From Alphaproteobacteria bacterium (GTDB lineage: Bacteria > Pseudomonadota > Alphaproteobacteria > Rickettsiales > SXRF01): DNA of 64,000 bases. The stretch lies in the NCBI GenBank assembly GCA_013288305.1, contig JABDCD010000001.1, forward strand, positions 4,923-68,922. The letters run 5' to 3'. Both the position numbers and the translations under genes were made by a program. Below the pieces are notes generated by a model. That model saw nothing but the letters and a program-made list of their open reading frames with translations, had not been told where the DNA came from and did not search any database. Below, in pieces: positions 1 through 64,000 of this stretch. Every line of letters begins with the position of its first letter. The first letter of the stretch is position 1.

Positions 1-1122
1 GAGATGAGCTTCGTGACCCAAGAGGATGTTTTTGCTGCCATCGAGCCGGTACTGCACGGCGTCTTCACCGAGTTCGGCGGCGATAAAAAAGTAACGCCCG
101 CCCCGTTCCCGCGCATGACCTATAAAGACGCCATGCTGAAATACGGCAGCGACAAGCCGGACTTGCGCAATCCCATTGAAATCGTCGATGTGACGGAAGA
201 ATTTAAACATGAAACCGTTACCTTTAACGCCTTCCGTAAGATCATCGAAGCAGGCGGCGTCGTGCGCGCCATCGCGGCGCCGAAAACCGGCAAGCATCCG
301 CGCAGCTTTTTCGACAAGCTCAACGACTGGGCCACGGAAGAAGGCGCCCCGGGGCTGGGCTATGTCATCCTCGAGCATCCCGAAGGCATGGACGAGCATA
401 CGGGCGGCGGCAGGGTCGTGGGCAAGGGACCGATCGCCAAATTCATCCCCGATACCGTGCTGGCGAAAATCGCCGAGAAGGCCGGCGCGAAAGGCTACGA
501 TACGCTGTTCTTTGCCTGCGACAACCCCTCGCTGGCGGCAAAATTCGCTGGAAAAGTTCGCACCAAGCTCGGCGAGGAATTAAAGTTGCTCGAAAAAAAC
601 GTGTTCAAATTCCTCTGGGTCGTCGATTTCCCGTATTTTGAATATGACGAGGAGGAGAAAAAAATCATCTTCTCGCACAACCCGTTTTCCATGCCGCAGG
701 GCGGGATGGAGGCGCTCACTACCAAAAACCCGCTCGACATTTTGGCCTATCAATACGACATCGTGTGCAACGGCGTCGAGCTTTCGAGCGGCGCGATACG
801 AAACCACAAGCCGGACATCATGTACAAAGCCTTCGAAATCGCGGGTTACGGGCCGGAGGTGGTAGACCGCAAATTCGGCGGCATGATCTCCGCCTTCAAA
901 TTCGGCGCGCCGCCGCATGGAGGTCTCGCGCCGGGCGTCGACCGCATGGTCATGTTGCTCGCCGACGAGCCCAACATCCGCGAGGTCATCGCCTTCCCGA
1001 TGAACCAGAAGGCCGAGGATTTACTGATGAACGCCCCCGCTCCCGCCGATGAAAAACAGTTGCGCGAATTGCATTTGCAGTTAAGTCCGAAAGCGAAGCA
1101 GATATTGGTGGGGGAAGCATGA
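1..1122 (+). CDS. aspS: aspartyl-tRNA synthetase, C-terminal part (5' end lies outside the window)
   Basis: The ORF is open from the window edge. It has a class II aaRS motif-3 region, [19 protein letters not shown]...IREVIAFP, and [10 protein letters not shown] typical of AspRS. Confidence 0.93.
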
Positions 1123-1763
1123 AGAAAAAATCCGCGCTTTCCCGCGTATCCGACGACCAGGTCAGCCGCCTGGTGTTGCAACTGCGTGGCCACAAAGTGA
1201 TGCTCGATTCCGATCTGGCGGCGCTATACGGCGTTCCAACACATAGGTTGAATGAATCCGTTAAACGTAACATCGAGCGTTTTCCAGAAGATTTTATGTT
1301 TCAGCTTACACATCAAGAAGTTGATAACTTGATATCGCAAATTGCGATATCAAGTTTAGAGGATAATCAATCGGTTAGGAACTTGAGGTCGCAAATTGCG
1401 ACCTCAAGTCTGATTAACAAGAATAATCAAATAGTTGATGGCTCTATACCGCGATTTACGACCAAAAATGATGCATATGGTGGTCGCCGCAAGCTCCCCT
1501 ACGCCTTTACCGAGCAGGGCGTGGCCATGTTATCCAGCGTACTTCGCAGCCCGCGCGCGGTGCAGATGAACATCGCCATCATGCGCGCCTTTGTGAGCCT
1601 GCGTGGGATGATGCGCTCGCAGGATACCATCAAGCAGGAGCTGGCGTCGCTGAAGCGCCAATACAAGGATCATGACAATCAGATCAAAACCATTTTCCTG
1701 CTGATCGATGAGATCATGGCGCCGCCGCCGCTGCCTAAGAAACACAAGATCGGTTTTATTTAG
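1119..1763 (+). CDS. ORF6N/KilA-N-type DNA-binding domain protein
   Basis: [17 protein letters not shown]...[20 protein letters not shown] and [22 protein letters not shown] are typical of ORF6N proteins. Its start overlaps the aspS stop (ATGA). The central segment is AT-rich. Confidence 0.8.
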
Positions 1764-1771
1764 CGTAGGCT

Positions 1772-2710
1772 ATGCGTATCGCCCTCATCCAACTCACCAG
1801 CGGTGCAAACATCGCCGCCAATATTGCTAAAATCGAAACGCTGGTGAAACAGGCAGCGGGGCAGGGGGCCGAGCTTGTCGCGCTGCCGGAGAATGCATTC
1901 TACATGCGCGCTGAGGGGGAGGCTGCCGCACCGAAATATACGCAAGTTGAACATCCCGGCGTCGCCGCCGCGGCGCGGATGGCGAAGGAAAATCATATAT
2001 GGCTGTTGGCGGGAAGTGTGGCGGTAAAAAATGCTGAGTGCACAGGGCTGAGTGCAGAGGAAGAAAATAATCCGGGACTTAGCACTCAGCACTCAGCACT
2101 CACTTACAACCGCTCCATTCTCTTCAACCCCGAGGGTGAAATCGCCGCGCAGTACGATAAAATTCACCTCTTCGATGTCGATGTCGGCGACGGGCAGACC
2201 TACCGCGAATCGGCGAGGATATTGCCGGGGGAGAAGGCGGTGGTGGTAAGAATGGATGTGGAGAGATGGAGATGTGAAGATGTGGTAAAAAAAGAAAATT
2301 CTCTTTCTTCACATCCCCACATCCTCACATCCCCACATCCCGCCCTCGGCCTCACCATCTGCTACGACCTCCGCTTCCCGCAGCTATACCGCGCGCTGGC
2401 CAAGGCGGGGGCGCAGATTCTCGCCGTGCCGTCGGCGTTTACGGTAGTGACCGGCGAGGCGCACTGGCACGTGCTGCTGCGCGCACGCGCCATCGAGAAC
2501 GGCTGCTTCGTCATCGCCCCGGCGCAAACCGGTACGCACCCGGGCAACCGCAAAACCTACGGCCATTCGCTCATCGTCGACCCCTGGGGAAAAATCCTGG
2601 CCGACGGCGGGACGGAAGAGGGAGTGGTTATGGCTGAGATTGATCTGGATGAAGTAAAGCGCGTCCGAACGAAATTGCCCAGCCTGGAACATGATAGGGA
2701 GTTTGCTTGA
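1772..2710 (+). CDS. carbon-nitrogen hydrolase (Nit/nitrilase superfamily) carrying two in-frame repeat insertions
   Basis: [21 protein letters not shown] and [18 protein letters not shown] give the Glu-Lys-Cys CN-hydrolase signature. It is interrupted at 2033-2103 and 2254-2340. Confidence 0.88.
2033..2103. repeat. tandem-heptamer-arm hairpin, family B (GCTGAGT), in frame in the Nit hydrolase
   Basis: gctgagtgcacagggctgagtgcagagg / loop aagaaaataatcc / agcactcagcactcagcactcac. Confidence 0.85.
2254..2340. repeat. tandem-unit-arm hairpin, family A (GGATGTGG), in frame in the Nit hydrolase
   Basis: ggatgtggagagatggagatgtgaagatgtgg / loop taaaaaaagaaaatt / cacatccccacatcctcacatccccacatcc. Confidence 0.88.
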
Positions 2711-2770
2711 CAGAAGGTTAATATCTGCTAGCAATGTTGCCCCGCCTCTAAACTAACGACAGGAAAATTT

Positions 2771-3370
2771 ATGGCTCTCCCGCAACGTTACAATATCGAT
2801 TTTGGTCAATATAATCCCGTGAAAGAGACGCTGGGCGACCTTCTACTCGTTTTCAGAGAAATGTACGAGGTTATCGAAAATTGGGATGTTATGGAAGCGA
2901 ATGCAGTGAAACAGGAAGCAATAATGCGAGATTGTGGGGCAATGGAATTTAATCCACGTCCGGGGGAGAGCATCTCCATGTTGCGCAAGCTGCAAAGTGA
3001 CCTGGTCGGTCCCAGGCATATGGATAGGTTGCAGATCAAGGAATTAGCGGGGCGCTGGGAGTCATGCCTAGATAAACTGCTCGGATTTTATCAGGGTAGA
3101 GAAAACCGTCCGGGGGGATTTGCCAATGCACAAGAGGCTGCATCCCTGTTCGATTTCTTGTGGCTTCCCGGTTCAGGGGTGCCACGTCCTGAGGAATCGC
3201 CTTTGCACCGGTTACTTGATGTTGCCTGCGAGATTCGCAATCAACAAGTGGAGTTTGACAGGCACGGAGATTGGTCATGTTCGGGGAAAACTATACGCGA
3301 ATTGCTATATGCTATTCATACCGATATAGCAGCCGATATTCCGAAAGCTAAAAAAGAGGTCACTAGATAG
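2771..3370 (+). CDS. hypothetical protein (orphan, AT-shifted)
   Basis: 199-aa ORF with no motif I recognise. G+C is lower than in the neighbours. It converges on ubiG with an 8-nt overlap. Confidence 0.5.
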   Translation: MALPQRYNIDFGQYNPVKETLGDLLLVFREMYEVIENWDVMEANAVKQEAIMRDCGAMEFNPRPGESISMLRKLQSDLVGPRHMDRLQIKELAGRWESCLDKLLGFYQGRENRPGGFANAQEAASLFDFLWLPGSGVPRPEESPLHRLLDVACEIRNQQVEFDRHGDWSCSGKTIRELLYAIHTDIAADIPKAKKEVTR

Positions 3371-4223
3371 CTTTCCTCCCCGCCACCATATAATTCACCG
3401 CCAAATCCCCCGCATCCAGCCGCCATTCAAACGTCAGCGGATTCATCGCCATCCCGGTCATTTCCAGTATCTCGATATGATGATGGCGCAGATGGGCGCA
3501 GAGTTCCGACGGCCGCAGGAATTTATGCCAGTCATGCGTGCCGACGGGCAGCAAGCCGCACACATATTCCGCGCCGAGAATAGCCAGGGCGAAGGATTTC
3601 GCCGTGCGGTTGAGCGTGGAATAGATGATGAGTCCGCCCGGCTTCAGCAGCGCGCAGCTTGCCGCCACGAACGCCTCGACATCGGCGACATGCTCGATGA
3701 TTTCCAGCGCCAGCACGACGTCATATAGTGCTGAGTGCTGAGCGTTAAGTAGCGAGTTGTTTTTTTTCTCAGCACTCAGCATTGTGCACTCAGCACTTAA
3801 CTCCTCCACCGCCGCGCACCGATAATCAATCTCCAGCCCGCCCCGCTCGGCATGAAGCCTCGCCACCGCGATGTTTTTTTCCGAAGCGTCGATGGCGGTG
3901 ACGCGTGCGCCCAGCCGCGCCATCGGTTCGGCGATCAGCCCGCCGCCGCAGCCGATGTCTAAAAGGCGTAAGCCTTTTAGGGGATGTGGGGATGTGGGGA
4001 TGTGGGGATATGAGGATGAAGCCCTATCGTCTTTTTTCTCCACATCTCCACATCTCCACATCTCCACGTCGCGCTTCGATATCTGCTCCACTATCCACCC
4101 AATCCTTATCGGATTCATCCGATGCAGCGGCTTGAATTTGCCCTGCGGATTCCACCATTCCCCGGCGATGCGCGAGAAGCGCTCGATCTCGTCCTTATCG
4201 ACAGTGCTTGTGGCAGTAACCAT
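3363..4223 (-). CDS. ubiG: ubiquinone biosynthesis O-methyltransferase carrying two in-frame repeat insertions
   Basis: EIERFSRIAGEWWNPQGKFKPLHRMNPIR, the SAM motif LLDIGCGGGLIAEPMARLG, and LKPGGLIIYSTLNRT. Confidence 0.9.
   Translation of the reverse strand: MVTATSTVDKDEIERFSRIAGEWWNPQGKFKPLHRMNPIRIGWIVEQISKRDVEMWRCGDVEKKDDRASSSYPHIPTSPHPLKGLRLLDIGCGGGLIAEPMARLGARVTAIDASEKNIAVARLHAERGGLEIDYRCAAVEELSAECTMLSAEKKNNSLLNAQHSALYDVVLALEIIEHVADVEAFVAASCALLKPGGLIIYSTLNRTAKSFALAILGAEYVCGLLPVGTHDWHKFLRPSELCAHLRHHHIEILEMTGMAMNPLTFEWRLDAGDLAVNYMVAGRKAI
3727..3797. repeat. family B hairpin, in frame in ubiG
   Basis: agtgctgagtgctgagc ... T-run loop ... ctcagcactcagcattgtgcactcagcact. Confidence 0.85.
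3980..4067. repeat. family A hairpin, in frame in ubiG
   Basis: ggggatgtggggatgtggggatgtggggatatgagg ... ctccacatctccacatctccacatctccac. Confidence 0.88.
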
Positions 4224-4273
4224 AATGGTGCTATTGTCCTGCGCAATGATTTCTCAAAAAGGAACTATAACCT

Positions 4274-4660
4274 ATGCCCGGGCAAAAGCCGAATCTAAAA
4301 ACGATGCTGTGGGAACCCCTGGCGCAGGAGGCGTGGACGCTGGGCGATAAGCTGGTGCGCCGGGTATTCGGCGCAGCGGAAGGCTGGGAGAAGCGCCGCG
4401 ACATCGTGAAGAACAATTACGACCTCGGCGTGCGCTACCTCAAAGACGGCTATGTGGGCGATGCCATGTTCCGCTTCAAGCTCGTGACCTGGCTCGACCC
4501 CAGCCATGCCGAGGGCTGGTACGGCCTGGGCGCCGCGTATGTTGCCGGCGGCAAGCAGGCGGCGGCGGAAAAAGCGCTCAAAAAAACCCTGGAGATCAAA
4601 CCCGATTATCCGGAAGCGTCGCAACTGCTGGCAACCCTCGAAGGCAACGCTGCGCAATGA
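4274..4660 (+). CDS. tetratricopeptide-repeat protein
   Basis: TPR-like repeats: GDAMFRFKLVTWLDPSHAEGWYGLGAAYVAGGKQAAAEKALKKTLEIKPDYPEA. The start is uncertain; 4313 is an alternative. Confidence 0.65.
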   Translation: MPGQKPNLKTMLWEPLAQEAWTLGDKLVRRVFGAAEGWEKRRDIVKNNYDLGVRYLKDGYVGDAMFRFKLVTWLDPSHAEGWYGLGAAYVAGGKQAAAEKALKKTLEIKPDYPEASQLLATLEGNAAQ

Positions 4661-5109
4661 CGGAAATAACCCTCCGCCCCGCCACTGAATCCGAGGCGAA
4701 AATACTTACAGCGATACATCAAGAATGCTTTCCAACTTATTGGAGTATAAATTCATTTAATGATTTCTTCTCCGTGGACGGAACGCTGGCGCTGCTAGCT
4801 GAAAATCCCCATGCTGTCGGCATGATGGTCTACCGCCTCCACCATGAGCAGGCCGATATTATCACCATCGCCGTCCGCCCTGCCTGCCGCCGCCGCGGCA
4901 TCGCCCGTGCCCTGCTGGCGCAGGCCATGCAGACCATGGCCTCACGCGGCGTAAACGCCATCTTCCTCGACGTCGAGGACGGCAACGTCGCCGCGCTGCA
5001 ACTCTATGAAACGCATGGCTTTACCGTCATCAACCGCCGCAAGCACTATTATAAGCAAAAGGACGGAAGTTTCACGGATGCGCTTGTCATGACGCGGAAA
5101 TTAAGTTAG
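4657..5109 (+). CDS. rimI: ribosomal-protein-alanine N-acetyltransferase (GNAT)
   Basis: GNAT motif A, IAVRPACRRRGIARALL, and a RimI-like length. Its start overlaps the upstream stop (ATGA). Confidence 0.8.
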   Translation: MTEITLRPATESEAKILTAIHQECFPTYWSINSFNDFFSVDGTLALLAENPHAVGMMVYRLHHEQADIITIAVRPACRRRGIARALLAQAMQTMASRGVNAIFLDVEDGNVAALQLYETHGFTVINRRKHYYKQKDGSFTDALVMTRKLS

Positions 5110-5189
5110 TGGTCAGTGGCCGGTTGTCAGTGGCCAGTCAGACAGCCAGTTTCGCGCCCTTACTGACCACTGGTCACTGATCACTGGAC
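5110..5189. repeat. hairpin family C (GTCAGTGGCC), intergenic rimI|lysC
   Basis: tggtcagtggccggttgtcagtggccagtcag ... ctgaccactggtcactgatcactggac. It starts directly after the rimI stop. Confidence 0.8.
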
Positions 5190-5199
5190 ACTACAAATT

Positions 5200-6429
5200 A
5201 TGGCACTCATAGTTCAAAAATTCGGTGGCACCTCGGTGGCCGACATCGGGCGCATCAAAAACGCCGCGGCCAAGGTCAAAAAAGAACTCGACCTCGGCAA
5301 CCGGGTCGCCGTCGTCGTCTCGGCGATGGCGGGCGTGACCAACCAGTTGGTAAAATTTGTCGAGGAGCTGTCGCCGCTGACGACGGACGAAGCCTGGCGC
5401 GAATACGATCAGGTGGTATCGTCCGGCGAGCAGGTGACGAGCGGGCTTCTGGCGCTGGCCTTGCACGAGATGGGCATCCCGGCCTGGTCGTTCGCCGGCG
5501 GGCAGGTTCCGCTCAAGACCGACATCGTCCACGGCAAGGCACGCATCCACAGCATCGACGCCCAGGCGATCCATAAAGCGCTGGATAACGGCATGGTCGC
5601 CGTCGTCGCCGGGTTCCAGGGCATCACGCCCGACGGCCGCATGGCGACGCTGGGGCGCGGCGGCTCGGATACCTCGGCGGTGGCGTTGGCCGCGGCGCTC
5701 CATGCCGACCGCTGCGATATTTATACCGACGTCGACGGCGTCTACACCACCGACCCGCGCATCGTGCCGGGCGCGCGCAAGCTCGATAAAATCGCCTACG
5801 AGGAAATGCTGGAGATGGCCTCGCTCGGCGCCAAGGTATTGCAGACGCGCTCGGTCGAGATGGCGATGAACCACGGCGTGGTGGTGCAGGTATTGTCCAG
5901 CTTCGCCGACGCGCCGGGAACCTTATTGGTCAAGGAAGAGGAGTCTATGGAACAGCAAAAAATCACCGGCATCGCCTACAGCCGCGACGAAGCGCGCGTC
6001 ACCCTCACCGGCGTACCCGACAAGCCCGGCGTGGCGGCGGGCATTTTCGGGCCGCTGGCCGAAGCCAACATCAATGTCGATATGATCGTCCAAAACATCG
6101 ACGAGATCGGCCGCGTCACCGACATGACCTTCACCGTCGGCAAGGCCGATCTCGACCGCGCCATCGCCGCCCTCGAAAAAGCCCGCCCCGTGCTGCAATA
6201 TAAGGACCTCACCGCCGACAAAAACGTCGCCAAGATTTCGGTGGTCGGCGTCGGGATGCGCAGCCACGCCGGCGTGGCTTTAGACATGTTCAAAACGCTG
6301 GCGGAAAAAGGCATCAACATCCTGGTCATCTCGACCTCGGAAATCAAGATCAGCGTGCTGATTGCGGAGGAGTATACGGAGTTGGCCGTCCGCGCGCTGC
6401 ATCAGGCGTTTGGGCTGGAGAAGGCGTGA
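5200..6429 (+). CDS. lysC: aspartate kinase
   Basis: MALIVQKFGGTSV, GRGGSDTSAVALAAAL, DVDGVYTTDPRIV, and C-terminal ACT domains. Confidence 0.95.
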   Translation: MALIVQKFGGTSVADIGRIKNAAAKVKKELDLGNRVAVVVSAMAGVTNQLVKFVEELSPLTTDEAWREYDQVVSSGEQVTSGLLALALHEMGIPAWSFAGGQVPLKTDIVHGKARIHSIDAQAIHKALDNGMVAVVAGFQGITPDGRMATLGRGGSDTSAVALAAALHADRCDIYTDVDGVYTTDPRIVPGARKLDKIAYEEMLEMASLGAKVLQTRSVEMAMNHGVVVQVLSSFADAPGTLLVKEEESMEQQKITGIAYSRDEARVTLTGVPDKPGVAAGIFGPLAEANINVDMIVQNIDEIGRVTDMTFTVGKADLDRAIAALEKARPVLQYKDLTADKNVAKISVVGVGMRSHAGVALDMFKTLAEKGINILVISTSEIKISVLIAEEYTELAVRALHQAFGLEKA

Positions 6430-6435
6430 GGAAAC

Positions 6436-6912
6436 TTATCTCCCTTGATGTCTAAAGGGACTGGTTTTTTCCTGCCCGGTTGCCGCTCTAAGCAAAATAC
6501 CAAAACTCTGTATGGCATCAGGAGAAAGTTTTTCTGATAATTGATCGAGGATTTCTTGGGCTTTGTCCGAGCTTAGAAATTTTTTGTCCATTGTGGTATT
6601 GCGCGGAGGAGATTGTGCAGGCATTTTCAATGGATATAGTTTTTCTGACTTCAGAGCGTTCTGTATATTGAAGGACGAAAACAAGATGTCTGCTAATAGA
6701 GCGTGGATTTGATTATTGGCGGTATCCAAATTTTGCGTCAGTTTGCTGATGGTGGCAGCGAATTGCCTATAGCGTACCGCGGAGTCTTTACTTCCGCTGA
6801 GGAGGATTGGATTCTCCAAACTATGCAACAAATCATTTAAATTATAACGTCGAAGATTGTATTTTTTTCTCTTTTCATCTTCTGGGTCAACATCGGTTCT
6901 TGGGGTTGCCAT
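6436..6912 (-). CDS. hypothetical protein (orphan, AT-rich)
   Basis: 158-aa ORF in a clearly AT-rich stretch. No motif I recognise. Confidence 0.45.
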   Translation of the reverse strand: MATPRTDVDPEDEKRKKYNLRRYNLNDLLHSLENPILLSGSKDSAVRYRQFAATISKLTQNLDTANNQIHALLADILFSSFNIQNALKSEKLYPLKMPAQSPPRNTTMDKKFLSSDKAQEILDQLSEKLSPDAIQSFGILLRAATGQEKTSPFRHQGR

Positions 6913-7010
6913 CGCTGTATCTTTCCTTGAACAATTAAATCCTACCGCTAGTATAGCCTGACAATGTTACGTATTTTTTAATAAATTTCAATAAAAATAT
7001 TAACACAACT

Positions 7011-8135
7011 ATGACTAACCATTTAAATTCTCTGTGGCGGCGCGGCGCCCACTTCCTTGGCTGCCAGTACGCCATCATGGGCGGGGCGATGTCGTGGGTT
7101 TCCGAGCGCAACCTGGTGGCGGCGCTTTCCAACGCCGGGGCGTTCGGTGTGATTGCCTGTAGTTCAATGTCGCCGGAATTGCTGGATAAGGAGATTACTG
7201 AAACCAAAAAACTTCTTACTTCCCCCTCCCCCGGTCGGGGGGAGGGCCGGGGAGGGGGTGACAAGGGAAATATTACTCGTGAAGCCCCCTCCCTAACCCT
7301 CCCCCCTGCAGGGGGAGGGGACAAGGTGCCCTTCGGCGTCAACCTCATTATCATGCACCCGCAGATGGATGCGCTCATCGAAGTCTGCAAAAAGCACAAC
7401 GTCTCGCACGTCGTGCTGGCGGGCGGCATTCCCAAGGATGGCTGGATCAAGGCGATCAAGGCCTATGGGGCGAAGGTGCTGTGCTTCGCGCCATCGGCCA
7501 TCATCGGCCGCAAGCTGGTGCGCCTCGGCGCCGACGCGCTGGTGATCGAGGGCATGGAGGCGGGCGGCCATATCGGCCCGGTCTCGACCTCGGTGCTGGC
7601 GCAGGAAATCCTGCCGCACATGAAAGACGTGCCGGTGTTCATCGCCGGCGGCATCGGCCGCGGCGAGGCCATCGCCGCCTATCTCGAAATGGGCGCATCC
7701 GGCGTCCAGCTGGGCACGCGCTTTGTCTGCGCCACCGAGTGCATCGCCCACCCGAACTTCAAGGAATGCTTCATCCGCAGCCAGTCGCGCGATGCCATCC
7801 CCTCGGTGCAGATCGACCCGGATTTCCCGGTCATCCCCGTGCGCGCCATCGCCAACAAAGCCACCGACGCCTTCACCCGGATGCAGCACGAAGTCATCGC
7901 CGAATTCAAGAGCGGCAAGCTCGATAAAAAAGAAGCGCAGCTCAAGATCGAACATTTCTGGGCCGGCGCCCTGCGCAAAGCCGTCATCGACGGCGACATC
8001 GAGTACGGCTCAGTCATGGCCGGCCAGAGCGTCGGCATGGTCAGCAAAATCCAGCCGGTGAAGGAGATTCTGGAGGAACTGATCGGGCAGGCGGAGGAGT
8101 ATATTACCGGGCGAAACTTAATCCCCAAAAAGTAA
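7011..8135 (+). CDS. NAD(P)H-dependent flavin oxidoreductase / nitronate monooxygenase family (FabK-like) with an in-frame repeat insertion
   Basis: GGAMSWVSERNLVAALSNAGAFGVIA, ALVIEGMEAGGHIG and FIAGGIGRGEAIAAYLEMGASGVQLGTRF. The insertion is at 7221-7326. Confidence 0.85.
   Translation: MTNHLNSLWRRGAHFLGCQYAIMGGAMSWVSERNLVAALSNAGAFGVIACSSMSPELLDKEITETKKLLTSPSPGRGEGRGGGDKGNITREAPSLTLPPAGGGDKVPFGVNLIIMHPQMDALIEVCKKHNVSHVVLAGGIPKDGWIKAIKAYGAKVLCFAPSAIIGRKLVRLGADALVIEGMEAGGHIGPVSTSVLAQEILPHMKDVPVFIAGGIGRGEAIAAYLEMGASGVQLGTRFVCATECIAHPNFKECFIRSQSRDAIPSVQIDPDFPVIPVRAIANKATDAFTRMQHEVIAEFKSGKLDKKEAQLKIEHFWAGALRKAVIDGDIEYGSVMAGQSVGMVSKIQPVKEILEELIGQAEEYITGRNLIPKK
7221..7326. repeat. two tandem CTTGTC-(C)nTCCCC hairpin modules (family E), in frame in the NMO-like gene
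   Basis: tccccctcccccggtcggggggagggccggggagggggtgacaagg and ccccctccctaaccctcccccctgcagggggaggggacaagg. Confidence 0.85.
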
Positions 8136-9338
8136 CATTTGCCGATTGTCCGTGGCTTTTTGTCTTTTTTTCTTTTGTTGCGTTGGTTTTCTGATTGGAA
8201 GAAATGCGCGTATCATATTTTTACGCGCTTTATATCCGCCTTCTATCAGTTTGATTAAATCCATCTCTACCAATGCATTAATATCTCTTGATATGGTTTT
8301 AGGAGTTTTTTTTGCATAATCTGCAGCTAAATCCGCTGTTAGTTTACTGAGTTGTGCTTTTGGAACAGGTTTGTCAGCCTTCGATAAGGCAAGTACTAAA
8401 GTACGCCTTCTTTTACCTGAGTTAGAATTATCGTTCCGAAATTGAGTATGAACAAAATTAGTCCACGTCACGTCAATTTGTTGTTCCCGTATAACGTCTA
8501 TTTGCTCCTTTAATTGCTCAACAAATCCCGTAACTGCATATTGAATAAAAGGCAATAAATCACCCCCAGACTTACTCGCTACATCTAACTGTCTGTAATA
8601 CTCTGTTCGTGTAAGGTTATAATAATTACTCAAAAGATGGGCTGCATCAGAGGGAACTCCAGATTCCATTAAAAATTTTAGCTCTAATAATCTGGCTGTT
8701 CTTCCATTGCCATCGCCAAAGGGATGTATCCATACAAAGTAAATGTGAGCCACTATAGCCTTGATAATACCATAAACGATTTCATTTCCTGCATTGGTAG
8801 CGAAAGTAGTCCCGTTCATCCATTTGCAAAATTCATTGACCAAATAAGGGCAATCCTCTGGAGGGGGACAGCGGTACCTGCCTACAACACGCGAGTCTTT
8901 GCGAATTTCACCAGGAATTACATCTTCTCCAACCGCTAGCTCGCTAAGAATCTGGCTATTAAAATGTGCGAGTAAATCTGATGATAAAGGAACGATTTCT
9001 CCCTTTTTAATTGGCTCTAAAACTCCGCCGAACGCAGACAAAATGTTTTGTATTTCTTTTATTAGGTATTCTCTAGAACGGGGTAAATGAAGCGTTCCAT
9101 CCAACGATTTCAAAACCTCTTCTTCTGATAGAGTATTGCCTTCTATCGCAGTTGTAGCAAATGCACCTTTAGCCAGATAAAGTCTGTGCAGTTTTTCTGC
9201 CGTGTCCGGACGCAATGGAATACCGGCAATATGCTCGCATTTAGATTGAGCTTCTCCTAGGGCTAACCATAAATGTGGAGATGCAGGTTTAAGATCAATA
9301 TTGAATGTAATCCAAGGATGTGTTTTTTTATATATCAT
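8118..9338 (-). CDS. Fic family protein (AMPylase-type) with a C-terminal winged-helix-like tail
   Basis: Canonical Fic motif HPFGDGNGRTAR. An N-terminal inhibitory-helix motif, TTAIEG, fits [ST]xxxE[GN]. The gene is AT-rich. Confidence 0.88.
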   Translation of the reverse strand: MIYKKTHPWITFNIDLKPASPHLWLALGEAQSKCEHIAGIPLRPDTAEKLHRLYLAKGAFATTAIEGNTLSEEEVLKSLDGTLHLPRSREYLIKEIQNILSAFGGVLEPIKKGEIVPLSSDLLAHFNSQILSELAVGEDVIPGEIRKDSRVVGRYRCPPPEDCPYLVNEFCKWMNGTTFATNAGNEIVYGIIKAIVAHIYFVWIHPFGDGNGRTARLLELKFLMESGVPSDAAHLLSNYYNLTRTEYYRQLDVASKSGGDLLPFIQYAVTGFVEQLKEQIDVIREQQIDVTWTNFVHTQFRNDNSNSGKRRRTLVLALSKADKPVPKAQLSKLTADLAADYAKKTPKTISRDINALVEMDLIKLIEGGYKARKNMIRAFLPIRKPTQQKKKRQKATDNRQMLLFGD

Positions 9339-9516
9339 AATATATGGCCTCCTTAATGTCCGATGAAATGTCTAACACCGTTAGTCATTAATATTTTGAT
9401 ATTAAACACAAATATATATTATATAATAAAAAATGTCCGCATCGATGTCCATATAATAGTCCAATACAATATTCAAAACAAGTAATGACATTGCATATGT
9501 ACTGAAAGCGCATTGA

Positions 9517-9525
9517 TGTTATAAT
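9517..9525 (+). promoter_or_regulatory. candidate extended -10 (TGTTATAAT) upstream of ptsP
   Basis: TGnTATAAT lies 6 nt before the GTG start. I saw no clear -35. Confidence 0.3.
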
Positions 9526-9531
9526 CTTTGC

Positions 9532-11799
9532 GTGCCACGCATAAAAAACACCAAAATCCAGACCTCCTCGCCGCTGCTGTTGCTGCGGCAGATACGCGAC
9601 GTCATGGCGCAGGCGGCGGACGCGCAGGCGCGGCTCGACCAGGTGGTAACCATCATCGCCCGCGGCTTTTCCTCCGAAGTCTGCTCGGTCTATCTGCTGC
9701 GCGCCGGGGACATTCTCGAACTCTATGCCAGCCAGGGTTTGAAAAAATCATCGGTGCATTTGACGCGTTTGCAGGTTGGGCAGGGGCTGGTCGGCTCGAT
9801 TGCCGCCAGCGCCGCGCCGCTCAACCTCGCCGATGCGCAGTCGCATCCCAAATTCGAATACCGCCCGGAAACCGGCGAGGAAATTTACAACTCCTTCGTC
9901 GGTGTGCCGATCCTGCAGGGCGGCAAGGCCATCGGCGTGCTGGTCGTGCAGGGCAAGGCGGCGCGGGAATATTCGCCCGACCAGGTTGAAGTATTGCAGA
10001 CGGTAGCGATGGTGCTCTCCGAGCTGGCGATGTCCGGCCAGTTCGTCGACCGCCAGGAAATCGCGACGGCGACCGGTGGGCTGGTGGCGCAGCAGCTGGC
10101 GGGCGTCCGCCTCGCCCCGGGCATGGCCAAGGCCGTGGCCGTGCTGCATCAGCCGCAGCTGGTCATCACCCAATATGTCTCCGCCGATCCCGACCATGAA
10201 AAAGAGCGCTTCGAGAAAGCACTGCGCTCCCTGCAGGAATCGTTCGACCATTATATCCAATCTTCAGGACTTTCCGAGGACGACGAGCATCGCCAGATCA
10301 TCGAAACCTACCTACTCTTCACACAGGATCGCGGCTGGATTGCCCGCATCAACGAAGCCGTCGTCTCCGGCCTCACGGCGGAAGCGGCGGTGCGCAAAGT
10401 GCAGGAGGAACTCCAGGCGCGCATGAGCCAGATGGCCAGCCCCTACATCAAGGAACGCATCCAGGACCTCGAGGATTTATCGAACCACCTGTTGCAGGCG
10501 CTGCTGGGAAAACCCGTCGTTCCCAAGCCGCACGATCTGCCGGAAAGCTTCATCCTCGTCGCCCGCTCCATCGGCCCCGCCGAATTGCTCGATTACGATC
10601 ACAAGCGCCTCAAGGGCCTCATTCTCGAAGAAGGCTCGATCACCTCGCACACCGCGGTCATCGCCCGCGCCATGGATATTCCGGCCCTGGCCAAGGTGGA
10701 AAAAGCCACCACCGTCATCCGCCCCGGCGACACGGTGATCTTGGACGCCGAGGGCAACCAGGTCTATGTCCGCCCCAGCCCCGAGATCGAACTGGCGATG
10801 AACCGGCACATCGACCAATACGCCGTGCGCGCCGCCGAGTATGAGGGCCTGCGCGACGCCCCGGCGGTGACGCGTGATGGTGTGCGCATCTCGCTCAATG
10901 TCAATGCCGGATTATTTGTCGATAGCAAATCCGTGCTGCAGGCCGGCGTTGACGGCATCGGCCTCTACCGCACCGAACTGCCTTATATGACCTCGCCCAC
11001 TTTTCCCGACGTAGAAACCCAGGCGGCGCTCTATGCGTCGATGTACGCGCAACTGCCGGGAAAGCGCGTTATCTTCCGCAGCTTCGACATCGGCGGCGAC
11101 AAGAAAGTGCCCTATCTCCACGCCGGCGAGGAGGAAAACCCGGCCATGGGCTGGCGCGCCACCCGCATCGGCCTCGACCGCCCGGGCATCCTGCGCACGC
11201 AGTTCCGCGCCCTGATTAACGCCAGCGCCGGGCAGCCGCTCTGGGTCATGTTCCCCTTCATCGCCCAACTATCGGAATTCGATGCCGCCAAGCATTTACT
11301 GGAGCAGGAGCTGGAGACCGCCGAAACGCGCCCGTCTTCGCTCAAAGTCGGGCTGATGCTGGAGATTCCCTCGATCCTGTGGCAACTCGACGCGCTGATG
11401 CAACATGCCGATTTCGTCTCTATCGGCAGCAACGACCTAATGCAGTTTTTATTCGCCTGCGACCGCGGCGCCGCGCACATGGCCGACGCTTACGACACGC
11501 TGTCGCCGGTGATGCTGCGCGTCGTGCACGAGGTGGTAAGCAAAGCGCAGGGCCATAATGTCGAGGTCAGTTTCTGCGGCGAAATGGCGCGCCGCCCGCT
11601 CGACGCGCTGGCGCTGCTGGGGGTAGGCATCCGCAGCCTCTCGGTCTCGGCATCGGGCATCGGCCCCCTCAAGGCGATGATCCGCAGCTTGACACTGTCC
11701 GAACTTACCGATTATTTGCATTACCTGCTGCAATCCAATGAGCCGACGGTGCGCCATTGGCTGGCGGCGTATGCCAAAGATCACGGGATAGTGGTATAA
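9532..11799 (+). CDS. ptsP: phosphoenolpyruvate-protein phosphotransferase PtsP (EI-Ntr), GAF + EI domains
   Basis: N-terminal GAF region (EVCSVYLL...GLVG), EI histidine region GSITSHTAVIARA, and C-terminal SIGSNDLMQF. The start codon is GTG. Confidence 0.93.
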   Translation: MPRIKNTKIQTSSPLLLLRQIRDVMAQAADAQARLDQVVTIIARGFSSEVCSVYLLRAGDILELYASQGLKKSSVHLTRLQVGQGLVGSIAASAAPLNLADAQSHPKFEYRPETGEEIYNSFVGVPILQGGKAIGVLVVQGKAAREYSPDQVEVLQTVAMVLSELAMSGQFVDRQEIATATGGLVAQQLAGVRLAPGMAKAVAVLHQPQLVITQYVSADPDHEKERFEKALRSLQESFDHYIQSSGLSEDDEHRQIIETYLLFTQDRGWIARINEAVVSGLTAEAAVRKVQEELQARMSQMASPYIKERIQDLEDLSNHLLQALLGKPVVPKPHDLPESFILVARSIGPAELLDYDHKRLKGLILEEGSITSHTAVIARAMDIPALAKVEKATTVIRPGDTVILDAEGNQVYVRPSPEIELAMNRHIDQYAVRAAEYEGLRDAPAVTRDGVRISLNVNAGLFVDSKSVLQAGVDGIGLYRTELPYMTSPTFPDVETQAALYASMYAQLPGKRVIFRSFDIGGDKKVPYLHAGEEENPAMGWRATRIGLDRPGILRTQFRALINASAGQPLWVMFPFIAQLSEFDAAKHLLEQELETAETRPSSLKVGLMLEIPSILWQLDALMQHADFVSIGSNDLMQFLFACDRGAAHMADAYDTLSPVMLRVVHEVVSKAQGHNVEVSFCGEMARRPLDALALLGVGIRSLSVSASGIGPLKAMIRSLTLSELTDYLHYLLQSNEPTVRHWLAAYAKDHGIVV

Positions 11800-12362
11800 A
11801 TGACTGCAGAATCATACAACGACATCGGCCAACTCCTCCGCCGCGCGCGAGAGGAGCTGCGGATGCCCCTGGAGGAGGTATCGCGCGCGCTGCATATCCG
11901 TATGCGTTATCTCGACGCGCTGGAATGCGGCCGGCTCACCGAATTGCCGGGGTTGTCCTACGCTAAGGGCTACCTGCAGGCCTATGCCGCCTATGTTGGG
12001 CTGGACCGCGACGAAATCCTGCGCCGTTTCGAAGAGGTGGAAAACCTGCTGGGGCGCCGCGGCTTTTATTTCCCGCAGGTATTCCGCAAGGATAAAACGC
12101 CCAGCCGCTCTATCGTCTGGGGCGGACTGGCCGGCGCTGTGCTCGCCTATGCCTTCTGGCTGGCGGTGCTGCAGCCGCCGCAGATGGCCATCTCGGTCGT
12201 CGAGCCGTTTTCCGACAAAAAGGCCGAAGCCGCGGCGGTTTCAGCGGATGTCGCTTGCCTTAAGCCCCGGCCGCTATACTATCCGCCCTGTACGATGCCG
12301 TGGCAGCCGGGGTTCAGCCTGGTGTCGCTGCAGGCGCGGATGAAATTACCGTGGACGAAACC

Positions 12363-12366
<4 letters not shown>
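11800..12366 (+). CDS. RodZ-like helix-turn-helix membrane protein
   Basis: HTH segment [36 protein letters not shown], followed by a TM segment [20 protein letters not shown]. It abuts the ptsP stop. Confidence 0.7.
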
Positions 12367-13617
<1,251 letters not shown>

Positions 13618-13628
<11 letters not shown>

Positions 13629-14943
13629 ACTCCAGCCCGTCCGCGGTACGCACGATATTTTGCCGGAGGAATTCGAGAAATTCCACGCCGTGGTGACGCG
13701 CGCGCGCGAACTCGCTACGCTGTACGGCTTCCGCGAAATGGCGACGCCGATTTTCGAAGCGACGGAAGTGTTTTCGCGCTCGATGGGCGAAACCTCCGAT
13801 GTAGTGAGCAAGGAAATGTTCACCTTCCAAACCAAAGGCGAGGAAAGCGTCACGCTCCGCCCCGAATTTACGGCGGGCATCGTGCGCGCCTTTCTCTCCA
13901 ACGGAATGCAGCAACATCTGCCACTTAAATTATTCTCCACCGGCTCCTTGTTCCGCTACGAACGCCCGCAAAAAGGCCGCCAGCGCCAGTTCCATCAGGT
14001 GAATTTTGAGTGGCTGGGGGATGATAGCTGGGAAGCGGATGTTGAATTGATCTGTCTTGCCGGACATTTGCTTTTTAGTTTGTCAGGTAAAAAAGGCTGT
14101 ACACTGCTTATCAATACATTAGGAGATCAGGAAAGCCGCGCACGATATCGCGAGGCTCTAGTAGGATATCTCGCCCCATATACCAAAGAATTATCAGAGG
14201 ACAGTCAACGACGGCTTGCCACCAATCCGCTACGCATCCTCGATTCCAAAAGTCCCCAAGATAAAAAAATTATCGATGGTGCTCCCCAAATAACGCATTA
14301 TTTGAATGAATCAGCACGTAAACGCTTCAATACGGTACATGAGGCGCTGAGCCAAAAGGAAGTGCCTTTTTTCCAATCAGTAAAAATTACCCCTTCTTTG
14401 GTGCGTGGGCTTGATTACTATACCGACACAGTTTTTGAATTTGTGGCTGAAGCGGGTGAATTAGGTGCACAGAATACTGTGCTTGCAGGTGGCCGTTATG
14501 ACGGACTGGTGGAGCAGATGGGTGGAAAGCTCACGCCTGCGATTGGCTTTGCCGCGGGCATTGAGCGTTTGTTGTTATTAACGCACGAATTAAAATGGTC
14601 CAAGCTGAATGATATCAGCATAGTGGTTCTACCGTTTGAGGAAATAGAACCTAATGTTGTTTTGTATATAGCTGCGAGTTTACGAAACAGATTGCTGGGT
14701 TGGCATTTACATACAAAAAGAAGATGTACTGTAGAAATAGCATGGCGCGGTAGCGTTAAGAAACGAATGGAACGTGCGGCTCAAAGTGATGTAACACATT
14801 TGATCCTTTTACCTCCTGAAGAGGCAAATCGAGAATCATGCATTATCCGATACATGAAAATACATGAACAACAGGAAATAAAGATTGCTGACCTGTTTGA
14901 CACGGACAAGCTCGCAAAACTATTAGAAATACCAACGAAATGA
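13618..14943 (+). CDS. hisS: histidyl-tRNA synthetase (compositionally chimeric)
   Basis: [28 protein letters not shown] and [10 protein letters not shown] are the class II motifs. Start chosen at MSPKLQ, with AAGGAG 8 nt upstream. Confidence 0.92.
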
Positions 14944-16010
14944 GCTTCTCCGATCGCCTCGACACGCTGGTGCGGCGCCACCAGGAATTGAACGACCTGC
15001 TGGCGGGCGGGCAGGTCAGCGGCTCCGATTTCGCCAAATATTCCAAGGAATATGCCGACCTCACGCCGCTGGTGGGAACTATCCTGGCCTATCAGGGCGC
15101 GCAAAAATCGCTCCTGGACGTGAAGGCTATGATGGCCGACCCCGCCTGCGACGCCGAGATGAAAAAAATCGCCGAGGAGGAGATGCACGACATCCAGCAC
15201 GCGCTGCCGGAGCTGACGCGCGCCGTGCAGCTGGCGCTGTTGCCCAAGGATGCCGCCGACGAGAAAAACGCCATTCTTGAAGTTCGCGCCGGAACGGGCG
15301 GCGAGGAAGCGGCGCTGTTCGCTGCCGATCTGTTCCGCATGTATCAGCGTTACGCCCAGAATCAGGGCTGGAAATTCGAGGTGCTGTCGGTATCCGAATC
15401 CGGCGTCGGCGGCACCAAGGATGCCTCGGCGGAAATCACCGGCAAGGGCGTCTTCGCCCGGATGAAATTCGAATCCGGCGTGCACCGCGTGCAGCGCGTG
15501 CCCAAAACCGAGGCGCAGGGGCGCATCCACACCTCCGCCGCCACCGTCGCCGTGTTGCCCGAGGCCGAGGAGGTGGACATCCACATCGAGGACAAAGACC
15601 TGCGCATCGACGTCTTCCGTTCCAGCGGCCCCGGCGGCCAGTCGGTCAACACCACCGATTCGGCCGTGCGCATCGTGCACCTGCCGACCGGCCTCATCGT
15701 CCAGCAGCAGGACGAAAAATCGCAGCACAAGAACAAAGCCAAGGCGCTCAAAGTCCTGCGCGCGCGGCTGTATGAGATGGAGCGCGAAAAGCTGGCCAGC
15801 GCGCGGGCGGCCTCCCGCAAGGAAATGGTCGGCTCGGGAGACCGCTCCGAGCGCATCCGCACCTATAATTTCCCGCAGGGCCGCGTCACCGACCACCGCA
15901 TCAACCTCACCCTCTATAAAATCGACGAGGTAATGAACGGCGATCTTTCCGAATTCACCGATGCATTGATTGCCGAAGACCAGGCCAGGCAGCTGGCTGA
16001 ACTCAGCTGA
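14940..16010 (+). CDS. prfA: peptide chain release factor 1
   Basis: GGQ motif in [24 protein letters not shown] and an RVPKTE tripeptide-anticodon region. Its start overlaps the hisS stop (ATGA). Confidence 0.96.
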
Positions 16011-16011
16011 T

Positions 16012-16962
16012 ATGCAAAATACCCCTTTGCAATTCCCCTTTTTTTCTGCTAAAGACGCTTTGCGCGATGCGGTAAGGTCGCTCGCGCGGGCCCGGATTGA
16101 AACGGCGTCGCTGGATGCAAGGTTATTGCTCCAGCATGTTTTGAACATAAGCCATGAACGGTTGCTGGCCGATGAAAAGCTGGCATTGATGCCGTTTCAA
16201 GAAGCGGATTATCAGGAGTTGGTTAAAAAGCGCTGCCTTCGTAGGCCGGTCGCGCAACTTATCGGCAAGCGCGAGTTTTATGGCCGGACGTTCAAGGTGA
16301 CGGAAGATACGCTCGATCCGAGGCCGGATAGTGAAACGCTGATCGAGGCGGTGCTGGAATGGGTCAATGGTCATAGGTCACGGGTCATGGGAAAAGAAAA
16401 ATTACCCATGACCTATGACCCAAAACCCATGACTATTCTCGATCTAGGCACGGGAACCGGCTGTTTGCTGCTGACGTTGCTGAAGGAATATGAAAATGCC
16501 AAAGGAGTTGGCGTGGATATTAGCGAAGCGGCGCTGAATGTGGCGCAGGAAAATGCGGAAAGCTTGGATGTGCGGGAACGCGCGGAATTTGTGCATTCGC
16601 ATTGGGATCAAAACATAGAAGGAACATTCGATATTATCGTCGCCAACCCCCCTTATATTCCAACCAATGCCATCGCCGCGCTGGCGCCGGAAGTGGCGCA
16701 GTATGAACCGAAACTCGCGCTCGATGGCGGCGCGGACGGGCTGGAATGCTACCGCGCCATCCTGCCGCCATTGCCGCGATTGCTGGCTGCCGGCGGGTTT
16801 GCCGCCTTTGAGATCGGGCAGGGGCAGGAAGAAGACGTAAAAGAATTAGTTGCTAGTTGCCAGTTGCGGGTTGCTGGCATCAAGAAAGATTTAGGAAATA
16901 TTTCTAGATGCATATTGGTACGGAAATCAGGCAATAACCAGCAACTGGCAACTAGCAACTAG
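16012..16962 (+). CDS. prmC: release-factor glutamine N5-methyltransferase (HemK) carrying repeat-derived segments
   Basis: SAM motif ILDLGTGTGCLLL and catalytic IVANPPYI. It starts 1 nt after the prfA stop. Confidence 0.9.
   Translation: MQNTPLQFPFFSAKDALRDAVRSLARARIETASLDARLLLQHVLNISHERLLADEKLALMPFQEADYQELVKKRCLRRPVAQLIGKREFYGRTFKVTEDTLDPRPDSETLIEAVLEWVNGHRSRVMGKEKLPMTYDPKPMTILDLGTGTGCLLLTLLKEYENAKGVGVDISEAALNVAQENAESLDVRERAEFVHSHWDQNIEGTFDIIVANPPYIPTNAIAALAPEVAQYEPKLALDGGADGLECYRAILPPLPRLLAAGGFAAFEIGQGQEEDVKELVASCQLRVAGIKKDLGNISRCILVRKSGNNQQLATSN
16361..16433. repeat. tandem-heptamer-arm hairpin, family D (GTCATGG), in frame in prmC
   Basis: gggtcaatggtcataggtcacgggtcatggg / loop aaaagaaaaatta / cccatgacctatgacccaaaacccatgac. 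Confidence 0.87.
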
Positions 16963-16973
16963 CAACTAGCAAC
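16849..16973. repeat. heptamer-arm inverted repeat, family F (GCYAGTT), spanning the prmC 3' end
   Basis: gttgctagttgccagttgcgggttgctggc ... ccagcaactggcaactagcaactagcaactagcaac. The arms are about 50 bp apart, and the stop codon lies inside the right arm. Confidence 0.8.
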
Positions 16974-16991
16974 AAAACGGAGTTAACATTC

Positions 16992-17456
16992 ATGAGAAGA
17001 AGACCCACCAACAACGGAAGCTATAGCAACAACAACCAGCACAAGCGCCCGCAGCGCTACCAGCAAAACGGTGGCGGCGAACATCGTTCAGCCCATCACA
17101 ATTCCGGCAACGGCCACCGCCCACGCCGCAATTACGGCGCCGCGCGCGAGAAATACCTGGCGCAGGCGCGCGACGCGTTGGCCTCCGGCGACCGCGTGCT
17201 GGCCGAGAATTATTTCCAACATGCCGATCATTGCTACCGCATGATGGTCGAGGAAGGCCAGACGCGCCCGAATTACACGCCGCCGCCGCAACAAGGCGAT
17301 GAAGCGTCCGCCCCCGCCGTCCCGGCCGAAGGCAACAGCGAACATTTCCCTCCCGAAAACACCAACCAGCTCCCCGCCTTCATCACCGCAACGCACGAAC
17401 TCCCCGGCCAACCCCAACCCGCCGACCCGGTAATTGTGCAAAGCTGGGAGGAATGA
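16992..17456 (+). CDS. DUF4167 domain protein
   Basis: AREKYLAQARDALASGDRVLAENYFQHADHCYRMM is the conserved DUF4167 core. The position after prmC is typical of Alphaproteobacteria. Confidence 0.8.
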   Translation: MRRRPTNNGSYSNNNQHKRPQRYQQNGGGEHRSAHHNSGNGHRPRRNYGAAREKYLAQARDALASGDRVLAENYFQHADHCYRMMVEEGQTRPNYTPPPQQGDEASAPAVPAEGNSEHFPPENTNQLPAFITATHELPGQPQPADPVIVQSWEE

Positions 17457-17461
17457 TTACC

Positions 17462-17513
17462 CCCGCACTTGTTGCGGGATCCGGTTCCAAACCCCTCGTT
17501 CAGTGGGGTTTTA
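17462..17513 (+). terminator. two tandem hairpins after the DUF4167 gene (terminator-like repeat)
   Basis: cccgca-cttgt-tgcggg, then aaacccc-tcgttcagt-ggggttt followed by T. It shares gcgggRtccggtt with the element at 61269-61324. Confidence 0.45.
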
Positions 17514-17578
17514 CAGCAAGCAGCTCTTTCCGTGCGGCATTCCGCCATCAGGCGCTATTTTTGCTAATACAATAATCC

Positions 17579-17607
17579 TTGACACCGCGAATTTTTGCTA
17601 ATACAAT
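17579..17607 (+). promoter_or_regulatory. sigma70-like promoter of brnTA (TTGACA-17-TACAAT); the ATG is 7 nt after the -10
   Basis: TTGACA at 17579-17584, a 17-nt spacer, then TACAAT at 17602-17607. The -10 sits inside the second copy of a 19-bp perfect direct repeat, atttttgctaatacaataa (17557-17575 and 17591-17609). Confidence 0.55.
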
Positions 17608-17613
17608 AAATAC

Positions 17614-17898
17614 ATGAAGATCACGTATGATCTGAAGAAAAACGCCGCCAATATGGCCAAGCACGGCGTTTCATTCGAGGATGCGTACGAGTTTGATTAT
17701 GCCGATTTTGCCGGCTGCCAATATAAGATCGACAGGCGAAGGGATTATGGCGAAGTGCGCTGGATAGCCACCGGCTATCTTCATAACAGGTTGCATGTGC
17801 TTTGTTATGTGGAAAAATTTAATGGTATCCGCGCCATCAGTTTTCGTAAAGCCAACGAAAGGGAAAGGAAAAAATATGAAAAAAGATCAGTACATTGA
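17614..17898 (+). CDS. brnT: BrnT family toxin (DUF497)
   Basis: YDLKKNAANMAKHGVSFEDA...RWIATGYLHNRLHVLCYVE...IRAISFRKANERERKKY. Confidence 0.85.
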   Translation: MKITYDLKKNAANMAKHGVSFEDAYEFDYADFAGCQYKIDRRRDYGEVRWIATGYLHNRLHVLCYVEKFNGIRAISFRKANERERKKYEKRSVH

Positions 17899-18181
17899 AT
17901 ATGAAGATGGAACGCGCGTGCTTCTGGATGAAGACGACGTGCCGGAACTGACCGACGAGGATTTTAAAAGGATGGTGCCGTTCAGCGCGCTACCCAAATC
18001 GCTGCGGCGCAAATTGTCGGCCATACAAAGCCGAGGTCGCCCGCGCTCGAAAGCGCCCAAGAAGATGATCGCCTTCCGCTTCGCGCCGGATTTGCTTGCC
18101 CACATCAAGGCGTCAGGCCGCGGCTATAACGCCCGCGTCGAGAAACTGCTGCGCCAGGCGTGGGAGCAGGGGTTACTGTAG
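17876..18181 (+). CDS. brnA: BrnA family antitoxin (DUF4415-like)
   Basis: It overlaps the brnT 3' end by 23 nt. Contains GRPRSKAPKKMIAFRFAPDLLAHIKASGRGYNARVEKLLR. Confidence 0.8.
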   Translation: MKKDQYIEYEDGTRVLLDEDDVPELTDEDFKRMVPFSALPKSLRRKLSAIQSRGRPRSKAPKKMIAFRFAPDLLAHIKASGRGYNARVEKLLRQAWEQGLL

Positions 18182-18988
18182 CCCCAGCAAACAACTCTCC
18201 CCCGTGCGGCATTCTTTCACTAGCGTGGCGGTAAGCGGGGTGAGCAGGAACGTCGTCTCCACTTTGATGGGAATGAGCCGCTCGTCGTCGCTGAAATAGA
18301 CAGTGAGCGTCGGTTCCCGCGGGTCGAAATCGGCCAGTTCGGAATCGGTGAAACCGGCCAGCAGCTTCCTCCGCAGCCCGGCCTTGATGACCGGCGTCTT
18401 CACGCCATTGTAATGGATGGCGGTTCTGCCTTCGATGCTGAAATCCGCCTGCGTTAGCCGGTTGCCGTCATAAACGTTGATGCTGAACGCATTTTTCCTG
18501 TTTTTCTGCGCTTCCCACACCCCCTGCCGCATTCCGAGCAAAAAGCTGAGCGGATCGATAGCGTCTTTTTTCATGCGGCTAGGCACTTCCGGGCGCTTGG
18601 CATGGGTTTCCGGCGGGATTTGTTCTTCCTCAAGCAGGCCGTCCTTATACATCAGCTTGATGTAATGCTTCTTTTTCTTGGTCTGGTAATGGGTTTCGTA
18701 GGTAATCTGCGGATAGGAAAAATGCCCGCCGCTGCCCTCCGCCGTCGTGTGGCTCCTGTGTTTTACGAACAAATTGACCAGCCCGGAGGAGGCAATATCG
18801 GCCGTGATAGCATAATGCTCCGGCGTCTGCATGGCCTCGATACCCATCGTCCCAAGCGGAATTCCGCCGAACCGGCATTCATAGATTCCTTTGAAATTGA
18901 CCGGCGCCAAAGCCTCCTCAGCCCAAGCGTGGCAGGGGTATAATAAGGTTATAACGAGGATATTGAAAAAACGGCGTTTCATGACCAT
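18173..18988 (-). CDS. DUF3108-like secreted protein
   Basis: N-terminal signal peptide ([14 protein letters not shown]), [10 protein letters not shown], and [17 protein letters not shown]. Confidence 0.6.
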
Positions 18989-18993
18989 ATATA

Positions 18994-19076
18994 AATCCTG
19001 CGGCGCGTGAAACGCGAGCGCAGGATCTCAGCGATGATGCAAGATCCTGTGCCTCGCCTGCGGCTCGCACAGGATT
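18994..19076. repeat. bipartite ATCCTG hairpin repeat, upstream of clpB
   Basis: aatcctgcggcgcgtgaaacgcgagcgcaggatc + gatcctgtgcctcgcctgcggctcgcacaggatt. Confidence 0.85.
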
Positions 19077-19084
19077 GATACAAT

Positions 19085-21682
<2,598 letters not shown>

Positions 21683-21688
21683 TTTTTT

Positions 21689-21785
21689 CTTGTCATCCTC
21701 GGGCCTGACCCGAGGATCCATCCAAAAAATTTACCGCGCTCATGGAGTTTTGATGGATGGTCGGGTCAGGCCCGACCATGACAAA
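21689..21785. repeat. CTTGTCA-hairpin inverted pair (family L), after clpB
   Basis: cttgtcatcctcgggcctgacccgaggatccatcc ... ggatggtcgggtcaggcccgaccatgacaaa. Confidence 0.85.
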
Positions 21786-21789
21786 TGGA

Positions 21790-23172
21790 TTACGGCAAAT
21801 TCATCGCCAGTTTGCCGCCGCTGGGCTGCGGCAGCGAGGCCAGCTGCGCCTCGATGTGCTTTATATTAGTGCGGAAGGCCACGAGTTCCTTCCCGGCCAG
21901 CACCTCGCCGGTTTTGAATTTGATGCCCGCGGGGTTGACCTGTTCGCCGCTCACCAGGATTTCATAATGCAGATGCGGGCCGGTGGCCATGCCGGTCTGG
22001 CCGACATAGGCGACGACCTGCCCTTGCCTGACGTGGCGCCCCGGTGCGATGCCTGACGCGAAATGGCTGATATGGGCATAGGCGCTGGCATAGGTGCCGT
22101 TATGCTTGATGCGCAGGTAATTGCCGTAACCGCCCTTGATGCCCGCCACTTCGACCGTTCCGTCCCCGGCGGCATAGATCGGCGTGCCGACGGGCGCGGC
22201 GAAATCGACGCCGCGATGCATCCGGCTATACCCCAGGATCGGATGGTTGCGCATACCGAAGCCTGAGGAAATACGCGCCCCGTTAACCGGCGTGCGTAAC
22301 AGCGCCTTGCGGACGCTTTCACCTTTTTGGTTATAATAATCGGCGCGGCCGTTTTTATCGACGTAGCGGTAGATTTTCATCTCGCGGTCGCCCAAATCCA
22401 GCTCGGCGAACAGCACGTTGCCATGCCCGGCCACCGTGCCGCTCTCGGTTTGCAGCCGCTCGAACAATACGTCCATCCCGTCGCCGCGCTGGATGTCACG
22501 CTGGAAATCGACGTCATAACTGTAAGCGGCGATAAGCTCTTCCAGCAGCGCCGCCGGAATGCCGGAGTCGACGCCGGTTTCATAAAGGCTGCTGTCGATG
22601 CGTCCCCCGGCGCGCGCCAGTTTGCGCTCCAGCGGCAGGTCTATTTTATGAACGGCAAACGTTCCGTTCTGGCGCACCAGATGCAGCGACGAAATGGGCG
22701 ATATGGGCAGGCTCAAATGGGTAATCACCGGCGTTCCCGCGCCATCGGGACTGCGGTCGAGCCTGAGCGAAACGTCCTGCCCGACATCGAGCTTGCGCAC
22801 GTTATATACCGGTCGGATGGCGTCGACGGCGCGCTGCGCCTCGTCATACGAGACGCCGGCATCGGTCAGTATATTGATCAGCGTATCGCCGTTTTCAACC
22901 TTGAGATCGAGCGACAGCGGGTAAATGATCGCCGGGGTTTCATGGTGGACAGGCGCCGCTGCAGCAACCGTAATTTTCGGCGTGAATGCGGCCATAATGG
23001 CGGCAGGCGCTCGCTCGGCGATTACCCAGGGGGCGGAAGTAAATGCGGAAAAAAGCGCCGACGCGCAGCAAAAAACAACGAGAACGCCGCTGGAAATCCG
23101 GCGAATGCGCCGCTTCGTCACCGAGCGGGAGACGGCTTTGACCGGGTAAAACGCCTCGTAACTGAGCCTCAC
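21790..23172 (-). CDS. M23 family peptidoglycan metalloendopeptidase
   Basis: HRGVDFAAPVGTPIYAAGDG and GMATGPHLHYEI. There is an N-terminal membrane anchor. Confidence 0.88.
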   Translation of the reverse strand: MRLSYEAFYPVKAVSRSVTKRRIRRISSGVLVVFCCASALFSAFTSAPWVIAERAPAAIMAAFTPKITVAAAAPVHHETPAIIYPLSLDLKVENGDTLINILTDAGVSYDEAQRAVDAIRPVYNVRKLDVGQDVSLRLDRSPDGAGTPVITHLSLPISPISSLHLVRQNGTFAVHKIDLPLERKLARAGGRIDSSLYETGVDSGIPAALLEELIAAYSYDVDFQRDIQRGDGMDVLFERLQTESGTVAGHGNVLFAELDLGDREMKIYRYVDKNGRADYYNQKGESVRKALLRTPVNGARISSGFGMRNHPILGYSRMHRGVDFAAPVGTPIYAAGDGTVEVAGIKGGYGNYLRIKHNGTYASAYAHISHFASGIAPGRHVRQGQVVAYVGQTGMATGPHLHYEILVSGEQVNPAGIKFKTGEVLAGKELVAFRTNIKHIEAQLASLPQPSGGKLAMNLP

Positions 23173-23311
23173 CCCACTATGGCTTGACGAAATAATAACG
23201 CTACCCCCTACCTATGGTGTCGCCGCAATGGCAAACGAGTAATCTAATTTCAGTATATTGCCAATAGGATAATAAAAGGTTTAGTTTTTTGGCTTTCGCT
23301 CCAGATTGTGC

Positions 23312-23340
23312 TTGACGTAGCGCCGGAGCAACACTAGATT
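23312..23340 (+). promoter_or_regulatory. candidate str-operon promoter (TTGACG-17-TAGATT)
   Basis: A hexamer pair with 17-nt spacing about 115 nt upstream of rpsL. No other support. Confidence 0.35.
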
Positions 23341-23453
23341 ACGCGCCTCCGCTAAAGCAGGGCGATACTGCTGGCGAGTTTCGTATTAAAATACAGAATG
23401 TTACAGCAAGTCGCCCTGAATAACGCAAAACGATTTTTTATATAAGGAATAGT

Positions 23454-23828
23454 TTGATGCCAACCATCAATCAGTTGGTCCGCAGCCCTCGCCGTGCCGT
23501 TGCCAGGCGCAACAAGGTGCCGGCATTGCAGGCCTGTCCGCAGAAACGCGGCGTATGCACGCAGGTGAAAACGGTGACCCCGAAAAAGCCGAACTCGGCG
23601 CTGCGCAAAGTCGCGCGCATCCGGCTCACCAACGGCCACGAAGTATTCGGCTACATCCCCGGCGAAGGCCACAACCTGCAGGAACACAGCGTCGTGCTGA
23701 TCCGCGGCGGCCGCGTCAAGGATTTGCCCGGCGTGCGCTACCACATCATCCGCGGAACCTTGGATACGCAGGGTGTCAAGAACCGCAAGCAATCGCGCTC
23801 GGCCTATGGCGCGAAGAGACCGAAATAG
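23454..23828 (+). CDS. rpsL: 30S ribosomal protein S12
   Basis: MPTINQLVR...[19 protein letters not shown]. Confidence 0.98.
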
Positions 23829-23838
23829 GGGATGAGTT

Positions 23839-24216
23839 ATGGTTGCGTCGAATATTAAACCGACTGTTTCAGTGACTAATTTTTTGAATGCACACTGGAT
23901 CTTGCGAAGAACGAAGGAAGTAGTGGGAACCGCTGAGGAACAACCTTATCTTGTCGATACTACCGATTTACCTCAAATGAGTGAAAATGAACGAGATCAA
24001 TTTGAGCACATGCTCGATGGTGTGCCCATTTCCCAAATTGGTGGGGGACCGGGCTCGGTTAAAACTACTATTGGCGGGTTTGGATTAGCCGCAAAAGAGA
24101 AGATAGTTGCTCTGGTTCATCCGTCTGAAGAGGTTCTTCCTTTTGACGGCGATCAGAGGCCTCTTCGTTTTGAAGGCGATCAGGGATTCCAGCAAACCGG
24201 AACAAGGTCCAGATAA
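23839..24216 (+). CDS. hypothetical protein (AT-shifted orphan between rpsL and rpsG)
   Basis: 125-aa ORF with GGGGA 7 nt upstream of the ATG. It fills the whole rpsL-rpsG intercistronic space. Confidence 0.55.
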
Positions 24217-24232
24217 TCAGGAGTTTATTATT

Positions 24233-24703
24233 ATGTCACGTCGTCACGCCGCACAAAAACGCCAAGTGTTACCGGATGCCAAATTCGGCGATCTGGTACT
24301 CACCAAGCTCATCAACACCATGATGTATAGCGGCAAGAAATCCGCCTCCGAGGCGATTTGCTACGAAGCGCTCGATATCATCAAGAAAAAAACCAGCGCC
24401 GACCCGCTGAAATTTTTCCACGATGCGCTCAATAACATCAAGCCCTCGATCGAAGTGCGCTCCCGCCGCGTCGGTGGCGCAACCTACCAGGTGCCGACCG
24501 AAGTGCGCGAAGAACGCCGCCTCGCGCTGGCGCTGCGCTGGCTGATCGAAGCCGCCCGCGCCCGCAAGGAAAAAACCATGCGCGACCGCATCGCCAATGA
24601 ACTCATGGACGCGGCGAATGGAAGAGGCGGGGCAGTTACGAAACGCGAAAATACGCACAAGATGGCGGAAGCGAATAAGGCTTTCAGTCATTATAGGTGG
24701 TAG
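24233..24703 (+). CDS. rpsG: 30S ribosomal protein S7
   Basis: [20 protein letters not shown]...[20 protein letters not shown] lies upstream. Confidence 0.97.
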
Positions 24704-24707
24704 ATCA

Positions 24708-24839
24708 AATCCTGCGAGCCGTGAGGCTGCGCAGGATCAAATAGAAAGAAGAGTTATGAAGGTTGTATTTTTGAATCAAATTGACGGGAGGATCCCGTGC
24801 TCACGTCTTTTGCATATGCAAAAGCCGCGCCACGGGATT
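24708..24839. repeat. ATCCTG hairpin plus a variant ATCCCGTG hairpin, rpsG|fusA
   Basis: aatcctgcgagccgtgaggctgcgcaggatc at 24708-24738; gatcccgtgctcacg...gccacgggatt at 24791-24839. Confidence 0.8.
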
Positions 24840-24845
24840 TGAAAT

Positions 24846-26920
<2,075 letters not shown>

Positions 26921-26921
<1 letters not shown>

Positions 26922-26954
26922 ATCCTGTGGGCCGCGAAGCGGCAGCACAGGATC
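26921..26954. repeat. ATCCTG hairpin 1 directly after the fusA stop
   Basis: aatcctgtgggccgcgaagcggcagcacaggatc. Confidence 0.85.
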
Positions 26955-26961
26955 TGGGAAA

Positions 26962-27123
26962 ATGATGAGTGAAATTGTAGAAAAAGGATTGGAAGATCGA
27001 AAAGATAAATTTGGAATTTCTGAACGCGAAGCCCGTGAAATGTACGAGCGGATGCGGATGAAATATCCGGAGTTTCCAATAAAAGAATGGGAAAAGTTGA
27101 CTAAAAAAGAACTAAACAACTGA
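26962..27123 (+). CDS. hypothetical small protein (53 aa, my own translation; below the ORF-track cutoff)
   Basis: It translates as [53 protein letters not shown]. It is AT-rich and sits between the two hairpin halves at 26921-26954 and 27128-27157. The SD is weak. Confidence 0.4.
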
Positions 27124-27127
27124 ACGA

Positions 27128-27157
27128 GATACTGCGCAGGCTTCGCCTCGCAGGATT
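27128..27157. repeat. ATCCTG hairpin 2 (degenerate), upstream of tuf
   Basis: gatactgcgcaggcttcgcctcgcaggatt. Confidence 0.8.
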
Positions 27158-27175
27158 GAAACGAGGAGCACAATT

Positions 27176-28366
27176 ATGACCAAAGAGACCTTCAAACGTA
27201 CGAAGCCGCATTGCAATATTGGCACGATCGGGCACGTGGATCACGGGAAGACGAGCCTGACGGCAGCCATAACAAAAGTCCTGGCCGAGACCGGCAAGGC
27301 GAAATACACCGCCTACGACCAGATCGACGCGGCCCCGGAGGAAAAGGCGCGCGGCATTACGATTAATACGGCGCACGTCGAGTACGAAACCGACAAGCGG
27401 CATTATGCCCATGTCGATTGCCCGGGCCACGCCGACTACGTGAAGAACATGATCACCGGCGCCGCGCAGATGGACGGCGCTATATTAGTAGTCTCTGCCG
27501 CCGATGGCCCTATGCCGCAAACCCGCGAGCACATTCTATTAGCCAGACAGGTCGGCGTCCCCGCCATCGTCGTGTTCTTGAACAAATGCGACATGGTCGA
27601 TGACCCCGAACTGCTGGAACTGGTCGAGATGGAAGTACGCGAGTTGCTCAACAAGTATAAATTCCCCGGCGACACCATCCCCATCATCAAGGGATCGGCT
27701 ACCTGCGCCCTGGAAGGCAAGTCCCCCGAACTGGGCCATGATGCCATCTTGAAGCTGATGGAAGCGGTGGACAGTACCATTCCCCAACCCGAACGCCCGC
27801 TGGACAAACCCTTCCTGATGCCAATCGAAGACGTGTTCAGCATCTCCGGCAGAGGTACTGTCGTCACGGGCCGCGTCGAGCGCGGCATCGTCAAGGTCAA
27901 CGAGGAAATCGAGATCGTGGGACTAAGGCCCACCCAGAAAACCGTCTGCACCGGCGTCGAAATGTTCCGCAAGCTGCTCGACGAAGGAAGAGCGGGTGAT
28001 AACGTCGGCATTCTCCTCAGAGGCACCAAGCGCGAAGAAGTCGAACGCGGCCAGGTGCTGTGCAAGCCGGGCAGCATCACCCCGCACACCAAGTTCACCG
28101 CGGAGATCTACGTGCTGACCAAGGAAGAAGGCGGAAGACATACTCCCTTCTTCAGCAACTACCGCCCGCAATTTTACTTCCGCACCACCGACGTCACCGG
28201 CAGCCTGACCCTGCCCAAAGGCGTCGAGATGATCATGCCCGGCGACAACGTCACCATCGAAGCCACCCTCATCTCCCCCATCGCTATGGAGGAGGGATTG
28301 AGGTTTGCTATTCGTGAGGGTGGTAGGACCATTGGGGCTGGGGTCGTGGCCAAGGTCGTGGAGTAG
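27176..28366 (+). CDS. tuf: elongation factor Tu
   Basis: [28 protein letters not shown] and NKCD. Confidence 0.98.
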
Positions 28367-28374
28367 GAGGAGTT

Positions 28375-28656
28375 ATGATTGAATCTAACAATAAGAGGGA
28401 AACTGCGCTGGTAAGACGCATAAAAGCTGCGACTGATCCGGCGAAACAATCCGAATTTCCACTTGATAAGGCTTTAGTGTTGAATGCCGCGCTTCAGCCT
28501 ATTGCTGAAGCAGTAGACGCACTTTCTGAAAGAGTGCGGCAGATCGAGTCTCATCTCGGTATTGAGCCACCGAGTACTGCAAGTGCCACCGATTTTTTAA
28601 GAGACCGTAGAAAAGCTGAGAAACGTGGTCTTGGCACTAACGGAACAGCTAGGTAA
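28375..28656 (+). CDS. hypothetical protein (AT-shifted orphan between tuf and rpsJ)
   Basis: 93-aa ORF with AGGAGG 5 nt upstream of the ATG. Its stop is 3 nt before the rpsJ ATG. Confidence 0.6.
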
Positions 28657-28659
28657 TTT

Positions 28660-28977
28660 ATGCAAAACCAGAAAATCAGAATTTGGCTCAAGGCTTTCGA
28701 CCACCGCGTGCTCGACCAGAGCACGGCGGAGATCGTGAGCACGGCCAAGCGCACCGGTGCAAATGTGGTGGGGCCGATTCCGCTGCCGCGCCGCATTCAG
28801 CGTTATACGGTCAACCGCTCGCCGCACATCGACAAGAAATCGCGCGAGCAGTTCGAAATCCGCACGCACAAGCGCCTGATCGACATTCTCGATCCGACGC
28901 CGCAGACGGTCGATGCGCTGATGAAATTGGATTTGGCCTCGGGCGTGGATATTAAGATTAAGGCGGAGGCGGCTTAG
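28660..28977 (+). CDS. rpsJ: 30S ribosomal protein S10
   Basis: [18 protein letters not shown]...[23 protein letters not shown]. Confidence 0.98.
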
Positions 28978-28981
28978 TACT

Positions 28982-29039
28982 AATCCTGTGGGCGCGAAGC
29001 GCAGCACAGGATCCTGCGCAGGCTTCGCCTCGCAGGATT
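28982..29039. repeat. bipartite ATCCTG hairpin repeat, rpsJ|rplC
   Basis: aatcctgtgggcgcgaagcgcagcacaggatcctgcgcaggcttcgcctcgcaggattt. Confidence 0.88.
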
Positions 29040-29055
29040 TTGAGAGGAAAGAATT

Positions 29056-29793
29056 ATGAGAACCGGACTGATAGCGAAAAAACTGGGCATGACGACCGTC
29101 TATGGCGACGCGGGCGAGGAAACGCCTGTGACCGTTTTGCAGGTGGAAAACTGCCAGGTCGTGGCGCAGAAGACTTTAGGCAGAGACGGCTATACCGCCG
29201 TGCAGCTGGGCGTCGGCGTGGCCAAGGCAAAAAACACCAGCAAAAGTTTGCGCGGTCATTATGCCAAGGCCAAAGTCGAACCCAAGCGCAAGCTCGCCGA
29301 ATTCCGCGTCGCCGAAAACGCGATTCTCGAGCCGGGCGTCGAGCTCGTCGCCAGCCATTTCGTGCCGGGACAATATGTCGATGTCTCCGGCGACACCGTC
29401 GGCAAGGGCTTCGCGGGCGTGATGAAGCGCTGGAATTTCGCCGGGCTGGAAGCGTCGCACGGCGTGTCGGTATCGCACCGCTCGCACGGATCGACCGGCC
29501 AGCGCCAGGATCCGGGCCGCACCTTCAAAGGCAAGAAAATGGCCGGGCACATGGGCACGCGCCGCCGCACCGTGCAGAATCTGGAAATCATGCAGGTCGA
29601 TGACGAGCAGGGCGTGATCATGGTCAAGGGCGCCGTGCCGGGCGCAGAAAACGGTTACGTGCTGGTCAAGGACGCGGTCAAAAAAGGCGCGCACCCGAAA
29701 GCGCCGTATCCGGCGGGTCTTCGGCAAAGTCCTGTGAGCGCCGAAGGCGCTGCACAGGATCCAGCGCAAGATACTCAGGAGGCCAAAAACTAG
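29056..29793 (+). CDS. rplC: 50S ribosomal protein L3 (C-terminal tail reads through a repeat)
   Basis: [16 protein letters not shown]...[13 protein letters not shown]. Confidence 0.97.
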
Positions 29794-29826
29794 ATCCTGC
29801 GCAATCGCAGAGCGATTCGCAGGATT
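29728..29826. repeat. bipartite ATCCTG hairpin repeat, rplC 3' end|rplD
   Basis: agtcctgtgagcgccgaaggcgctgcacaggatc lies in frame in rplC, followed by gatcctgcgcaatcgcagagcgattcgcaggatt. Confidence 0.88.
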
Positions 29827-29841
29827 TGTACGGAGATAATT

Positions 29842-30459
29842 ATGAAAACCAAAGTCATCACACTGGAAAACAAAGCCGCGGGCGAGATCGAACTCTCCAA
29901 GGAGATTTTCGGCCTCGACGTGCGGCAGGACATTCTGCACCGCATGGTCGAGTGGCAGCGCGCCAAAAAACAGGCGGGCACGCACAAGACGAAAACCATC
30001 AGCGAAATTCAGGGCACCACGAAAAAGCCGTGGAAGCAAAAAGGCACCGGCAACGCCCGTGCCGGCAGCTTGCGCTCGCCGCAGTTCCGCGGTGGCGCTA
30101 CGATTTTCGGCCCCGTCGTGCGCAGCCATGCGCAGGGCCTCAACAAAAAATTCCGCAAGCTGGCGCTCAAAATGGCGCTCTCGGCCAAGCACAAGGAAGG
30201 CGCGTTGTTCATCTTGGAGAACGCGCAGATGAAAAAACCGCAGACCAAGGCCATCGCCGCGTCGTTCAAGAAAAACGGCTGGGACAAGCCGCTCATCATC
30301 GACGGCACGCTGGACGTGGCCTTCGCCAAGGCGGCGCGCAATATCAAGCATGTCGACGTGCTGCCCGGCATCGGCGCCAACGTCTACGACATCCTGCGCC
30401 ACAAGCAGCTGGTGCTGACCAAGGATGCCATCGCGCAGCTGGAAGAGAGGCTCAAATGA
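29842..30459 (+). CDS. rplD: 50S ribosomal protein L4
   Basis: [25 protein letters not shown]. Confidence 0.97.
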
Positions 30460-30797
30460 AACTCGGACGCAAAAAGAAAGATGCTACAGCCGCCGCCCCG
30501 AACGCGCGCGCCTATCATTACGACATTATCGTCTCGCCGGTGATAACGGAGAAATCCACCGCCGCCTCTGAGCATAACAAGGTGCTGTTCAACGTGCATC
30601 TGGACGCCAGCAAGGCCGACATCAAATCGGCGGTGGAAGCGCTGTTCAACGTGAAAGTCGCCAAGGTCAACACGCTGGTGCGCCAGGGCAAGACCAAGCG
30701 TTTCAAGAACGTCATGGGCAAGCATTCGGACGTCAAAAAAGCGATCATCACGCTGGTCGCAGGCCAGACGATTAATTTAGAGGGCGGAGCGAGATAA
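30456..30797 (+). CDS. rplW: 50S ribosomal protein L23
   Basis: [14 protein letters not shown]...NKVLFNV. Its start overlaps the rplD stop (ATGA). It is the 3' part of the long track ORF 29826..30797. Confidence 0.93.
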
Positions 30798-30798
30798 C

Positions 30799-31626
30799 AT
30801 GGCACTCAAATCATTCAAACCCACCACCGCCGCGCAGCGCCAGCTGGTCATCGTTGACCGCTCGGAGTTGCATAAGGGCAAGCCGGTCAAGACGCTGACC
30901 GAAGGCTACAACAAATCCGGCGGGCGCAATAATAACGGGCGGCTGACGGCTTTCCGCGTCGGCGGCGGGCACAAAAAAGCCTACCGCGTCATCGATTTCA
31001 AGCGCCGCAAATTCGACATGCCGGCGGTAGTCGAGCGGCTGGAATACGACCCCAACCGCACCTGTTTCATCGCGCTGATCAAATACCAGGACGGCGAGCA
31101 GGCCTACATCATCGCGCCGCAGCGTATCGCCATCGGCGACAGCGTCATCTCGTCCGACAAGGCCGACATCAAGCCCGGCAACGCTATGCATATCAAAAGC
31201 ATCCCCGTCGGTACCATCATCCACAACGTCGAAATGAAGGAAGGCAAAGGCGGCCAACTCGCGCGCGCCGCCGGAACCTATGTGCAGCTCGTCGGCAAGG
31301 ACGGCGGCTTCGCGCAGGTCAAGCTGCGTTCGGGCGAAGTGCGCCAGATTCGCGGCGAATGTTTGGCCACCATCGGCGCGGTCAGCAATCCCGACCATCA
31401 GAACATCGTCATCGGCAAGGCCGGACGCTCGCGCTGGCTAGGCATCCGCCCATGCGTGCGCGGCGTCGCCATGAACCCGGTCGACCATCCGCACGGCGGC
31501 GGCGAAGGCCGCACCTCCGGCGGCCGCCACCCGGTAACGCCGTGGGGCAAAGGCACCAAGGGCACCAAGACGCGCTCGCGGAAAAAGAAGAACAAAATGA
31601 TTCTCAAGAATCGCCACGGCAAATAG
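30799..31626 (+). CDS. rplB: 50S ribosomal protein L2
   Basis: [15 protein letters not shown]...[14 protein letters not shown]. Confidence 0.98.
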
Positions 31627-31636
31627 GGAGTAAATT

Positions 31637-31933
31637 ATGGCACGTTCAGTTTGGAAAGGCCCGTTCGTCGATGGCTATCTGCTCAAGAAAGCGGATGTGG
31701 CACGCGCGTCGGGAAAGAACCAGATTATCAAGACCTGGTCGCGGCGTTCGACGATTCTGCCGCAGTTCGTGGGGCTGGTGTTCGGCGTTTATAACGGCAA
31801 GAAGTTTATTCCGGTGTCGGTGAACGAAGACATGATCGGCCACAAGCTGGGCGAGTTTGCGCCGACGCGCATCTTCATCGCCCACAGCGCGGCGGAGAAA
31901 AAGTCGGACAAACCGGCGGAGAAGAAGGATTAG
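31637..31933 (+). CDS. rpsS: 30S ribosomal protein S19
   Basis: [18 protein letters not shown]...[11 protein letters not shown]. Confidence 0.97.
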
Positions 31934-31937
31934 TATC

Positions 31938-32016
31938 AATCCTGTGAGCCGCGAAAGCGGCTGCACAGGATCAAAGGTAACAGATCCTGCGCAATCGCTT
32001 CGCGATTCGCAGGATT
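31938..32016. repeat. bipartite ATCCTG hairpin repeat, rpsS|rplV
   Basis: aatcctgtgagccgcgaaagcggctgcacaggatc + gatcctgcgcaatcgcttcgcgattcgcaggatt. Confidence 0.9.
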
Positions 32017-32028
32017 AGGGAGAAGAAT

Positions 32029-32514
32029 ATGAGCAAGAAAAGTTTAGAGCGCCAACTGGAGGCAACGGAAGCCAAAGCGGTCATCAACCGCCTGCGCATT
32101 TCGCCGCGCAAGTTGAACCTGGTGGCGGGCTTGATCCGCGGCATGGATGTCAGCAGCGCGCTGACGCAGCTTTCTTTCAGCGGCAAGCGCATTGCCAATG
32201 ACGTGCGGAAGGGGCTGCAATCGGCCATCGCCAATGCCGAGAATAACCATAATCTGAACGTCGATTCGCTCTATGTGAAAGAGGCCTATGTCGGCAAGAA
32301 CATCGTCATGAAGCGCATGCACACGCGCGGCCGCGGCCGCTCGGCGCGCATCTTGAAACCGTTCGCCAATTTGACGCTGATCGTGCGCGAGCGCGGCGAG
32401 GAAAGTATCAATCCTGTGAGCCGTAAGGCTGCACGGGATCAAGCGAAAAAGTCGAAAGATCCTGTGCAGCGCAAAAAGCGCTCACAGGATTCAAAGAAAA
32501 AGGAGTCCAACTAA
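32029..32514 (+). CDS. rplV: 50S ribosomal protein L22 (long repeat-derived C-terminal tail)
   Basis: [20 protein letters not shown]. The tail from about 32404 is encoded by ATCCTG hairpins. Confidence 0.95.
32410..32491. repeat. bipartite ATCCTG hairpin repeat translated as the rplV C-terminal tail
   Basis: aatcctgtgagccgtaaggctgcacgggatc + gatcctgtgcagcgcaaaaagcgctcacaggatt. Confidence 0.88.
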
Positions 32515-33227
32515 TGGGTCAGAAAGTAAACGCAATCAGCTTCCGCGTCGGCGTCAACAAGAATTGGGATTCGCGCTGGTACGCCAATGATGCCAATTAT
32601 GCCGACCGGTTGCACGAGGATCTGCAGATCACCAAGTATCTGAAAAAGACGCTCGATGCCGCCGGCGTGAGCAAAATCGTCATCGAGCGCCCGACCAAAA
32701 AGGCGCACGTCACGATCCATACGGCGCGTCCCGGCGTGGTGATCGGCAAGAAGGGCGCCGACATCGACAAGATCAAAAAGGACCTCGCCCAATTCACCAA
32801 GGACGAGATCCACGTCAACATCGTGCCGGTGCCCAAGCCCGAGCTGGACGCCACGCTGATCGCCGAATCCGTGGCGCAGCAATTGGAAAAGCGCGTCGCC
32901 TTCCGCCGCGCCATGAAACGCGCCGTGCAGTCGTGCCTGCGTTTGGGCGCGCTCGGCATCCGCATCAACGTCAGCGGCCGCCTCGGCGGCGCCGAAATCG
33001 CGCGCATGGAATGGTACCGCGAGGGCCGCGTGCCGCTGCACACGCTGCGCGCCGACGTCGATTACGGCGTCGCCGAAGCCAAAACCACCTACGGCGTCAT
33101 CGGCGTCAAAGTATGGGTGTTCAAGGGCGAGATCATCGGCAAGAAAAAAGACACGATACATGAGGAACCGGCGGTGGCGAATGAAAATCTGCCGCCTGTG
33201 GAACCGACGCTGGAAACCAAGGAATAA
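32514..33227 (+). CDS. rpsC: 30S ribosomal protein S3
   Basis: [24 protein letters not shown]; KH domain. Confidence 0.98.
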
Positions 33228-33239
33228 CGAGCAACGCAT

Positions 33240-33653
33240 ATGATGAGTCCTAAAAAAACCAAGTACCGCAAGGCGCATAAAGGCCGCATCCGCGGCAACG
33301 CCAAGGGCGGCTTTACGCTGAATTTCGGCGAGTATGGCTTAAAAGCCCTGCAGCCGGAGCGCGTCACGGCGCGGCAGATCGAGGCGGCGCGGCGCGCCAT
33401 TTCGCGCCACGTCAAGCGCGTCGGGCGCATGTGGATCCGCATATTCCCCGACCTGCCGGTGACCAAAAAACCGGCCGAAGTGCGCATGGGCAGCGGCAAG
33501 GGCAGCGTGGAATTCTGGGCCTGCCGCGTCGAGCCGGGCCGCATCATGTTCGAGATCGACGGCGTGCCGGAAGCCGTGGCGCGCGAAGCGTTCGACCGCG
33601 CCAGCGCCAAGCTGCCGATCAAGACCAAATTTGTTGCCAGATTAGCGGAGTAA
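33240..33653 (+). CDS. rplP: 50S ribosomal protein L16
   Basis: [13 protein letters not shown]...[12 protein letters not shown]. Confidence 0.97.
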
Positions 33654-33656
33654 ACT

Positions 33657-33941
33657 ATGAAAATCGCCGAATTACGCGCCAAGAGCGCCGAAGAATTGAA
33701 AGACCTGGTGCTGTCGCTCAAGAAAGAACAGTTCAACCTGCGGATGCAGGCGGCCACCGGTGCGCTGGAAAATAAAGGCCGCTTCAAGATCGCCCGCCGC
33801 ACCATCGCGCGCGCGAAAACTTTATTGGGTGAAACGCCGGGAGCGGTGAAGGCTCCGTCTGCGCCTAAGGCCAAGACTGAGAAAAAGGCTGCGCCGGAGA
33901 AGGCCAAAAAGACCGTAAAAGCCAAGAAAGAAAAGGAATAG
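33657..33941 (+). CDS. rpmC: 50S ribosomal protein L29 (Lys/Ala-rich C-terminal extension)
   Basis: ELRAKSAEELKDLVLSLKKEQFNLRMQ. Confidence 0.93.
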   Translation: MKIAELRAKSAEELKDLVLSLKKEQFNLRMQAATGALENKGRFKIARRTIARAKTLLGETPGAVKAPSAPKAKTEKKAAPEKAKKTVKAKKEKE

Positions 33942-33944
33942 CCT

Positions 33945-34175
33945 ATGCCGAAACGAGTATTGACCGGAGTCGTCGTCAGCGACAAGAACGAGAAAACGGT
34001 GACCGTGCGCGTTGACCGCCGCATGTCGCACCCGATTTACAAAAAAACCATCCAGCGCTCGAAAAAATACGCGGCGCACGACGAGAAGGAACAGTTCAAG
34101 GTCGGCGACAAGGTACAGATCATCGAATCCAAGCCCATCTCCAAGACCAAGCGCTGGGCTGTGGTGTATGAATAA
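33945..34175 (+). CDS. rpsQ: 30S ribosomal protein S17
   Basis: [21 protein letters not shown]...HPIYKK. Confidence 0.97.
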
Positions 34176-34241
34176 TAGGTTCTAGGTGCTAGAGGCTAGG
34201 TTCTAGTTTTAACTAGCACCTAGAACCTAGCCCCTAGCACC
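34176..34241. repeat. tandem-heptamer-arm hairpin, family G (TAGGTTC), rpsQ|rplN
   Basis: taggttctaggtgctagaggctaggttctag tttt aactagcacctagaacctagcccctagcacc. Confidence 0.88.
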
Positions 34242-34264
34242 TTAATGAAAAAACAGAGGAATTT

Positions 34265-34633
34265 ATGATACAGCAACAAACCAATCTCGAAGTCGCCGAC
34301 AATTCCGGTGCGCGGCGTGTGATGTGCATCAAGGTATTGGGCGGTTCGCAGCGGCGGTACGGCTCGGTCGGCGACGTCATCGTCGTCTCGATCAAGGACG
34401 CCATTCCGCGCGGCAAGGTCAAAAAAGGCGAGGTGCACAAGGCCGTCATCGTGCGCACGCGCCGCGATATCCGCCGTCCCGACGGCAGCACGATCCGTTT
34501 CGACAAGAACGCAGCGGTGCTGCTCACGGCGCAAAACGAGCCGATCGGCACGCGCATCTTCGGACCCGTAACGCGCGAACTGCGCGCCAAGCAGTTCATG
34601 AAGATCGTGTCGCTGGCGCCGGAGGTATTATGA
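34265..34633 (+). CDS. rplN: 50S ribosomal protein L14
   Basis: [28 protein letters not shown]. Confidence 0.98.
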
Positions 34634-34690
34634 GGTTCTAGGGACTGGGTTCTAGGTTCTAGTAGCACCTAGCCCCTAGAACCTAGCACC
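34634..34690. repeat. family G hairpin, rplN|rplX
   Basis: ggttctagggactgggttctaggttctag tagcacctagcccctagaacctagcacc. Confidence 0.88.
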
Positions 34691-34712
34691 TAAATTTATA
34701 AGGAATGAGAAA

Positions 34713-35033
34713 ATGACAAAGGCAAAGTTTAAAGTAAAAAAAGGCGACGAAGTCATCGTCATCGCCGGCCGCGAAAAAGGCAAAAAGGGTAAGATCACGC
34801 AGGTGATCACCGAGTCGTCGCGCGTCGTCGTCGAGGGTGTCAACAAGGTGAAGCGCCACCAGAAACCGTCCAAGCTTTCCGGCGGCGGCATCGTCGAGAA
34901 AGAAATGTCGCTGCACGTGTCCAACGTCATGCTGCTCGACCCCAAATCGGGCAAGGGCACGCGCGTCGGCTATAAAATCGAAGGCGAGCGCAAGCTGCGC
35001 ATCGCGCGGAGTTCAGGAGCACCAATCCTGTGA
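34713..35033 (+). CDS. rplX: 50S ribosomal protein L24
   Basis: KVKKGDEVIVIAGREKGKKGKI; KOW motif. Confidence 0.96.
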   Translation: MTKAKFKVKKGDEVIVIAGREKGKKGKITQVITESSRVVVEGVNKVKRHQKPSKLSGGGIVEKEMSLHVSNVMLLDPKSGKGTRVGYKIEGERKLRIARSSGAPIL

Positions 35034-35083
35034 GGCGTGAGCCTGCACAGGATCCTGTGCAGTCGCTTCGCGCCTCGCAGGAC
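35024..35083. repeat. bipartite ATCCTG hairpin repeat, rplX 3' end|rplE
   Basis: aatcctgtgaggcgtgagcctgcacaggatcctgtgcagtcgcttcgcgcctcgcaggact. Confidence 0.85.
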
Positions 35084-35108
35084 TAAGTAAATAGAGAAGG
35101 AAAAGAAT

Positions 35109-35711
35109 ATGGCTAAAACAAATGCAATGAAAAAAGATCCTGCGCCGCCTGGCGGCTCGCAGGATAAATACACGCCGCGCCTCCAGGCCGCCTACGAAAA
35201 AGAGGTGCGTGCGGCGCTGCAGAAGCAGTTCAATTACAAGAACGCCATGCAGGTGCCCAAGCTCGACAAAATCGTCATCAACATGGGCGTCGGCGAAAAC
35301 GTCAACGACAGCAAAACCATCCAGGCGGCGGTCAGCGACATGACGTTGATTGCCGGCCAGAAGCCGCTCATCACCAAGTCGAAAAAAGCCATCGCCAGCT
35401 TCAAGCTGCGCGAAAACCTGGCCATCGGCTGCAAGGTGACGCTGCGCAAGCAGAAGATGTACGAGTTCCTTGACCGGCTGATCAACACCGCCCTGCCGCG
35501 CGTGCGCGATTTCCGCGGCGTGAAAAACAACAGCTTCGACGGCCGCGGCAATTACGCGCTCGGCCTCAAAGAGCAAATCGTGTTCCCCGAGATCAATTAC
35601 GACAAAATCGATCAGGTGCGCGGTATGGACATCATCATCTGCACCACCGCGGGCACCGACGCCGAGGCGAAGGCATTGCTCACCGGCTTCAACATGCCTT
35701 TCATTAAATAG
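35109..35711 (+). CDS. rplE: 50S ribosomal protein L5 (N-terminal extension contains a translated hairpin repeat)
   Basis: [13 protein letters not shown]...[17 protein letters not shown]. There is no ATG downstream of the repeat at 35136-35165, so the repeat must be translated. Confidence 0.95.
35136..35165. repeat. single ATCCTG hairpin inside the rplE 5' coding region
   Basis: gatcctgcgccgcctggcggctcgcaggat, which encodes [10 protein letters not shown]. Confidence 0.85.
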
Positions 35712-35728
35712 AGACGAGTGAGGTGAAT

Positions 35729-35986
35729 ATGTCGATCAATGTCAGTAAAGCGAATGAGCAGATGGAACAGGATTTGCCACTATACCCGGAGAGGCAAAAA
35801 GATGAAAGCTGGGTAGCTTATGTTGAGAACGGTCAGGATGGAGTCAAGAGATTTGGTTTCCATAAAGATAGGGATAAACTATATGCGGCATTGCATAAAA
35901 AAGGCTATACGGATGCTCAGCTGCTGGTCAGCCGTTTCATGCCGCGTGACGACAGTCCTATAGAAGAATATCTTTTGAATAGATAA
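35729..35986 (+). CDS. hypothetical protein (AT-shifted orphan between rplE and rpsN)
   Basis: GAGGTG lies 5 nt upstream of ATG 35729; the track alternative is GTG 35723. 85-87 aa with no motif I recognise. Confidence 0.55.
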   Translation: MSINVSKANEQMEQDLPLYPERQKDESWVAYVENGQDGVKRFGFHKDRDKLYAALHKKGYTDAQLLVSRFMPRDDSPIEEYLLNR

Positions 35987-36004
35987 TTTTAAAGAGAGGT
36001 TATT

Positions 36005-36310
36005 GTGGCTAAAAAAAGTTCGATCAATAAAGGTAAAAACCGCGACAAGCTGGTGAAAAAATTCGCCGTCAAGCGCGCTGCGCTCAAAAAAATTATTATG
36101 AAGCGCGACCTGGCGTTCGACGAGCGCCTGCAGGCCCAGATCGCATTGTCGAAACTGCCGCGCAACAGCAGCAAAGTGCGCCACCGCAATCGCTGTGAGC
36201 TGACCGGCCGCGCGCGCGGCACCTATCGCAAATTTAAATTATCGCGCATCAAATTGCGCGAACTTGGCTCGTTCGGCCGCATTCCGGGGTTGACGAAAGC
36301 GAGTTGGTAG
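36005..36310 (+). CDS. rpsN: 30S ribosomal protein S14
   Basis: GTG start. [25 protein letters not shown]. Confidence 0.96.
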
Positions 36311-36318
36311 AGAGTGTA

Positions 36319-36393
36319 AATCCTGTGAGCCGCGAGGCTGCACAGGATCTAGGAAAAAGAGATCCTGCGCAATCGCATGGCGATTCGCAGGAT
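36319..36393. repeat. bipartite ATCCTG hairpin repeat, rpsN|rpsH
   Basis: aatcctgtgagccgcgaggctgcacaggatc + gatcctgcgcaatcgcatggcgattcgcaggat. Confidence 0.9.
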
Positions 36394-36413
36394 GTAACGA
36401 AGGAGAAGATACT

Positions 36414-36812
36414 ATGTCAATGAACTATAGATTAGCCGACATGCTCGCTCTGATCAAGAACGGCCAGCAGGCTCGCCTTGCCACGGTGCGCTGCCAGGCG
36501 TCGCATTTTCTCGGCGACGTGCTTGACGTACTCAAGAACGAGGGCTTCATCAACGATTACCGCCGCGTCGACCTCGAAAACAACAAGTCCGAATTCGAGA
36601 TCGATCTGAAATACCACGAGGGTGAGCGTGTGATTAAGGAAATCAAGTGCATCTCCAAGCCGGGACGGCGCGTCTATTACAAAATCTCGCGCCTGCCGAA
36701 ATTTTTCAACGGGCTGGGCATCGCCATTTTGTCCACCTCCAAAGGCGTGATGTCGGATTTCGACGCCCGCGTCGCCGGGGTGGGTGGTGAGATATTGTGC
36801 AGTGTGTTTTAG
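36414..36812 (+). CDS. rpsH: 30S ribosomal protein S8
   Basis: ADMLALIKNGQQA...GIAILSTSKGVMSD. Confidence 0.97.
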   Translation: MSMNYRLADMLALIKNGQQARLATVRCQASHFLGDVLDVLKNEGFINDYRRVDLENNKSEFEIDLKYHEGERVIKEIKCISKPGRRVYYKISRLPKFFNGLGIAILSTSKGVMSDFDARVAGVGGEILCSVF

Positions 36813-36816
36813 TTTA

Positions 36817-36873
36817 AATCCTGCGAGCCGCAAGGCTGCGCAGGATACTGTGCAGGCTTCGCCTCACAGGATT
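36817..36873. repeat. bipartite ATCCTG hairpin repeat, rpsH|rplF
   Basis: aatcctgcgagccgcaaggctgcgcaggatactgtgcaggcttcgcctcacaggattt. Confidence 0.88.
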
Positions 36874-36889
36874 TGTAAAGGAGAATAAA

Positions 36890-37423
36890 ATGTCAAGAGT
36901 AGGCAAACAGCCGGTAGCAATCCCTCAAGGCGTCACCGTTACGGTGACCGGCCCGGACGTCGCCGTCAAGGGCGGCAAGGGTGAACTCAAATTCCGCCTG
37001 GCGCCGGAAGTCACCGTCGAAGTCAAGGACGGCAAGGCCTGGGTCAAGCCCGTGAGCAAAGCCGCCCGCGCCCGCATGATGTGGGGCACGTCGCGCCGCC
37101 AGCTTGGCAACATGATCGAAGGCGTGTCGAAAGGCTTCACCACGCGCATGGAAATCCAGGGCGTCGGCTTCCGCGCCAGCGCCGATAAAAATTATCTCAG
37201 CATGGCGCTGGGCTTTTCGCACGAAATCAAATACGCTATTCCCGCCGGCATCGAAATCAAATGCGCCAAGCCGACCGAAATCACCATCAGCGGCTCCGAC
37301 CGCAAGCTGGTCGGCCAGGTCGCCGCGGAAATCCGCTCGCTGCGCAAGCCGGAGCCCTACAAGGGCAAGGGCGTGCGCTATGAAGGGGAATATGTGAGAA
37401 TGAAGGAAGGGAAGAAGAAATAG
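36890..37423 (+). CDS. rplF: 50S ribosomal protein L6
   Basis: [17 protein letters not shown]...[11 protein letters not shown]. Confidence 0.97.
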
Positions 37424-37427
37424 CTTA

Positions 37428-37520
37428 AATCCTGTGAGCCGCGTAAGCGGCTGCACAGGATCATGTAAAACTATTAAAAATGAAAGGATCCTGCGCAACT
37501 GCTCCGCAGTTCGCAGGATT
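37428..37520. repeat. bipartite ATCCTG hairpin repeat, rplF|rplR
   Basis: aatcctgtgagccgcgtaagcggctgcacaggatc + 24-nt AT-rich spacer + gatcctgcgcaactgctccgcagttcgcaggatt. Confidence 0.9.
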
Positions 37521-37529
37521 GATGGAAAT

Positions 37530-37889
37530 ATGACCCAATCCGTAAAATCCAAAGCCCTGTTCGCCCGCCGCAAGCAGCGCGTGCGCACGCACATCAAGAA
37601 GCATGGCCGTGTGCGCCTCAGCGTGTTCCGTTCGGGCAAGCATATCTATGCCCAGCTGATCGACGACGGCAAGGGCGTCACGCTCGCCGCCGCCTCGTCG
37701 CTGGAAAAGGGCAAAAAAGGCAAAGCGGGCGCTACCATCGAATCGGCCAAGGCTGTGGGCGAAGCGATCGCCAAGGCAGCGCAGAAAGCCAACGTCAAAG
37801 AAGTCGTGTTCGACCGCGGCGGCTACCTCTTCCACGGGCGCGTCAAGGCGCTGGCGGACGCGGCGCGCGCCGGCGGATTATCATTCTAA
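37530..37889 (+). CDS. rplR: 50S ribosomal protein L18
   Basis: [13 protein letters not shown]...[18 protein letters not shown]...[20 protein letters not shown]. Start chosen downstream of the repeat at 37428-37520. Confidence 0.95.
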
Positions 37890-37901
37890 CGGAGAAATAA
37901 A

Positions 37902-38477
37902 ATGGCACGTGAACAACGCAACGAAGAACGCAAAGACCGTGAAGGCAGCGAGCTGATCGACAAATTAGTGTCGATCAACCGCGTCGCCAAGGTGGTGAAG
38001 GGCGGTCGGCGCTTCGGTTTCGCGGCGCTGGTCGTCGTCGGCGACGGCAAGGGCAAGGTCGGCTACGGCTCGGGCAAGGCCAAGGAAGTCTCCGACGCCA
38101 TGCGCAAGGCGCTCGACGACGCCAAGAAAAAAATGGTGCGCATCCCGCTACGCGAAGGCCGCACGCTGCACCACGATCTCTATGGCCGCTTCGGCGCCGG
38201 AAAAGTCATCATCCGCACCGCGCCCGTCGGCACCGGCATTATCGCCGGCGGCCCGATGCGTGCCGTGTTCGAGGCACTGGGCGTGCAGGATGTCGTCGCC
38301 AAGTCGGTCGGCACCAGCAACCCGCACAACATGCTCAAAGCCACCTTCAACGCGCTGCACGACATGCGCTCGCCACGCGCGGTGGCCGCCAAGCGCGGCA
38401 AAAAAGTCGGCGAAATCGTCGAACGCCGCGAGGGCAAACCGGCGGAGGAGAATAATAATAAGGAGAAGAAAGCCTAG
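37902..38477 (+). CDS. rpsE: 30S ribosomal protein S5
   Basis: [32 protein letters not shown]. Confidence 0.97.
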
Positions 38478-38484
38478 GCGTCGT

Positions 38485-38573
38485 CGCCCGAATCGCTCTT
38501 GCGATTCTAGGGCGAACTAGAAACTGGATCCCCCTAGAATTTTGCAAGGGCAAAATTCGGAGGATGACGGAAA
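38485..38573. repeat. degenerate two-hairpin element, rpsE|rpmD
   Basis: cgcccgaatcgctcttgcgattctagggcg and ccccctagaattttgcaagggcaaaattcggagg. The stems are imperfect. Confidence 0.55.
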
Positions 38574-38594
38574 TTGATAATAAAGGAATGCAGT

Positions 38595-38879
38595 ATGACA
38601 AGTGAAGCAGCAAAAAAAGAAACCAAGCCGAAAACGGCAAAGCCCGTTGCGGAAAAACCCGCACCGAAAAAACCTGAGGTAAAAAAAGCTCCCTCCGGTG
38701 CAACGGTAAAGATAACGCAAACCACCGGCAGCATCGCGCGCCGCTGGGACCAGGAAGCGACGCTGATCGGGTTGGGCCTGAACAAGCGCCATAAGACGCG
38801 CGTGCTGCAGGATACGCCGGAAGTGCGCGGCATGATTTATAAGGTACGGCATTTGGTGAAGGTGGAGGCAGTTCAATGA
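38595..38879 (+). CDS. rpmD: 50S ribosomal protein L30 (Lys/Pro/Ala-rich N-terminal extension)
   Basis: VKITQTTGSIARRWDQEATLIGLGLNKRHKTRVLQDTPEVRGMIYKVRHLV. Confidence 0.9.
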   Translation: MTSEAAKKETKPKTAKPVAEKPAPKKPEVKKAPSGATVKITQTTGSIARRWDQEATLIGLGLNKRHKTRVLQDTPEVRGMIYKVRHLVKVEAVQ

Positions 38880-39253
38880 GCAAACTCAAGCCCGTTCCTC
38901 CTGCATTTGAAGTGGTTTTCAGTGGAATTGAAAAACCGTTAAACACACGTTCTGTTCGTGGCGGAACATTTGCTGAACAGTTGGCAGCGGGACACATGGA
39001 AGATGCCTACCTACACCTGAAATATTCCGAGCGTGTTAGCGGGATTGATATAGATAAGGTACTGGCGCCATTGAGGGATGCTTTAGAAAATATCTACGAA
39101 AGAATTAGTTTAACATATCATATGGGTACCATAATGTCAGCCGCGCAGCCAGGTCAAAAGCCATTGGGTTCTATGGTTGAAACATTTGATGAGGCCATAA
39201 GATTACGGCTAGACCGCTATTTCCCAAAAGAACAAGTAAGAGCACGAGGATAA
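38876..39253 (+). CDS. hypothetical protein (AT-shifted orphan between rpmD and rplO)
   Basis: Its start overlaps the rpmD stop (ATGA), with GGAGG 9 nt upstream. Its stop is 4 nt before the rplO ATG. 125 aa with no motif I recognise. Confidence 0.6.
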
Positions 39254-39257
39254 TTTT

Positions 39258-39722
39258 ATGCAACTCAACGAACTCAAATCCAATCCCGGCTCGCACCATC
39301 GCAAGATGCGCGTGGGTCGCGGCATCGGCAGCGGCAAGGGCAAAACCTGCGGCCGCGGCGGCAAAGGACAAACCGCGCGCACCGGCGTGCGCATCAACGG
39401 CTTCGAGGGCGGCCAGACGCCGATCCATCGCCGCCTGCCCAAGCGCGGCTTCAACAACCCGACGCGCAAGGAAATCGCCACCGTCAATCTCGGCGCCATC
39501 GAAAAAGCCATCACCGCAGGCAAACTCGACGCCAAGAAGGACATCAACCTGGACGCGCTGAAAGCCGCCGGATTGCTGCGCAAAAATGCTTCGGAAGTCA
39601 AACTGCTGGCCAAGGGCGAACTGAAAGCTAAGATTTCGCTGCACGTCAATTTTGCGTCTGAAGGCGCGAAGGCTGCGGTGGAGAAGGCGGGTGGCAGTGT
39701 CGTCATGAGTCATGGGTCATGA
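39258..39722 (+). CDS. rplO: 50S ribosomal protein L15 (last codons lie in a repeat arm)
   Basis: [21 protein letters not shown]. Confidence 0.97.
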
Positions 39723-39785
39723 GTCATGGGGTTCAAGCGATTCACTCATGACCAATGACCAAAAACCCATGACCCACTTATGACC
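39702..39785. repeat. family D hairpin spanning the rplO 3' end and the secY start codon
   Basis: gtcatgagtcatgggtcatgagtcatgggg ... ctcatgaccaatgaccaaaaacccatgacccacttatgacc. Confidence 0.88.
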
Positions 39786-41126
39786 ACCTCCGCCGCTGAA
39801 CGTCTCGCCGCCAACATGAATTTCGGGGTGTTCTCGCGCGCCACCGACCTGAAGAAGCGCCTGTGGTTTTTGCTGGGCGCGCTCATCGTCTGCCGCATCG
39901 GCACCTACATCCCCGTCCCCGGCATCGACCCGCACATCCTGGCCGAAATCTACGCCAAGCAGCAGGGCGGCGTGCTCGGCGTGTTCAACATGTTCACCGG
40001 CGGCGCGCTGTCGCGCATGAGCATTTTCGCGCTGGCCGTCATGCCCTATATCTCCTCCTCCATCATCATCCAGATCCTGACCGTCGCCGTGCCGCACCTG
40101 GCCACACTCAAAAAAGAAGGCGCGGCGGGCTACCGCAAGATCAACCAATATACGCGCTACGGCACGGTGGTGCTGGCCGCATTCCAGGGTTACGGCATCG
40201 CGGTGGGCCTGCAGGGCATGAGCGGTGCGCACGGCTCGGCGGTGATCGACCCCGGCGCGTTTTTCCTGTTCACCACGACGATAACGCTGGCCGGCGGCAC
40301 GCTGTTTTTAATGTGGCTGGGTGAGCAGATCACGGCGCGCGGCATCGGCAACGGCATCTCGATGATCATCTTCACCGGCATCATCGCCAACCTGCCCAAC
40401 GCCATCGGCCGGACATTGGAATTAGGCCGCACCGGCGTCATCTCGACGCCGTTCATTTTCCTGATTATTATCATCGTGCTGGGCTTGATCGCCTTCATCG
40501 TCTTCATGGAGCGCGCCCAGCGCCGCATCGTCGTGCAATACCCCAAACGCCAGCAGGGCAATAAAATGTTCGGCGGCGAAGCGACGCACATGCCGCTGAA
40601 ACTCAACACCTCCGGTGTCATCCCGCCCATCTTCGCCAGCTCGATTCTGCTGTTTCCGCTCACCATCGCCAGCTTCCATGCTAACGGCGGCACCGGCATC
40701 CTCGCCACCCTGAGCAGCTATCTCGCGCACGGCCAGCCGCTCTACATCGCCTGCTACGTCGCACTCATCGTGTTTTTCAGCTTCTTCTACACCTCCATCG
40801 TGTTCAACCCGGCCGAAAAAGCCGACGACCTCAAAAAAGGCGGCGGCTTCATCGCCGGCATCCGCCCCGGCCAGCAGACGGCGGAATATCTCGATTACGT
40901 GCTGACGCGGTTAACCGCGGTGGGCGCGCTTTACATCGCCCTGGTCTGCGCCATGCCGGAACTCTTCGTCGCTAAATATTCCGTGCCGTTCCAGCTCGGT
41001 GGCACCGGCCTCATGATCGTCGTCAACGTCACCATCGATTTCGTGACGCAGGTGCAGTCGCATCTCTTCGCGCACCAATATGAGGGCTTGATCAAAAAAG
41101 CGAAGCTGAAAGGGAGACTCAAATGA
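39780..41126 (+). CDS. secY: preprotein translocase subunit SecY
   Basis: [28 protein letters not shown]; 10-TM pattern. The ATG lies inside the right arm of the repeat at 39702-39785. Confidence 0.96.
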
Positions 41127-41794
41127 AGATCATTCTTTTAGGGCCGCCGGGCGCCGGCAAAGGCACGCAAGCGGATATTCTCAGGAAGAAGCTCAACATC
41201 GGCAAAATCGCTACCGGCGACATGCTGCGTGAGGCAGTGGCATCCGGCACGCCGCTGGGCAAGCAGGTGCAGGACATCATGGCCAAGGGCCATCTCGTGC
41301 CCGACAAAACGATGATCGATGTGCTGTTCGGCCGCATCCACAAGGCGGATTGCGCGCTGGGCTTTGTCCTCGACGGCTTTCCGCGCACGCTGGCGCAGGC
41401 CGAGGCGCTCGATAGGGCACTGGCCTTTGAGGACGCCGCTATCGACCGCGTCATCGAGTTAAAGGTGGATGACGAAAAGCTGATGAAGCGCATTGTCGGC
41501 CGCTATGCCTGCGCCAAATGCGGCGCCGGCTATCACGACAGCTTCAAGCGCCCGATGCAGGCGGGCGTGTGCGACGCCTGCGGCAGCAAGGAATTTATCC
41601 GTCGCGAGGATGACAAGGCGCAGACGGTGGCCAAGCGTCTGGAGACCTACCATATGCAGACCGAGCCGCTGCTCCCCTATTACCGCGTGCAAGGTAAGCT
41701 ACTGAGTGTCGACGGCATGGCGGAGATCGAGGAAGTAGCCCGGCAGATCGACGAAGTGATGGGAATGGGTAAAAAAAATGCGAAAAACAGTTGA
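41123..41794 (+). CDS. adk: adenylate kinase (Cys4 zinc-lid type)
   Basis: ILLGPPGAGKGTQA, and a lid with CAKCG...CDACG. Its start overlaps the secY stop (ATGA). Confidence 0.96.
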   Translation: MKIILLGPPGAGKGTQADILRKKLNIGKIATGDMLREAVASGTPLGKQVQDIMAKGHLVPDKTMIDVLFGRIHKADCALGFVLDGFPRTLAQAEALDRALAFEDAAIDRVIELKVDDEKLMKRIVGRYACAKCGAGYHDSFKRPMQAGVCDACGSKEFIRREDDKAQTVAKRLETYHMQTEPLLPYYRVQGKLLSVDGMAEIEEVARQIDEVMGMGKKNAKNS

Positions 41795-41840
41795 CGCGGC
41801 CGTAAATATGACTAAAATCCCCATTCCTTTTAACAAAATC

Positions 41841-41915
41841 GGGATTGGGGATTAGGGATTAGGGATTGGAAAATAATGATTTTTTCCCAATCCCCAATCC
41901 CCAATCCCCATCCCC
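41841..41915. repeat. tandem-heptamer-arm hairpin, family H (GGGATTR), adk|rpsM
   Basis: gggattggggattagggattagggattgg / aaaataatgatttttt / cccaatccccaatccccaatccccatcccc. Confidence 0.9.
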
Positions 41916-41930
41916 TAAAAAGAGGTTTCT

Positions 41931-42308
41931 GTGGCTCGTATCGCTGGCGTAAATATTCCCTCGGCCAAACGGCTCGACATCGCGCTGACCTATATTCACG
42001 GCATCGGCCACGTCAAGGCCGCCGAAATCTGCAAAAAGGCCGATCTGGGAGCGGAAAAACGCGTGCATCAGCTGACCGAATCGGAAGTCAGCCGCCTGCG
42101 CGAAATCATCGACCGCGACTACACGGTCGAGGGCGACCTGCGCCGCGAAGTGTCGATGAACATCAAGCGCCTGGTCGATCTCGGCTGCTACCGCGGCCTG
42201 CGCCACCGCAAAAAACTGCCCACCCGCGGCCAGCGCACGCATACTAATGCGAGAACCCGCAAGGGCAAGGCAAAGCCGATTGCGGGCAAGAAGATAGTTA
42301 CGAAGTAA
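41931..42308 (+). CDS. rpsM: 30S ribosomal protein S13
   Basis: GTG start. [10 protein letters not shown]...[26 protein letters not shown]. Confidence 0.96.
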
Positions 42309-42312
42309 AATT

Positions 42313-42404
42313 GGATGTGGGGATGTGGAAGGATGTGGAGATGTGGGGAATAAGAAAGATTTTTTCTTTCTCCACATCCCCACATCTCCATCTCCCCACA
42401 TCCC
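42313..42404. repeat. family A hairpin, rpsM|rpsK
   Basis: ggatgtggggatgtggaaggatgtggagatgtgggg / aataagaaagattttttctttc / tccacatccccacatctccatctccccacatccc. Confidence 0.9.
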
Positions 42405-42418
42405 TCTAGGAGTTTAGA

Positions 42419-42847
42419 ATGGCCAAAGAAGCAACCGCAACCAAAGACGCCGCCGCCCCCGCCGCCGGTCCGGCGAAAATTAAAAAGAAAGAGCGCAAGA
42501 ACATCACCACCGGCGTGGCGCATGTCAACGCCTCGTTCAACAACACCATCGTCACCATTACGGACACGCAGGGCAACACCGTGGCATGGTCGTCGGCCGG
42601 GCATCACGGTTTCAAAGGCTCGCGCAAATCGACGCCTTACGCCGCGCAGGTCACAGCCGAGAGTGCCGGAAAGAAAGCGCAGGAGCACGGCATGAAAACG
42701 CTGGCGGTCCTGGTCAAAGGCCCCGGCTCCGGCCGCGAATCGGCCCTGCGCGCGCTGCAGGCGGTAGGTTTCCAGGTCACGTCGATTAAAGACGTCACTC
42801 CCGTGCCGCATAACGGTTGTCGGCCGCCGAAAAGACGGAGAGTTTAA
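42419..42847 (+). CDS. rpsK: 30S ribosomal protein S11
   Basis: [19 protein letters not shown]...[18 protein letters not shown]. Confidence 0.97.
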
Positions 42848-42853
42848 GAAGAC

Positions 42854-42919
42854 GTACCCGGTACACGGTACTCGGTACCCGGTGAAGATTTTGAGTACCG
42901 TGTACTGAGTACCATGTAC
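42854..42919. repeat. tandem-heptamer-arm hairpin, family I (GGTACNC), rpsK|rpoA
   Basis: gtacccggtacacggtactcggtacccggtg / aagattttga / gtaccgtgtactgagtaccatgtac. Confidence 0.88.
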
Positions 42920-42940
42920 GACTTAATTTTAGGAGCAAAC

Positions 42941-43948
42941 ATGTTAGCAAAAAACTGGCAAGACCTGATCAAACCGTCGAAGCTCGATATCGCGGCTTCC
43001 AAAAGCAACCCGCGCCAGGCGACGATTGTGGCCGAGCCGCTGGAGCGTGGCTTCGGCCATACGCTGGGCGTGGCGCTGCGCCGCATCTTGCTGTCGTCGC
43101 TGCAGGGCGCGGCCGTGACCTCGGTCAAAATCGAGGGCGTGCTGCATGAATTCTCATCCGTCCCCGGCGTGCGCGAGGACGTCACCGACATCATCCTCAA
43201 CATCAAGGAACTGCGCCTCAAGGCCGGAAGCGGCGACAAAAAGCGCATCACGCTCACCGCCAGCGGCCCCGGCGAAGTCAAGGCCGGCGCCATCGACGGC
43301 GATGTCGAGATCATCAACAAGGATCACGTCATCTGCACGCTCGACAAGGGCGCCAAGCTTAACATGGAAATGACCGTCGAAACCGGCAAGGGCTACGTCC
43401 GCGCCAGCAAGCAGAGCGACGCCGCCATCGGCCTCATCCCGGTCGATGCGCTGTTCTCGCCCGTGGTCAAGGTATCGTACAAGGTCGACAACGCCCGCGT
43501 CGGCCAGATCACCGACTACGACAAACTGTCGATGACAGTCGAAACCGACGGCTCGATGACGGCCGAGGACGCCGTGGCGCTGGCCGCACGCATCCTGCAG
43601 GATCAGCTGCAGCTCTTCATCAACTTCGAGGAATCGAAGCTGGAGAAAAAAGAAGAAGCCAAGCCCGAGCTGCCCTTCAGCCCGTACCTGCTCAAGAAGG
43701 TCTACGACCTCGACGAGCTTTCCGTGCGCGCTACCAACTGCCTCAAGAACGACAATATCGTCTATGTCGGCGACCTCGTGCAGAAGACCGAAAGCGAAAT
43801 GCTCAAGACGCCCAATTTCGGCCGCAAATCGCTCAACGAAATCAAGGAAAAACTGGCCAAGATCGGCCTCAAGTTCGGCATGGAAGTCACCGGCTGGCCG
43901 CCCGAGAATATTGAGGAGTTGGCGAGGAAGTATGAGGATCCGTATTGA
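42941..43948 (+). CDS. rpoA: DNA-directed RNA polymerase subunit alpha
   Basis: [15 protein letters not shown]...[18 protein letters not shown] lies 6 nt upstream of ATG 42941. The track start 42914 lies inside a repeat arm. Confidence 0.95.
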
Positions 43949-43953
43949 GTATA

Positions 43954-44013
43954 AATCCTGTGAGCCGTAAGGCTGCACAGGATCCTGCGCAATCGCTTGG
44001 CGCTTCGCAGGAT
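43954..44013. repeat. bipartite ATCCTG hairpin repeat, rpoA|rplQ
   Basis: aatcctgtgagccgtaaggctgcacaggatcctgcgcaatcgcttggcgcttcgcaggattt. Confidence 0.9.
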
Positions 44014-44032
44014 TTGAACTAGGAGAAATAAA

Positions 44033-44509
44033 ATGCGCCATCAAATGAGCGGCCGTAAACTCGGCAGAAAAAGCGGCCATCGCAAGGCGATGTTCATGAA
44101 CCTCGCGCAGGCGCTGATCAAGCACGAGCAGATTTCGACCACCCTGCCCAAGGCCAAGGATCTCAAGCCCGTCGCGGAAAAGCTGGTGACGCTGGCCAAG
44201 CGCGGCGGCTTACATGCCCGCCGCCAGGTGCTGGCGACGCTCAAGGATGCGGCGCTCACCGAAAAATTATTCTCCACCCTCGCCGAGCGTTATAAAACGC
44301 GGCAAGGCGGCTATACCCGCGTGCTCAAGGCCGGTTTCCGCTACGGCGACAAGGCGCCGATGGCCATCATCGAATTCGTCGACCGCGACGAATCCGCCAA
44401 GGGCAAGGATTCCGGGCCGGTTGAGACTGCGCCGGCTGAACCCGTCACGCTCGGACTCAAGACGGATACGGATAAGCCGGCTAAAACCAAGAAAGCAAAA
44501 GCAGCATAA
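44033..44509 (+). CDS. rplQ: 50S ribosomal protein L17
   Basis: [44 protein letters not shown]. Confidence 0.97.
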
Positions 44510-44513
44510 TTTT

Positions 44514-44626
44514 CTTGTCATTCCCGCGAAGGCAGGAATCCAGCAAAAGCGCCATGGGCGCGGTATAGAATTCTTCTGCGCCGCAGACGCGGCGCGCTGG
44601 ATTCCCGTTTTCACGGGAATGACAGG
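44514..44626. repeat. CTTGTCA-hairpin inverted pair (family L; ATTCCC-N8-GGGAAT cores), rplQ|crcB
   Basis: cttgtcattcccgcgaaggcaggaatccagc ... gctggattcccgttttcacgggaatgacagg. Confidence 0.87.
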
Positions 44627-44656
44627 GTTTGACATTTGCCCTTTGACATTTGATGA

Positions 44657-45052
44657 TTGCCTATGAATTTCCTCCCCCTCATGTACGTCGCCATCGGCGG
44701 GGCGTTCGGCTCAATGTGCCGCTATGTGGTCGGCGTCTGGGTCGGCGTGGTCAACCCCACCGGCTTTCCCTTCGGGACGCTCGTCATCAATGTCAGCGGC
44801 TCGTTCCTGATGGGGGTGTGGATCGGCGTCATGGTGCTGGTGCTGCCGGAAAAATCGAAGGACATGCACCTGCTGATGGCCATCGGCGTGCTCGGCGGCT
44901 ATACAACCTTTTCCACCTTCTCGCTCGAATCCTACCTGCTCATCGAAAAAGGCCTGTGGCTGCAGGCGGCGGCCTATATCTTCGGTTCGGTCATCGTCTC
45001 CATCGCCGCTTTGTTCGCCGGCATGTGGCTGATGCGTTCGCTCAATGGATAA
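44657..45052 (+). CDS. crcB: fluoride ion channel CrcB/FluC
   Basis: AIGGAFGSMCRY...FPFGTLVINVSGSFLMG...GGYTTFSTFS. Confidence 0.9.
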   Translation: MPMNFLPLMYVAIGGAFGSMCRYVVGVWVGVVNPTGFPFGTLVINVSGSFLMGVWIGVMVLVLPEKSKDMHLLMAIGVLGGYTTFSTFSLESYLLIEKGLWLQAAAYIFGSVIVSIAALFAGMWLMRSLNG

Positions 45053-46034
45053 AATTATTATCACTGAAGCCGACGGCGGCATCCGCCTCGACCGCTGGTT
45101 CAAGCGCCATTATCCCGGACTGCAACATGCGTGGCTCGAAAAAAACCTGCGCAAGGGATTGATTCGCGTGGGCGGCAAAAAAGCGAAATCGTCAGACCGG
45201 GTAGAAATAGGGCAGGTGGTAGATATCAAATGCCCGATGCCGGATGTCACAAAAAATTCCCCGAATCCTGAATCCCGAATCCTGAATCCTGATGACATCC
45301 GCATGATCCAAAATGCCGTCCTCTATAAAGACGCCAACCTCATCGTCCTGGGCAAGCCATACGGCCTGGCGGTGCAGGGCGGCAGCAAAATCGTCAAAAG
45401 CATCGACGGAATGCTCGACGCCCTGCGCGACGGCGGCAAGGAACGCCCCAAGCTCGTCCACCGCCTCGACCGCGACACCAGCGGCTGCCTGGTGCTGGCG
45501 CGCAGTGCCAAAGTCGCCACGGCCATCATGCATCTTTTTTCCTCCCGCCGCGTCGAAAAAACTTATTGGGCGCTGGTCAATAACGCGCCGCTGCCGCCGG
45601 AGGGCGTCATCAACCTGCCGCTCTTAAAAAAAGAAAATCCCAAAGCCAGCGGACGTGCTGGCGGCCCCGAAGGAAGGGACTACGAAATCGTGCAGGTCAA
45701 CGAGGAAGGCCAGAAAGCGACCACCGAATACCGCGTCATCGACCAGCTCGCGCGCAAATTCGCGCTGGTCGAGATGAAGCCGCTCACCGGCCGTATGCAC
45801 CAGCTGCGCGTCCATATGTCGGCCATCGGCTGCCCCATCGTCGGCGATCACAAATATGGCGGCGGCACCGAAGACGCCCGTTCGCTGGGCGTCGAAAACA
45901 TCCTGCATCTTCATGCGCGGCGCATCGTCATCCCGGCCTTGCCTGGCGGCAAGAAAGTCGATGTCCTGGCACCGCTGCCCGACCATATGCGGCGCAGTTT
46001 CAAAGCACTGGGGCTGGACGTTCCGAAGAAATGA
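45045..46034 (+). CDS. RluA-family 23S rRNA pseudouridine synthase (S4 domain + catalytic domain) with an in-frame repeat insertion
   Basis: Catalytic HRLDRDTSGCLVLAR and GRMHQLRVHM. The insertion at 45242-45300 lies between the S4 and catalytic domains. Confidence 0.88.
   Translation: MDKIIITEADGGIRLDRWFKRHYPGLQHAWLEKNLRKGLIRVGGKKAKSSDRVEIGQVVDIKCPMPDVTKNSPNPESRILNPDDIRMIQNAVLYKDANLIVLGKPYGLAVQGGSKIVKSIDGMLDALRDGGKERPKLVHRLDRDTSGCLVLARSAKVATAIMHLFSSRRVEKTYWALVNNAPLPPEGVINLPLLKKENPKASGRAGGPEGRDYEIVQVNEEGQKATTEYRVIDQLARKFALVEMKPLTGRMHQLRVHMSAIGCPIVGDHKYGGGTEDARSLGVENILHLHARRIVIPALPGGKKVDVLAPLPDHMRRSFKALGLDVPKK
45242..45300. repeat. GAATCCY x4 tandem heptamer flanked by the inverted repeat ggatgtcac/gtgacatcc-like, in frame in the pseudouridine synthase gene
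   Basis: ggatgtcacaaaaaattccccgaatcctgaatcccgaatcctgaatcctgatgacatcc. Confidence 0.75.
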
Positions 46035-46693
46035 AACCTATGACACAAACCGTATACATAAATGGCAAAACCCTGGTAACGCCCGGCAAGCAGCCTTTGG
46101 CCGTGCCGACGCAAGCGCTGGCCGAGGCGATTGCCGCCGAGTGGCAGGCGCACAAAAAATTCAATCCGGGCAAAATGCCCCTCACCACCCTTGCCTATAC
46201 CGCCATCGACCGCATATGCGGCCATGAAGCGCAGATTATCGAAGCCCTGCTCGTCTATGTCGATACCGATACGCTGAGTTACCGCGCCAGCGGCTCGGAA
46301 AAACTGTACCGACAGCAGGAAGCCCAGTGGAACCCCATCCTCGCCTGGGCGGAGAAAAAATTCGGCGCTGCATGGGAAACCACCACCGGCGTCATGCCGC
46401 TGGAACAACCGCCGTCGCTGCATAAAGCCCTACAAACCTGCTTGCAAAAAATGAACGCCATGCAGCTTTCGGCGGCCTGCCTGCTCGCCTCCGGCCTGTC
46501 GTCGCTGGCGCTGGCGCTGGCGGTGCTGGAAAAACATGTGGACGCCGCCGAAGCCTTCCGCCTATCCAGGCTCGAAGAAGACGCCCAGGCCGAGCAATGG
46601 GGCCGCGATCCCGAGACGCAGCAGCGCGCCCGGCGTTTACGGGAGGAAGTGTTAACGGCGGAACGTTTTTTAGGCTTGCTTGAGGGGCCATAA
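46031..46693 (+). CDS. ATP12 family F1-ATPase assembly chaperone
   Basis: AEAIAAEWQAHKKFNPGKMPLTTLAYTAIDRI. Its start overlaps the upstream stop (ATGA). Confidence 0.8.
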   Translation: MKPMTQTVYINGKTLVTPGKQPLAVPTQALAEAIAAEWQAHKKFNPGKMPLTTLAYTAIDRICGHEAQIIEALLVYVDTDTLSYRASGSEKLYRQQEAQWNPILAWAEKKFGAAWETTTGVMPLEQPPSLHKALQTCLQKMNAMQLSAACLLASGLSSLALALAVLEKHVDAAEAFRLSRLEEDAQAEQWGRDPETQQRARRLREEVLTAERFLGLLEGP

Positions 46694-46732
46694 ATTGCTT
46701 ACCTTCCTCCTGAACTTCGAGGGACAAAACCT

Positions 46733-48340
46733 ATGGCTCTGATCCGAAAAAAATCGTCTCCCGCCGATGCGTCGCCGGAGGCGTCCAAAGGCAGCAAGCC
46801 GGTGCGCAGCAGCACCATCATCGGCGAGCTTGAGCATAAGCGCGACCGCGCCCGCGAAGGCGGCGGGCAGGCGCGCGTCGAGGCGCAGCACAGCAAGGGC
46901 AAGCTCACCGCGCGCGAGCGGCTGGAAGTGCTGCTCGATCCCGATTCCTTCGAGGAATACGACATGTTCGTCGAGCATCGCTGCACTCATTTCGGCATGG
47001 AAGCCAACAAAACCCCGGGCGACGGCTGCGTCACCGGCCACGGCACCATCAATGGCCGCCTCGCCTTCGTCTACAGCCAGGATTTTACCGTCTTCGGCGG
47101 CAGCTTGTCGGAAACCAACGCGCTTAAAATCTGCAAAATCCTCGACATGGCGATGAAAACCGGCGCGCCGGTCATCGGCCTGTGCGATTCCGGCGGCGCG
47201 CGCATCCAGGAAGGCGTCGATTCGCTCGGCGGCTATGCCGAAATTTTCCAGAGAAATGTTCTGGCCAGCGGCGTCATCCCGCAGATTTCCGTCATCATGG
47301 GGCCCTGCGCCGGCGGCGCAGTCTATTCCCCGGCGCTGACCGATTTCATCGTCATGGTGCGCGGCACCAGCTATATGTTCGTCACCGGCCCCGAGGTCGT
47401 AAAGACCGTCACTCATGAAATCGTAACGCAGGAACAACTCGGCGGCGCCGATACGCATACGCATAAAACCGGCGTCGCCGATCTCGCCTATGCCAACGAC
47501 ATCGAGGCGCTGCTGCAGACGCGCCGCATGTTCAATTTCCTGCCGCTGTCGAATAAATCCGGCGTGCCGGTGCGCCCGACCAGCGACCCCGCCGACCGCA
47601 TCGAAATGTCGCTCAACACCCTGGTGCCGGAAAACGCCAACCGCGCCTACAACATGAAGGAGCTGATCGAGCGCGTCGCCGACGAGGGGGATTTTTTCGA
47701 GATACAGCCGGATTACGCCAAGAACATCATCACCGGCTTCGGCCGCATGGAAGGCCACACGGTGGGCTTCGTCGCCAACCAGCCGATGCAACTCGCCGGC
47801 TGCCTCGACATCGACTCGGCGCGCAAAGGCGCGCGCTTCGTGCGTTTCTGCGACGCCTTCAACATCCCCATCGTCACCTTCGTCGATGTGCCGGGCTTCA
47901 TGCCGGGGACGTACCAGGAACATAACGGCATCATCAAGCACGGCGCGAAATTATTATACGCCTACGCCGAAGCGACCGTGCCCAAAATCACCGTCATCAC
48001 CCGCAAAGCCTATGGCGGCGCCTATGACGTCATGAGTTCCAAGCATCTGCGCGGCGACCTGAATTACGCCTGGCCCAGCGCCGAAATCGCTGTGATGGGC
48101 CCCAAAGGCGCCGTCGAAATCATCTTCCGCGGCAAGTTCAAAAGCGAAGAAGAAGAGCAGAAGCTGATCGACGACTACCGTGCCAAGTTCGCCAGCCCCT
48201 TCGTCGCCGCCAGCCGCGGCTTCATCGACGACGTCATCCGCCCGCAAAACACCCGCTGGCGCATCTGCCGGTCGCTCGCCGTCCTGCGCGACAAGGACGT
48301 CAAAAATCCGTGGAAGAAGCATGACAATTTGCCGTTGTGA
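46733..48340 (+). CDS. pccB: propionyl-CoA carboxylase beta subunit (acyl-CoA carboxyltransferase)
   Basis: [28 protein letters not shown], and [26 protein letters not shown]. Confidence 0.92.
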
Positions 48341-48456
48341 GGCCAAATAAAATGCAGACAGTTGAAACCGGAATCTCGTATGACGAAACTCCTTGCGTTG
48401 CCTGACGCTAATGTGTATAATGAATATAATCTATACACATAAACAGAGAATACATT

Positions 48457-48750
48457 ATGCGCACCAATATCATCGTCAATGACCGTCTGATGAAACAGGC
48501 CATGCAGCTATCCGGTCTGCATACCAAAAAATCGGTGGTGGAGGAAAGCCTCAAGCTTTTCGTGCAAATGCAGAAGCAAAAAAAGCTTTCCGCGTGGTTC
48601 AGAATACGTGGCAGGCAAAAGAGCGGACAGCCTTTGCCACAACCAGATCGGCTTTTGGCGCTTGCCGGGTCCATTAGTGATGAGGACGCTAATGGTATGA
48701 TGCGCGTTATTTATGAAGATCGTTCTGCGGATTGGGATGCGCGTACGTGA
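48457..48750 (+). CDS. vapB: VapB-type antitoxin (type II TA) with a C-terminal extension
   Basis: MRTNIIVNDRLMKQAMQLSGLHTKKSVVEESLKLFVQMQKQ. Confidence 0.75.
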   Translation: MRTNIIVNDRLMKQAMQLSGLHTKKSVVEESLKLFVQMQKQKKLSAWFRIRGRQKSGQPLPQPDRLLALAGSISDEDANGMMRVIYEDRSADWDART

Positions 48751-49148
48751 CGGGCTGCATCCTTGATAGCGATGTGCTCATCCAGTTGCTTCGTAAAGAC
48801 GCGAAAGCTGTCGGCGATATTGCATCTATCCCCATCCCGGCGCGCCACACCACTATCATTACCTGCTCTGAATTATTGTACGGCGCCTATAATTCCGCCG
48901 CTGTGGAAAGAAATCTTGCTGTTACGCACCAGCTATTGAATGAATTAACCATCTTGCCGCTAACTTACGAATGCTGCGAACAATACGGCGCGTTAAAAGC
49001 GTTGCTTCGCAAGCGGGGCATCACCATCGGCGACAAGGACTTATTGATTGCCGCTATTGCCGTCAGCCATAATCTTCCGATTTTTACTTATAATCTGCGT
49101 GACTTTGGGCGCGTTCCCGGCTTAAAGTTGCACCCGTTATCACGCTAA
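48732..49148 (+). CDS. vapC: PIN-domain ribonuclease toxin VapC
   Basis: ILDSDVLIQLL...DLLIAAIAVSHNLPIFTYNLRDF. The start is uncertain: TTG 48732, or GTG 48747 which overlaps the vapB stop. Confidence 0.78.
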   Translation: MGCAYVTGCILDSDVLIQLLRKDAKAVGDIASIPIPARHTTIITCSELLYGAYNSAAVERNLAVTHQLLNELTILPLTYECCEQYGALKALLRKRGITIGDKDLLIAAIAVSHNLPIFTYNLRDFGRVPGLKLHPLSR

Positions 49149-49162
49149 GAGGGACATAAGCC

Positions 49163-51154
49163 ATGTTCTCTAAAATCCTCATCGCCAATCGCGGCGAAAT
49201 CGCCGTGCGCATCATGCGCACGTGCAAGAAGATGGGCATCCGCACAGTGGCGGTGTATTCTGAGGCCGACACCAACGCGCTGCATGTGCGCGAGGCTGAC
49301 GAGGCGATTTACATCGGCCCCAGCCCATCGATCAAAAGTTACCTCAACATCGACAGCCTTCTCTCCGCCATCGACCATAGCGGCGCCGAGGCGGTGCATC
49401 CCGGCTACGGATTTTTGTCGGAGAACGGCGAGTTCGCCCGCCGCCTGGAGCACGCCGGTATCACGCTGATCGGCCCCAGCGCCGAGGCCATACGCCTGAT
49501 GGGCGACAAGATCGAATCGAAAAAAATCGCCATCAAGGCTGGAGTGTCCAGCGTCCCCGGCACGCTCGACGTCGTGACCTCCGACGAAGAAGCCAAACGC
49601 ATCGTCAAGGAAATCGGCTTCCCGGTAATGATCAAAGCGGCGGCCGGCGGCGGCGGCAAGGGGATGCGCGTCGCCCGCAACGAAAAAGAATTGCATGACG
49701 GCCTCATTTCTTCCGCCTCCGAGGCAACGTCGAGCTTCAAGGATGGCCGCGTTTTCATCGAGCGCTTCTTCGAAAATCCGCGCCACATCGAAATCCAGGT
49801 GCTGGGCGACAAGCACGGCCACACGCTGTGGCTGGGCGAACGCGAATGCTCCATCCAGCGCCGCCACCAGAAGGTGATCGAGGAAGCGCCGAGCAGTTTC
49901 CTCGACGACAAAACCCGCAAGGCCATGGGCGAACAGGCCGTGTCGCTGGCCAAGGAGGTCGGCTATTATTCCGCCGGCACCGTCGAATTCATCATGGATC
50001 AGGACAAGCGCTTTTATTTCCTCGAAATGAATACGCGCCTGCAGGTCGAACACCGCGTCACCGAACTCGTCACCGGCATCGACTTGGTCGAGCAGATGAT
50101 CCGCGTCGCCGCCGGGGAGGAACTTTCCTTCACCCAGAAGGACGTCAAGCTGCACGGCTCGGCGCTGGAAGCCCGCATCTACGCCGAGGATCCGCGCCGC
50201 GCCTTCCTGCCCTCCACCGGCCGCATCACACGCTACCTGGAACCGGAAAACATGGAAAACGTGCTCATCGACACCGGCATTTACGAAGGCGGCGAAGCCA
50301 GCATGTTCTACGACCCCATGGTGGCCAAAGTCTGTTCCTACGGCGAAACGCGCGACGAGGCCATCGAGACGCTGAAGGAAGCGCTGTCGGCCTTCATCAT
50401 CGAGGGCATCTCGCATAATGCCAGCTTCCTCGAAGCCATTCTCGCCCACCCGCGCTTCGCCGCCGGCGACATCTCGACCAATTTCATCGAGCAGGAATAT
50501 CCCGGCGGCTTCATCGGCGCCGAGATGACCAGCGAAAGCACGAAAGTATTTCTCGGCACGGCGATCACCGTTTTCCTGCGCGACGCCGAGCGCGCCGCCC
50601 GCATCAGCCAGCAATTGCCCGGCCGCGAACGCGCCATCGGTGCGCACTGGGTCGCCAATGTCGACGGCGAGGATTACCCGGTCTATGTCCGCCACGACCA
50701 GGACCAGGGCTATTTCATCACCCACAACCGCAAGCTGATCTCGGTGAAAAGCGCGTGGAAGCTGGGCCGCCGCCTGTTCCAGGCCACCGTCAACGGCAAG
50801 CCGGTCAGCGTGCAGATCAAGCATCTCGAAGAGGGCTACGTGCTGACCTACGGCGGCTCCGACGTGACGGTACGCGTGCGCACGCCGCGCGTCGCCGAGC
50901 TGGCGCAGTTCATGCCCAAGCCGCAGGACCAGGGCAAAAAGAAAAACCTCGTCGCCCCCATCGCCGGCCTCATCGTCAGCATGAAGGTGAAGCAGGGCGA
51001 GCCGGTCAAAGCCGGGCAGGAGCTGGTGGTGATCGAGGCAATGAAAATGGAAAACGTCATCTACGCCGACCGCGACACCACGGTAGAAAAAATCTGCGTC
51101 GCCGACCGCGACAGCGTGCAGGTCGACCAGGTGCTGATAGAGTTCGCGGCGTGA
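49163..51154 (+). CDS. pccA: propionyl-CoA carboxylase alpha subunit (biotin carboxylase + BCCP)
   Basis: MFSKILIANRGEIAVRI, KAAAGGGGKGMR, and the biotinylation site EAMKMEN. Confidence 0.93.
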   Translation: MFSKILIANRGEIAVRIMRTCKKMGIRTVAVYSEADTNALHVREADEAIYIGPSPSIKSYLNIDSLLSAIDHSGAEAVHPGYGFLSENGEFARRLEHAGITLIGPSAEAIRLMGDKIESKKIAIKAGVSSVPGTLDVVTSDEEAKRIVKEIGFPVMIKAAAGGGGKGMRVARNEKELHDGLISSASEATSSFKDGRVFIERFFENPRHIEIQVLGDKHGHTLWLGERECSIQRRHQKVIEEAPSSFLDDKTRKAMGEQAVSLAKEVGYYSAGTVEFIMDQDKRFYFLEMNTRLQVEHRVTELVTGIDLVEQMIRVAAGEELSFTQKDVKLHGSALEARIYAEDPRRAFLPSTGRITRYLEPENMENVLIDTGIYEGGEASMFYDPMVAKVCSYGETRDEAIETLKEALSAFIIEGISHNASFLEAILAHPRFAAGDISTNFIEQEYPGGFIGAEMTSESTKVFLGTAITVFLRDAERAARISQQLPGRERAIGAHWVANVDGEDYPVYVRHDQDQGYFITHNRKLISVKSAWKLGRRLFQATVNGKPVSVQIKHLEEGYVLTYGGSDVTVRVRTPRVAELAQFMPKPQDQGKKKNLVAPIAGLIVSMKVKQGEPVKAGQELVVIEAMKMENVIYADRDTTVEKICVADRDSVQVDQVLIEFAA

Positions 51155-51157
51155 ACC

Positions 51158-52393
51158 ATGGCTGACGTTGCGGTGAAAATCGATTCTTCAACAGAGGCTC
51201 AGAATCCAGGGTCTGAATCCGAATCGCCTATCTATAGTACAGGCGTTCTGCCCTATCAGGCGCTCAAGGAGATGGTGAAGAGCGGCGAAATTAAGACGGA
51301 AATTCTTACTGAAATTATTGAAGATCAGATTCAACCCGCCAGCATCGACTTGCGATTGGGACATTTTGCCTATCCTGTAGATACCAGTTTTCTTCCGGGG
51401 TCAGGTATAAAAGTACTGGAAAAAATGCGACAACTGGATGAGCGCTTTGACGATTTTAAAATCGACCTGAGATCGGGCGCGGTTCTTGAAAGAGGAAGGG
51501 TATATGTCATTCCTCTTTTGGAAGAGGTCAATTTAAAGAGCAGTATGAAAAGTGAAATGCGGGGATTTGCCAATCCCAAAAGCTCCACGGGCAGGCTCGA
51601 TATTCTTACGCGTTTGATCACTGATGAAGGCACTAAGTTTGACCAGGTAAGAAGTGGCTACGAAGGAAAACTCTATGTTGAAGTGGCGCCACGCAGCTTC
51701 AGTATTATTGTTAAAACGGGCACCTGCCTCAACCAATTGCGATTTCGTCGTACCCGAGGTGCTGAATTACAGGCTATTACCTCGGAGAAATGGAAAAGCC
51801 TTCTCGAAAGTGGGCAAATTGCCTACACCCAAGATAACCAAAAACAGTCTAGTGAAGAGACCGGGAAGCTACGCTTTACTATTGATTTGCAAGGATCGGG
51901 GGCGGAAGGGGAGATTGTTGGATGGCGAGCCAAAAAACATGCTAAACGCATTGATCTGGCAAAAATCAACCATTACGACCCGCTCGATTTTTGGGAGCCT
52001 ATCTGCTTCCACAAAAGCGCCTCACTTATCCTCGACCCGGATGAATTCTATATTTTGATGACCAAGGAAGCCATCGCCGTGCCGCCCGATTATGCTGCCG
52101 AGATGCTGCCGTACGACACCCGCGCTGGCGAATTCCGCGTACATTACGCCGGGTTTTTCGATCCCGGCTTCGGCTGGGACGCCCTCACTGGCAAGGCGGG
52201 TAGCAGCCGCGGCGTCCTCGAAGTCCGTTCGCACGAAGTGCCGTTTTTATTGGAGCACGGCCAAACCGTTGGTTGGCTGCGCTATGAACGCATGATGGCC
52301 TGCCCGGATAAACCTTATGGTCAGGGCATTAGCTCAAATTACCAGAACCAAACGCTCAAACTCGCCAAGCAGTTCCGGGCGATGAGCGCCTAG
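51158..52393 (+). CDS. 2'-deoxycytidine 5'-triphosphate deaminase (DCD, two-domain PF06559-like) family protein
   Basis: IQPASIDLRLG, GAVLERGRVYVIPLLE, ANPKSSTGRLDILTR, and PRSFSIIVKTGTCLNQLRFRR. The gene is AT-shifted. Confidence 0.75.
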   Translation: MADVAVKIDSSTEAQNPGSESESPIYSTGVLPYQALKEMVKSGEIKTEILTEIIEDQIQPASIDLRLGHFAYPVDTSFLPGSGIKVLEKMRQLDERFDDFKIDLRSGAVLERGRVYVIPLLEEVNLKSSMKSEMRGFANPKSSTGRLDILTRLITDEGTKFDQVRSGYEGKLYVEVAPRSFSIIVKTGTCLNQLRFRRTRGAELQAITSEKWKSLLESGQIAYTQDNQKQSSEETGKLRFTIDLQGSGAEGEIVGWRAKKHAKRIDLAKINHYDPLDFWEPICFHKSASLILDPDEFYILMTKEAIAVPPDYAAEMLPYDTRAGEFRVHYAGFFDPGFGWDALTGKAGSSRGVLEVRSHEVPFLLEHGQTVGWLRYERMMACPDKPYGQGISSNYQNQTLKLAKQFRAMSA

Positions 52394-53607
52394 TGGATAC
52401 GCGCCGGCTCCGGCTTATATTCTTTTAGAATGGCGCCGTATAGCTCGCTGCCCAGTAACTCTTTCATACGCTTTGACCGCTCATATTGCCTGATCAGTTT
52501 TTCATGCCCCCTGGGATCGTTCTTGGGATTAGGAAGGTCATAGCTGGTTGCTTTTACAGTCTCCAGTTTTTCATTCAGCAATCTATCCTCCAGCGCCTTA
52601 TGGGCAAAACAAGGCTTGCCGCCGTCCCTGTCGCGCCCGCGCACGGCATCGACGAGCGCCGCCATGCTGACAGCCATGCTGACAAAAGGATCGGCATCCA
52701 CGCCGGGAAGGCGATTTTCGATACGGGTTTGATCGAACACTTCTTGCGGATGATTGGCGCCGTAGGCTTTTACGATGCGTACGGAAATGGGAAGCCTGCC
52801 GCGATTATTCTTGGCATCTTCATATCTGTTGTGACCTGTGCTGATCCCAATGCCGTTAGGTGTGGAATTATTGGCATGGATGCGCCATAGCGATTCCTCC
52901 GTTGGCAGCATTGAAATGGCTGCTTCGTTTTGCACTTCGAGCAAAGCATGGGCGCAGCGATACAGCAGATCATGATCAGTGCCGAAGACATTGCGGTTTT
53001 TATCGTCATACAGGCTGACATTGATGTGTAGCGCCGAAGTCAGGTCGCCGTAATTCTCATATTTTGTATTGGACTTTTTGGCGATCTCGCTGCCTCGATA
53101 GGGACGGACGCTGAAATTGGGCTCTATGTAAGGCGCTCTGTCATTGCTGATTTGCGTCAGGCAGGTAGTATGGAGAAGCGCATCTTTCAGCGCCTGTTTT
53201 TTAAGCAGGTGAGTAACGTGGGCTACCGCTTCGGGCCTGAAGGCCGCGCTGTTGAATCCCTGCTTTCGATCTGCCGGCTCGGCAATATTGATTTCGTATT
53301 GCTCCGGAACCATGGGCTGGCTGCGCCCCGGCAATCCAAGCCCGCCTATCGCCTCGTAACCTGTTTTTTCAAGATATTTTTTTCCATCCGCCAGTGTATC
53401 TATAAGCATTTGATTGAGACCGGGTAAATAAATCCGGCGGGCTATGGGTCTTTTATGCTCGTCTTCAGCCATGAATTCCAGCTCGATAGCCGAACGCACA
53501 TATAGGCCGCGCGCCGCCAATTCTTTCTTATATTCGCCAATGCGCTTCAGCGCTGTTTTTTGCAGCTCCGTTAAATTCGAAAAATCGATGTCGCGGGTTT
53601 TTGCCAT
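52390..53607 (-). CDS. divergent glutamine-synthetase-fold ligase (catalytic domain only)
   Basis: GS catalytic motifs appear in the expected order: IELEFMA, SALHINVSL, SVRIVKA, TRIENRLPGVDADPFV, and a C-terminal ELLGSELYGAILKEYK. No N-terminal beta-grasp domain is visible. The gene is AT-rich. Confidence 0.6.
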   Translation of the reverse strand: MAKTRDIDFSNLTELQKTALKRIGEYKKELAARGLYVRSAIELEFMAEDEHKRPIARRIYLPGLNQMLIDTLADGKKYLEKTGYEAIGGLGLPGRSQPMVPEQYEINIAEPADRKQGFNSAAFRPEAVAHVTHLLKKQALKDALLHTTCLTQISNDRAPYIEPNFSVRPYRGSEIAKKSNTKYENYGDLTSALHINVSLYDDKNRNVFGTDHDLLYRCAHALLEVQNEAAISMLPTEESLWRIHANNSTPNGIGISTGHNRYEDAKNNRGRLPISVRIVKAYGANHPQEVFDQTRIENRLPGVDADPFVSMAVSMAALVDAVRGRDRDGGKPCFAHKALEDRLLNEKLETVKATSYDLPNPKNDPRGHEKLIRQYERSKRMKELLGSELYGAILKEYKPEPARIH

Positions 53608-53767
53608 GGTATCTATGATCTTAGGCTATGATTATTAATATATCTTTTTATTCGTAAAATATATCGCCTTTTCCCCTTCCTGGCCATTTCTACTGCTCTT
53701 ATACTCATCCTTGAATGACCACCACCGCTGGCCGGAATGATTAACTAAACATTAAAAAAGTCAAAAA

Positions 53768-54205
53768 ATGTCAAGAAAATTGAGAACAAAACAGATAAAA
53801 GCGGCACGGCTGGTATTGGAAAATTACTCCGCTAATGGCATCGCGCGTGAACTTAAAATACGCCCGGAAACACTATCGCGTTGGAAAAAACTTCCCGCTT
53901 TTAAGAAAATAATAGAACAGGTTACGCAAAGTGAACTGGAGGAGGCGCGTTGTCAATTTGTGCATCTGGTCGATGCTTCGTTAGCGGCATTATGGTCGGT
54001 TGTCAAAGGGAGGCATTGCGATCCGGTTCGCCTCAAAGCCGCTTTAAGCGTGCTCAAACTGGCCGGAATCGAGCGCATTTCGGTGCCCAACGTGTCCGAA
54101 ACGGTGGATAACGCGCCCAAACAGGAGCAAAACGCGCCCGCAAGCGCGGCACCTAATGAAACGCCCGGCCAAACTCCTCCCGCAGCATCCTGTCGAATGT
54201 TGTGA
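53768..54205 (+). CDS. hypothetical protein with an N-terminal HTH-like segment
   Basis: [21 protein letters not shown] resembles a helix-turn-helix. The C-terminus is low-complexity and overlaps the lipB 3' end by about 50 nt. Confidence 0.45.
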
Positions 54206-54893
54206 GCGAAACATCGGCGCCCAGCGCCTTAAGCGACGTCACGCCCGCGTCGGCAATGCCGCAGGGGACGATGCCGCCGTAATGCGACAGGTCAGGATGG
54301 ACGTTGACCGAAATGCCATGATACGCCACCCATTTGCGCACGCGGATGCCGATGGCGGCGATTTTGGCTTCCCCAAAATCAGGTATCGGGTATCGGGCAT
54401 CGGGTATCAGTATTTTTTTTTCTGATTCCTGATTCCCGATTCCTGATTCCCGATTTACCCAAACGCCCACCCGCCCCTCGTGCGTAAACCCTTCCACGCC
54501 GAAGCGGGCAAGCGTGGCGATAATCCATTGCTCCAGCGTATGTACGTACGTACGTACGTCGCGCCCGCGCCGGTTGAGATCGAGCATGGCGTAGGCGACG
54601 CGCTGGCCGGGGCCGTGATAGGTGAATTGCCCGCCGCGGCCTGAGGGGTAAACCGGAAAGCGGGCATCGAGCAGGTCGGCGGCATTGGCGCTGGTGCCCG
54701 CCGTGTAGAGCGGCGGATGCTCCAGCAGCCACACCATCTCCGCCGCCCGCCCGGCCAGAATATCCTCGACCCGCCGCTCCATCGTTTCGACGGCAGCGGG
54801 GTAATCGACCGGCGCGGTGGATATTTTCCATTCCAATCCCCCCTCCCCTTGAGGGAGGGGGTTAGAGGGAGGGGACTTTGTTATTATATTCAT
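54153..54893 (-). CDS. lipB: octanoyltransferase LipB carrying repeat-derived insertions
   Basis: [23 protein letters not shown], and [17 protein letters not shown]. Start set at ATG 54893; TTG 54836 is an alternative. The track start 55004 would overlap the tRNA. Confidence 0.88.
54379..54453. repeat. tandem-heptamer-arm hairpin, family J (GGTATCG / GGAATCR), in frame in lipB
   Basis: tcaggtatcgggtatcgggcatcgggtatcag / T-run loop / ctgattcctgattcccgattcctgattcccga. The arms are only partly complementary. Confidence 0.75.
54838..54876. repeat. family E module (CCCCTCCCC hairpin) in the lipB 5' region
   Basis: cccccctccccttgagggagggggttagagggaggggac. Confidence 0.75.
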
Positions 54894-54976
54894 AGAAAGG
54901 AGATTTTTGTAACGCTTGCCAAAAGACGCATATTGGCCTACATAACTCGCTCTTGTCAATAAAGCCCAACGGATAT

Positions 54977-55061
54977 GCGGCCGTGGCGGAATTGGTAGAC
55001 GCACTACCTTGAGGTGGTAGCGCCGCGAGGCGTGGAAGTTCGAGTCTTCTCGGCCGCACCA
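54977..55061 (+). tRNA. tRNA-Leu (anticodon GAG), CCA encoded
   Basis: I folded the cloverleaf by hand. Acceptor GCGGCCG/CGGCCGC, anticodon stem CTACC/GGTAG with loop TTGAGGT, a long variable arm, and T-arm GGAAG TTCGAGT CTTCT. Confidence 0.9.
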
Positions 55062-55071
55062 CCCGTTTCCC

Positions 55072-55092
55072 CCGCGCCTTTGGCGCGGTTTT
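55072..55092 (+). terminator. rho-independent terminator after tRNA-Leu
   Basis: ccgcgcc-ttt-ggcgcgg followed by tttt. Confidence 0.6.
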
Positions 55093-55207
55093 GCGAAACG
55101 GAGTGTCCGCCGTCGAAGTCCCCCGAAGCCCCTTGGCGTAGGGGGAAGCTATCGAGCGTTTAGCGAGATAGCAAAGGCGGACTGGTAAATCCAGGAAAGA
55201 ACGCACC

Positions 55208-55690
55208 TTATCCCGCGATCAGCCTTAAATTCTCCAGCACCTTGGGGTCGGCCGTGTCGTCGTCATAGGTGAATTCGACGTCGTCCTTGGTGCGCACCTT
55301 GTCGGTGCGCTTGAACTTGCCGTCGACGAAGGCGCCGTCTTCGATGGTGATGGCTTCGTGCATGATGATGCCCTCGACGTTGCACGACGCGAAAAGCTGC
55401 ACGATCTTGGCGCGGATCAGCCCGCGGATCTTGCCGTAGGCGAGCACGGTGTTGGCCATGATTTCGCCCTTGATGAAGCTCTGCTCGCGCAGCGTCAGCG
55501 TGGTGCAGCGGATATTGCCGTCGAGCGTGCCGTTGAAGTCGATATTGCCCTCGCTGACGATATTGCCCAGGATGCTGACGTCCCGGGTGATGATCGACGG
55601 GATGGCGTCTTTCTTGCCGCTGGCGGCGGGGCGGGAAGTCACGGTGGCTTGGGTGGTGCTGTTATTCTTCAGAAACATAATGGCCTGCAT
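55208..55690 (-). CDS. bactofilin family cytoskeletal protein
   Basis: Repetitive beta-helix pattern: ILGNIVSEGNIDFNGTLDGNIRC...IKGEIMANTVLAYGKIRGLI...VEGIIMHEAITIEDGAFVDG. Confidence 0.85.
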   Translation of the reverse strand: MQAIMFLKNNSTTQATVTSRPAASGKKDAIPSIITRDVSILGNIVSEGNIDFNGTLDGNIRCTTLTLREQSFIKGEIMANTVLAYGKIRGLIRAKIVQLFASCNVEGIIMHEAITIEDGAFVDGKFKRTDKVRTKDDVEFTYDDDTADPKVLENLRLIAG

Positions 55691-56768
55691 CTAAGAAGTT
55701 GGCGGGATTCATGGGATGGTCGTGGTAGCGCACTTCGTAATGCAGGTGCGGGCCGGTGCTGCGCCCGGTCGAGCCCTGGATGCCGATGACATCGCCCTTA
55801 TGCACGGTCTGGCCTTCCTTGACCCGGATTTCGCTCAAATGGCCGTAACGCGTGGTGATGCCGAAGCCGTGGTCGATGTCGACGGCATTGCCGTAAGCGC
55901 CGCTGATACCGGCGAAAGCCACCGTGCCCTCGGCCGTGCTGTATATTTTGGAGCCGGTCGGCCCGGCCAGGTCAAGCCCGGAATGAAAAGCGAGATGGCC
56001 GGTGAACGGATCGATGCGGTGGCCGAACGGGCTTTGCGGCTCGGCGTCGGCGATGGGCTTGCCTAGCGGCAGGTTGCCCACGATCTGGCGCAGGACGGCC
56101 AGCTTGTCGAGATTGCCGTACATGGCGTATTCCTGTGACGACATCGCCGCCGGGATATACGGCCCGCCTTCGGATTTCGCGTTTGCGGCGGGTTTGCCCT
56201 CGGTAGCCTGTTTGCCGCCGTTGAGTTCGTGCTTCAAGTCTTCCACCTTGAGGCCGGTCTGGCGGATGACCGATTCGAGATCGCTGATGCGCCCCGACGT
56301 TTTATCGCTGACGCGCCGGATGATCGCATCGGTATTGGTTTTGAGCTCCATGACCTTATGTTCGAGAAACGCGATGCGCGCAAACATCTTGTTATGGTCG
56401 AGCGACGACAGGGTATACATCGGGTCGCTGAGCGAGGTGACGGTCGGATTGCCGGGCGCGTTGGCGTTGACATTCGTAAGTTCGGAGGTGGGGAACATGG
56501 TGTTGAAATTGGTATCGACGCGGGCGCTGGCGACGGAGCGCAGCGTCTGGCGCTGTTCCTTGAGCACGGAGCGCGCCGCCATGAAACTTCCGGTCGAATA
56601 GGACGCCCAGCATACGCCGAAGATGAGCAAGGCCAGCGTCACGAACTGCGTTTTTCCGCCGACAGGGAGATGTTTTACTTTGCGTTCGGAGATGATGATG
56701 ATGTTGCGCTTGGGAAACCAACGCTTGAAATACTCGGCTAAAGCCGCGACGGAAGAAATCATCCGCAT
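55662..56768 (-). CDS. M23 family metallopeptidase (membrane-anchored, coiled-coil linker)
   Basis: FHSGLDLAGPTGSKIYSTAEG and GSTGRSTGPHLHYEV. It overlaps the downstream bactofilin start. Confidence 0.88.
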   Translation of the reverse strand: MRMISSVAALAEYFKRWFPKRNIIIISERKVKHLPVGGKTQFVTLALLIFGVCWASYSTGSFMAARSVLKEQRQTLRSVASARVDTNFNTMFPTSELTNVNANAPGNPTVTSLSDPMYTLSSLDHNKMFARIAFLEHKVMELKTNTDAIIRRVSDKTSGRISDLESVIRQTGLKVEDLKHELNGGKQATEGKPAANAKSEGGPYIPAAMSSQEYAMYGNLDKLAVLRQIVGNLPLGKPIADAEPQSPFGHRIDPFTGHLAFHSGLDLAGPTGSKIYSTAEGTVAFAGISGAYGNAVDIDHGFGITTRYGHLSEIRVKEGQTVHKGDVIGIQGSTGRSTGPHLHYEVRYHDHPMNPANFLDAGHYVSEE

Positions 56769-56795
56769 AGTTTACCTCAGGTTGTTCAACGCAAA

Positions 56796-58142
56796 TCAGG
56801 AAGTTCCCTCCGCCTGGCGCTCAAGCGCCGCTGCGAAAAAACCATCCACCCCGTCTTGGTGCGGGTTTAGCCACAGGTACGAAACCTCATCCGTTTTATC
56901 CGTGGCGCTTGTCTTATCCCATATTTTTTTAGCGCAGACAACCCTGAAATTATTTCCGCTTTTTAAGAACTCCGTGATTTGTTTTTCATTTTCATTTTTC
57001 AAAATCGAGCACGTCGCGTAAATCAACCGCCCACCGGGCTTCACCAGCCGCGACGCGCTTTGCAGAATGGATTGCTGCAGCGCCAGCACCTCCTCCAAAT
57101 CTTTTTTTGTGAAGCGCCATTTTAAATCCGGATTGCGCCGCCACGTGCCCGTTCCGCTGCACGGCGCATCGACCAGTACGCGGTCGGCGCTGGCTTTGTG
57201 GCGCTTGATGAACGCGTCATGCTCGGAGGTGAGCACATGCGTCTGCACGTTATCGACGCCCGCGCGCCGGAGCCGCTGCACGATCTGCTCCAGCCGTTTT
57301 TCCGAATTATCCCAGGCCAGGATGCGCCCTTTATTTTGCATCGCCGCCGCCATCGCCAGCGTCTTGCCGCCTGCACCCGCGCAAAAATCGATGACTTTCA
57401 TTCCCGGCTTCGCATCGACCAGCAGCGCCACCATCTGCGAGCCTTCGTCCTGCACTTCGAAATGTCCCTGCTTGAACGGCGCCGAGGTAAAAATCGGTCC
57501 CCGCTTGGAAAGCCGCAGGCCGATGGGCGACAGTGCCGTCGGCACTGCCTCGAAACCTTCCTTGTGCAGATCGCTCTGTAATTGCTCGCGCGTCGTCTTC
57601 AACGTGTTGACGCGCAGGTCGGTCGGCGCCTGCTCATTCAGCGCGAGCAACGCTTTGTCAAAATCATCGCCCAGGCTCTGGCGCAACATGGGTTCCATCC
57701 ACTCGGGATAATTGAGTCGAATATGCGAAGGCATATTCGACTCATCCCCGCGAAGGGGGGGATCTCGTGCAGCAAGCTCCTCGCAGCGCTTCATCTCCAT
57801 CGGCGTCAATCTAGGCAGGGAATATTTACTGTCCTGCGTAATCGCATCCAACGCGCTCACCGTATAATCCCTGCGCAGCATCAAAGCAGTCAAGACGATG
57901 GCGCGCGCATGAACGGGCGATTTCAGTTTTTCCTTGAGCCACCATTCCAGCGATGCTTTGTGTCGTAAGCACCAATACACCAACTCCCCTACATACGCCC
58001 GATCCTTCGAGCCGATATAGCGATGCGATTTGAAATGCTGCTCAAGCAGCTTATCGGCGGGAAAGCGTTTTTCCGACTGCCATGCGATGAAAATCTGTTC
58101 GAGCAACTCGATGGCCGATTGAACGCGGGAGCCGGGGGTCAT
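56796..58142 (-). CDS. rsmB: 16S rRNA (cytosine-C5)-methyltransferase RsmB/Sun family
   Basis: VIDFCAGAGGKT, DRVLVDAPCSGTGTWRRNPD and ATCS. Start chosen at MTPGSRV, downstream of the repeat at 58148-58216. Confidence 0.88.
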   Translation of the reverse strand: MTPGSRVQSAIELLEQIFIAWQSEKRFPADKLLEQHFKSHRYIGSKDRAYVGELVYWCLRHKASLEWWLKEKLKSPVHARAIVLTALMLRRDYTVSALDAITQDSKYSLPRLTPMEMKRCEELAARDPPLRGDESNMPSHIRLNYPEWMEPMLRQSLGDDFDKALLALNEQAPTDLRVNTLKTTREQLQSDLHKEGFEAVPTALSPIGLRLSKRGPIFTSAPFKQGHFEVQDEGSQMVALLVDAKPGMKVIDFCAGAGGKTLAMAAAMQNKGRILAWDNSEKRLEQIVQRLRRAGVDNVQTHVLTSEHDAFIKRHKASADRVLVDAPCSGTGTWRRNPDLKWRFTKKDLEEVLALQQSILQSASRLVKPGGRLIYATCSILKNENEKQITEFLKSGNNFRVVCAKKIWDKTSATDKTDEVSYLWLNPHQDGVDGFFAAALERQAEGTS

Positions 58143-58147
58143 GAGGA

Positions 58148-58216
58148 GTGCCTTGTGCTTAGTGCTTTGTGCCTTGTAAGAAAATAACGAATTACTAGCC
58201 ACAAGGCACGAGGCAC
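58148..58216. repeat. tandem-heptamer-arm hairpin, family K (GTGCYTT), guaB|rsmB
   Basis: gtgccttgtgcttagtgctttgtgccttgt / aagaaaataacgaattactag / ccacaaggcacgaggcac. Confidence 0.85.
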
Positions 58217-58220
58217 ACTC

Positions 58221-59735
<1,515 letters not shown>

Positions 59736-59992
59736 TCATCAGGATTCTGCGGATGCGACATTCCGGCAACGCTATGAGGCGTAGATGATTTTCTCGAAAA
59801 AAAATGCTATATAAACGCAATTTTTACTTTATTATGCCTATGATTCTTATTATATAAGAGTCGTTTTGTTAACAATGCATAGGGTGTTTATGATTTTTAT
59901 CATTACAAAACAAGGATTTAAAAACAGGTTCGTGACGTTTCTCTGCCGCGAGCCTTAGAGTAGCAACATTTTCATAGAATGGACCATACGCG

Positions 59993-61264
59993 ATGAAAAA
60001 CAACACCTCCGAACCTCCGGGTTCCCGCCTCGAGCTTTCTCCCCAACTGGCAAGACGTTCCAACGTCATCTCCCTACCCACACCTCTTATCAGCGAAGAC
60101 TATTCGCCCGACCGCAGCTACCGCTCGGTCGACGACATGGTGCATGAGCTGCGCCCGGAAACGCCGGTGCAGTGCCTGCGCCCGGCGACCATCGTGGCCA
60201 CTGCCAAGCGCTTCTTGAAAGCCTTTCCTGGCGAGGTGATGTACGCCGTCAAAACCAATCCCGACCGCCGCGTGCTGGCCTATCTGGCGCGCGCCGGCGT
60301 CACGCATTACGACGTGGCGTCGCTGTCCGAAATCAAGCTGGTGGCCGATGCGCTGCCCGGCGCTGAGATGCATTTCATGCACCCGGTCAAGAGCCGCGAA
60401 GCCATTGCTGTCGCTTACGACGAATACGGCATCCGCGACTTTTCGCTCGATACGCATGAGGAGCTGCAAAAAATCCTCGACGTCACCGGTCATGCCACCG
60501 ACCTCAACCTCTATGTCCGTCTGGCCATTCCCAATGACGGCGCGGCGATGAGCCTGGCCGGGAAATTCGGCGTGCCCCTCGCTGAGGCGGCGGAATTGCT
60601 GAAAGCCACACGCGAAGCGGCCTATCATCTGGGCGTATGTTTCCATGTCGGCTCGCAATGCATGAAGCCCGACGCCTATATTTCCGCTGTCCAGCTCGTC
60701 GCCGATGTGCTGGCGGAAAGCAACGTCCGCCTCGATATCTTTGATATCGGCGGCGGCTTCCCGTCGATCTATCCGGGCATGACGCCGCCGCCGCTGTCGA
60801 ACTACATGCGGGCGGTCAAGAAAGCGCTGAAGCTCCATCCCACGCTCGCCGAATGCCAGGTGGTATGCGAACCGGGGCGCGCGCTGGTGGCCGAAGGCGG
60901 CTCGGTCGTCGCCCGCGTCGAAGCGCGCAAGGGCAACATGCTCTACATCAACGACGGCATCTACGGCAGCCTGTTCGACGCCGGAACGCCCGGCTTCGTC
61001 TTCCCGGTCAAGGCCATGCGCCCGGGCGGCACCTTGTCGCAGGAGCTGGCGGAATTCGGCTTCTTCGGCCCGACCTGCGACAGCCTCGACGCCATGAAAG
61101 GCCCGTTCCACCTGCCCAGGGACATCGCCGAAGGCGACTGGATCGAGATCGGCCAGCTCGGTGCCTACGGCGCCACCATGCGCACCAGCTTCAACGGCTT
61201 CTACTCCGACCTCACGGTTGAGGTGGCGGACAAGCCGATATTAAGCGTGACGGGTGTCAACTGA
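59993..61264 (+). CDS. PLP-dependent ornithine/lysine decarboxylase (group IV, alanine-racemase fold)
   Basis: YAVKTNPDRRVL carries the PLP lysine. Also DIGGGFP, EPGRALVA, and GPTCDSLD. Confidence 0.88.
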   Translation: MKNNTSEPPGSRLELSPQLARRSNVISLPTPLISEDYSPDRSYRSVDDMVHELRPETPVQCLRPATIVATAKRFLKAFPGEVMYAVKTNPDRRVLAYLARAGVTHYDVASLSEIKLVADALPGAEMHFMHPVKSREAIAVAYDEYGIRDFSLDTHEELQKILDVTGHATDLNLYVRLAIPNDGAAMSLAGKFGVPLAEAAELLKATREAAYHLGVCFHVGSQCMKPDAYISAVQLVADVLAESNVRLDIFDIGGGFPSIYPGMTPPPLSNYMRAVKKALKLHPTLAECQVVCEPGRALVAEGGSVVARVEARKGNMLYINDGIYGSLFDAGTPGFVFPVKAMRPGGTLSQELAEFGFFGPTCDSLDAMKGPFHLPRDIAEGDWIEIGQLGAYGATMRTSFNGFYSDLTVEVADKPILSVTGVN

Positions 61265-61268
61265 TTAT

Positions 61269-61324
61269 CCCCGCCGAATGGCGGGGTCCGGTTTTAGCCC
61301 CGCCCTAGGGCGGGGCTTAATTTT
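61269..61324 (+). terminator. two tandem GC hairpins plus a T-tract after the decarboxylase gene
   Basis: ccccgcc-gaat-ggcgggg, then gccccgcc-ctag-ggcggggc followed by ttaatttt. Confidence 0.6.
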
Positions 61325-61335
61325 AGGAGAATGTA

Positions 61336-62409
61336 ATGAAGCAAAACATTAAAGCTGTTGCTAAATCTAACCAGACCCCGCAACAAGTGCGGGGAGTAAA
61401 GCACAACCTGCTCACCAACCCCGTCGAGCATATCGACATCACCTCATTCGACGCGCGGCCGATCATCGACCAGATGCGCCGCATGTCGTTCACCTCGCGC
61501 GACCTCGCCAAGGCTGCCGAGATTTACAACATGATGCTGGCGGATAAAAAATGCAGCGTCATCCTGACGCTGGCCGGCTCTACCTCTGCGGGCGGCTGCA
61601 TGAGGCTCTATGCCGACCTTGTGAAGTTCGGCATGGTCGATGCCATCGTGGCAACGGGTGCCTCCATCGTCGATATGGATTTCTTCGAGGCGCTCGGTTT
61701 TCGCCACTATCAGGGCAGCCCGTTCGTCGACGACAAAGTCCTGCGCGAAAATTACGTCGACCGCATTTACGACACCTATATCGACGAAGAACAGCTCCAG
61801 TCCTGCGACCACACCATCAAAAAAATCGCCGATTCCCTGCCGCCCAAGCCCTATTCCAGCCGCGCCTTCATCCGCGAGATGGGCAGGTGGCTGACTAAAA
61901 ATTCCAAGAAAAAAGATTCGCTGGTTGAACTTGCATACCGCCATGACGTGCCGATTTTCTGCCCGGCCTTCACCGATTCTTCCGCCGGTTTCGGCCTCGT
62001 CGTGCACCAGGCCAAAAATCCCAAAAAGCACATGACCATCGATTCCGTGGCTGATTTCCGCGAGCTGACCGACATTAAAATCAAAGCCGGCACCACCGGC
62101 CTGCTCATGATCGGCGGCGGCGTGCCGAAAAATTTTGCGCAGGACACCGTCGTCTGCGCCGAAATCCTCGGCAAGGAAGTCGACATGCATAAATACGCCG
62201 TGCAAATCACCGTCGCCGATTCGCGCGATGGCGCCTGCAGTTCGTCTACGCTTAAGGAAGCCTGCAGCTGGGGCAAGGTGGACACCGCCTATGAACAAAT
62301 GGTCTTCGCCGAAGCCGGAAGCGTATTGCCGCTGCTGGCCAGCGACGCCTATCACCGTGGGCATTGGAAGAAACGCACCAAGAGAAATTTTGCAAAGCTG
62401 TTTTCATGA
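61336..62409 (+). CDS. deoxyhypusine synthase-like protein (homospermidine-synthase-like)
   Basis: LTLAGSTSAGGCMRLYADLVKFGMVDAIVATGASIVD and GGGVPKNF. Confidence 0.82.
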   Translation: MKQNIKAVAKSNQTPQQVRGVKHNLLTNPVEHIDITSFDARPIIDQMRRMSFTSRDLAKAAEIYNMMLADKKCSVILTLAGSTSAGGCMRLYADLVKFGMVDAIVATGASIVDMDFFEALGFRHYQGSPFVDDKVLRENYVDRIYDTYIDEEQLQSCDHTIKKIADSLPPKPYSSRAFIREMGRWLTKNSKKKDSLVELAYRHDVPIFCPAFTDSSAGFGLVVHQAKNPKKHMTIDSVADFRELTDIKIKAGTTGLLMIGGGVPKNFAQDTVVCAEILGKEVDMHKYAVQITVADSRDGACSSSTLKEACSWGKVDTAYEQMVFAEAGSVLPLLASDAYHRGHWKKRTKRNFAKLFS

Positions 62410-63641
62410 AAAAACCTTCCGCCAAAACCAAATCCCTCATCGCCAAGGGACGCAAATATTATACGCACGCCTACAAGCCGCGCGAAATGATTCTGGCGCG
62501 CGGCGTCGGCGCGATGGTGTGGGACGTGGACGGCAACGATTATATCGATCTCGGCGCGGGCATCGCCGTCACCGGCCTTGGCCATCATAATAAGGATTTG
62601 CTGAACGCGCTCACCGCACAGGCGAAAAAACTCTGGCACACCAGCAATATTTTCTTCACCGAACCGCCGATCCTGCTCGCCGAGGAACTGGTCAAAGCCT
62701 CGCGTTTCGCCAAGCGCGTGTTCTTCACCAACTCAGGTACCGAGGCCAACGAAGCGGCGATCAAGCTGGCGCGCAAATACGCCGCCGACAATGGCCGCCC
62801 GCCCGAGCGCCGCGAGATTATTTCCTTCACCGGCTCGTTCCACGGGCGCACGCTGGCGGCGGTCACGGCCACCGCCCAGCCCAAATACCATCTCGGTTTC
62901 GAACCGCTTCCGCCCGGTTTCCGTTATTGCAAATTCAACGATTTCGACGCCATCGCCAAAATGGTGAACGAAAACACCTGCGCCGTCATGCTCGAAGTCG
63001 TGCAGGGCGAGGGCGGCATCGTGCCCGCGGCAGCAGGCTTCGTGAAGCACGTGCAGGAACTCTGCCGCAAGCATGACGCGCTGCTCATCCTCGATGAAAT
63101 CCAGTGCGGCATGGGGAGATGCGGAAAATTATTCGCCTACATGGTAGAAAGCGGCGTCACGCCCGATGTGGTAACGCTGGCCAAATCCCTGGGCGGCGGC
63201 ATCCCCATCGGCGCCATGCTGGTCGGGAGCAAAGTGGAAAACACCTTTCAGTTCGGCAGCCACGGCTCGACCTTTGGTGGCAACCCTTTGGCCTGCGCCG
63301 TCGCCCGCGTCGTACTCAAAAAATTGCAGACCCCGGCGCTACAAAAAAACATCCGCGAGCGCGGCAAGCAGCTGGTATCGGCGCTAACCGCCATCAACAA
63401 GCAACATAAATTCTTCGCCGAAATCCGCGGCCGCGGCTTAATGATCGGCGCGGAACTGGCCGAACGCTATAAAGGCAAAGCCGGCGACATCACCGATTGC
63501 GCGCGAAGCCACGGTGTCCTCATCCTTCAGGCTGGCCCCAACGTCCTGCGCTTCTTGCCGCCGCTCACTATCACCGAGAAGGAGATGAAAGAGGGGACGG
63601 CAAGGCTTGTTCGTGCTATAAAAGCGTATCTTTCTAAATAA
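62406..63641 (+). CDS. astC: acetylornithine/succinylornithine aminotransferase (class III)
   Basis: FTNSGTEANEAAIKLARKY, LDEIQCGMGRCG, and TLAKSLGGG carrying the PLP lysine. Its start overlaps the upstream stop (ATGA). It is followed by astA. Confidence 0.85.
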   Translation: MKKPSAKTKSLIAKGRKYYTHAYKPREMILARGVGAMVWDVDGNDYIDLGAGIAVTGLGHHNKDLLNALTAQAKKLWHTSNIFFTEPPILLAEELVKASRFAKRVFFTNSGTEANEAAIKLARKYAADNGRPPERREIISFTGSFHGRTLAAVTATAQPKYHLGFEPLPPGFRYCKFNDFDAIAKMVNENTCAVMLEVVQGEGGIVPAAAGFVKHVQELCRKHDALLILDEIQCGMGRCGKLFAYMVESGVTPDVVTLAKSLGGGIPIGAMLVGSKVENTFQFGSHGSTFGGNPLACAVARVVLKKLQTPALQKNIRERGKQLVSALTAINKQHKFFAEIRGRGLMIGAELAERYKGKAGDITDCARSHGVLILQAGPNVLRFLPPLTITEKEMKEGTARLVRAIKAYLSK

Positions 63642-63655
63642 AAATGGGTTTTCCC

Positions 63656-64000
63656 ATGCTCCTCATCCGTCCCGTCGCCCTCTCCGATCATGCTGAAATC
63701 CTGGCGCTGGCGCGCGAGGCGGGAATCGGCATGACGTCGCTGCCGCCGGATTCAGAGGTACTGGAGCGCAAGATCGCGCGGTCGGTGGCGAGTTTTTCGG
63801 GGCTTGCGGAAGCCGAAAAAGACGAGAGTTTTTTATTCGTCCTCGAAGACGCCGAAAAGAAAAAACTGGTCGGCACCTGCGGCATCGTTGCCCATGTCGG
63901 CCTGCGCCATCCGTTTTATTCCTACAAGCTCTCAACTATCGTGCAGGCATCGGGAAACTTAGGCATTTACTCGCTGCAGCGCGTGCTGCACATGGTCAAT
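63656..64000 (+). CDS. astA: arginine N-succinyltransferase, N-terminal part (runs off the window)
   Basis: My own translation, MLLIRPVALSDHAEILALAREAGIGMTSLPPDSEVLERKIARS...FVLEDAEKKKLVGTCGI, aligns with my recollection of the E. coli AstA N-terminus. ATG 63644 is an alternative start. Confidence 0.85.
   Translation, partial: MLLIRPVALSDHAEILALAREAGIGMTSLPPDSEVLERKIARSVASFSGLAEAEKDESFLFVLEDAEKKKLVGTCGIVAHVGLRHPFYSYKLSTIVQASGNLGIYSLQRVLHMVN

Follow-up and report, generated by a model that had tools for sequence, protein, structure and literature searches.

A putative conserved microprotein gene between the hairpins of a REP doublet at the fusA-tuf junction of an uncultured alphaproteobacterium

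The junction between fusA and tuf in an uncultured alphaproteobacterium (57% GC) contains a doublet of REP-type hairpins whose spacer is nearly filled by what appears to be a small protein-coding gene, here termed ORF53. The locus was analyzed as part of a 64,000-nucleotide stretch of DNA, hereafter the window. The explanation that best accounts for the growth of this junction, with a probability of about 0.62, combines a REP doublet with a genuine small gene. An ancestral gap of ~12 nt would have expanded to 254 nt through the addition of two components: a REP doublet, from a family populating the ribosomal-protein operon junctions of this lineage, and ORF53, which would fill the inter-REP spacer. 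REP doublets are usually regarded as empty non-coding elements, and to our knowledge no protein gene has been described within a REPIN spacer. The doublet in the window appears to carry a conserved protein gene in its spacer, amid a highly expressed and highly conserved bacterial operon.

The coordinates and sequences of the bipartite hairpin that the first-pass annotation had described between fusA and tuf, with a gap of 173 nt, are confirmed, as is the presence in this gap of a 53-aa AT-rich ORF with exactly the peptide that had been quoted (Table 1). The block begins within fusA itself, with the final A of its TAA stop codon (26919-26921) doubling as the first base of H1. In this hairpin (aATCCTGTG-GGCCGCGAAGCGGCAG-CACAGGATc), an outer stem of 8 bp (ATCCTGTG/CACAGGAT) leads through a 1x2 internal loop to an inner stem of 5 bp, which is capped by a GAA loop. 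The second hairpin (H2; gATACTGCG-CAGGCTTCGCCT-CGCAGGATt) has g...t flanks, a UUCG-type loop and a single arm mismatch (GATACTG instead of GATCCTG). It is near-identical to the H2 copies at 29010-29039 and 36844-36873, and the rpsJ-rplC doublet is the nearest sequence relative of both H1 and H2. In the minimum-free-energy structure of a 286-nt RNA, the two hairpins each fold locally (z = -3.3). An independent Logan assembly (SRR8432341; L239) is identical to the window over 10 kb at this locus, which rules out an assembly artefact. A search of the block for promoters and terminators found none and ORF53 lies on the same strand as its neighbors, which is why it would be transcribed within the str operon (rpsL-rpsG-fusA-tuf). 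A role of H1 or H2 as an intrinsic terminator was rejected, given that neither is followed by a T-run.

Table 1. Coordinates of the fusA-tuf block, its flanking genes and the other hairpin doublets in the window.
Feature	Coordinates	Strand	Details
clpB-upstream doublet	18994-19076	+	15-nt spacer; same place in REEB114 MAG (L118 4214-4295)
rpsG-fusA doublet	24708-24839	+	H1 24708-24738, 52-nt AT-rich spacer, degenerate H2 24791-24839
fusA (EF-G, 691 aa)	24846-26921	+	Pfam EF-G domains on identical protein P0002
H1, first REP hairpin of fusA-tuf doublet	26921-26954	+	34 nt; aATCCTGTGGGCCGCGAAGCGGCAGCACAGGATc
Spacer between REPs	26955-27127	+	173 nt, AT-rich; 37% G+C, 43% A
ORF53	26962-27123	+	53 codons, ATG start; nearly fills the 173-nt spacer
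H2, second REP hairpin of fusA-tuf doublet	27128-27157	+	Inverted H1-type copy; gATACTGCGCAGGCTTCGCCTCGCAGGATt
tuf (EF-Tu) with Shine-Dalgarno	27164-28366	+	GAGGAG 27164-27169; tuf 27176-28366, ATG start codon at 27176
rpsJ-rplC doublet	28982-29039	+	Hairpins share GATC
rplC-rplD doublet	29728-29826	+	31-nt spacer; H1 translated as C-terminus of L3
rpsS-rplV doublet	31938-32016	+	10-nt spacer
L22 C-terminal-extension doublet	32410-32491	+	17-nt spacer; translated (rplV ORF 32029-32514)
rplX-rplE doublet and lone hairpin	35024-35166	+	Doublet 35024-35084 (shared GATC); lone H2-type hairpin 35136-35166
rpsN-rpsH doublet	36319-36394	+	11-nt spacer
rpsH-rplF doublet	36817-36873	+	Shared bases
rplF-rplR doublet	37428-37520	+	24-nt spacer; flagged by the first-pass annotation
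rpoA-rplQ doublet	43954-44014	+	Shared GATC

The two hairpins belong to a repeat family that is strongly enriched in this DNA. The pattern ATCCTGYG-N8-30-CRCAGGAT has 19 exact matches in the window, compared to 0.01 expected from shuffles, and allowing one mismatch per arm yields 12 sites in the 64 kb, all within 18994-44014. This region contains the DNA upstream of clpB and the str, S10, spc and alpha ribosomal-protein operons. At 11 sites, a copy of the H1 type (a...c flanks) is followed by one of the H2 type (g...t flanks). Apart from the fusA-tuf block there are eleven doublet sites, with hairpins that share GATC (four sites) or are separated by 10, 11, 15, 17, 24, 31 and 52 nt; the earlier count of nine other junctions, with hairpins 0-31 nt apart, thus needs revision for both number and range. 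The doublet with the 52-nt spacer, at rpsG-fusA, had been overlooked, and the loop of its degenerate H2 holds a nested 18-nt palindrome (CTTTTGCATATGCAAAAG). All doublet spacers are AT- and purine-rich.

Each unit is a palindrome of 30-34 nt, in which an asymmetric internal loop separates the 8-bp outer stem (ATCCTGYG/CRCAGGAT) from an inner stem of 3-5 bp that varies between copies. H2 corresponds to the reverse complement of the H1 type throughout, as seen in all the asymmetric features, namely the flanks (g..t vs a..c), the internal loops (mirrored, 2x1 vs 1x2) and the hairpin loops (UUCG-type vs GAA/GNRA). Among 34 distinct 34-nt H1 copies, 92% of cells are paired and two-sided changes occur in 57 cells, compared to 17 in shuffles (none of 500 shuffles reaches 57); sliding the partner columns of these copies by 1-3 positions lowers pairing to 23-44%. 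These hairpins form a genuine repeat family under structural constraint, and the changes in their inner stems are compensatory. Rfam returned only a tRNA and no family for the hairpins when the whole window was searched at the gathering score, and nothing credible at E <= 1 within 26850-29100. The sequence family is previously undescribed, with the architecture of a REP doublet (REPIN/BIME-like).

The family extends well beyond the window. A metagenome scan for whole doublets recovered at least 118 loci, and doublets are present in at least three MAG lineages (REEB114, REEB182 and RE-15aug16-6). Most of the matches listed in a contig scan with the H1 pattern are chance singles, and these three lineages are the informative ones among them. 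Two subfamilies can be distinguished, a..c/g..t, to which the window belongs, and c..c/g..g. Singlets are rare, with nearly every H1 followed by an H2. The doublet behaves as a copied unit, because in one locus (L200) a doublet and its spacer are repeated as a whole in the opposite orientation.

In REPINs and BIMEs, a variable spacer separates two mutually inverted REPs (PMC3337134). The window family resembles them in that its short imperfect palindromes are paired in inversion, its spacer is poorly conserved and of variable length, and the doublet is the unit (PMC3337134). REPINs have many copies dispersed in extragenic DNA; the window family has 12 sites in 64 kb, confined to 18994-44014, and further copies in many metagenome contigs and MAGs. 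Its sequence is unrelated to those of described REPs, its spacers are short (0-31 nt) and have no palindromic structure of their own, and its copies in the window cluster at ribosomal-protein operon junctions, even within coding sequence. ORF53 also shares with RAYT genes and IS200/IS605 elements the placement of an ORF between two inverted structured palindromes (REP or subterminal hairpins). Unlike them, it encodes only 53 aa, lacks HUH/Tyr motifs and a Pfam Y1_Tnp match, and occurs as a single copy at one conserved locus, without signs of having transposed. No RAYT was found among the AT-rich ORFs of the window or among 19 ORFs (110-230 aa) flanked by hairpins on both sides across all loci. 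The link to REPIN-RAYT biology is therefore architectural only, with no RAYT-type transposase seen in the DNA examined; a single-copy gene could easily lie beyond it.

Comparison with related genomes indicates that the block was added to a tight junction. In three relatives with EF-G 93-94% identical to that of the window (L119, L246 and L120), fusA and tuf are separated by 11, 12 and 13 nt, with TAA followed directly by GGAG...ATG. Two others have gaps of 38 nt (L247; EF-G 92% identical) and ~47 nt (L241; 93%). In the REEB114 lineage (L118 and L240; EF-G 95% identical), the junction spans 298 nt and holds an ORF of 75 aa that is unrelated to ORF53. None of these relatives carries an ATCCTG hairpin at fusA-tuf. 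Given that five relatives have bare junctions of 11-47 nt and another an unrelated ORF, the H1-ORF53-H2 block is derived. To the right of H2, the window carries an AGGAGCA...ATG segment that matches its counterpart at the bare L119 junction, which places the added block between the stop codon and the ribosome-binding site. Among the genomes examined, neither an empty doublet nor a hairpin-less ORF53 was found at fusA-tuf. The first-pass annotation had proposed an insertion into the spacer of the element, which stands insofar as a block was added to an ancestrally tight junction and the ORF is enclosed by the two halves of a single doublet rather than by two separate doublets; its extension to a preferred landing site is considered below. 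The 75-aa ORF and a 140-aa ORF are each identical in their REEB114 and JAGWKI copies.

Homologs of ORF53 are rare. A word-indexed search of 5.8 billion proteins returned ORF53 itself alone, and an exhaustive phmmer search of 1.84 billion representatives returned a single homolog, P0122 (34 aa as called; E = 6e-8). A profile built from the two ORF53 sequences found no further members. P0122 is encoded on 13 contigs from the ENA GROS21-1 metagenomes, between fusA and tuf. In the GROS21 organism (L242; 43% G+C), the order fusA-H1-ORF-H2-tuf is the same as in the window, with H1 at 9900-9933, H2 at 10105-10137 and a spacer of 171 nt. Residues 8-53 of ORF53 align to this locus by tblastn with 74% identity over 46 residues (E = 1.6e-19). 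The fusA and tuf genes of the two organisms share 89% protein and 72% DNA identity, and 63-66% of their third codon positions have changed.

It is most improbable that the spacer is non-coding AU-rich RNA, serving as an RNase E site or a tuf leader, with an open frame that is a by-product of A-rich, T-poor composition. Such a reading would suit the AT- and purine-rich character that is general to the doublet spacers, the weak Shine-Dalgarno of ORF53 (GGGA, 3-6 nt before the ATG), the lack of a family or structure match and the frame break near the 5' end of the L242 copy. In this copy, the upstream ATG and the conserved part are in different frames, which may reflect an internal start, a -1 slip (the copy has an A_AAA_AAG site) or decay. 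However, shuffles that preserve composition seldom produce such an ORF (5000 dinucleotide shuffles of the 173-nt spacer; p = 0.003 for any start, 0.001 for ATG), and the changes that separate the two copies show a strong bias towards synonymous ones in the ORF53 frame only. Across the 46 shared codons, pN is 0.138 and pS 0.585 in this frame, compared to dN/dS values of 0.60 and 1.33 in the other two, though two sequences and 46 alignable codons give these estimates wide errors. Random placement of the 30 differences, with their spectrum kept, never gave as few as 12 amino-acid changes in 20,000 trials, of which 14% were free of an in-frame stop. A confident single-sequence AlphaFold2 model (pLDDT 80.5) likewise argues against a chance frame. 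The shuffles, the syntenic homolog, the dN/dS and the random-placement test thus support ORF53 as a protein-coding gene and, judged from these comparisons, it is a real, conserved microprotein gene under purifying selection. The first-pass annotation had allowed for the ORF being unconserved; instead it is conserved, with a dN/dS of 0.13.

How the gene and the doublet came together is a separate question, on which the first-pass annotation had suggested that the inter-hairpin spacer may be a preferred landing site. A mobile ORF segment would have entered a pre-existing empty doublet, the other spacers being empty or eroded copies. Consistent with this, the ORF lies between one H1 and one H2 in normal doublet order, and the flanking hairpins most resemble the intact rpsJ-rplC doublet and look resident, while the cargo is shared with another genome. 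Spacers were surveyed across 136 listed doublet-bearing loci (0.95 Mb, 333 hairpins, 91 distinct first-to-second neighbor pairs), each selected for at least one short-spacer doublet, such that the additional doublets per locus alone are unbiased. The hairpins are -4 to 31 nt apart in 84 of the 91 pairs, and two pairs, at 52 and 65 nt, form a tail of the kind that landing events might leave. Three longer spacers, in L217 (213 nt), L121 (123 nt) and L175 (2127 nt), were set aside on inspection as other repeat families or unrelated neighbors. Among the ~88 family doublets listed, gene-bearing spacers are confined to the fusA-tuf locus and its ortholog (173 and 171 nt), which as a single occupied locus makes a landing site quite unlikely. 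The 24-nt spacer at 37463-37486, earlier suggested to be an empty or eroded copy, resembles the insert no better than chance would allow, with 1217 of 2000 shuffles scoring equally, and it corresponds to an ordinary 28-nt spacer at rplF-rplR of L242. Nor did the peptide or spacer recur elsewhere, as had been thought worth checking; no search found a second copy of the cargo, and the one homolog is at the same junction. No recombinase is evident, nor is a target duplication beyond the GATC of the hairpins themselves. Moreover, the other junction ORFs have no hairpins. AT-rich ORFans that fill the junctions rpsL-rpsG (125 aa), tuf-rpsJ (93 aa) and rplE-rpsN (87 aa) all have p <= 0.001 and GC3 in the range 0.35-0.45 and lack flanking hairpins, and REEB114 and L242 carry still other ORFans at rpsG-fusA. 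Comparison of the junction ORFs with one another revealed no relatedness. Because the neighboring ORFans lack hairpins and relatives carry other ORFans, the recurrent target appears to be the junction between cistrons, not the spacer. These hairpin-less ORFans, in the window, REEB114 and L242, would also be expected if ORF53 had been captured at a bare junction and single REPs had later colonized both sides, or if H1-ORF53-H2 had arrived as a REP-flanked cassette like RAYT genes. Single hairpins do exist (35136-35166), REPs flanking a gene are a known RAYT arrangement (PMC3337134), and none of the genomes examined has an empty doublet at fusA-tuf. Such a gene-first or single-unit origin is nevertheless unlikely: the unit of the family is the doublet, independent colonization would hardly yield H1 before and H2 after the gene in each of the two lineages, the inner stems are specific to each genome while the cargo is shared, and ORF53 is far too small for a RAYT and has no HUH motif. 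In the preferred reading, that of a REP doublet whose spacer is filled by a genuine gene, the gene would be tolerated because extra DNA in the unstructured AT-rich part disturbs neither hairpin.

ORF53 would belong to a pool of AT-rich accessory mini-genes at cistron junctions of these operons, and import or exchange between relatives is a more probable origin than inheritance alongside its flanking genes. Import is suggested by its composition: GC3 is 0.36 in ORF53, 0.79 in fusA of the host and 0.33 in fusA of L242. In addition, the pS of ORF53 (~0.10 standard error; 24.5 synonymous sites) is below that of fusA in any pair involving L242, which ranges from 0.70 for the best composition-matched pair to 0.89 for the window and L242. 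The inner stems of the hairpins resemble each genome's own copies. For EF-G, L242 is the most distant of seven relatives (pN 0.083-0.097 to the others vs 0.041-0.071 among the rest); for other ribosomal proteins, it is about as distant as L247. The window and L242 also have doublets in common at rplX-rplE, rpsN-rpsH, rpsH-rplF and rplF-rplR, together with an in-frame H2 in the N-terminus of L5, and these would fit vertical inheritance of the whole arrangement with loss in other lineages. Import or exchange is somewhat favored over vertical descent, a preference drawn from composition and the 24.5 synonymous sites. If the gene is exchanged between relatives at a fixed junction, this would be an unusual case of site-conserved horizontal transfer. 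More broadly, the findings suggest that both structured repeats and small genes can invade the ribosomal-protein operon junctions of this clade, the small genes gaining strong expression for free.

Established models from Escherichia coli operons offer the simplest account of what the hairpins may do. In malEFG, a 3' REP hairpin protects the upstream mRNA segment, and in papBA, RNase E cleaves in an AU-rich linker upstream of a 5' hairpin that protects the downstream segment (PMC5927463). The fusA-tuf block likewise has stem-loops right after a stop codon and right before a ribosome-binding site, with an AU-rich single-stranded stretch between them (PMC5927463). By analogy, the two hairpins of the block would probably serve to protect the mRNA, one as a 3' and the other as a 5' structure, on either side of an AU-rich spacer open to cleavage. 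In contrast to malEFG and papBA, four of the window doublets have no single-stranded spacer. The locus and its counterparts provide testable candidate microproteins and a natural system for the effects of intercistronic REP hairpins on polycistronic mRNAs.

For the protein itself, searches of Pfam, PHROGs and NCBIfam gave no credible match for ORF53 or seven other junction ORFs; the best Pfam hit of ORF53 is DUF1947 (0.067), with nothing else at E <= 1. Neither ORF53 nor the other junction ORFs have a match in phage and plasmid collections (tblastn) or anything relevant among PDB sequences. The AlphaFold2 model is a three-helix bundle, and its best Foldseek matches (PDB and BFVD) are ANTAR domains (EutV, Rv1626 and AmiR; TM 0.70, rmsd 1.8 A over 46 residues). 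With an E of ~4 these matches are not significant, and three-helix bundles are common. Assignment of ORF53 as an ANTAR domain is not supported by these matches, nor by Pfam (no PF03861 match) or PDB sequences (no match), and stands as a low-probability lead. The model does resemble the ANTAR modules of EutV, AmiR and Rv1626 in having three helices and ~50 residues. ANTAR proteins bind paired hairpins, but their targets have hexaloops whereas the window hairpins have tri- and tetraloops. As a long shot, ORF53 might be a hairpin-binding protein encoded inside its own target: an ANTAR-like three-helix module that recognizes the REP doublets of ribosomal-protein operons and, made together with EF-G and EF-Tu, tunes mRNA processing or translation as a non-enzymatic counterpart of RAYT. 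The same conjecture would make the cistron junctions of the clade expression slots at which lineage-specific ORFan microprotein genes are captured and exchanged (four in the window and others in REEB114 and the GROS21 organism).

Some copies of the family have become part of proteins, with the reading frames of rplC, rplV and rplE running through hairpins. Rickettsia palindromic elements (RPEs) are palindromic repeats of ~100-150 bp that insert in frame into protein-coding genes of an alphaproteobacterium. The window hairpins resemble them in their mode of insertion, being in frame in the C-terminus of L3, the C-terminal extension of L22 and the N-terminus of L5, and differ in their units of 30-34 nt, their organization as doublets and their high-GC lineage. 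The hairpin in L5 is the lone H2-type copy, which lies inside the N-terminal coding region of rplE and had been overlooked in the first reading of the window; the same in-frame hairpin is also present in rplE of L242.

The content of ribosomal-protein operon junctions turns over rapidly between lineages whose EF-G proteins are 89-95% identical. In the window, three junctions are each filled by an AT-rich ORFan, an ORF without recognised relatives (125, 93 and 87 aa; see table). Third-position G+C in these ORFans is 0.35-0.45, and each exceeds its shuffle-expected length (p <= 0.001). The rpsL-rpsG, tuf-rpsJ and rplE-rpsN junctions are tight in relatives. A family search with the three ORFans returned no match, and no REP hairpins flank them in the window. 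Close relatives, namely the REEB114 lineage (contig L118) and the GROS21 organism (contig L242), carry different ORFans, at rpsG-fusA in both and also at fusA-tuf in REEB114, and the ORFans are mutually unrelated. In L245 (5014-6414), another GROS21 contig, the place of rpsJ after tuf is taken by a REP doublet plus a radical-SAM gene, while the fusA-ORF-tuf portion is identical to that of L242; either the contig is chimeric or it comes from a strain that has undergone rearrangement.

L242 carries the ortholog of ORF53, the conserved 53-codon gene of the fusA-tuf junction. In this ortholog, the ATG preceded by a GAGG Shine-Dalgarno motif does not share the frame of the conserved portion (9945-9970), and 13 contigs have identical sequence here. 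A -1 slip at A_AAA_AAG (9959-9965), phased like the dnaX slippery site of E. coli, would restore colinearity and give a protein exactly 53 aa long. The frame difference could reflect programmed frameshifting, translation from an internal start, or a gene in early decay.

REP hairpins also lie within coding sequence in the window, as detailed in the table, where H1 and H2 denote the first and second hairpins of the doublet. The GROS21 relative (43% G+C) has an equivalent H2 insertion in the L5 N-terminus (L242 17704-17734). At the rpsG-fusA junction, a perfect 18-nt palindrome, CTTTTGCATATGCAAAAG, is nested in the loop of H2 (window 24791-24839); a 28-codon mini-ORF starting at 24757 runs through it and stops 3 nt upstream of the fusA ATG.

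Coordinates of junction ORFans, repeats and accessory genes
Feature	Sequence	Position	Remark
ORFan, AT-rich, 125 aa	window	23839-24216	fills rpsL-rpsG
ORFan, AT-rich, 93 aa	window	28375-28656	fills tuf-rpsJ
ORFan, AT-rich, 87 aa	window	35723-35986	fills rplE-rpsN
ORFan, 140 aa	L118	9576-9998	rpsG-fusA
ORFan, 75 aa	L118	12146-12373	fusA-tuf
ORFans, 109 plus 39 aa	L242	7262-7591, 7614-7733	both rpsG-fusA
H1	window	29728-29761	C-terminus of L3, translated
Entire REP doublet	window	32410-32491	C-terminal extension of L22, translated
H1	window	35024-35033	contains rplX stop codon
H2	window	35136-35166	in frame in L5 N-terminus
TGTCATTCCCGCGAAGGCAGGAATCCAGC-type repeats	window	44516-44624, 21690-21784	
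TGTCATTCCCGCGAAGGCAGGAATCCAGC-type repeat	L118	about 9010-9085	
Array hairpins	window	2033-2102, 2255-2341, 3727-3797, 3980-4067, 5108-5192, 16363-16433, 16847-16973, 34176-34242, 34633-34692, 39702-39774, 41841-41915, 42313-42404, 42854-42919, 54378-54455	
Low-GC accessory genes	window	1119-1763, 6436-6912, 8118-9338, 17795-18181, 48457-49148, 53768-54205	

A second class of intergenic hairpin in the window, separate from the REP doublets, consists of two arrays in inverted orientation, each made up of roughly four tandem copies of a 7- or 8-mer (GGGATTA x4 opposite CCCAATC x4 at one locus). The repeat unit differs at almost every locus, and several of these hairpins occupy ribosomal-protein junctions without REP doublets. 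Intergenic heptamer direct repeats are known in Beggiatoaceae (PMC4679880), but the inverted arrays of the window look different. A further intergenic inverted-repeat family comprises TGTCATTCCCGCGAAGGCAGGAATCCAGC and its relatives; in REEB114, this family sits at the rpsL-rpsG junction.

Low-GC accessory genes are interspersed with high-GC housekeeping genes in the window. They include genes for an ORF6N-domain protein, a Fic/DOC protein (39% G+C) and a BrnA antitoxin, together with a 158-aa ORF of no assigned function; a toxin-antitoxin pair is probably among them. A transposase-type HTH in this set adjoins the tRNA at 54977-55058.

Follow-up and report, generated by a model that had tools for sequence, protein, structure and literature searches.

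An orphan open reading frame inserted between tuf and rpsJ as a candidate translated relay in an alphaproteobacterial ribosomal-protein cluster

RESULTS AND DISCUSSION

Here we describe ORF93, an orphan open reading frame of 93 codons located between tuf and rpsJ in an alphaproteobacterial str-S10-spc-alpha cluster. The cluster lies within a stretch of 64,000 nucleotides (referred to here as the window). Comparison with the nearest relatives indicates that ORF93, with its low GC3, was inserted specifically in this lineage, at a junction where tuf and rpsJ were tightly coupled. We consider it probable that ORF93 is an inserted small coding sequence of atypical composition that serves as a translated wedge, relaying translational coupling from tuf to rpsJ. 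It is best described as an operon-embedded acquired ORF wired into translational coupling, and its main interest is that such wedges recur throughout the clade in the most conserved bacterial operons.

Architecture of the tuf-rpsJ junction

The cluster is encoded on the plus strand and runs from rpsL (23457) to rplQ (44509). The tuf gene (27176 to 28366, plus strand) encodes EF-Tu (396 amino acids; Pfam GTP_EFTU plus domains D2 and D3) and ends in GTG GAG TAG, where GAG (28361 to 28363) is the last codon and TAG (28364 to 28366) the stop; this 3' end contributes to the Shine-Dalgarno (SD) sequence of the next start. The SD in question, AGGAGG (28365 to 28370, plus strand), overlaps the tuf stop and is followed after 4 nt (AGTT) by the ATG of ORF93 (28375 to 28656, plus strand). 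In total, 8 nt lie between the tuf stop and this ATG, which begins 9 nt past the last base of the stop. ORF93 terminates at TAA (28654 to 28656), and the trinucleotide TTT (28657 to 28659) forms a 3-nt gap before the ATG of rpsJ (28660 to 28977, plus strand; S10, 105 amino acids), which is in the same frame as ORF93. The rpsJ start at 28660 is backed by a Pfam Ribosomal_S10 match (E 7e-38) and by a conserved ATGCAAAACCAG start in relatives. A weak SD-like AGGU for rpsJ (AGGT in the DNA; 28651 to 28654, plus strand) spans the last sense codon of ORF93 and the first base of its stop. Both ends of ORF93 therefore display the geometry of a coupled gene pair: the genes share a strand and are separated by a few nucleotides, with the downstream SD inside or overlapping the end of the upstream ORF.

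In a base-by-base check, the coordinates given for ORF93, its stop, and the rpsJ start in a preliminary description of this locus proved correct. The sequence also agrees with that description in that ORF93 fills the tuf-rpsJ junction and in that the only SD-like sequence of rpsJ is the AGGT within the last codons of ORF93, a weak one at −3.7 kcal/mol. The consensus SD reported upstream of ATG 28375 is present as well; its spacer measures 4 nt and not the 5 nt noted earlier.

The junction in related genomes and the S10 leader

Among the matches listed, the flanking genes encoding EF-Tu and S10 had their best matches in GTDB species representatives at 84 to 86%, in Alphaproteobacteria (85% for the best S10 and 86% for the best EF-Tu), and no close genome of this lineage was found among the GTDB species representatives in those matches. 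The nearest relatives were retrieved in a metagenome scan with L4 and show 78 to 85% identity in L4 and 93 to 94% in EF-Tu. The preliminary description had called for the junction to be compared across related genomes; in these nearest relatives, ORF93 is absent and tuf and rpsJ are only 4 to 6 nt apart. The junction of L096 has GAG TAA tcatt ATGcaaaaccag (5 nt), that of L084 has GAG TAG actc ATG (4 nt), and five more relatives (L098 to L100, L102, and L105) have a gap of 6 nt. Aligned with these seven junctions, the insertion amounts to a segment of 293 nt (28367 to 28659). The nearest relatives share a GGAG in the last tuf codons, with GAG-TAA or GAG-TAG followed by 4 to 6 nt and then ATGCAAAACCAG. 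Because of this short distance and the GGAG within the end of tuf, tuf-to-rpsJ coupling is read as ancestral: rpsJ was originally started by ribosomes that had just completed tuf, and it is this upstream position that ORF93 now holds.

In a wider sample, tuf and rpsJ are separated by a median of 37 nt (52 metagenome loci) or 81 nt (72 alphaproteobacterial genomes). Other alphaproteobacteria with long gaps at this junction (165 to 446 nt) have host-like GC there, and the longest ORF covers 23 to 68% of the gap; in one short gap among these other alphaproteobacteria, the longest ORF covers 87%.

The preliminary description had further placed ORF93 in the space where the S10 leader is normally found. 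This view did not survive the comparison, given that the gap of the nearest relatives is only 4 to 6 nt; for the same reason, the lineage never had an S10 leader here. The L4-binding S10 leader is limited to some orders of Gammaproteobacteria (PMC3616713), and the right yardstick for this junction is a coupled pair 4 to 6 nt apart, not the L4 leader of Escherichia coli. No Rfam family matches the 293-nt region at the gathering threshold or at E <= 10, a search in which Rfam may hold no L4-leader model. The region folds no better than its shuffles (z = −0.66), and no inverted repeats flank or lie inside 28367 to 28659. A consensus scan for sigma-70-like promoters and intrinsic terminators detected neither in 23341 to 30000, the sole promoter-like site being upstream of rpsL.

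Coding character of ORF93

To gauge the length of ORF93, the 293-nt gap was shuffled 20,000 times with its dinucleotides preserved. An ATG-initiated ORF of at least 93 codons on the plus strand has P = 5e-5 in these shuffles; when any start on both strands is accepted, P = 7.5e-4, and for any stop-free run of that length, P = 8e-3. A codon-position nucleotide model, for which low-GC genes elsewhere in the window (chiefly Fic and one resembling hisS) served as the training set, favors the frame of ORF93 by 13.7 nats, a three-base periodicity that is significant (P = 0.002) even against shuffles constrained to be stop-free in that frame. GC at the three codon positions is 0.57, 0.48, and 0.35, a gradient of the coding type, with a host GC3 of 0.75 to 0.85; the inserted segment as a whole has a GC of 0.46 to 0.47 versus ∼0.60 in its flanks.

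SD strength was taken as the duplex energy with the canonical anti-SD and was calculated for 33 starts in the cluster. ORF93 has the strongest SD of all 33 (−10.2 kcal/mol), and rpsJ has the third weakest, with only secY and rpoA weaker. Two observations count against the translated relay proposed below. The 4-nt spacer between SD and ATG is on the short side, and a GC3 of 0.35 represents poor codon adaptation for an ORF that directly follows tuf, the gene with the highest expression in the cell. On identical contigs of a Logan assembly, public gene callers skipped ORF93 along with two of the sister ORFs described below, ORF53 and ORF125b, and called a third, ORF87. The omissions speak against translation, although a likely reason for them would be a penalty on low GC3 in a high-GC genome.

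The ORF93 protein has a pI of 9.7 and no Cys. Single-sequence AlphaFold (AF2) modeling predicted three helices (residues 2 to 20, 29 to 61, and 71 to 85) at a mean pLDDT of 72.8 and a pTM of 0.36, with pLDDT about 90 for residues 40 to 60. As modeled, the product looks protein-like, without a recognizable fold.

Homology searches

ORF93 had been put forward as an orphan, and it was homologue-free in every protein, phage, plasmid, and metagenome collection searched. It has no match in Pfam, PHROGs, NCBIfam, or PADLOC, none in a word-indexed search of 5.8 billion clusters, and no credible match in an exhaustive phmmer run over 1.84 billion representatives. The phmmer hits, a TPR-repeat protein and a second tandem-repeat protein, were judged spurious when their sequences were read, since their E-values sum short repeat matches. 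No PDB entry matches by sequence or by Foldseek. With tblastn, nothing was found in phages and the best plasmid hit had an E-value of 0.9; JGI metagenomes and IMG/VR also gave no match. When S10, EF-Tu, L15, and the orphans were looked up as exact proteins, only the same sample came back.

At the nucleotide level, the 293-nt segment has no similarity elsewhere in the window or the fetched loci, the identical Logan contig (L001/L162) aside. More broadly, blastn and tblastx comparison of all five window inserts (see below) with the window and the fetched loci gave no paralogue or internal source. A REP, REPIN, or MITE element was considered and rejected: the segment is unique in the window and the fetched loci apart from that Logan contig, and REP-like hairpins are found at other junctions, not at this one.

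Sister insertions in the window

ORF93 is one of five low-GC3 ORFs (GC3 0.35 to 0.44) found on the operon strand at gene junctions of the cluster. The four sister ORFs went unmentioned in the preliminary description. ORF125a (23839 to 24216, plus strand; 125 amino acids, GC3 0.38; length P < 2e-4) lies between rpsL and rpsG, in a gap of 404 nt of which it takes up 93%; the corresponding gap measures 9 to 24 nt in relatives (83 nt in one case). ORF53 (26962 to 27123, plus strand; 53 amino acids, GC3 0.35) lies between fusA and tuf and is the weakest case of the five: its periodicity is significant (P = 0.016) and its length alone is not (P = 0.10). It is situated between two REP-like hairpins that directly adjoin each other at other junctions. 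The rplE-rpsN junction holds ORF87/85 (35729 to 35986, plus strand; GC3 0.44; SD −9.3 kcal/mol), which has 85 amino acids from the ATG at 35729 or 87 from a GTG at 35723. This ORF is the one called by public gene callers, and it forms a singleton cluster among 15 billion proteins. Lastly, ORF125b (38876 to 39253, plus strand; 125 amino acids, GC3 0.36; length P < 2e-4; SD −9.3 kcal/mol) lies between rpmD and rplO. Its ATG overlaps the rpmD stop (ATGA), and its TAA is 4 nt before the rplO ATG; structure prediction for this ORF was uninformative (pLDDT 58).

Four of the five window inserts fill 89 to 97% of their gap (each P <= 6e-4), and the three strongest SDs of the region belong to three of the five. 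No family or homologue was found for the sister ORFs, and three of the five inserts are uncalled or absent from the record.

Inserted ORFs across the clade

All five window inserts are absent from the relatives examined, and relatives carry inserts of their own. L082 has three, namely, a 130-aa ORF at rplE-rpsN, an 84-aa ORF at rplR-rpsE, and an 87-aa ORF at rpmD-rplO. Single inserts were found in L086 (139-aa ORF, rplE-rpsN), L088 (165-aa ORF, rplB-rpsS), L096 (143-aa ORF, rpsQ-rplN), and L104 (183-aa ORF, rpsG-fusA). Counting a looser one in L119, the 13 inserted ORFs are mutually unrelated (all-versus-all blastp E > 0.5), and each of the six represented in the 15-billion-protein collection forms a singleton cluster. 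The only insert with a known family is the rplE-rpsN ORF of L082, a 23S-rRNA-intervening-sequence protein (PF05635, E 2e-38). This ORF is bounded by long inverted repeats; its frame continues across the 3' repeat arm and closes 2 nt ahead of the rpsN ATG, a read-through that fits selection for translation reaching the next start.

The inserts resemble each other in position. Their starts lie 2 to 17 nt past the upstream stop, except for one at 39 nt and one overlapping the stop, and their ends range from overlap with the next start to 32 nt before it, with ORF53 as the exception (52 nt). The native junction motif, consisting of a stop (often TAA), a following or overlapping SD, 5 to 9 nt, and ATG, recurs at both insert ends. 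Apart from ORF93, the inserted ORFs have pI values of 4.9 to 9.0. When pooled, their amino acid composition is proteome-like, but they contain 1 Cys in 1,412 residues versus 1.0% in native proteins (P = 2e-5).

For a systematic comparison, a gap of at least 240 nt was counted as filled if a same-strand ORF covered at least 85% of it. By this measure, four of five long gaps are filled in the window and seven of seven in relatives with at least 70% identity in L4, giving 11 of 12 for the clade. Outside the clade, none of seven long gaps was filled among 506 junctions of GTDB alphaproteobacteria, and neither of two among 582 junctions of more distant metagenome loci. The difference between 11/12 in the clade and 0/9 in the 1,088 outside junctions is significant (Fisher P = 3.4e-5). 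Unfilled long gaps can nevertheless exist, as one relative, L110, has a 508-nt rplW-rplB gap with only a 56-aa ORF.

Proposed mechanism

ORF93, without a promoter or terminator of its own, would be cotranscribed with the str and S10 genes. Ribosomes ending tuf would meet the AGGAGG on the tuf stop and restart at ATG 28375. They would then translate the whole insert, terminate at TAA 28654 to 28656, 3 nt before the rpsJ ATG, and restart at rpsJ, aided by the weak AGGU. Such a relay is ordinary termination-reinitiation coupling. The insertion itself, its geometry, the SD strengths, the coding-like statistics, and the recurrence across the clade are observed; we infer that ORF93 is translated and that rpsJ expression profits from its translation. 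The stronger proposal of the preliminary description, namely, that rpsJ depends on ORF93, is plausible but unproven; the start region of rpsJ is A/U-rich and of average predicted accessibility (0.61), so that rpsJ may initiate independently.

In an operon whose genes are each initiated by ribosomes arriving from the gene before, 300 nt of untranslated insert would break the chain and, through polarity, leave bare mRNA open to Rho. Neither would happen with an insert whose translation begins at the old restart site and ends close to the next start. In an essential operon, only relay-preserving inserts would be expected to survive, which would explain why nearly every long gap in the ribosomal-protein operons of this clade is filled from end to end by an ORF on the same strand. 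As for its product, the ORF93 protein is somewhat more likely to be dispensable cargo than a needed factor.

Alternative explanations

Two other readings leave ORF93 as genuine inserted DNA and differ on what it does. It could be an inert remnant of recently acquired, decaying foreign DNA, in which the ORF is intact but not effectively translated and rpsJ initiates independently. The omission of ORF93 by gene callers, its very poor codon usage for the host, the average accessibility of the rpsJ start, and the lack of homologues that might show conservation all suit this reading. We nonetheless judge it rather unlikely: with a consensus SD exactly on the tuf stop, non-translation is improbable at tuf-level ribosome flux, the reading frame stays open until 3 nt before rpsJ, and ORF filling of 11/12 long gaps in the clade versus 0/9 outside it would be unexpected of decaying DNA. 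Alternatively, ORF93 could encode a needed small helical protein, such as a lineage-specific protein that binds EF-Tu or the ribosome, or a factor acting as a toxin, in immunity, or against phages, with the relay to rpsJ being incidental; its position would then simply give high, growth-coupled expression. The protein-like composition and periodicity, the three helices of the AF2 model with their well-predicted center (pLDDT 72.8 overall, about 90 for residues 40 to 60), and the strongest SD in the cluster are in keeping with such a function. Against it, the gene is missing from the closest relatives, the clade inserts all differ from each other (the six in the protein collection being singleton clusters), and Pfam, NCBIfam, PHROGs, PADLOC, and the PDB hold no match; the pTM of the model is only 0.36, and the other inserts, at pI 4.9 to 9.0, are not basic like ribosomal proteins (ORF93, 9.7). 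We consider a needed accessory protein unlikely.

A noncoding regulatory leader, in which the 293 nt would function as RNA (as an S10 leader, an attenuator, or a site of processing) with the ORF being incidental, would match the E. coli S10 leader in position and be of comparable length. It is very improbable in view of the highly nonrandom ORF and periodicity, the results of the Rfam (E <= 10) and folding (z = −0.66) analyses, a region free of inverted repeats and terminator-like sites, relatives without any leader, and the restriction of the L4 leader to some Gammaproteobacteria (PMC3616713). An assembly artefact would place the segment between tuf and rpsJ by a chimeric join; tuf is often duplicated and breaks assemblies, and many related contigs end near rpsJ. 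Yet an independent Logan assembly of the same sample (SRR8432341) spans fusA-tuf-ORF93-rpsJ-rplC, with 0 mismatches over window positions 24676 to 29759 and 31987 to 43982. Since the two assemblies agree exactly, a chimeric join is hard to credit, and it would leave unexplained that ORF93 is nested to the nucleotide between stop and start and that four further inserts in the window have the same architecture.

Comparison with known systems

The closest parallel is with the translationally coupled cistrons of ribosomal-protein operons. ORF93 and rpsJ resemble these in strand, in operon membership, in a stop-to-start distance of 3 nt, and in an SD inside the upstream coding sequence; they differ in that the upstream partner is a unique insert, apparently spliced into an existing pair, rather than a conserved gene. 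Phage morons are extra genes located between two genes that are adjacent in relatives; they have an atypical, lower GC, are usually ORFans, and vary in cargo. ORF93 is similarly an orphan of host-unlike composition between genes that are neighbors in relatives, and the cargo again differs among relatives. Morons typically carry their own promoter and terminator, whereas for ORF93 neither of these was found in the scan for sigma-70-type promoters and intrinsic terminators, nor did the searches give a donor or homologue, and ORF93 sits in a core ribosomal-protein operon at coupling distance on both ends. With the E. coli S10 leader, which acts by L4 attenuation and translational repression, ORF93 shares a position just upstream of rpsJ; unlike that leader, the ORF93 segment is coding and lacks structure, a terminator, an Rfam match, and an ancestral leader.

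The ORFs of 23S rRNA intervening sequences (IVS; PF05635, 23S_rRNA_IVP) are likewise insertions in highly transcribed, essential operons of the translation machinery, and the PF05635 gene of L082 occupies rplE-rpsN, a junction that holds an orphan ORF in the window. ORF93 differs from them in having no PF05635 domain and no flanking inverted repeats and in residing in mRNA, not rRNA. For inteins, group I introns, and IVS, imprecise loss is harmful, and the damage is neutralized by splicing or excision. By analogy, ORF93 would neutralize its damage by being translated through; in contrast to these elements, it has no homing enzyme, sign of mobility, or multicopy family, and each insert is unique. 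A new lineage-specific ribosomal protein was also considered and set aside, as ORF93 is absent from all relatives and the other inserts have pI values of 4.9 to 9.0 (ORF93, 9.7).

Inserts at the str-S10 boundary have been described before, with bfd-bfr in Gammaproteobacteria and ilv-leu genes in Bacilli (PMC8046335). Known invasions of the cluster mostly lie between operons, consist of multigene blocks with known functions, and tend to separate the operons from each other (PMC8046335). ORF93 shares the tuf-rpsJ boundary with these inserts, but it is a single orphan ORF that keeps the coupling distance. The clade wedges as a group also hit junctions inside the S10 and spc operons, and the inserts of PMC8046335 are conserved. 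A limited literature search turned up no account of str, S10, or spc operons with unique ORFs nested inside them at coupling distance, which is weak evidence that this pattern is novel.

Frozen gene order and expression in tight stoichiometry make ribosomal-protein operons a textbook example; here, they appear repeatedly invaded by unique ORFs. If the relay operates as proposed, it is translational coupling that would determine which insertions an essential operon can retain. ORFans could then gain top-level expression on arrival, providing a natural system for the tolerance and domestication of new or foreign proteins. Because standard gene callers miss most such ORFs, wedges may be underreported elsewhere.

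Origin of the inserts

The window contains other low-GC islands, which encode Fic, BrnT/BrnA, VapB, and a transposase-type HTH protein, and in its GC3 ORF93 belongs with the Fic, BrnTA, and VapB islands in one compositional class. Low GC thus seems to mark accessory DNA in this genome, probably acquired, and a foreign origin of the inserts is favored on this basis. De novo birth or very fast evolution may be entertained as well, since the twelve orphan wedges are all without homologues. Over its last 28 codons, tuf favors synonymous codons that end in G/T, in contrast to the remainder of the gene and to its relatives. This recoded 3' end resembles a foreign recombination tract, but many other genes of the operon also have C3-poor 3' ends, and the resemblance was therefore rejected as specific evidence.

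The presence of the junction motif at both insert ends fits microhomology capture of foreign cistrons, which we offer as speculation. A broader reading, tentative and somewhat doubtful at present, is that the str, S10, and spc junctions of this uncultured clade are landing pads, or a nursery, for unrelated single-copy ORFs that are tolerated only as relay wedges translated from end to end, with ORF93 as one member. If this were true, wedges would come either from microhomology capture of foreign cistrons at the generic stop-SD-ATG motif or from benign helical peptides, free of Cys, that were born de novo, and they would constitute an operon-level analogue of inteins, introns, and IVS.

Sister ORFs at other operon junctions

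The nested architecture of ORF93, the 93-codon orphan between tuf and rpsJ, is common to four sister ORFs inserted elsewhere in the ribosomal-protein cluster, each of them a low-GC3 orphan: ORF125a at the rpsL-rpsG junction (window 23839-24216), ORF53 at fusA-tuf (26962-27123), ORF87 at rplE-rpsN (35723-35986), and ORF125b at rpmD-rplO (38876-39253). No homologues were found for any of these four sister ORFs, and none (0/4) is present in relatives. When 12 inserted ORFs from the window and the metagenome loci L082, L086, L088, L096, and L104 were pooled, their amino acid composition resembled that of the native proteome except for cysteine, which is nearly absent (1 of 1,412 residues versus 1.0%; P = 2e-5).

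Public gene calls omit most such wedge-type ORFs, so that searches of protein databases largely miss them. On the Logan contigs SRR8432341_862 and SRR8432341_708 (L001/L162 and L163), the DNA of which is identical to that of the window, ORF87 is included in the public calls and ORF93, ORF53, and ORF125b are left out; no record was found for ORF125a either.

Recoded 3' ends of operon genes

Over the last 25 to 28 codons of many operon genes, the fraction of C-ending codons falls from ∼0.45 to 0.08-0.2. These codons are replaced by G- or T-ending ones, and the recoded stretches are rich in SD-like strings (GGAGG, GAGG, and AGG). In tuf, this recoding covers window positions 28283-28366 and is plain on comparison with relatives; it is also seen at the 3' ends of rpsG, rpsJ, rplC, rplV, rpsC, rpmD, rplO, and rpoA. 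Such recoding may tune restart at the following cistron.

Hairpins and an identifiable insert

Two types of hairpin occupy the operon junctions. The first comprises REP-like, GC-rich hairpins of two families (AATCCTGTGAGCCG..GGCTGCACAGGAT and GATCCTGCGCAATCGC..GCGATTCGCAGGAT), members of which are frequently paired as a doublet (window 24699-24747, 26918-26955, 27131-27160, 28981-29040, 29793-29826, 31935-32016, 35017-35082, 36316-36395, 36814-36870, 37427-37520, and 43951-44012). About ten ribosomal-protein-operon junctions of the window hold these hairpins, whereas the same junctions in relatives measure only 1 to 14 nt. At fusA-tuf, the 53-amino-acid ORF53 splits a doublet.

Hairpins of the second type are long, and each arm is a tandem array of 7- to 8-nt units, as in (GGTTCTA)n..(TAGAACC)n or (GGATGTGG)n..(CCACATCC)n. 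They are found at window 2246-2341, 3966-4072, 34177-34236, 34633-34692, 39723-39779, 42305-42404, and 42848-42913 and in the related loci L082, L088, L101, L104, L105, and L110, with ribosomal-protein intergenic sites carrying them in window and relatives alike. These structures may be RNase III-type processing stems. In L082 (Ga0206956_1010), arms of this type (6545-6575/6935-6965) form inverted repeats flanking a gene for a 23S rRNA intervening sequence protein (6584-6976; PF05635, E value of 2e-38), which is inserted at rplE-rpsN and not in an rRNA. The ORF runs on through the 3' arm and ends 2 nt before the rpsN ATG.

Low-GC islands and other features

Further low-GC islands lie at window 8118-9338 (minus strand), 17614-18181 (plus), 48457-48750 (plus), 53768-54205 (plus), 2771-3370 (plus), and 6436-6912 (minus). 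Since these six islands hold accessory genes (Fic/DOC, a BrnT/BrnA toxin-antitoxin pair, a VapB antitoxin, a transposase-type HTH protein, and two unassigned ORFs), low GC marks accessory, probably acquired DNA in this genome of ∼57% GC. Two housekeeping-type genes, both on the plus strand, also fall in low-GC regions: a histidyl-tRNA-synthetase-like gene (13600-14943), with a GC3 of 0.48 versus ∼0.8 in its neighbors, and a dCTP deaminase gene (51158-52393). This suggests horizontal replacement of these core genes.

An exception to the general filling of long gaps by ORFs is found in L110 (Ga0206872_10093), where the 508-nt rplW-rplB gap (0.44 GC) contains only a 56-amino-acid ORF; this gap may represent either a wedge that has decayed or a noncoding element. 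Finally, a GC-poor stretch overlapping an ORF listed at 1119-1763 carries, at window 1312-1469, three tandem copies of a 44-nt unit at a spacing of 54 to 60 nt. Each unit contains a palindrome (ACTTGATATCGCAAATTGCGATATCAAGT), and the copies look like repeated protein-binding sites.

Follow-up and report, generated by a model that had tools for sequence, protein, structure and literature searches.

A probable accessory gene inserted between rpmD and rplO in the spc operon of an alphaproteobacterium

How does a small gene of no recognizable family come to lie between two ribosomal protein genes, tightly coupled to both, and what does this position imply about its product? The str-S10-spc-alpha cluster is the textbook case of a gene order that has been frozen over billions of years, and insertions within its operons are rare. 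In the window, that is, the whole stretch of 64,000 nucleotides of alphaproteobacterial DNA analysed here, the spc operon follows the canonical alphaproteobacterial order (...rpsE, rpmD, rplO, secY, adk), with an open reading frame (ORF) of 125 aa (378 bp) inserted between rpmD and rplO. A first-pass annotation of this sequence described the ORF as an orphan, and took its coupling to imply stoichiometric co-expression with the ribosomal proteins L30 and L15, which would be hard to tolerate unless the product were harmless or useful.

Anatomy of the junction

The rpmD gene (38595–38879, + strand), which lies downstream of rpsE (37902–38477), encodes an L30 protein of 94 aa that is recognized by the Pfam profile PF00327 (Ribosomal_L30; E 3.7e-18), and has an extended N-terminus rich in Lys, Pro, and Ala. 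The inserted ORF (38876–39253, + strand) begins before rpmD has ended, with its ATG (38876–38878) overlapping the rpmD stop codon TGA (38877–38879) in the tetranucleotide ATGA, and is preceded by a GGAGG Shine-Dalgarno (SD) motif (38864–38868, + strand) within the 3' end of rpmD, 7 nt before the ATG. Between its stop codon, TAA (39251–39253), and the ATG of rplO at 39258 there are only 4 nt (TTTT). The rplO gene (39258–39722, + strand) encodes an L15 protein of 154 aa (PF00828, Ribosomal_L27A; E 9e-19), which is on record in exactly this form in NCBI, JGI, and Logan, and is followed by secY (39780–41126), and then by adk.

The SD motif of rplO, GAGGA (39246–39250, + strand), is found within the final codons of the ORF, GCA CGA GGA (A-R-G), 7 nt before the rplO ATG, which means that the insert itself supplies the SD of rplO. 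In the relatives that are free of the insert, the 3' end of rpmD, GTGAAGGTGGAG, serves rplO directly. No promoter-like or terminator-like sites were found on the + strand around the ORF, and co-transcription and coupled translation with the neighbouring genes would be the natural inference from the junctions on both sides. The first-pass annotation had placed the overlapping start codon and the end of the ORF 4 nt before rplO correctly, and its description of tight coupling on both sides is borne out by the ATGA overlap, the SD motifs, and the 4-nt gap; the GGAGG motif is also present, while the spacing of 9 nt given for it was approximate.

Coding status, homologue, and family searches

The inserted ORF is a real protein-coding gene. 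When the interior of the ORF (372 nt) was shuffled 200,000 times, its frame remained free of stop codons in a fraction of only 2.9e-4, the corresponding value for any + frame being 9.6e-4; the other five frames across the insert contain 5–11 stops each. A structured regulatory RNA or r-protein leader was rejected, given that the folding of the insert RNA has an MFE z score of +0.86, and that no Rfam match was found at E values of up to 1. The sequence of the insert is also present, 100% identical, in the Logan assembly of run SRR8432341 (L081), which probably derives from the same library or reads as the window and is not an independent sample; this exact copy rules out an assembler artefact. 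On the contig of the window, the ORF was left uncalled by three annotation pipelines (NCBI, JGI, and Logan), which indicates that the protein databases under-sample the family to which it belongs.

In its composition, the gene stands apart from its neighbours, with a GC content of 0.44 compared with about 0.62 in the flanks, and a GC3 of 0.36 (0.40 in the homologue described below) compared with 0.72–0.85 in the flanking genes. Its CAI, 0.26, is equal to that of the Fic gene of the window (0.26), the other accessory genes ranging from 0.34 to 0.44, and is well below the values of both the r-protein genes (0.53–0.79) and the other core genes (0.65–0.78). Given these differences in CAI and GC3 (0.36 vs. 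0.75–0.85), the coupling does not imply stoichiometric co-expression with L30 and L15.

An exhaustive HMMER pass through 1.84 billion cluster representatives recovered a sole true relative of the ORF, P0001, a protein of 126 aa that is 39% identical from end to end (E 5.7e-12 in the whole library and 3e-24 pairwise). A second match from this search, P0002, was dismissed as spurious, being a 444-aa internally repetitive protein with five short matching stretches. The ORF of P0001 lies on a Logan contig of 1,028 bp (L082) from run ERR6862845, an independent metagenome, and occupies the same rpmD-rplO junction, separated from rpmD by 2 nt and from rplO by 1 nt, so that the search for a homologue at the same position in relatives, as proposed in the first-pass annotation, was successful. 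The rpmD gene of L082 ends in TAA, followed by 2 nt, which indicates that the ATGA overlap of the window is a derived state.

Both ORFs start with ATGAGC and finish with an identical 10-nt block, GCACGAGGAT, within a nucleotide identity of only 52% overall. The Nei-Gojobori (NG86) estimates for the pair are a dN of 0.61 and a dS of 1.74, which is saturated, with a dN/dS of about 0.35, and identity is highest in the second codon position, followed by the first and then the third (0.63, 0.53, and 0.42, respectively). In the flanking genes of the same pair, dN is 0.06–0.24 and dS about 1.0, the dN of the ORF being 3–10 times that of its flanks. At the level of this pairwise comparison, the protein is shown to be under moderate purifying selection, evolving several times faster than its neighbours, and its pI, which is 8.0 in the window and 5.9 in the homologue, is not conserved.

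The protein libraries searched consist of representatives of about 15 billion proteins, and were complemented by genome, metagenome, viral, phage, and plasmid DNA collections. No family was assigned to the ORF or its homologue in the Pfam and NCBIfam scans (E up to 10) or in those of PHROG and PADLOC, and the PDB sequence search of the ORF, also at E up to 10, returned no match. A word-indexed protein search recovered nothing when queried with the ORF alone, and no protein other than P0001 when queried with the profile, while tblastn of the ORF against the phage and plasmid collections produced no match. The peptide-pattern scans of the genome, metagenome, and viral contigs, which need exact words of 7–8 residues and have limited sensitivity, revealed no relative. 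The label of orphan used in the first-pass annotation holds in the sense that no Pfam, NCBIfam, PADLOC, or PHROG family was found, and has to be amended by the one true homologue; with one homologue in 1.84 billion representatives, and none elsewhere in the collections searched, the ORF can be described as a taxonomically restricted (orphan) gene. The AF2 model derived from the two-sequence alignment is helical, with four helices, and is unreliable at a pLDDT of only 47; Foldseek comparison of this model with the PDB reached a probability of 0.06 at best.

A number of known classes of gene were rejected for this ORF. A core ribosomal protein is contradicted by the lack of any r-protein family match, the patchy presence of the gene, and a codon usage unlike that of highly expressed genes. 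Neither homologue matches the 23S_rRNA_IVP or bAvd profiles (PF05635 and PF22296), and the hhalign probability between the 125-aa family and the PF05635 protein of a related contig, L084, is 0.45%. The promoterless state of the ORF is consistent with an integron gene cassette, but no attC-like inverted repeat is present at or after its 3' end, where only 4 nt remain before rplO. Presence/absence polymorphism at one conserved intergenic site is a trait shared with the free-standing homing endonucleases, but no nuclease domain (GIY-YIG, HNH, LAGLIDADG, or PD-(D/E)XK) was detected by Pfam or PHROG. An anti-phage defence or toxin-antitoxin gene was discarded with the absence of a PADLOC match for either homologue, and with rpmD and rplO as the neighbours. 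The flanks of the insert contain neither mobility machinery nor terminal repeats, nor is there a hairpin of the attC type, and a candidate target-site duplication, AACTCAAGCCCGTTCC (38883) vs. AACTCAAATCCAATCC (39271), with 12/16 nt in common, is indistinguishable from the many chance two-copy repeats of the region.

The junction in relatives and the other ribosomal junctions

A SecY-based scan of species-representative genomes recovered no close genome, the best being a "Rickettsiales" MAG with 74% identity. Both genes are present in 75 loci of more distantly related Alphaproteobacteria, in all of which rplO lies 3–156 nt after rpmD, with no ORF between them. Closer relatives, with L15 proteins 75–87% identical, were found only as metagenome contigs, and two subclades can be distinguished, A, which includes the window, and B, which includes L082, about 77–80% identical to each other in the concatenated S5-C/L30/L15-N segments. 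In subclade A, the rpmD-rplO junction is empty in L083 (3 nt) and in the P0012 contigs (4 nt), and is occupied by an 85-nt hairpin of GTTGCTR heptamers in L085, by a 115-nt spacer with ATCCTGYG...CRCAGGAT palindromes in L086 and L087, and by a 128-nt heptamer hairpin, the longest spacer, in L088, while L084 has an unrelated, AT-rich ORF of 87 aa, with a GC3 of 0.32. In subclade B, the contigs nearest to L082 (L089–L094) have 23–29 nt at this point; in L095, the junction measures 95 nt and the insert is absent.

About 12 close relatives lack the insert, and the family is found in one sampled lineage per subclade, the nearest neighbours of both being without it; the inference from this distribution is based on about 15 contigs. 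Relatives in which rplO follows rpmD directly, which the first-pass annotation would have counted against its reading, are common, and a decayed copy of the ORF elsewhere, the other half of that expectation, was not seen. The associated idea of a ribosome-linked component is weakened, given that most of the close relatives have either the direct rpmD-rplO arrangement or a non-coding hairpin spacer, and that L084 has the unrelated ORF.

The rpmD-rplO site is an insertion hotspot, as reflected in the unrelated ORF of L084 and in the hairpin repeats of the other contigs. The hhalign probability between the 87-aa ORF and the 125-aa family is 0.1%, and no similarity is detectable outside the last 8 codons, which read GNVKRVAR in L084 and GKEQRVAR in the family, with 19/24 nt alike. 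This shared 3'-terminal stretch (..RVAR) has a weak local score (z = 3.3, 1/500 shuffles).

The same operon cluster of the window contains four further tightly packed ORFs of low GC at its junctions, at least three of which have a clear SD and ATG. These ORFs are located between rpsL and rpsG (23839–24216; 125 aa), fusA and tuf (26962–27123; 53 aa, the weakest case), tuf and rpsJ (28375–28656; 93 aa), and rplE and rpsN (35729–35986; 85 aa). None of the five junction ORFs of the window has a family match, and no similarity was detected among them, nor were they found in the other loci compared; two of them are on record, and form singleton clusters. Their CAI values, 0.26–0.40 overall and 0.27–0.40 in the other four, resemble those of the Fic, VapC, and ORF6N accessory genes of the window.

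Similar insertions are found in the relatives. In L084, for example, rplE and rpsN are separated by a PF05635 (23S_rRNA_IVP) gene (E 2e-38), and the contig also contains an 84-aa ORF between rplR and rpsE, a 144-aa ORF after rplQ, and a second adk. In L083, a PAP2 gene separates rplO from secY. In L088, unknown ORFs of 154 aa, between rplC and rplD, and 110 aa, between rpsQ and rplN, each overlap the next start codon; no more than a single small ORF of unknown nature, located after rplQ, is present in L095 and in the P0012 contig.

The spacers of these operons are also rich in repeats. The window contains 19 copies of the palindrome ATCCTGYG-N(8-30)-CRCAGGAT, compared with 0.01 expected, 17 of them in the ribosomal region, and this family is common to relatives of both subclades. 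Some of the copies are translated in frame, as in the N-terminus of L5 (rplE) and the C-terminal tail of L22 (rplV). Long hairpins of degenerate tandem heptamers represent a second class of repeat in the spacers of the window. The intergenic DNA of the operon has a GC content of 0.48, and the spacers are unusually long and variable in this clade; the 125-aa ORF itself is neither palindromic nor repeated. The junctions of the ribosomal operons are colonised clade-wide by unrelated small ORFs and palindromic repeats, and the 125-aa ORF is one instance of this process.

Origin and maintenance of the inserted gene

The best explanation, to which a probability of roughly 0.55 can be assigned, is that the segment of 378 bp represents an accessory passenger gene in horizontal circulation, which has become entrenched in the rpmD-rplO junction of the spc operon. 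The traits of the ORF are those of the accessory gene pool, rather than of a ribosomal component, given its composition and codon usage, a dN 3–10 times that of the flanks, the unconserved pI, its patchiness, and its replacement by an unrelated ORF in L084. With no promoter of its own, the ORF would be transcribed as part of the spc mRNA, and ribosomes that end rpmD, or that bind the GGAGG in its 3' end, may initiate at the overlapping ATG. The synthesis of L15 would now depend on the GAGGA supplied by the insert, which could lead to entrenchment, in that only a precise deletion restoring an SD-ATG junction would be viable and an imprecise loss would be lethal. This takeover of the SD of rplO would explain the A-R-G tail, and why the terminal GCACGAGGAT is perfectly conserved. 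The spread between related lineages would probably be through homologous recombination in the conserved rpmD and rplO flanks. The conclusion reached here is that the product may be a tolerated or niche-beneficial small protein, predicted to be helical, that makes use of a very highly expressed transcript, and that it is not a stoichiometric component of the ribosome. The "harmless or useful" of the first-pass annotation is still the correct envelope, within which the evidence leans to a tolerated accessory passenger over a core function.

The dS of the ORF, about 1.7 and saturated, is at least that of its flanks, a result that is as compatible with ancient vertical inheritance and many losses as it is with horizontal spread. 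In the former case, the ORF would be an old gene, already present before the two subclades split, which was passed on vertically, was removed several times by precise deletions, and is now a decaying or neutral relic. The identical boundaries of the two homologues (5' ATGAGC and 3' GCACGAGGAT) are consistent with this history, as is the resemblance of the final 8 codons in the L084 ORF to those of the family, which suggests internal replacement within an inherited frame. This history is nevertheless unlikely, in that it requires at least five independent precise losses on the subclade identity matrix, and has to accommodate an accessory-type composition in both lineages, despite the saturated dS, and a dN/dS that is not pseudogene-like. 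That members of both subclades carry the gene at this one site, and under purifying selection, might also point to a genuine site-linked function. A lineage-specific ribosome-associated protein (an extra 50S protein, an assembly factor, or a regulator of L15/SecY synthesis), the position of which is kept for co-production, would account for the sharing of the junction by two subclades with flanking proteins only about 77% identical, for the selection on the ORF, and for the tight coupling on both sides, with a 3' end that doubles as the SD of rplO. Such a protein is rather improbable, however, as the nearest relatives of both subclades lack the ORF and the site holds an unrelated ORF in L084, the CAI and GC3 are unlike those of any r-protein gene here, the divergence in dN and pI is marked (8.0 vs. 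5.9), and no r-protein or ribosome-factor family is matched.

A de novo origin of the gene, from an AT-rich spacer that had expanded between two cistrons of this highly transcribed operon, is suggested by the GC content of the ORF, which is near that of the operon intergenic DNA (0.44 and 0.48), by the unusually long and variable spacers of the clade, and by the lack of any match beyond the one homologue in the protein libraries and DNA collections searched. It is very unlikely, given that no non-coding precursor of comparable length is found in the relatives, where the longest spacer is 128 nt and consists of hairpin repeats, a structure that the ORF does not have, that a length of 125 aa kept end to end at 39% identity is typical of an established protein, and that bona fide foreign genes (PF05635 and PAP2) occupy equivalent junctions. 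It might also be supposed that there is no gene here, and that the ORF arose by chance in a non-coding insertion or through an assembly chimera, as the silence of the three pipelines and the atypical composition would allow; the 3e-4 chance of an open frame, the in-frame protein homologue at the same site in another sample, the same sequence in a second assembly, and the strong SD and ATG make this extremely improbable.

A broader and more speculative proposal extends the passenger-gene reading to the whole cluster. The junctions of the str, S10, spc, and alpha operons might serve as landing pads at which small promoterless genes (integron-like or operon-parasitic cassettes) are gained and turned over, with the palindromic and heptamer hairpins acting as sites of recombination or RNA processing; alternatively, the 125-aa protein might represent a new accessory factor of the ribosome or of translation in this clade. 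This proposal is quite improbable as it stands.

The free-standing homing endonuclease genes of the phage T4 type are small ORFs that lie between conserved genes at a fixed intergenic site, and are polymorphic in their presence or absence. The ORF of the window is likewise small, with a fixed intergenic site and presence/absence polymorphism among relatives, but has no nuclease motif or family match, and was not found in the phage or viral collections. The nearest analogue is the intervening sequence (IVS) of the 23S rRNA gene, known, for example, from Coxiella burnetii, in which a selfish IVS of 428 nt encodes S23p (PMC4990558). Both cases involve a foreign insert of roughly 400 nt, with an ORF of about 110–130 aa, in an operon of the translation apparatus, which is horizontally acquired and tolerated or neutral, and a PF05635 gene is found at the rplE-rpsN junction of L084. 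The S23p/PF05635 family has no sequence relationship to the ORF of the window (no Pfam match, hhalign below 1%), and the window insert, unlike the IVS, lies between protein genes, with SD/ATG coupling and no RNase III excision from rRNA.

The Rickettsia palindromic elements (RPEs) represent a second case of selfish-looking DNA tolerated in essential alphaproteobacterial genes; R. bellii has 526 such elements, of which 53 lie within protein-coding genes (PMC1458961). Their analogue in the window is the ATCCTGYG...CRCAGGAT family, some copies of which are in rplE or rplV, whereas the 125-aa ORF is not palindromic or repeated, and encodes a free-standing protein. Insertions of foreign or extra genes into the most conserved bacterial gene cluster have also been analysed in the str-S10-spc-alpha operons of the Gammaproteobacteria and Bacilli, where they are mostly located between operons (tusDCB, bfd-bfr, and ilv-leu), with nrdHEF found within rpoBC (PMC8046335). 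All of the inserted genes analysed in that study are known metabolic genes, and no coupled orphan ORFs within the spc operon were described (PMC8046335); the insert of the window differs in that it consists of one orphan ORF, which lies within the spc operon and is translationally coupled on both sides. Selfish or accessory DNA in the operons of the translation apparatus can be rated as already known, and the protein family carried here as new.

As a single ORF, the insert is a modest finding, and it is the clade-wide invasion of the ribosomal operons that is unusual. The practical lesson is that surveys of protein databases under-count such genes, three pipelines having missed this ORF. In this clade, the intra-operon junctions repeatedly hold unrelated orphan ORFs, some of which provide the SD for the essential gene that follows. 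If confirmed, this would provide a natural system for the study of the ways in which essential, highly expressed operons are exploited by selfish or accessory genes that then become entrenched there, and would also show how much "noise" the ribosomal operons tolerate.

Further low-GC ORFs at the gene junctions

Four further small ORFs of low GC are found on the forward strand at junctions of the ribosomal operon cluster, that is, those of 125 aa at rpsL|rpsG (23839-24216), 53 aa at fusA|tuf (26962-27123), 93 aa at tuf|rpsJ (28375-28656), and 85 aa at rplE|rpsN (35729-35986). Their codon adaptation (CAI) is 0.27-0.40, a clear Shine-Dalgarno sequence and ATG are present in three of the four, and 3-18 nt separate each of them from the next gene. 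None of the four matches a family, and they are related neither to one another nor to the 125-aa ORF between rpmD and rplO (38876-39253). The 53-aa ORF, which is flanked by two palindromic repeats, is the least convincing case.

Low-GC accessory genes are also interspersed with the core genes of the window, and encode an ORF6N-domain protein (1119-1763), Fic/DOC (8118-9338, reverse strand; GC3 = 0.29), a BrnA antitoxin (17795-18181), and a VapB-VapC pair (48457-49148). Mobile or TA-type accessory genes of this kind are abundant in the genome, and share the codon usage of the junction ORFs. In the operons of subclade A relatives, contig L084 carries a 130-aa bAvd-like gene (PF05635, "23S rRNA intervening sequence protein"; E 2e-38) between rplE and rpsN (6522-6914), together with adk as two tandem genes, while a PAP2-family gene lies between rplO and secY in L083.

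Repeats in the spacers and coding sequences

The palindrome ATCCTGYG-N(8-30)-CRCAGGAT occurs in 19 copies in the window, versus 0.01 expected, with 17 located at 24709-44013 and two at 18995-19075. The copies cluster, frequently in pairs, in the spacers that separate the genes of the ribosomal operons, and the family is common to relatives of both subclades (L086 and L087; L093 and L094). Palindrome copies are read in frame in rplE (35136-35165; 10 residues in the L5 N-terminus), in rplV (32410-32442 and 32459-32490; 11 residues each in the L22 C-terminal tail), and within the coding sequence at the end of rplX (35025-35053). These copies resemble the Rickettsia palindromic elements, and sit here in ribosomal protein genes.

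The second spacer class consists of long hairpins with arms of degenerate tandem heptamers, each site having its own heptamer (GGTTCTA, GTCATGA/GTCATGG, GGGATTA, GGATGTG, GGTACNC, GTTGCTR, or GTGACTA). They are found in the window at 34176-34264, 34634-34712, 39702-39779, 41795-41930, 42309-42418, and 42848-42913, and in relatives at L085 990-1070, L088 9873-10000, and L084 6483-6515. The hairpin 3' of rplO starts within that gene and supplies the codons for the C-terminal end of L15 (..VMSHGS). The 117-nt rpsE|rpmD spacer (38478-38594) contains an imperfect palindrome, ATTCTAGGGCGAACTAG / CTGGATCCCCCTAGAAT (38504-38540), which is related to the GGTTCTAGG heptamer hairpins.

The L30 of the clade has a Lys/Pro/Ala-rich N-terminal extension of 35-45 residues (window 38595-38705; 238-375 in L082, the contig with the 126-aa homologue; about 3100-3220 in L001). 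Comparable basic or low-complexity tails occur on S5, L22, L29, and L17.

Annotation of the junction ORFs

In the annotations that NCBI, JGI, and Logan give for the source contig, the ORFs at 38876-39253, 23839-24216, and 28375-28656 have no called-gene record; the adjoining ribosomal genes do have such records there. These three ORFs were evidently discarded by the gene callers, and inserts of this type will therefore be under-counted in surveys of protein databases.

Follow-up and report, generated by a model that had tools for sequence, protein, structure and literature searches.

A probable variable accessory slot after pccA in an uncultured alphaproteobacterial lineage, and the rare glutamine synthetase-like protein family represented in it

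Between the genes pccA and lipB of the genome considered here, a gene for a dCTP deaminase-type protein (dcd, product DCD), a gene for a glutamine synthetase (GS)-like protein and a small gene with an HTH segment follow each other in a stretch of low GC, and the question this raises is whether the three work together. The first-pass annotation of this DNA had raised a functional link between the deaminase and the ligase-like protein, with an anti-phage role in mind. From the ORF list of the window, by which we mean the whole 64-kb stretch analyzed, taken from a contig of 79,946 bp, and from profile, structure and neighborhood comparisons, we arrive at another answer: with a probability of roughly 0.7, the stretch is a variable accessory slot after pccA rather than a functional module, and the three genes most likely act independently. 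The lineage that has this slot is an uncultured alphaproteobacterial one.

Layout and composition of the region

The ORF list has three intact genes within 51158-54205. With their neighbors, they are as follows.

vapB-vapC (PIN) pair, 48457..49148, plus strand, from Pfam VapB_antitoxin and PIN matches
pccA, 49163..51154, plus strand, from the ORF list, with homologs having biotin-carboxylase, PCC_BT and biotin_lipoyl domains
dcd, 51158..52393, plus strand, 411 aa, from Pfam, NCBIfam and PDB matches
GS-like gene, 52390..53607, minus strand, 405 aa, from Pfam Gln-synt_C and from AF2 with Foldseek
Spacer, 53608..53767, no strand, 160 bp between the divergent GS-like and HTH genes
HTH gene, 53768..54205, plus strand, 145 aa, from PHROG matches and the L171/L172 homolog
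lipB, 54153..54893, minus strand, from Pfam LplA-B_cat

The first-pass annotation had the composition falling after pccA, and this is borne out: 3-kb intervals of the 64 kb average a GC of 0.570 (sd 0.025), the 3,048-bp region has 0.498 and so belongs to the lowest 1.5% of them, and the drop downstream of pccA is from about 0.61 to 0.42-0.55. GC3 is 0.53 in dcd, 0.57 in the GS-like gene and 0.49 in the HTH gene, as against 0.82-0.84 in pccB and pccA. The ATG of dcd at 51158 is separated by 3 nt from the pccA stop codon at 51152-51154, the final 53 nt of the HTH gene overlap the 3' end of lipB, and the palindrome CTAG at 52390-52393 does, as described earlier, supply the stop codons of both dcd and the convergent GS-like gene. 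The gene identities proposed at that stage, namely a two-domain DCD, a GS-fold protein without the N-terminal domain and an HTH ORF, were all correct. We take the three ORFs to be real genes and not chance ORFs, on the strength of the DCD Pfam matches, the GS-like homologs with their invariant columns, and the presence in a sister genome of an HTH homolog that is itself a called gene.

The low-GC stretch is bordered on both sides by backbone genes. On the left is pccA, for propionyl-CoA carboxylase alpha, with homologs up to 87% identical and a GC3 of 0.84; its true relatives were found by a protein search, a scan of metagenome contigs having given matches of 58% identity at most. On the right is lipB, for octanoyltransferase, which matches Pfam LplA-B_cat at E = 1.3e-36. 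The long ORF of lipB extends to 55004, where it overlaps tRNA-Leu, a backbone feature present in the relative L173 as well, so that the true start is probably M38 at 54893; the homology of the L171 lipB starts at residue 57 of this long ORF. The same backbone has a second low-GC accessory insertion in the form of vapB-vapC between pccB and pccA (VapB_antitoxin E = 8e-13, PIN E = 2e-13; GC3 0.55 and 0.58). Sister genome L171 has a VapB-PIN pair upstream of pccA, with a VapB 90% identical over the first 48 aa and a PIN protein that gives no tblastn match to the window VapC, and L173 has a DUF3592 gene in place of vapBC. Besides vapBC, a Fic gene is another low-GC accessory gene of the window genome.

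The slot in related genomes

In L171, pccA is followed by a DCD gene, by a minus-strand gene of 151 aa that stands where the window has the GS-like gene and is unrelated to it, and then by the HTH gene. L171 and a second relative, L172, have dcd directly after pccA as in the window, and an HTH homolog at the same relative position that is 43% identical by tblastn and 45% by pairwise alignment. The HTH gene is flanked in the window by the GS-like gene and lipB, and in L171 by the 151-aa ORF and pccB. In L173, pccA is followed by a 164-aa ORF and then by lipB, tRNA-Leu and bactofilin; all three genes are missing, hence also a DCD at the site after pccA, and the block is indeed absent from one relative. 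The earlier description of three non-core genes thus holds for the middle gene, which differs between the genomes and which we will call the cargo, and fails for the DCD and HTH genes, which L171 has in common with the window. The order DCD, cargo, HTH is kept in two genomes, meaning that some linkage of dcd to the slot persists. Flanking repeats were sought around the region and none were found, and no integrase gene was noticed.

The dCTP deaminase

With the NCBIfam equivalog NF005734, for which the cut-off is 283 bits, the window DCD reaches 465.6 bits, its residues 26-408 being aligned to positions 7-367 of the 368 in the model. Pfam DCD_N, DCD and DCD_C match at E from 1e-62 to 3e-76 (PF06559 with 207.9 bits at residues 28-199; PF22569 with 255.3 bits at residues 232-406), both the DCD_N and the DCD_C domain being found, and PDB ID: 2R9Q matches at E = 2.7e-106. 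There are more than 8000 homologs, of which the best ones are uniformly 67-75% identical. It is predicted from these matches to be a standard two-domain 2'-deoxycytidine 5'-triphosphate deaminase of the housekeeping type, which is the outcome that the first-pass annotation had named as speaking against its own proposal. The housekeeping status is assigned here by family membership, and the dCTP deaminase name of the family NF005734/PRK07559 itself goes back for the most part to annotation and to 2R9Q, a deposited structure. The match to the family and to that structure is full length, well above the curated cut-off and inclusive of both domains; the differences from the family are about 25 additional N-terminal low-complexity residues and a GC3 unusually low for the genome, with no other difference seen.

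Given the 3-nt gap, dcd is probably co-transcribed with pccA. The two genes are mismatched in GC3 in the window (0.53 for dcd versus 0.84 for pccA), whereas their sister-genome counterparts are alike (0.69 and 0.71), and from this mismatch the window dcd allele may have arrived together with the cargo. The window and L171 DCD proteins are 67% identical to each other. A horizontal transfer of the DCD gene from Betaproteobacteria was considered, the best named matches being Gallionella and relatives, and was rejected: compared with one and the same set of proteins, both the window DCD and its L171 counterpart show 67-75% identity, and with the family so uniformly conserved a transfer cannot be called.

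The deaminase and the ligase-like protein as a defense pair

The idea of a two-gene nucleotide-pool-modifying system, anti-phage or similar, that would consist of DCD and the GS-like ligase on a horizontally acquired island draws on their convergent arrangement with overlapping stop codons, on the low GC3 of both genes, on the presence of vapBC 2 kb upstream, and on dCTP depletion being a known defense principle (10.1101/2021.04.26.441389). We give it almost no credence. In the defensive dCTP deaminase (Tal et al. preprint, 10.1101/2021.04.26.441389), a protein of 576 aa, a kinase domain at the N-terminus is combined with a zinc-dependent cytosine deaminase domain at the C-terminus, whereas the window protein has Dcd-type domains only, belongs to a housekeeping equivalog, and has nothing in common with it beyond the nominal substrate dCTP. 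A search of PADLOC-DB gave 0 families for the DCD, GS-like and HTH proteins at E up to 0.1. Sister genome L171 keeps its DCD beside a different gene, and the two genes do not co-occur at any other locus examined, whether the eight GS-like loci given below or the three loci of DCD homologs, L088 and L089/L090, which have no Gln-synt_C neighbor and amount to two distinct sequences, since L089 and L090 are near-identical. In relatives, the GS-like gene has the same 4-bp stop overlap with queA, which points to tight packing and not to partnership. The neighborhoods therefore speak against the functional link proposed at the outset, and the anti-phage role finds no support, PADLOC matches being absent and the DCD domains not being of the defensive architecture.

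The GS-like protein

Pfam Gln-synt_C matches the GS-like protein with 27.5 bits against a cut-off of 24, over residues 186-322 only, and Gln-synt_N, the N-terminal beta-grasp domain, is not found by Pfam. A profile search of PDB sequences aligns the protein to B. subtilis GS at E = 6e-8. The AF2 model has a pLDDT of 77 and a pTM score of 0.86, and when it is compared with the PDB by Foldseek every one of the 50 top matches listed is a glutamine synthetase (lowest E 8.5e-13, TM about 0.56), among them PDB IDs 5dm3, 4hpp and 8x6z, the last being a 1-naphthylamine GS. Scores for the NCBIfam equivalogs of type III GS and gamma-glutamylputrescine synthetase are below their thresholds (TIGR03105, 14 bits versus 469.6; NF045547, 11.6 versus 650).

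As to the active site, the first helix and the ELEF strand fall on GlnA residues from about 104 to 135, beyond the N-domain, with ELEF (residues 42-45) on PELEFF, a GlnA motif from the beginning of the catalytic domain. Farther along, TSALH194INVS aligns to GSGMHTHQS of GS, S239xxR242 to NSYKR, SVR277 to ASIR, and R295-I-E297-N-R299-LPG-D-DP to RIEVRFPDPTANP. E42, E44, R242, R277, E297 and R299 do not vary among 16 GS-like sequences, of which at least 90% keep H194 and R295. E85, E105 and E110 are candidate equivalents of GS E212/E220, placed by motif order and predicted secondary structure rather than by a computed alignment, and neither the flap Glu327 of GS nor Asp50' could be matched to a residue of the protein. 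The protein thus has in common with GlnA and with GS-like gamma-glutamyl-amine ligases the catalytic-domain fold and the ExE, H-x-N/H-x-S, SxxR, SxR and RxExR-P-D-P motifs, but it differs from GlnA in having no beta-grasp N-domain, in being only 14-18% identical, and in belonging to a rare and lineage-restricted family. Only 19 homologs were found among 5.8 billion proteins, at 31-50% identity with many invariant columns, and a family dN/dS of about 0.2 indicates purifying selection. The wider family comprises about 55 clusters at E below 1e-30, and 183 when the limit is 1e-10. GS-like domains also occur, by profile search, in proteins of 800-2860 aa without any other recognizable domain, and IMG/VR has no relative of the family.

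Real GS has its active site closed by a beta-grasp domain that belongs to the neighboring subunit. PafA/Dop and YbdK/GCL2 are carboxylate-amine ligases that have a GS-like catalytic core without the GS N-domain, and a stand-alone core of this type can take larger amine or carboxylate substrates, a concept that would apply to the GS-like protein in the same way. Since the alignable residues of the metal-, ATP- and glutamate-binding motifs of GS are kept, we infer that the protein is an active ATP-dependent carboxylate-amine ligase of the gamma-glutamyl type with an open or altered amine site. A more specific version, in which these proteins are an uncharacterized stand-alone GS catalytic-domain family whose open site joins an unusual acceptor to glutamate or some other carboxylate, is to us a slim prospect. 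One candidate acceptor in that version, suggested by the tgt/queA slot described next, is a 7-deazaguanine intermediate of the preQ1 type, at its aminomethyl group; another, for which PafA and the very large GS-domain proteins offer an analogy, is a macromolecule.

Genomic settings of the GS-like gene

At the other loci examined (L002/L010, L003, L004, L005, L006/L007, L008, L009 and JGI 3300059473), the GS-like gene is found between tgt and queA in 8/8, in every case on the strand opposite to both, and there is no DCD or HTH match near it in any of them. All eight loci come from one lineage and are alike in their wider gene order, and the TGT proteins of these genomes are only 76% identical. 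Neither tgt nor queA is present within the 64-kb window that has the window copy, and a distant GS-like relative, L174, is located between mraZ-rsmH and corA.

When L005 is compared with L008, the flanks are 85% identical and the GS-like proteins 47%, with sharp boundaries at the gene ends. A hypervariable allele under rapid divergence was considered for this and dropped in favor of paralogy: upstream of a second GS-like copy, which is divergent, L005 has a remnant of 45 codons from a copy of the L008 type, and the metagenome contig JGI 3300059473 has two GS-like copies in tandem. Tandem paralogs of the GS-like gene are thus gained and lost at a fixed tgt-queA slot.

Such a slot invites the reading that the GS-like ligase acts in queuosine/7-deazaguanine tRNA modification, where it could acylate the preQ1 aminomethyl group or modify Q, for example, and that its position by dcd is secondary. 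This would be in keeping with a tgt-queA position held in all eight loci with TGT that divergent, and with a GS family that ligates glutamate to varied amines, as the structural matches to 8x6z, 5dm3 and 4hpp recall. But the opposite strand means that the gene is not co-transcribed with tgt and queA, and inherited order explains the association in a single lineage with a common wider order. The window copy without tgt or queA and the different setting of L174 weigh against this role as well, and in the literature covered just one paper has both 'glutamine synthetase-like' and 'queuosine', each a single time and in passing. On balance, we regard it as quite improbable.

The HTH gene and the AT-rich spacer

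The HTH protein matches phrog_7344 at E = 1.3e-11 and phrog_2538 at E = 1.2e-6, its L171 homolog matches the same families, and the PHROG match covers about 100 residues in the N-terminal HTH region. Pfam HTH_Tnp_1_2 scores 27.7 bits, just below the cut-off of 27.9. We identify it as a putative terminase-small-subunit-like DNA-binding protein: it resembles the small subunit of phage terminases in that its N-terminal HTH region matches TerS profiles, but the gene stands alone, without a large terminase or other phage genes nearby. A tblastn search with the protein found no match in 50,697 phage records. We infer that the gene is either a mobile-element relic or a local regulator. The spacer at 53608-53767 has a GC of 0.35 and presumably carries the promoters of both divergent genes; it has three sigma-70-like matches directed toward the GS-like gene, promoter and terminator counts are not above shuffle expectation, and Rfam found no RNA family in the spacer, a tRNA being the only RNA found.

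The cargo and the TerS-like HTH gene might also be viewed as making up a small mobile or conflict cassette in which the HTH protein regulates and the cargo is a replaceable effector, so that the GS-like protein would be a toxin, an effector or a defense enzyme. The change of cargo between sister genomes with the divergent HTH gene kept, the low GC, the tandem duplication and differential loss of GS-like paralogs seen in the L005 remnant and the two copies of JGI 3300059473, and the GS-like domains in otherwise domain-less proteins of 800-2860 aa are all consistent with it. We nevertheless consider it unlikely, in view of the negative PADLOC result, the absence of GS-like relatives from IMG/VR and of HTH matches from the phage records, the negative outcome for flanking repeats, an integrase gene not having been noticed, the absence of the HTH partner from the eight tgt/queA loci, and a dN/dS that indicates ordinary purifying selection.

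What the slot and the family may mean

In the reading that we prefer, that of a variable accessory slot whose genes act independently, dcd would encode an ordinary two-domain dCTP deaminase feeding the dUTP/dTTP pathway. The GS-like gene would be cargo that most likely arrived by relocation or horizontal transfer, as suggested by its different slot, between tgt and queA, in every relative examined. The HTH protein would be DNA-binding and divergently transcribed from the cargo, whichever of relic or regulator it may be.

The deaminase-ligase defense pair can be dropped. As a genome feature, the region is on this reading an ordinary accessory slot, and the uncharacterized ligase family is the sole part of interest. 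What remains is a rare, lineage-restricted GS catalytic-domain family that has no N-terminal domain and yet keeps the alignable active-site motifs. GS-family enzymes have repeatedly been found to ligate glutamate to many different amines, unexpected ones among them, and so this family could reveal a new reaction.

Layout and composition of the region

An AT shift downstream of pccA with three genes, the two larger sharing their stop codons, was described in the first-pass annotation and is borne out by the ORF list, GC and GC3.

Reading frames between pccA and lipB (ORF list)
51158..52393, + strand: two-domain dCTP deaminase (DCD), 411 aa
52390..53607, - strand: glutamine-synthetase-like (GS-like) gene, convergent with DCD, 405 aa
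53768..54205, + strand: small HTH gene, 145 aa
ends at 54153, - strand: lipB

The pccA TGA is separated from the DCD ATG by 3 nt, and CTAG at 52390-52393 is common to the stop codons of the DCD and GS-like genes. GC drops across the region from ~0.61 to 0.42-0.55; the 3,048-bp region has a GC of 0.498 versus a mean of 0.570 (sd 0.025) for 3-kb windows of the 64 kb, placing it in the lowest 1.5%, with only the 5.7-11.2 kb stretch lower. GC3 is 0.53 for DCD, 0.57 for the GS-like gene and 0.49 for the HTH gene, versus 0.82-0.84 for pccB and pccA. The dcd value (0.53, 51158-52393) stands beside 0.84 for pccA, and in the sister genome L171 dcd (10989-12161) has 0.69, close to the 0.71 of its pccA; from the mismatch with pccA, the window dcd allele could have been replaced. 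The lowest-GC stretch of the window, 5700-11250 (3-kb minimum 0.467), holds a Fic/DOC-family gene (8118-9338, - strand) and a 158-aa ORF without a Pfam match (6436-6912, - strand), set among the core genes aspartokinase, NMO and PtsP-like, and looks like another accessory insertion.

The HTH ORF is missing from the recorded gene calls for the window contig. We take it to be a real gene because its homolog is conserved and called in L171 and in L172, its protein matches terminase-small-subunit families of PHROG (E = 1.3e-11), and Pfam HTH_Tnp_1_2 scores just below cut-off. Phage genes are absent from its neighborhood, and tblastn of the protein against phage records gave no match; no flanking repeats marking a mobile element were found, and no integrase gene was noticed. 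At the right border, the long lipB ORF (54153-55004) runs at its 5' end into tRNA-Leu(GAG) (54977-55061), and translation of lipB therefore probably begins at M38 (54893). Since tRNA-Leu likewise adjoins lipB in the relative L173, it belongs to the backbone and does not bound an island. A low-complexity stretch of the lipB product is encoded by two pairs of 14-nt tandem repeats that lie side by side (54378-54446).

The deaminase and its neighbors

DCD strongly matches Pfam DCD_N, DCD and DCD_C, scores 465.6 bits against a cut-off of 283 for the NCBIfam equivalog NF005734 ("2'-deoxycytidine 5'-triphosphate deaminase"), and matches the solved two-domain DCD 2R9Q with E = 2.7e-106. Its homologs number >8000, the best non-self matches being uniformly 68-75% identical, and PADLOC returned no match; on this evidence it is not a "DCD-like" effector of a new kind. 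The defensive dCTP deaminase that has been defined by experiment combines a kinase with a zinc-dependent cytosine deaminase domain (10.1101/2021.04.26.441389). The window DCD is a different protein from that enzyme and, judged by sequence, is an ordinary member of the two-domain dCTP deaminase family, and the suggestion of an anti-phage role is not supported.

Nor is the proposal that DCD and the GS-like ligase form a functional pair, as they are neighbors in no other locus examined (8 GS-like and 3 DCD loci) and do not co-occur in GS-like, DCD-homolog or pccA-relative loci. No DCD or HTH homolog is found in the eight GS-like loci between tgt and queA, and the loci read around DCD homologs (L088 and the near-identical pair L089/L090) show no GS-like neighbor. 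The best evidence on this link comes from relatives found via pccA. L171/L172, with pccA 87% and pccB 90% identical to the window, have the order pccA, DCD (67% identical), an unrelated 151-aa minus-strand gene and the HTH gene (43% identical). The L171 order would correspond to that of the window with the vapBC-to-HTH segment inverted between pccB and lipB, which would make dcd and the HTH gene older than the divergence of these two genomes, with the middle gene alone differing. L173, with pccA 84% identical, shares the backbone of ATP12, pccB, pccA, lipB, tRNA-Leu, bactofilin, M23 and rsmB, and its pccA-lipB interval has one 164-aa ORF only.

Between pccB and pccA lies a vapB-vapC (PIN) toxin-antitoxin pair (48457-49148; GC3 0.55 and 0.58). 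L171 has a VapB-PIN pair at the corresponding place, with VapB 90% identical over 48 aa and no match of its PIN protein to the window VapC; in L173 the place is occupied by a DUF3592 gene.

The GS-like protein

Pfam Gln-synt_C matches the protein weakly (27.5 bits, residues 186-322), scores against NCBIfam models all fall far short of the cut-offs, and a PDB search with the single sequence gave no match. Homologs are few: 19 in a protein search among 5.8 billion clusters (BLASTP identity 31-48%), and, in 185,579 species genomes, three relatives of full length, each carrying the label "MAG: Alphaproteobacteria bacterium". A profile against 1.84 billion representatives gave 55 matches at E <=1e-30 and 183 at E <=1e-10. 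Some profile matches place the domain in very large proteins of 800-2860 aa (P0070, P0074, P0077, P0080, P0090, P0097, P0110); in P0070, P0074, P0090, P0097 and P0110, Pfam finds no other domain but one weak ankyrin match. The AF2 model, built from a 16-sequence alignment (pLDDT 77, pTM 0.86), has glutamine synthetases for all its best solved-structure matches (lowest E 8.5e-13, TM ~0.56).

The N-terminal helix and strand ELEF (42-45) align to FGPELEFF of a true GlnA, a motif found where the catalytic domain of GS begins, and hence the ~100-residue beta-grasp domain is absent. Further along, TSALH194-I-N-V-S pairs with GlnA GSGMHTHQS, S239-L-W-R242 with NSYKR, S-V-R277 with ASIR, and R295-I-E297-N-R299-LPGVDADP with RIEVRFPDPTANP. 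E42, E44, R242, R277, E297 and R299 are invariant in the 16 sequences, and H194 and R295 are retained in >=90%. Acidic positions E85 and E110 (E or D) and invariant Y104-E105 would, by motif order and predicted secondary structure, sit where the GS HHE...QxE strands are expected. Pairwise dN/dS is ~0.2, indicating a real protein under purifying selection. In view of the GS motifs that it keeps, the protein probably acts as an ATP-dependent carboxylate-amine ligase with an amine-binding side unlike that of GS.

Genomic setting and family dynamics

In every other locus read (8/8: L002/L010, L003, L004, L005, L006/L007, L008, L009 and one JGI contig), the GS-like gene lies between tgt and queA, divergent from the former and convergent with the latter, the stops in most cases overlapping by 4 bp as they do in the window. 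This placement might suggest a queuosine-related role, which we consider improbable: the eight loci share a wider order (DUF1318, lipoprotein, YdbH-like, tgt, GS-like, queA, PPIase, ferritin), the gene is on the strand opposite to tgt/queA in all eight, the 64 kb that hold the window copy contain neither tgt nor queA, and a distant relative is located between mraZ-rsmH and corA. Inherited gene order is the likelier explanation of the association.

On both flanks, the DNA of L005 matches that of L008 at 85% identity, and their TGT and QueA proteins are 97% and 88% identical; identity between the two GS-like proteins is only 47%, and the change comes precisely at the ends of the gene. Immediately upstream of an intact and divergent second copy, L005 carries a 45-codon remnant ORF, MAKALEAELPGFTPSKLQLAAIERIREFQAELAEEYDKSRSASR* (2975-3109), consisting of the 5' end joined to the last 33 nt (11 codons) of an L008-type gene, which is evidence for tandem duplication followed by differential loss. 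One metagenome contig has two tandem copies; given the remnant and tandem copies elsewhere, hypermutation was rejected for paralogy. A 16-19-nt direct repeat, TATTTATGTG(C/G)TATAG, flanks the gene in L005 (2932-2947 and 4291-4306) and L008 (9958-9976 and 11138-11156), one copy in the spacer adjoining tgt and the other inside the queA 3' end; confined to this pair of closely related loci, it may be chance.

In a neighbor-joining tree, the window protein groups with P0002 and P0003 (44-50% identity). Because the P0002 gene occupies the tgt/queA slot, the window copy was probably relocated or acquired from a slot of that type. The region is an accessory slot abutting a housekeeping dcd, its cargo a member of a rare GS-like family that lacks the beta-grasp domain, and its interest rests wholly on this orphan, uncharacterized ligase family.
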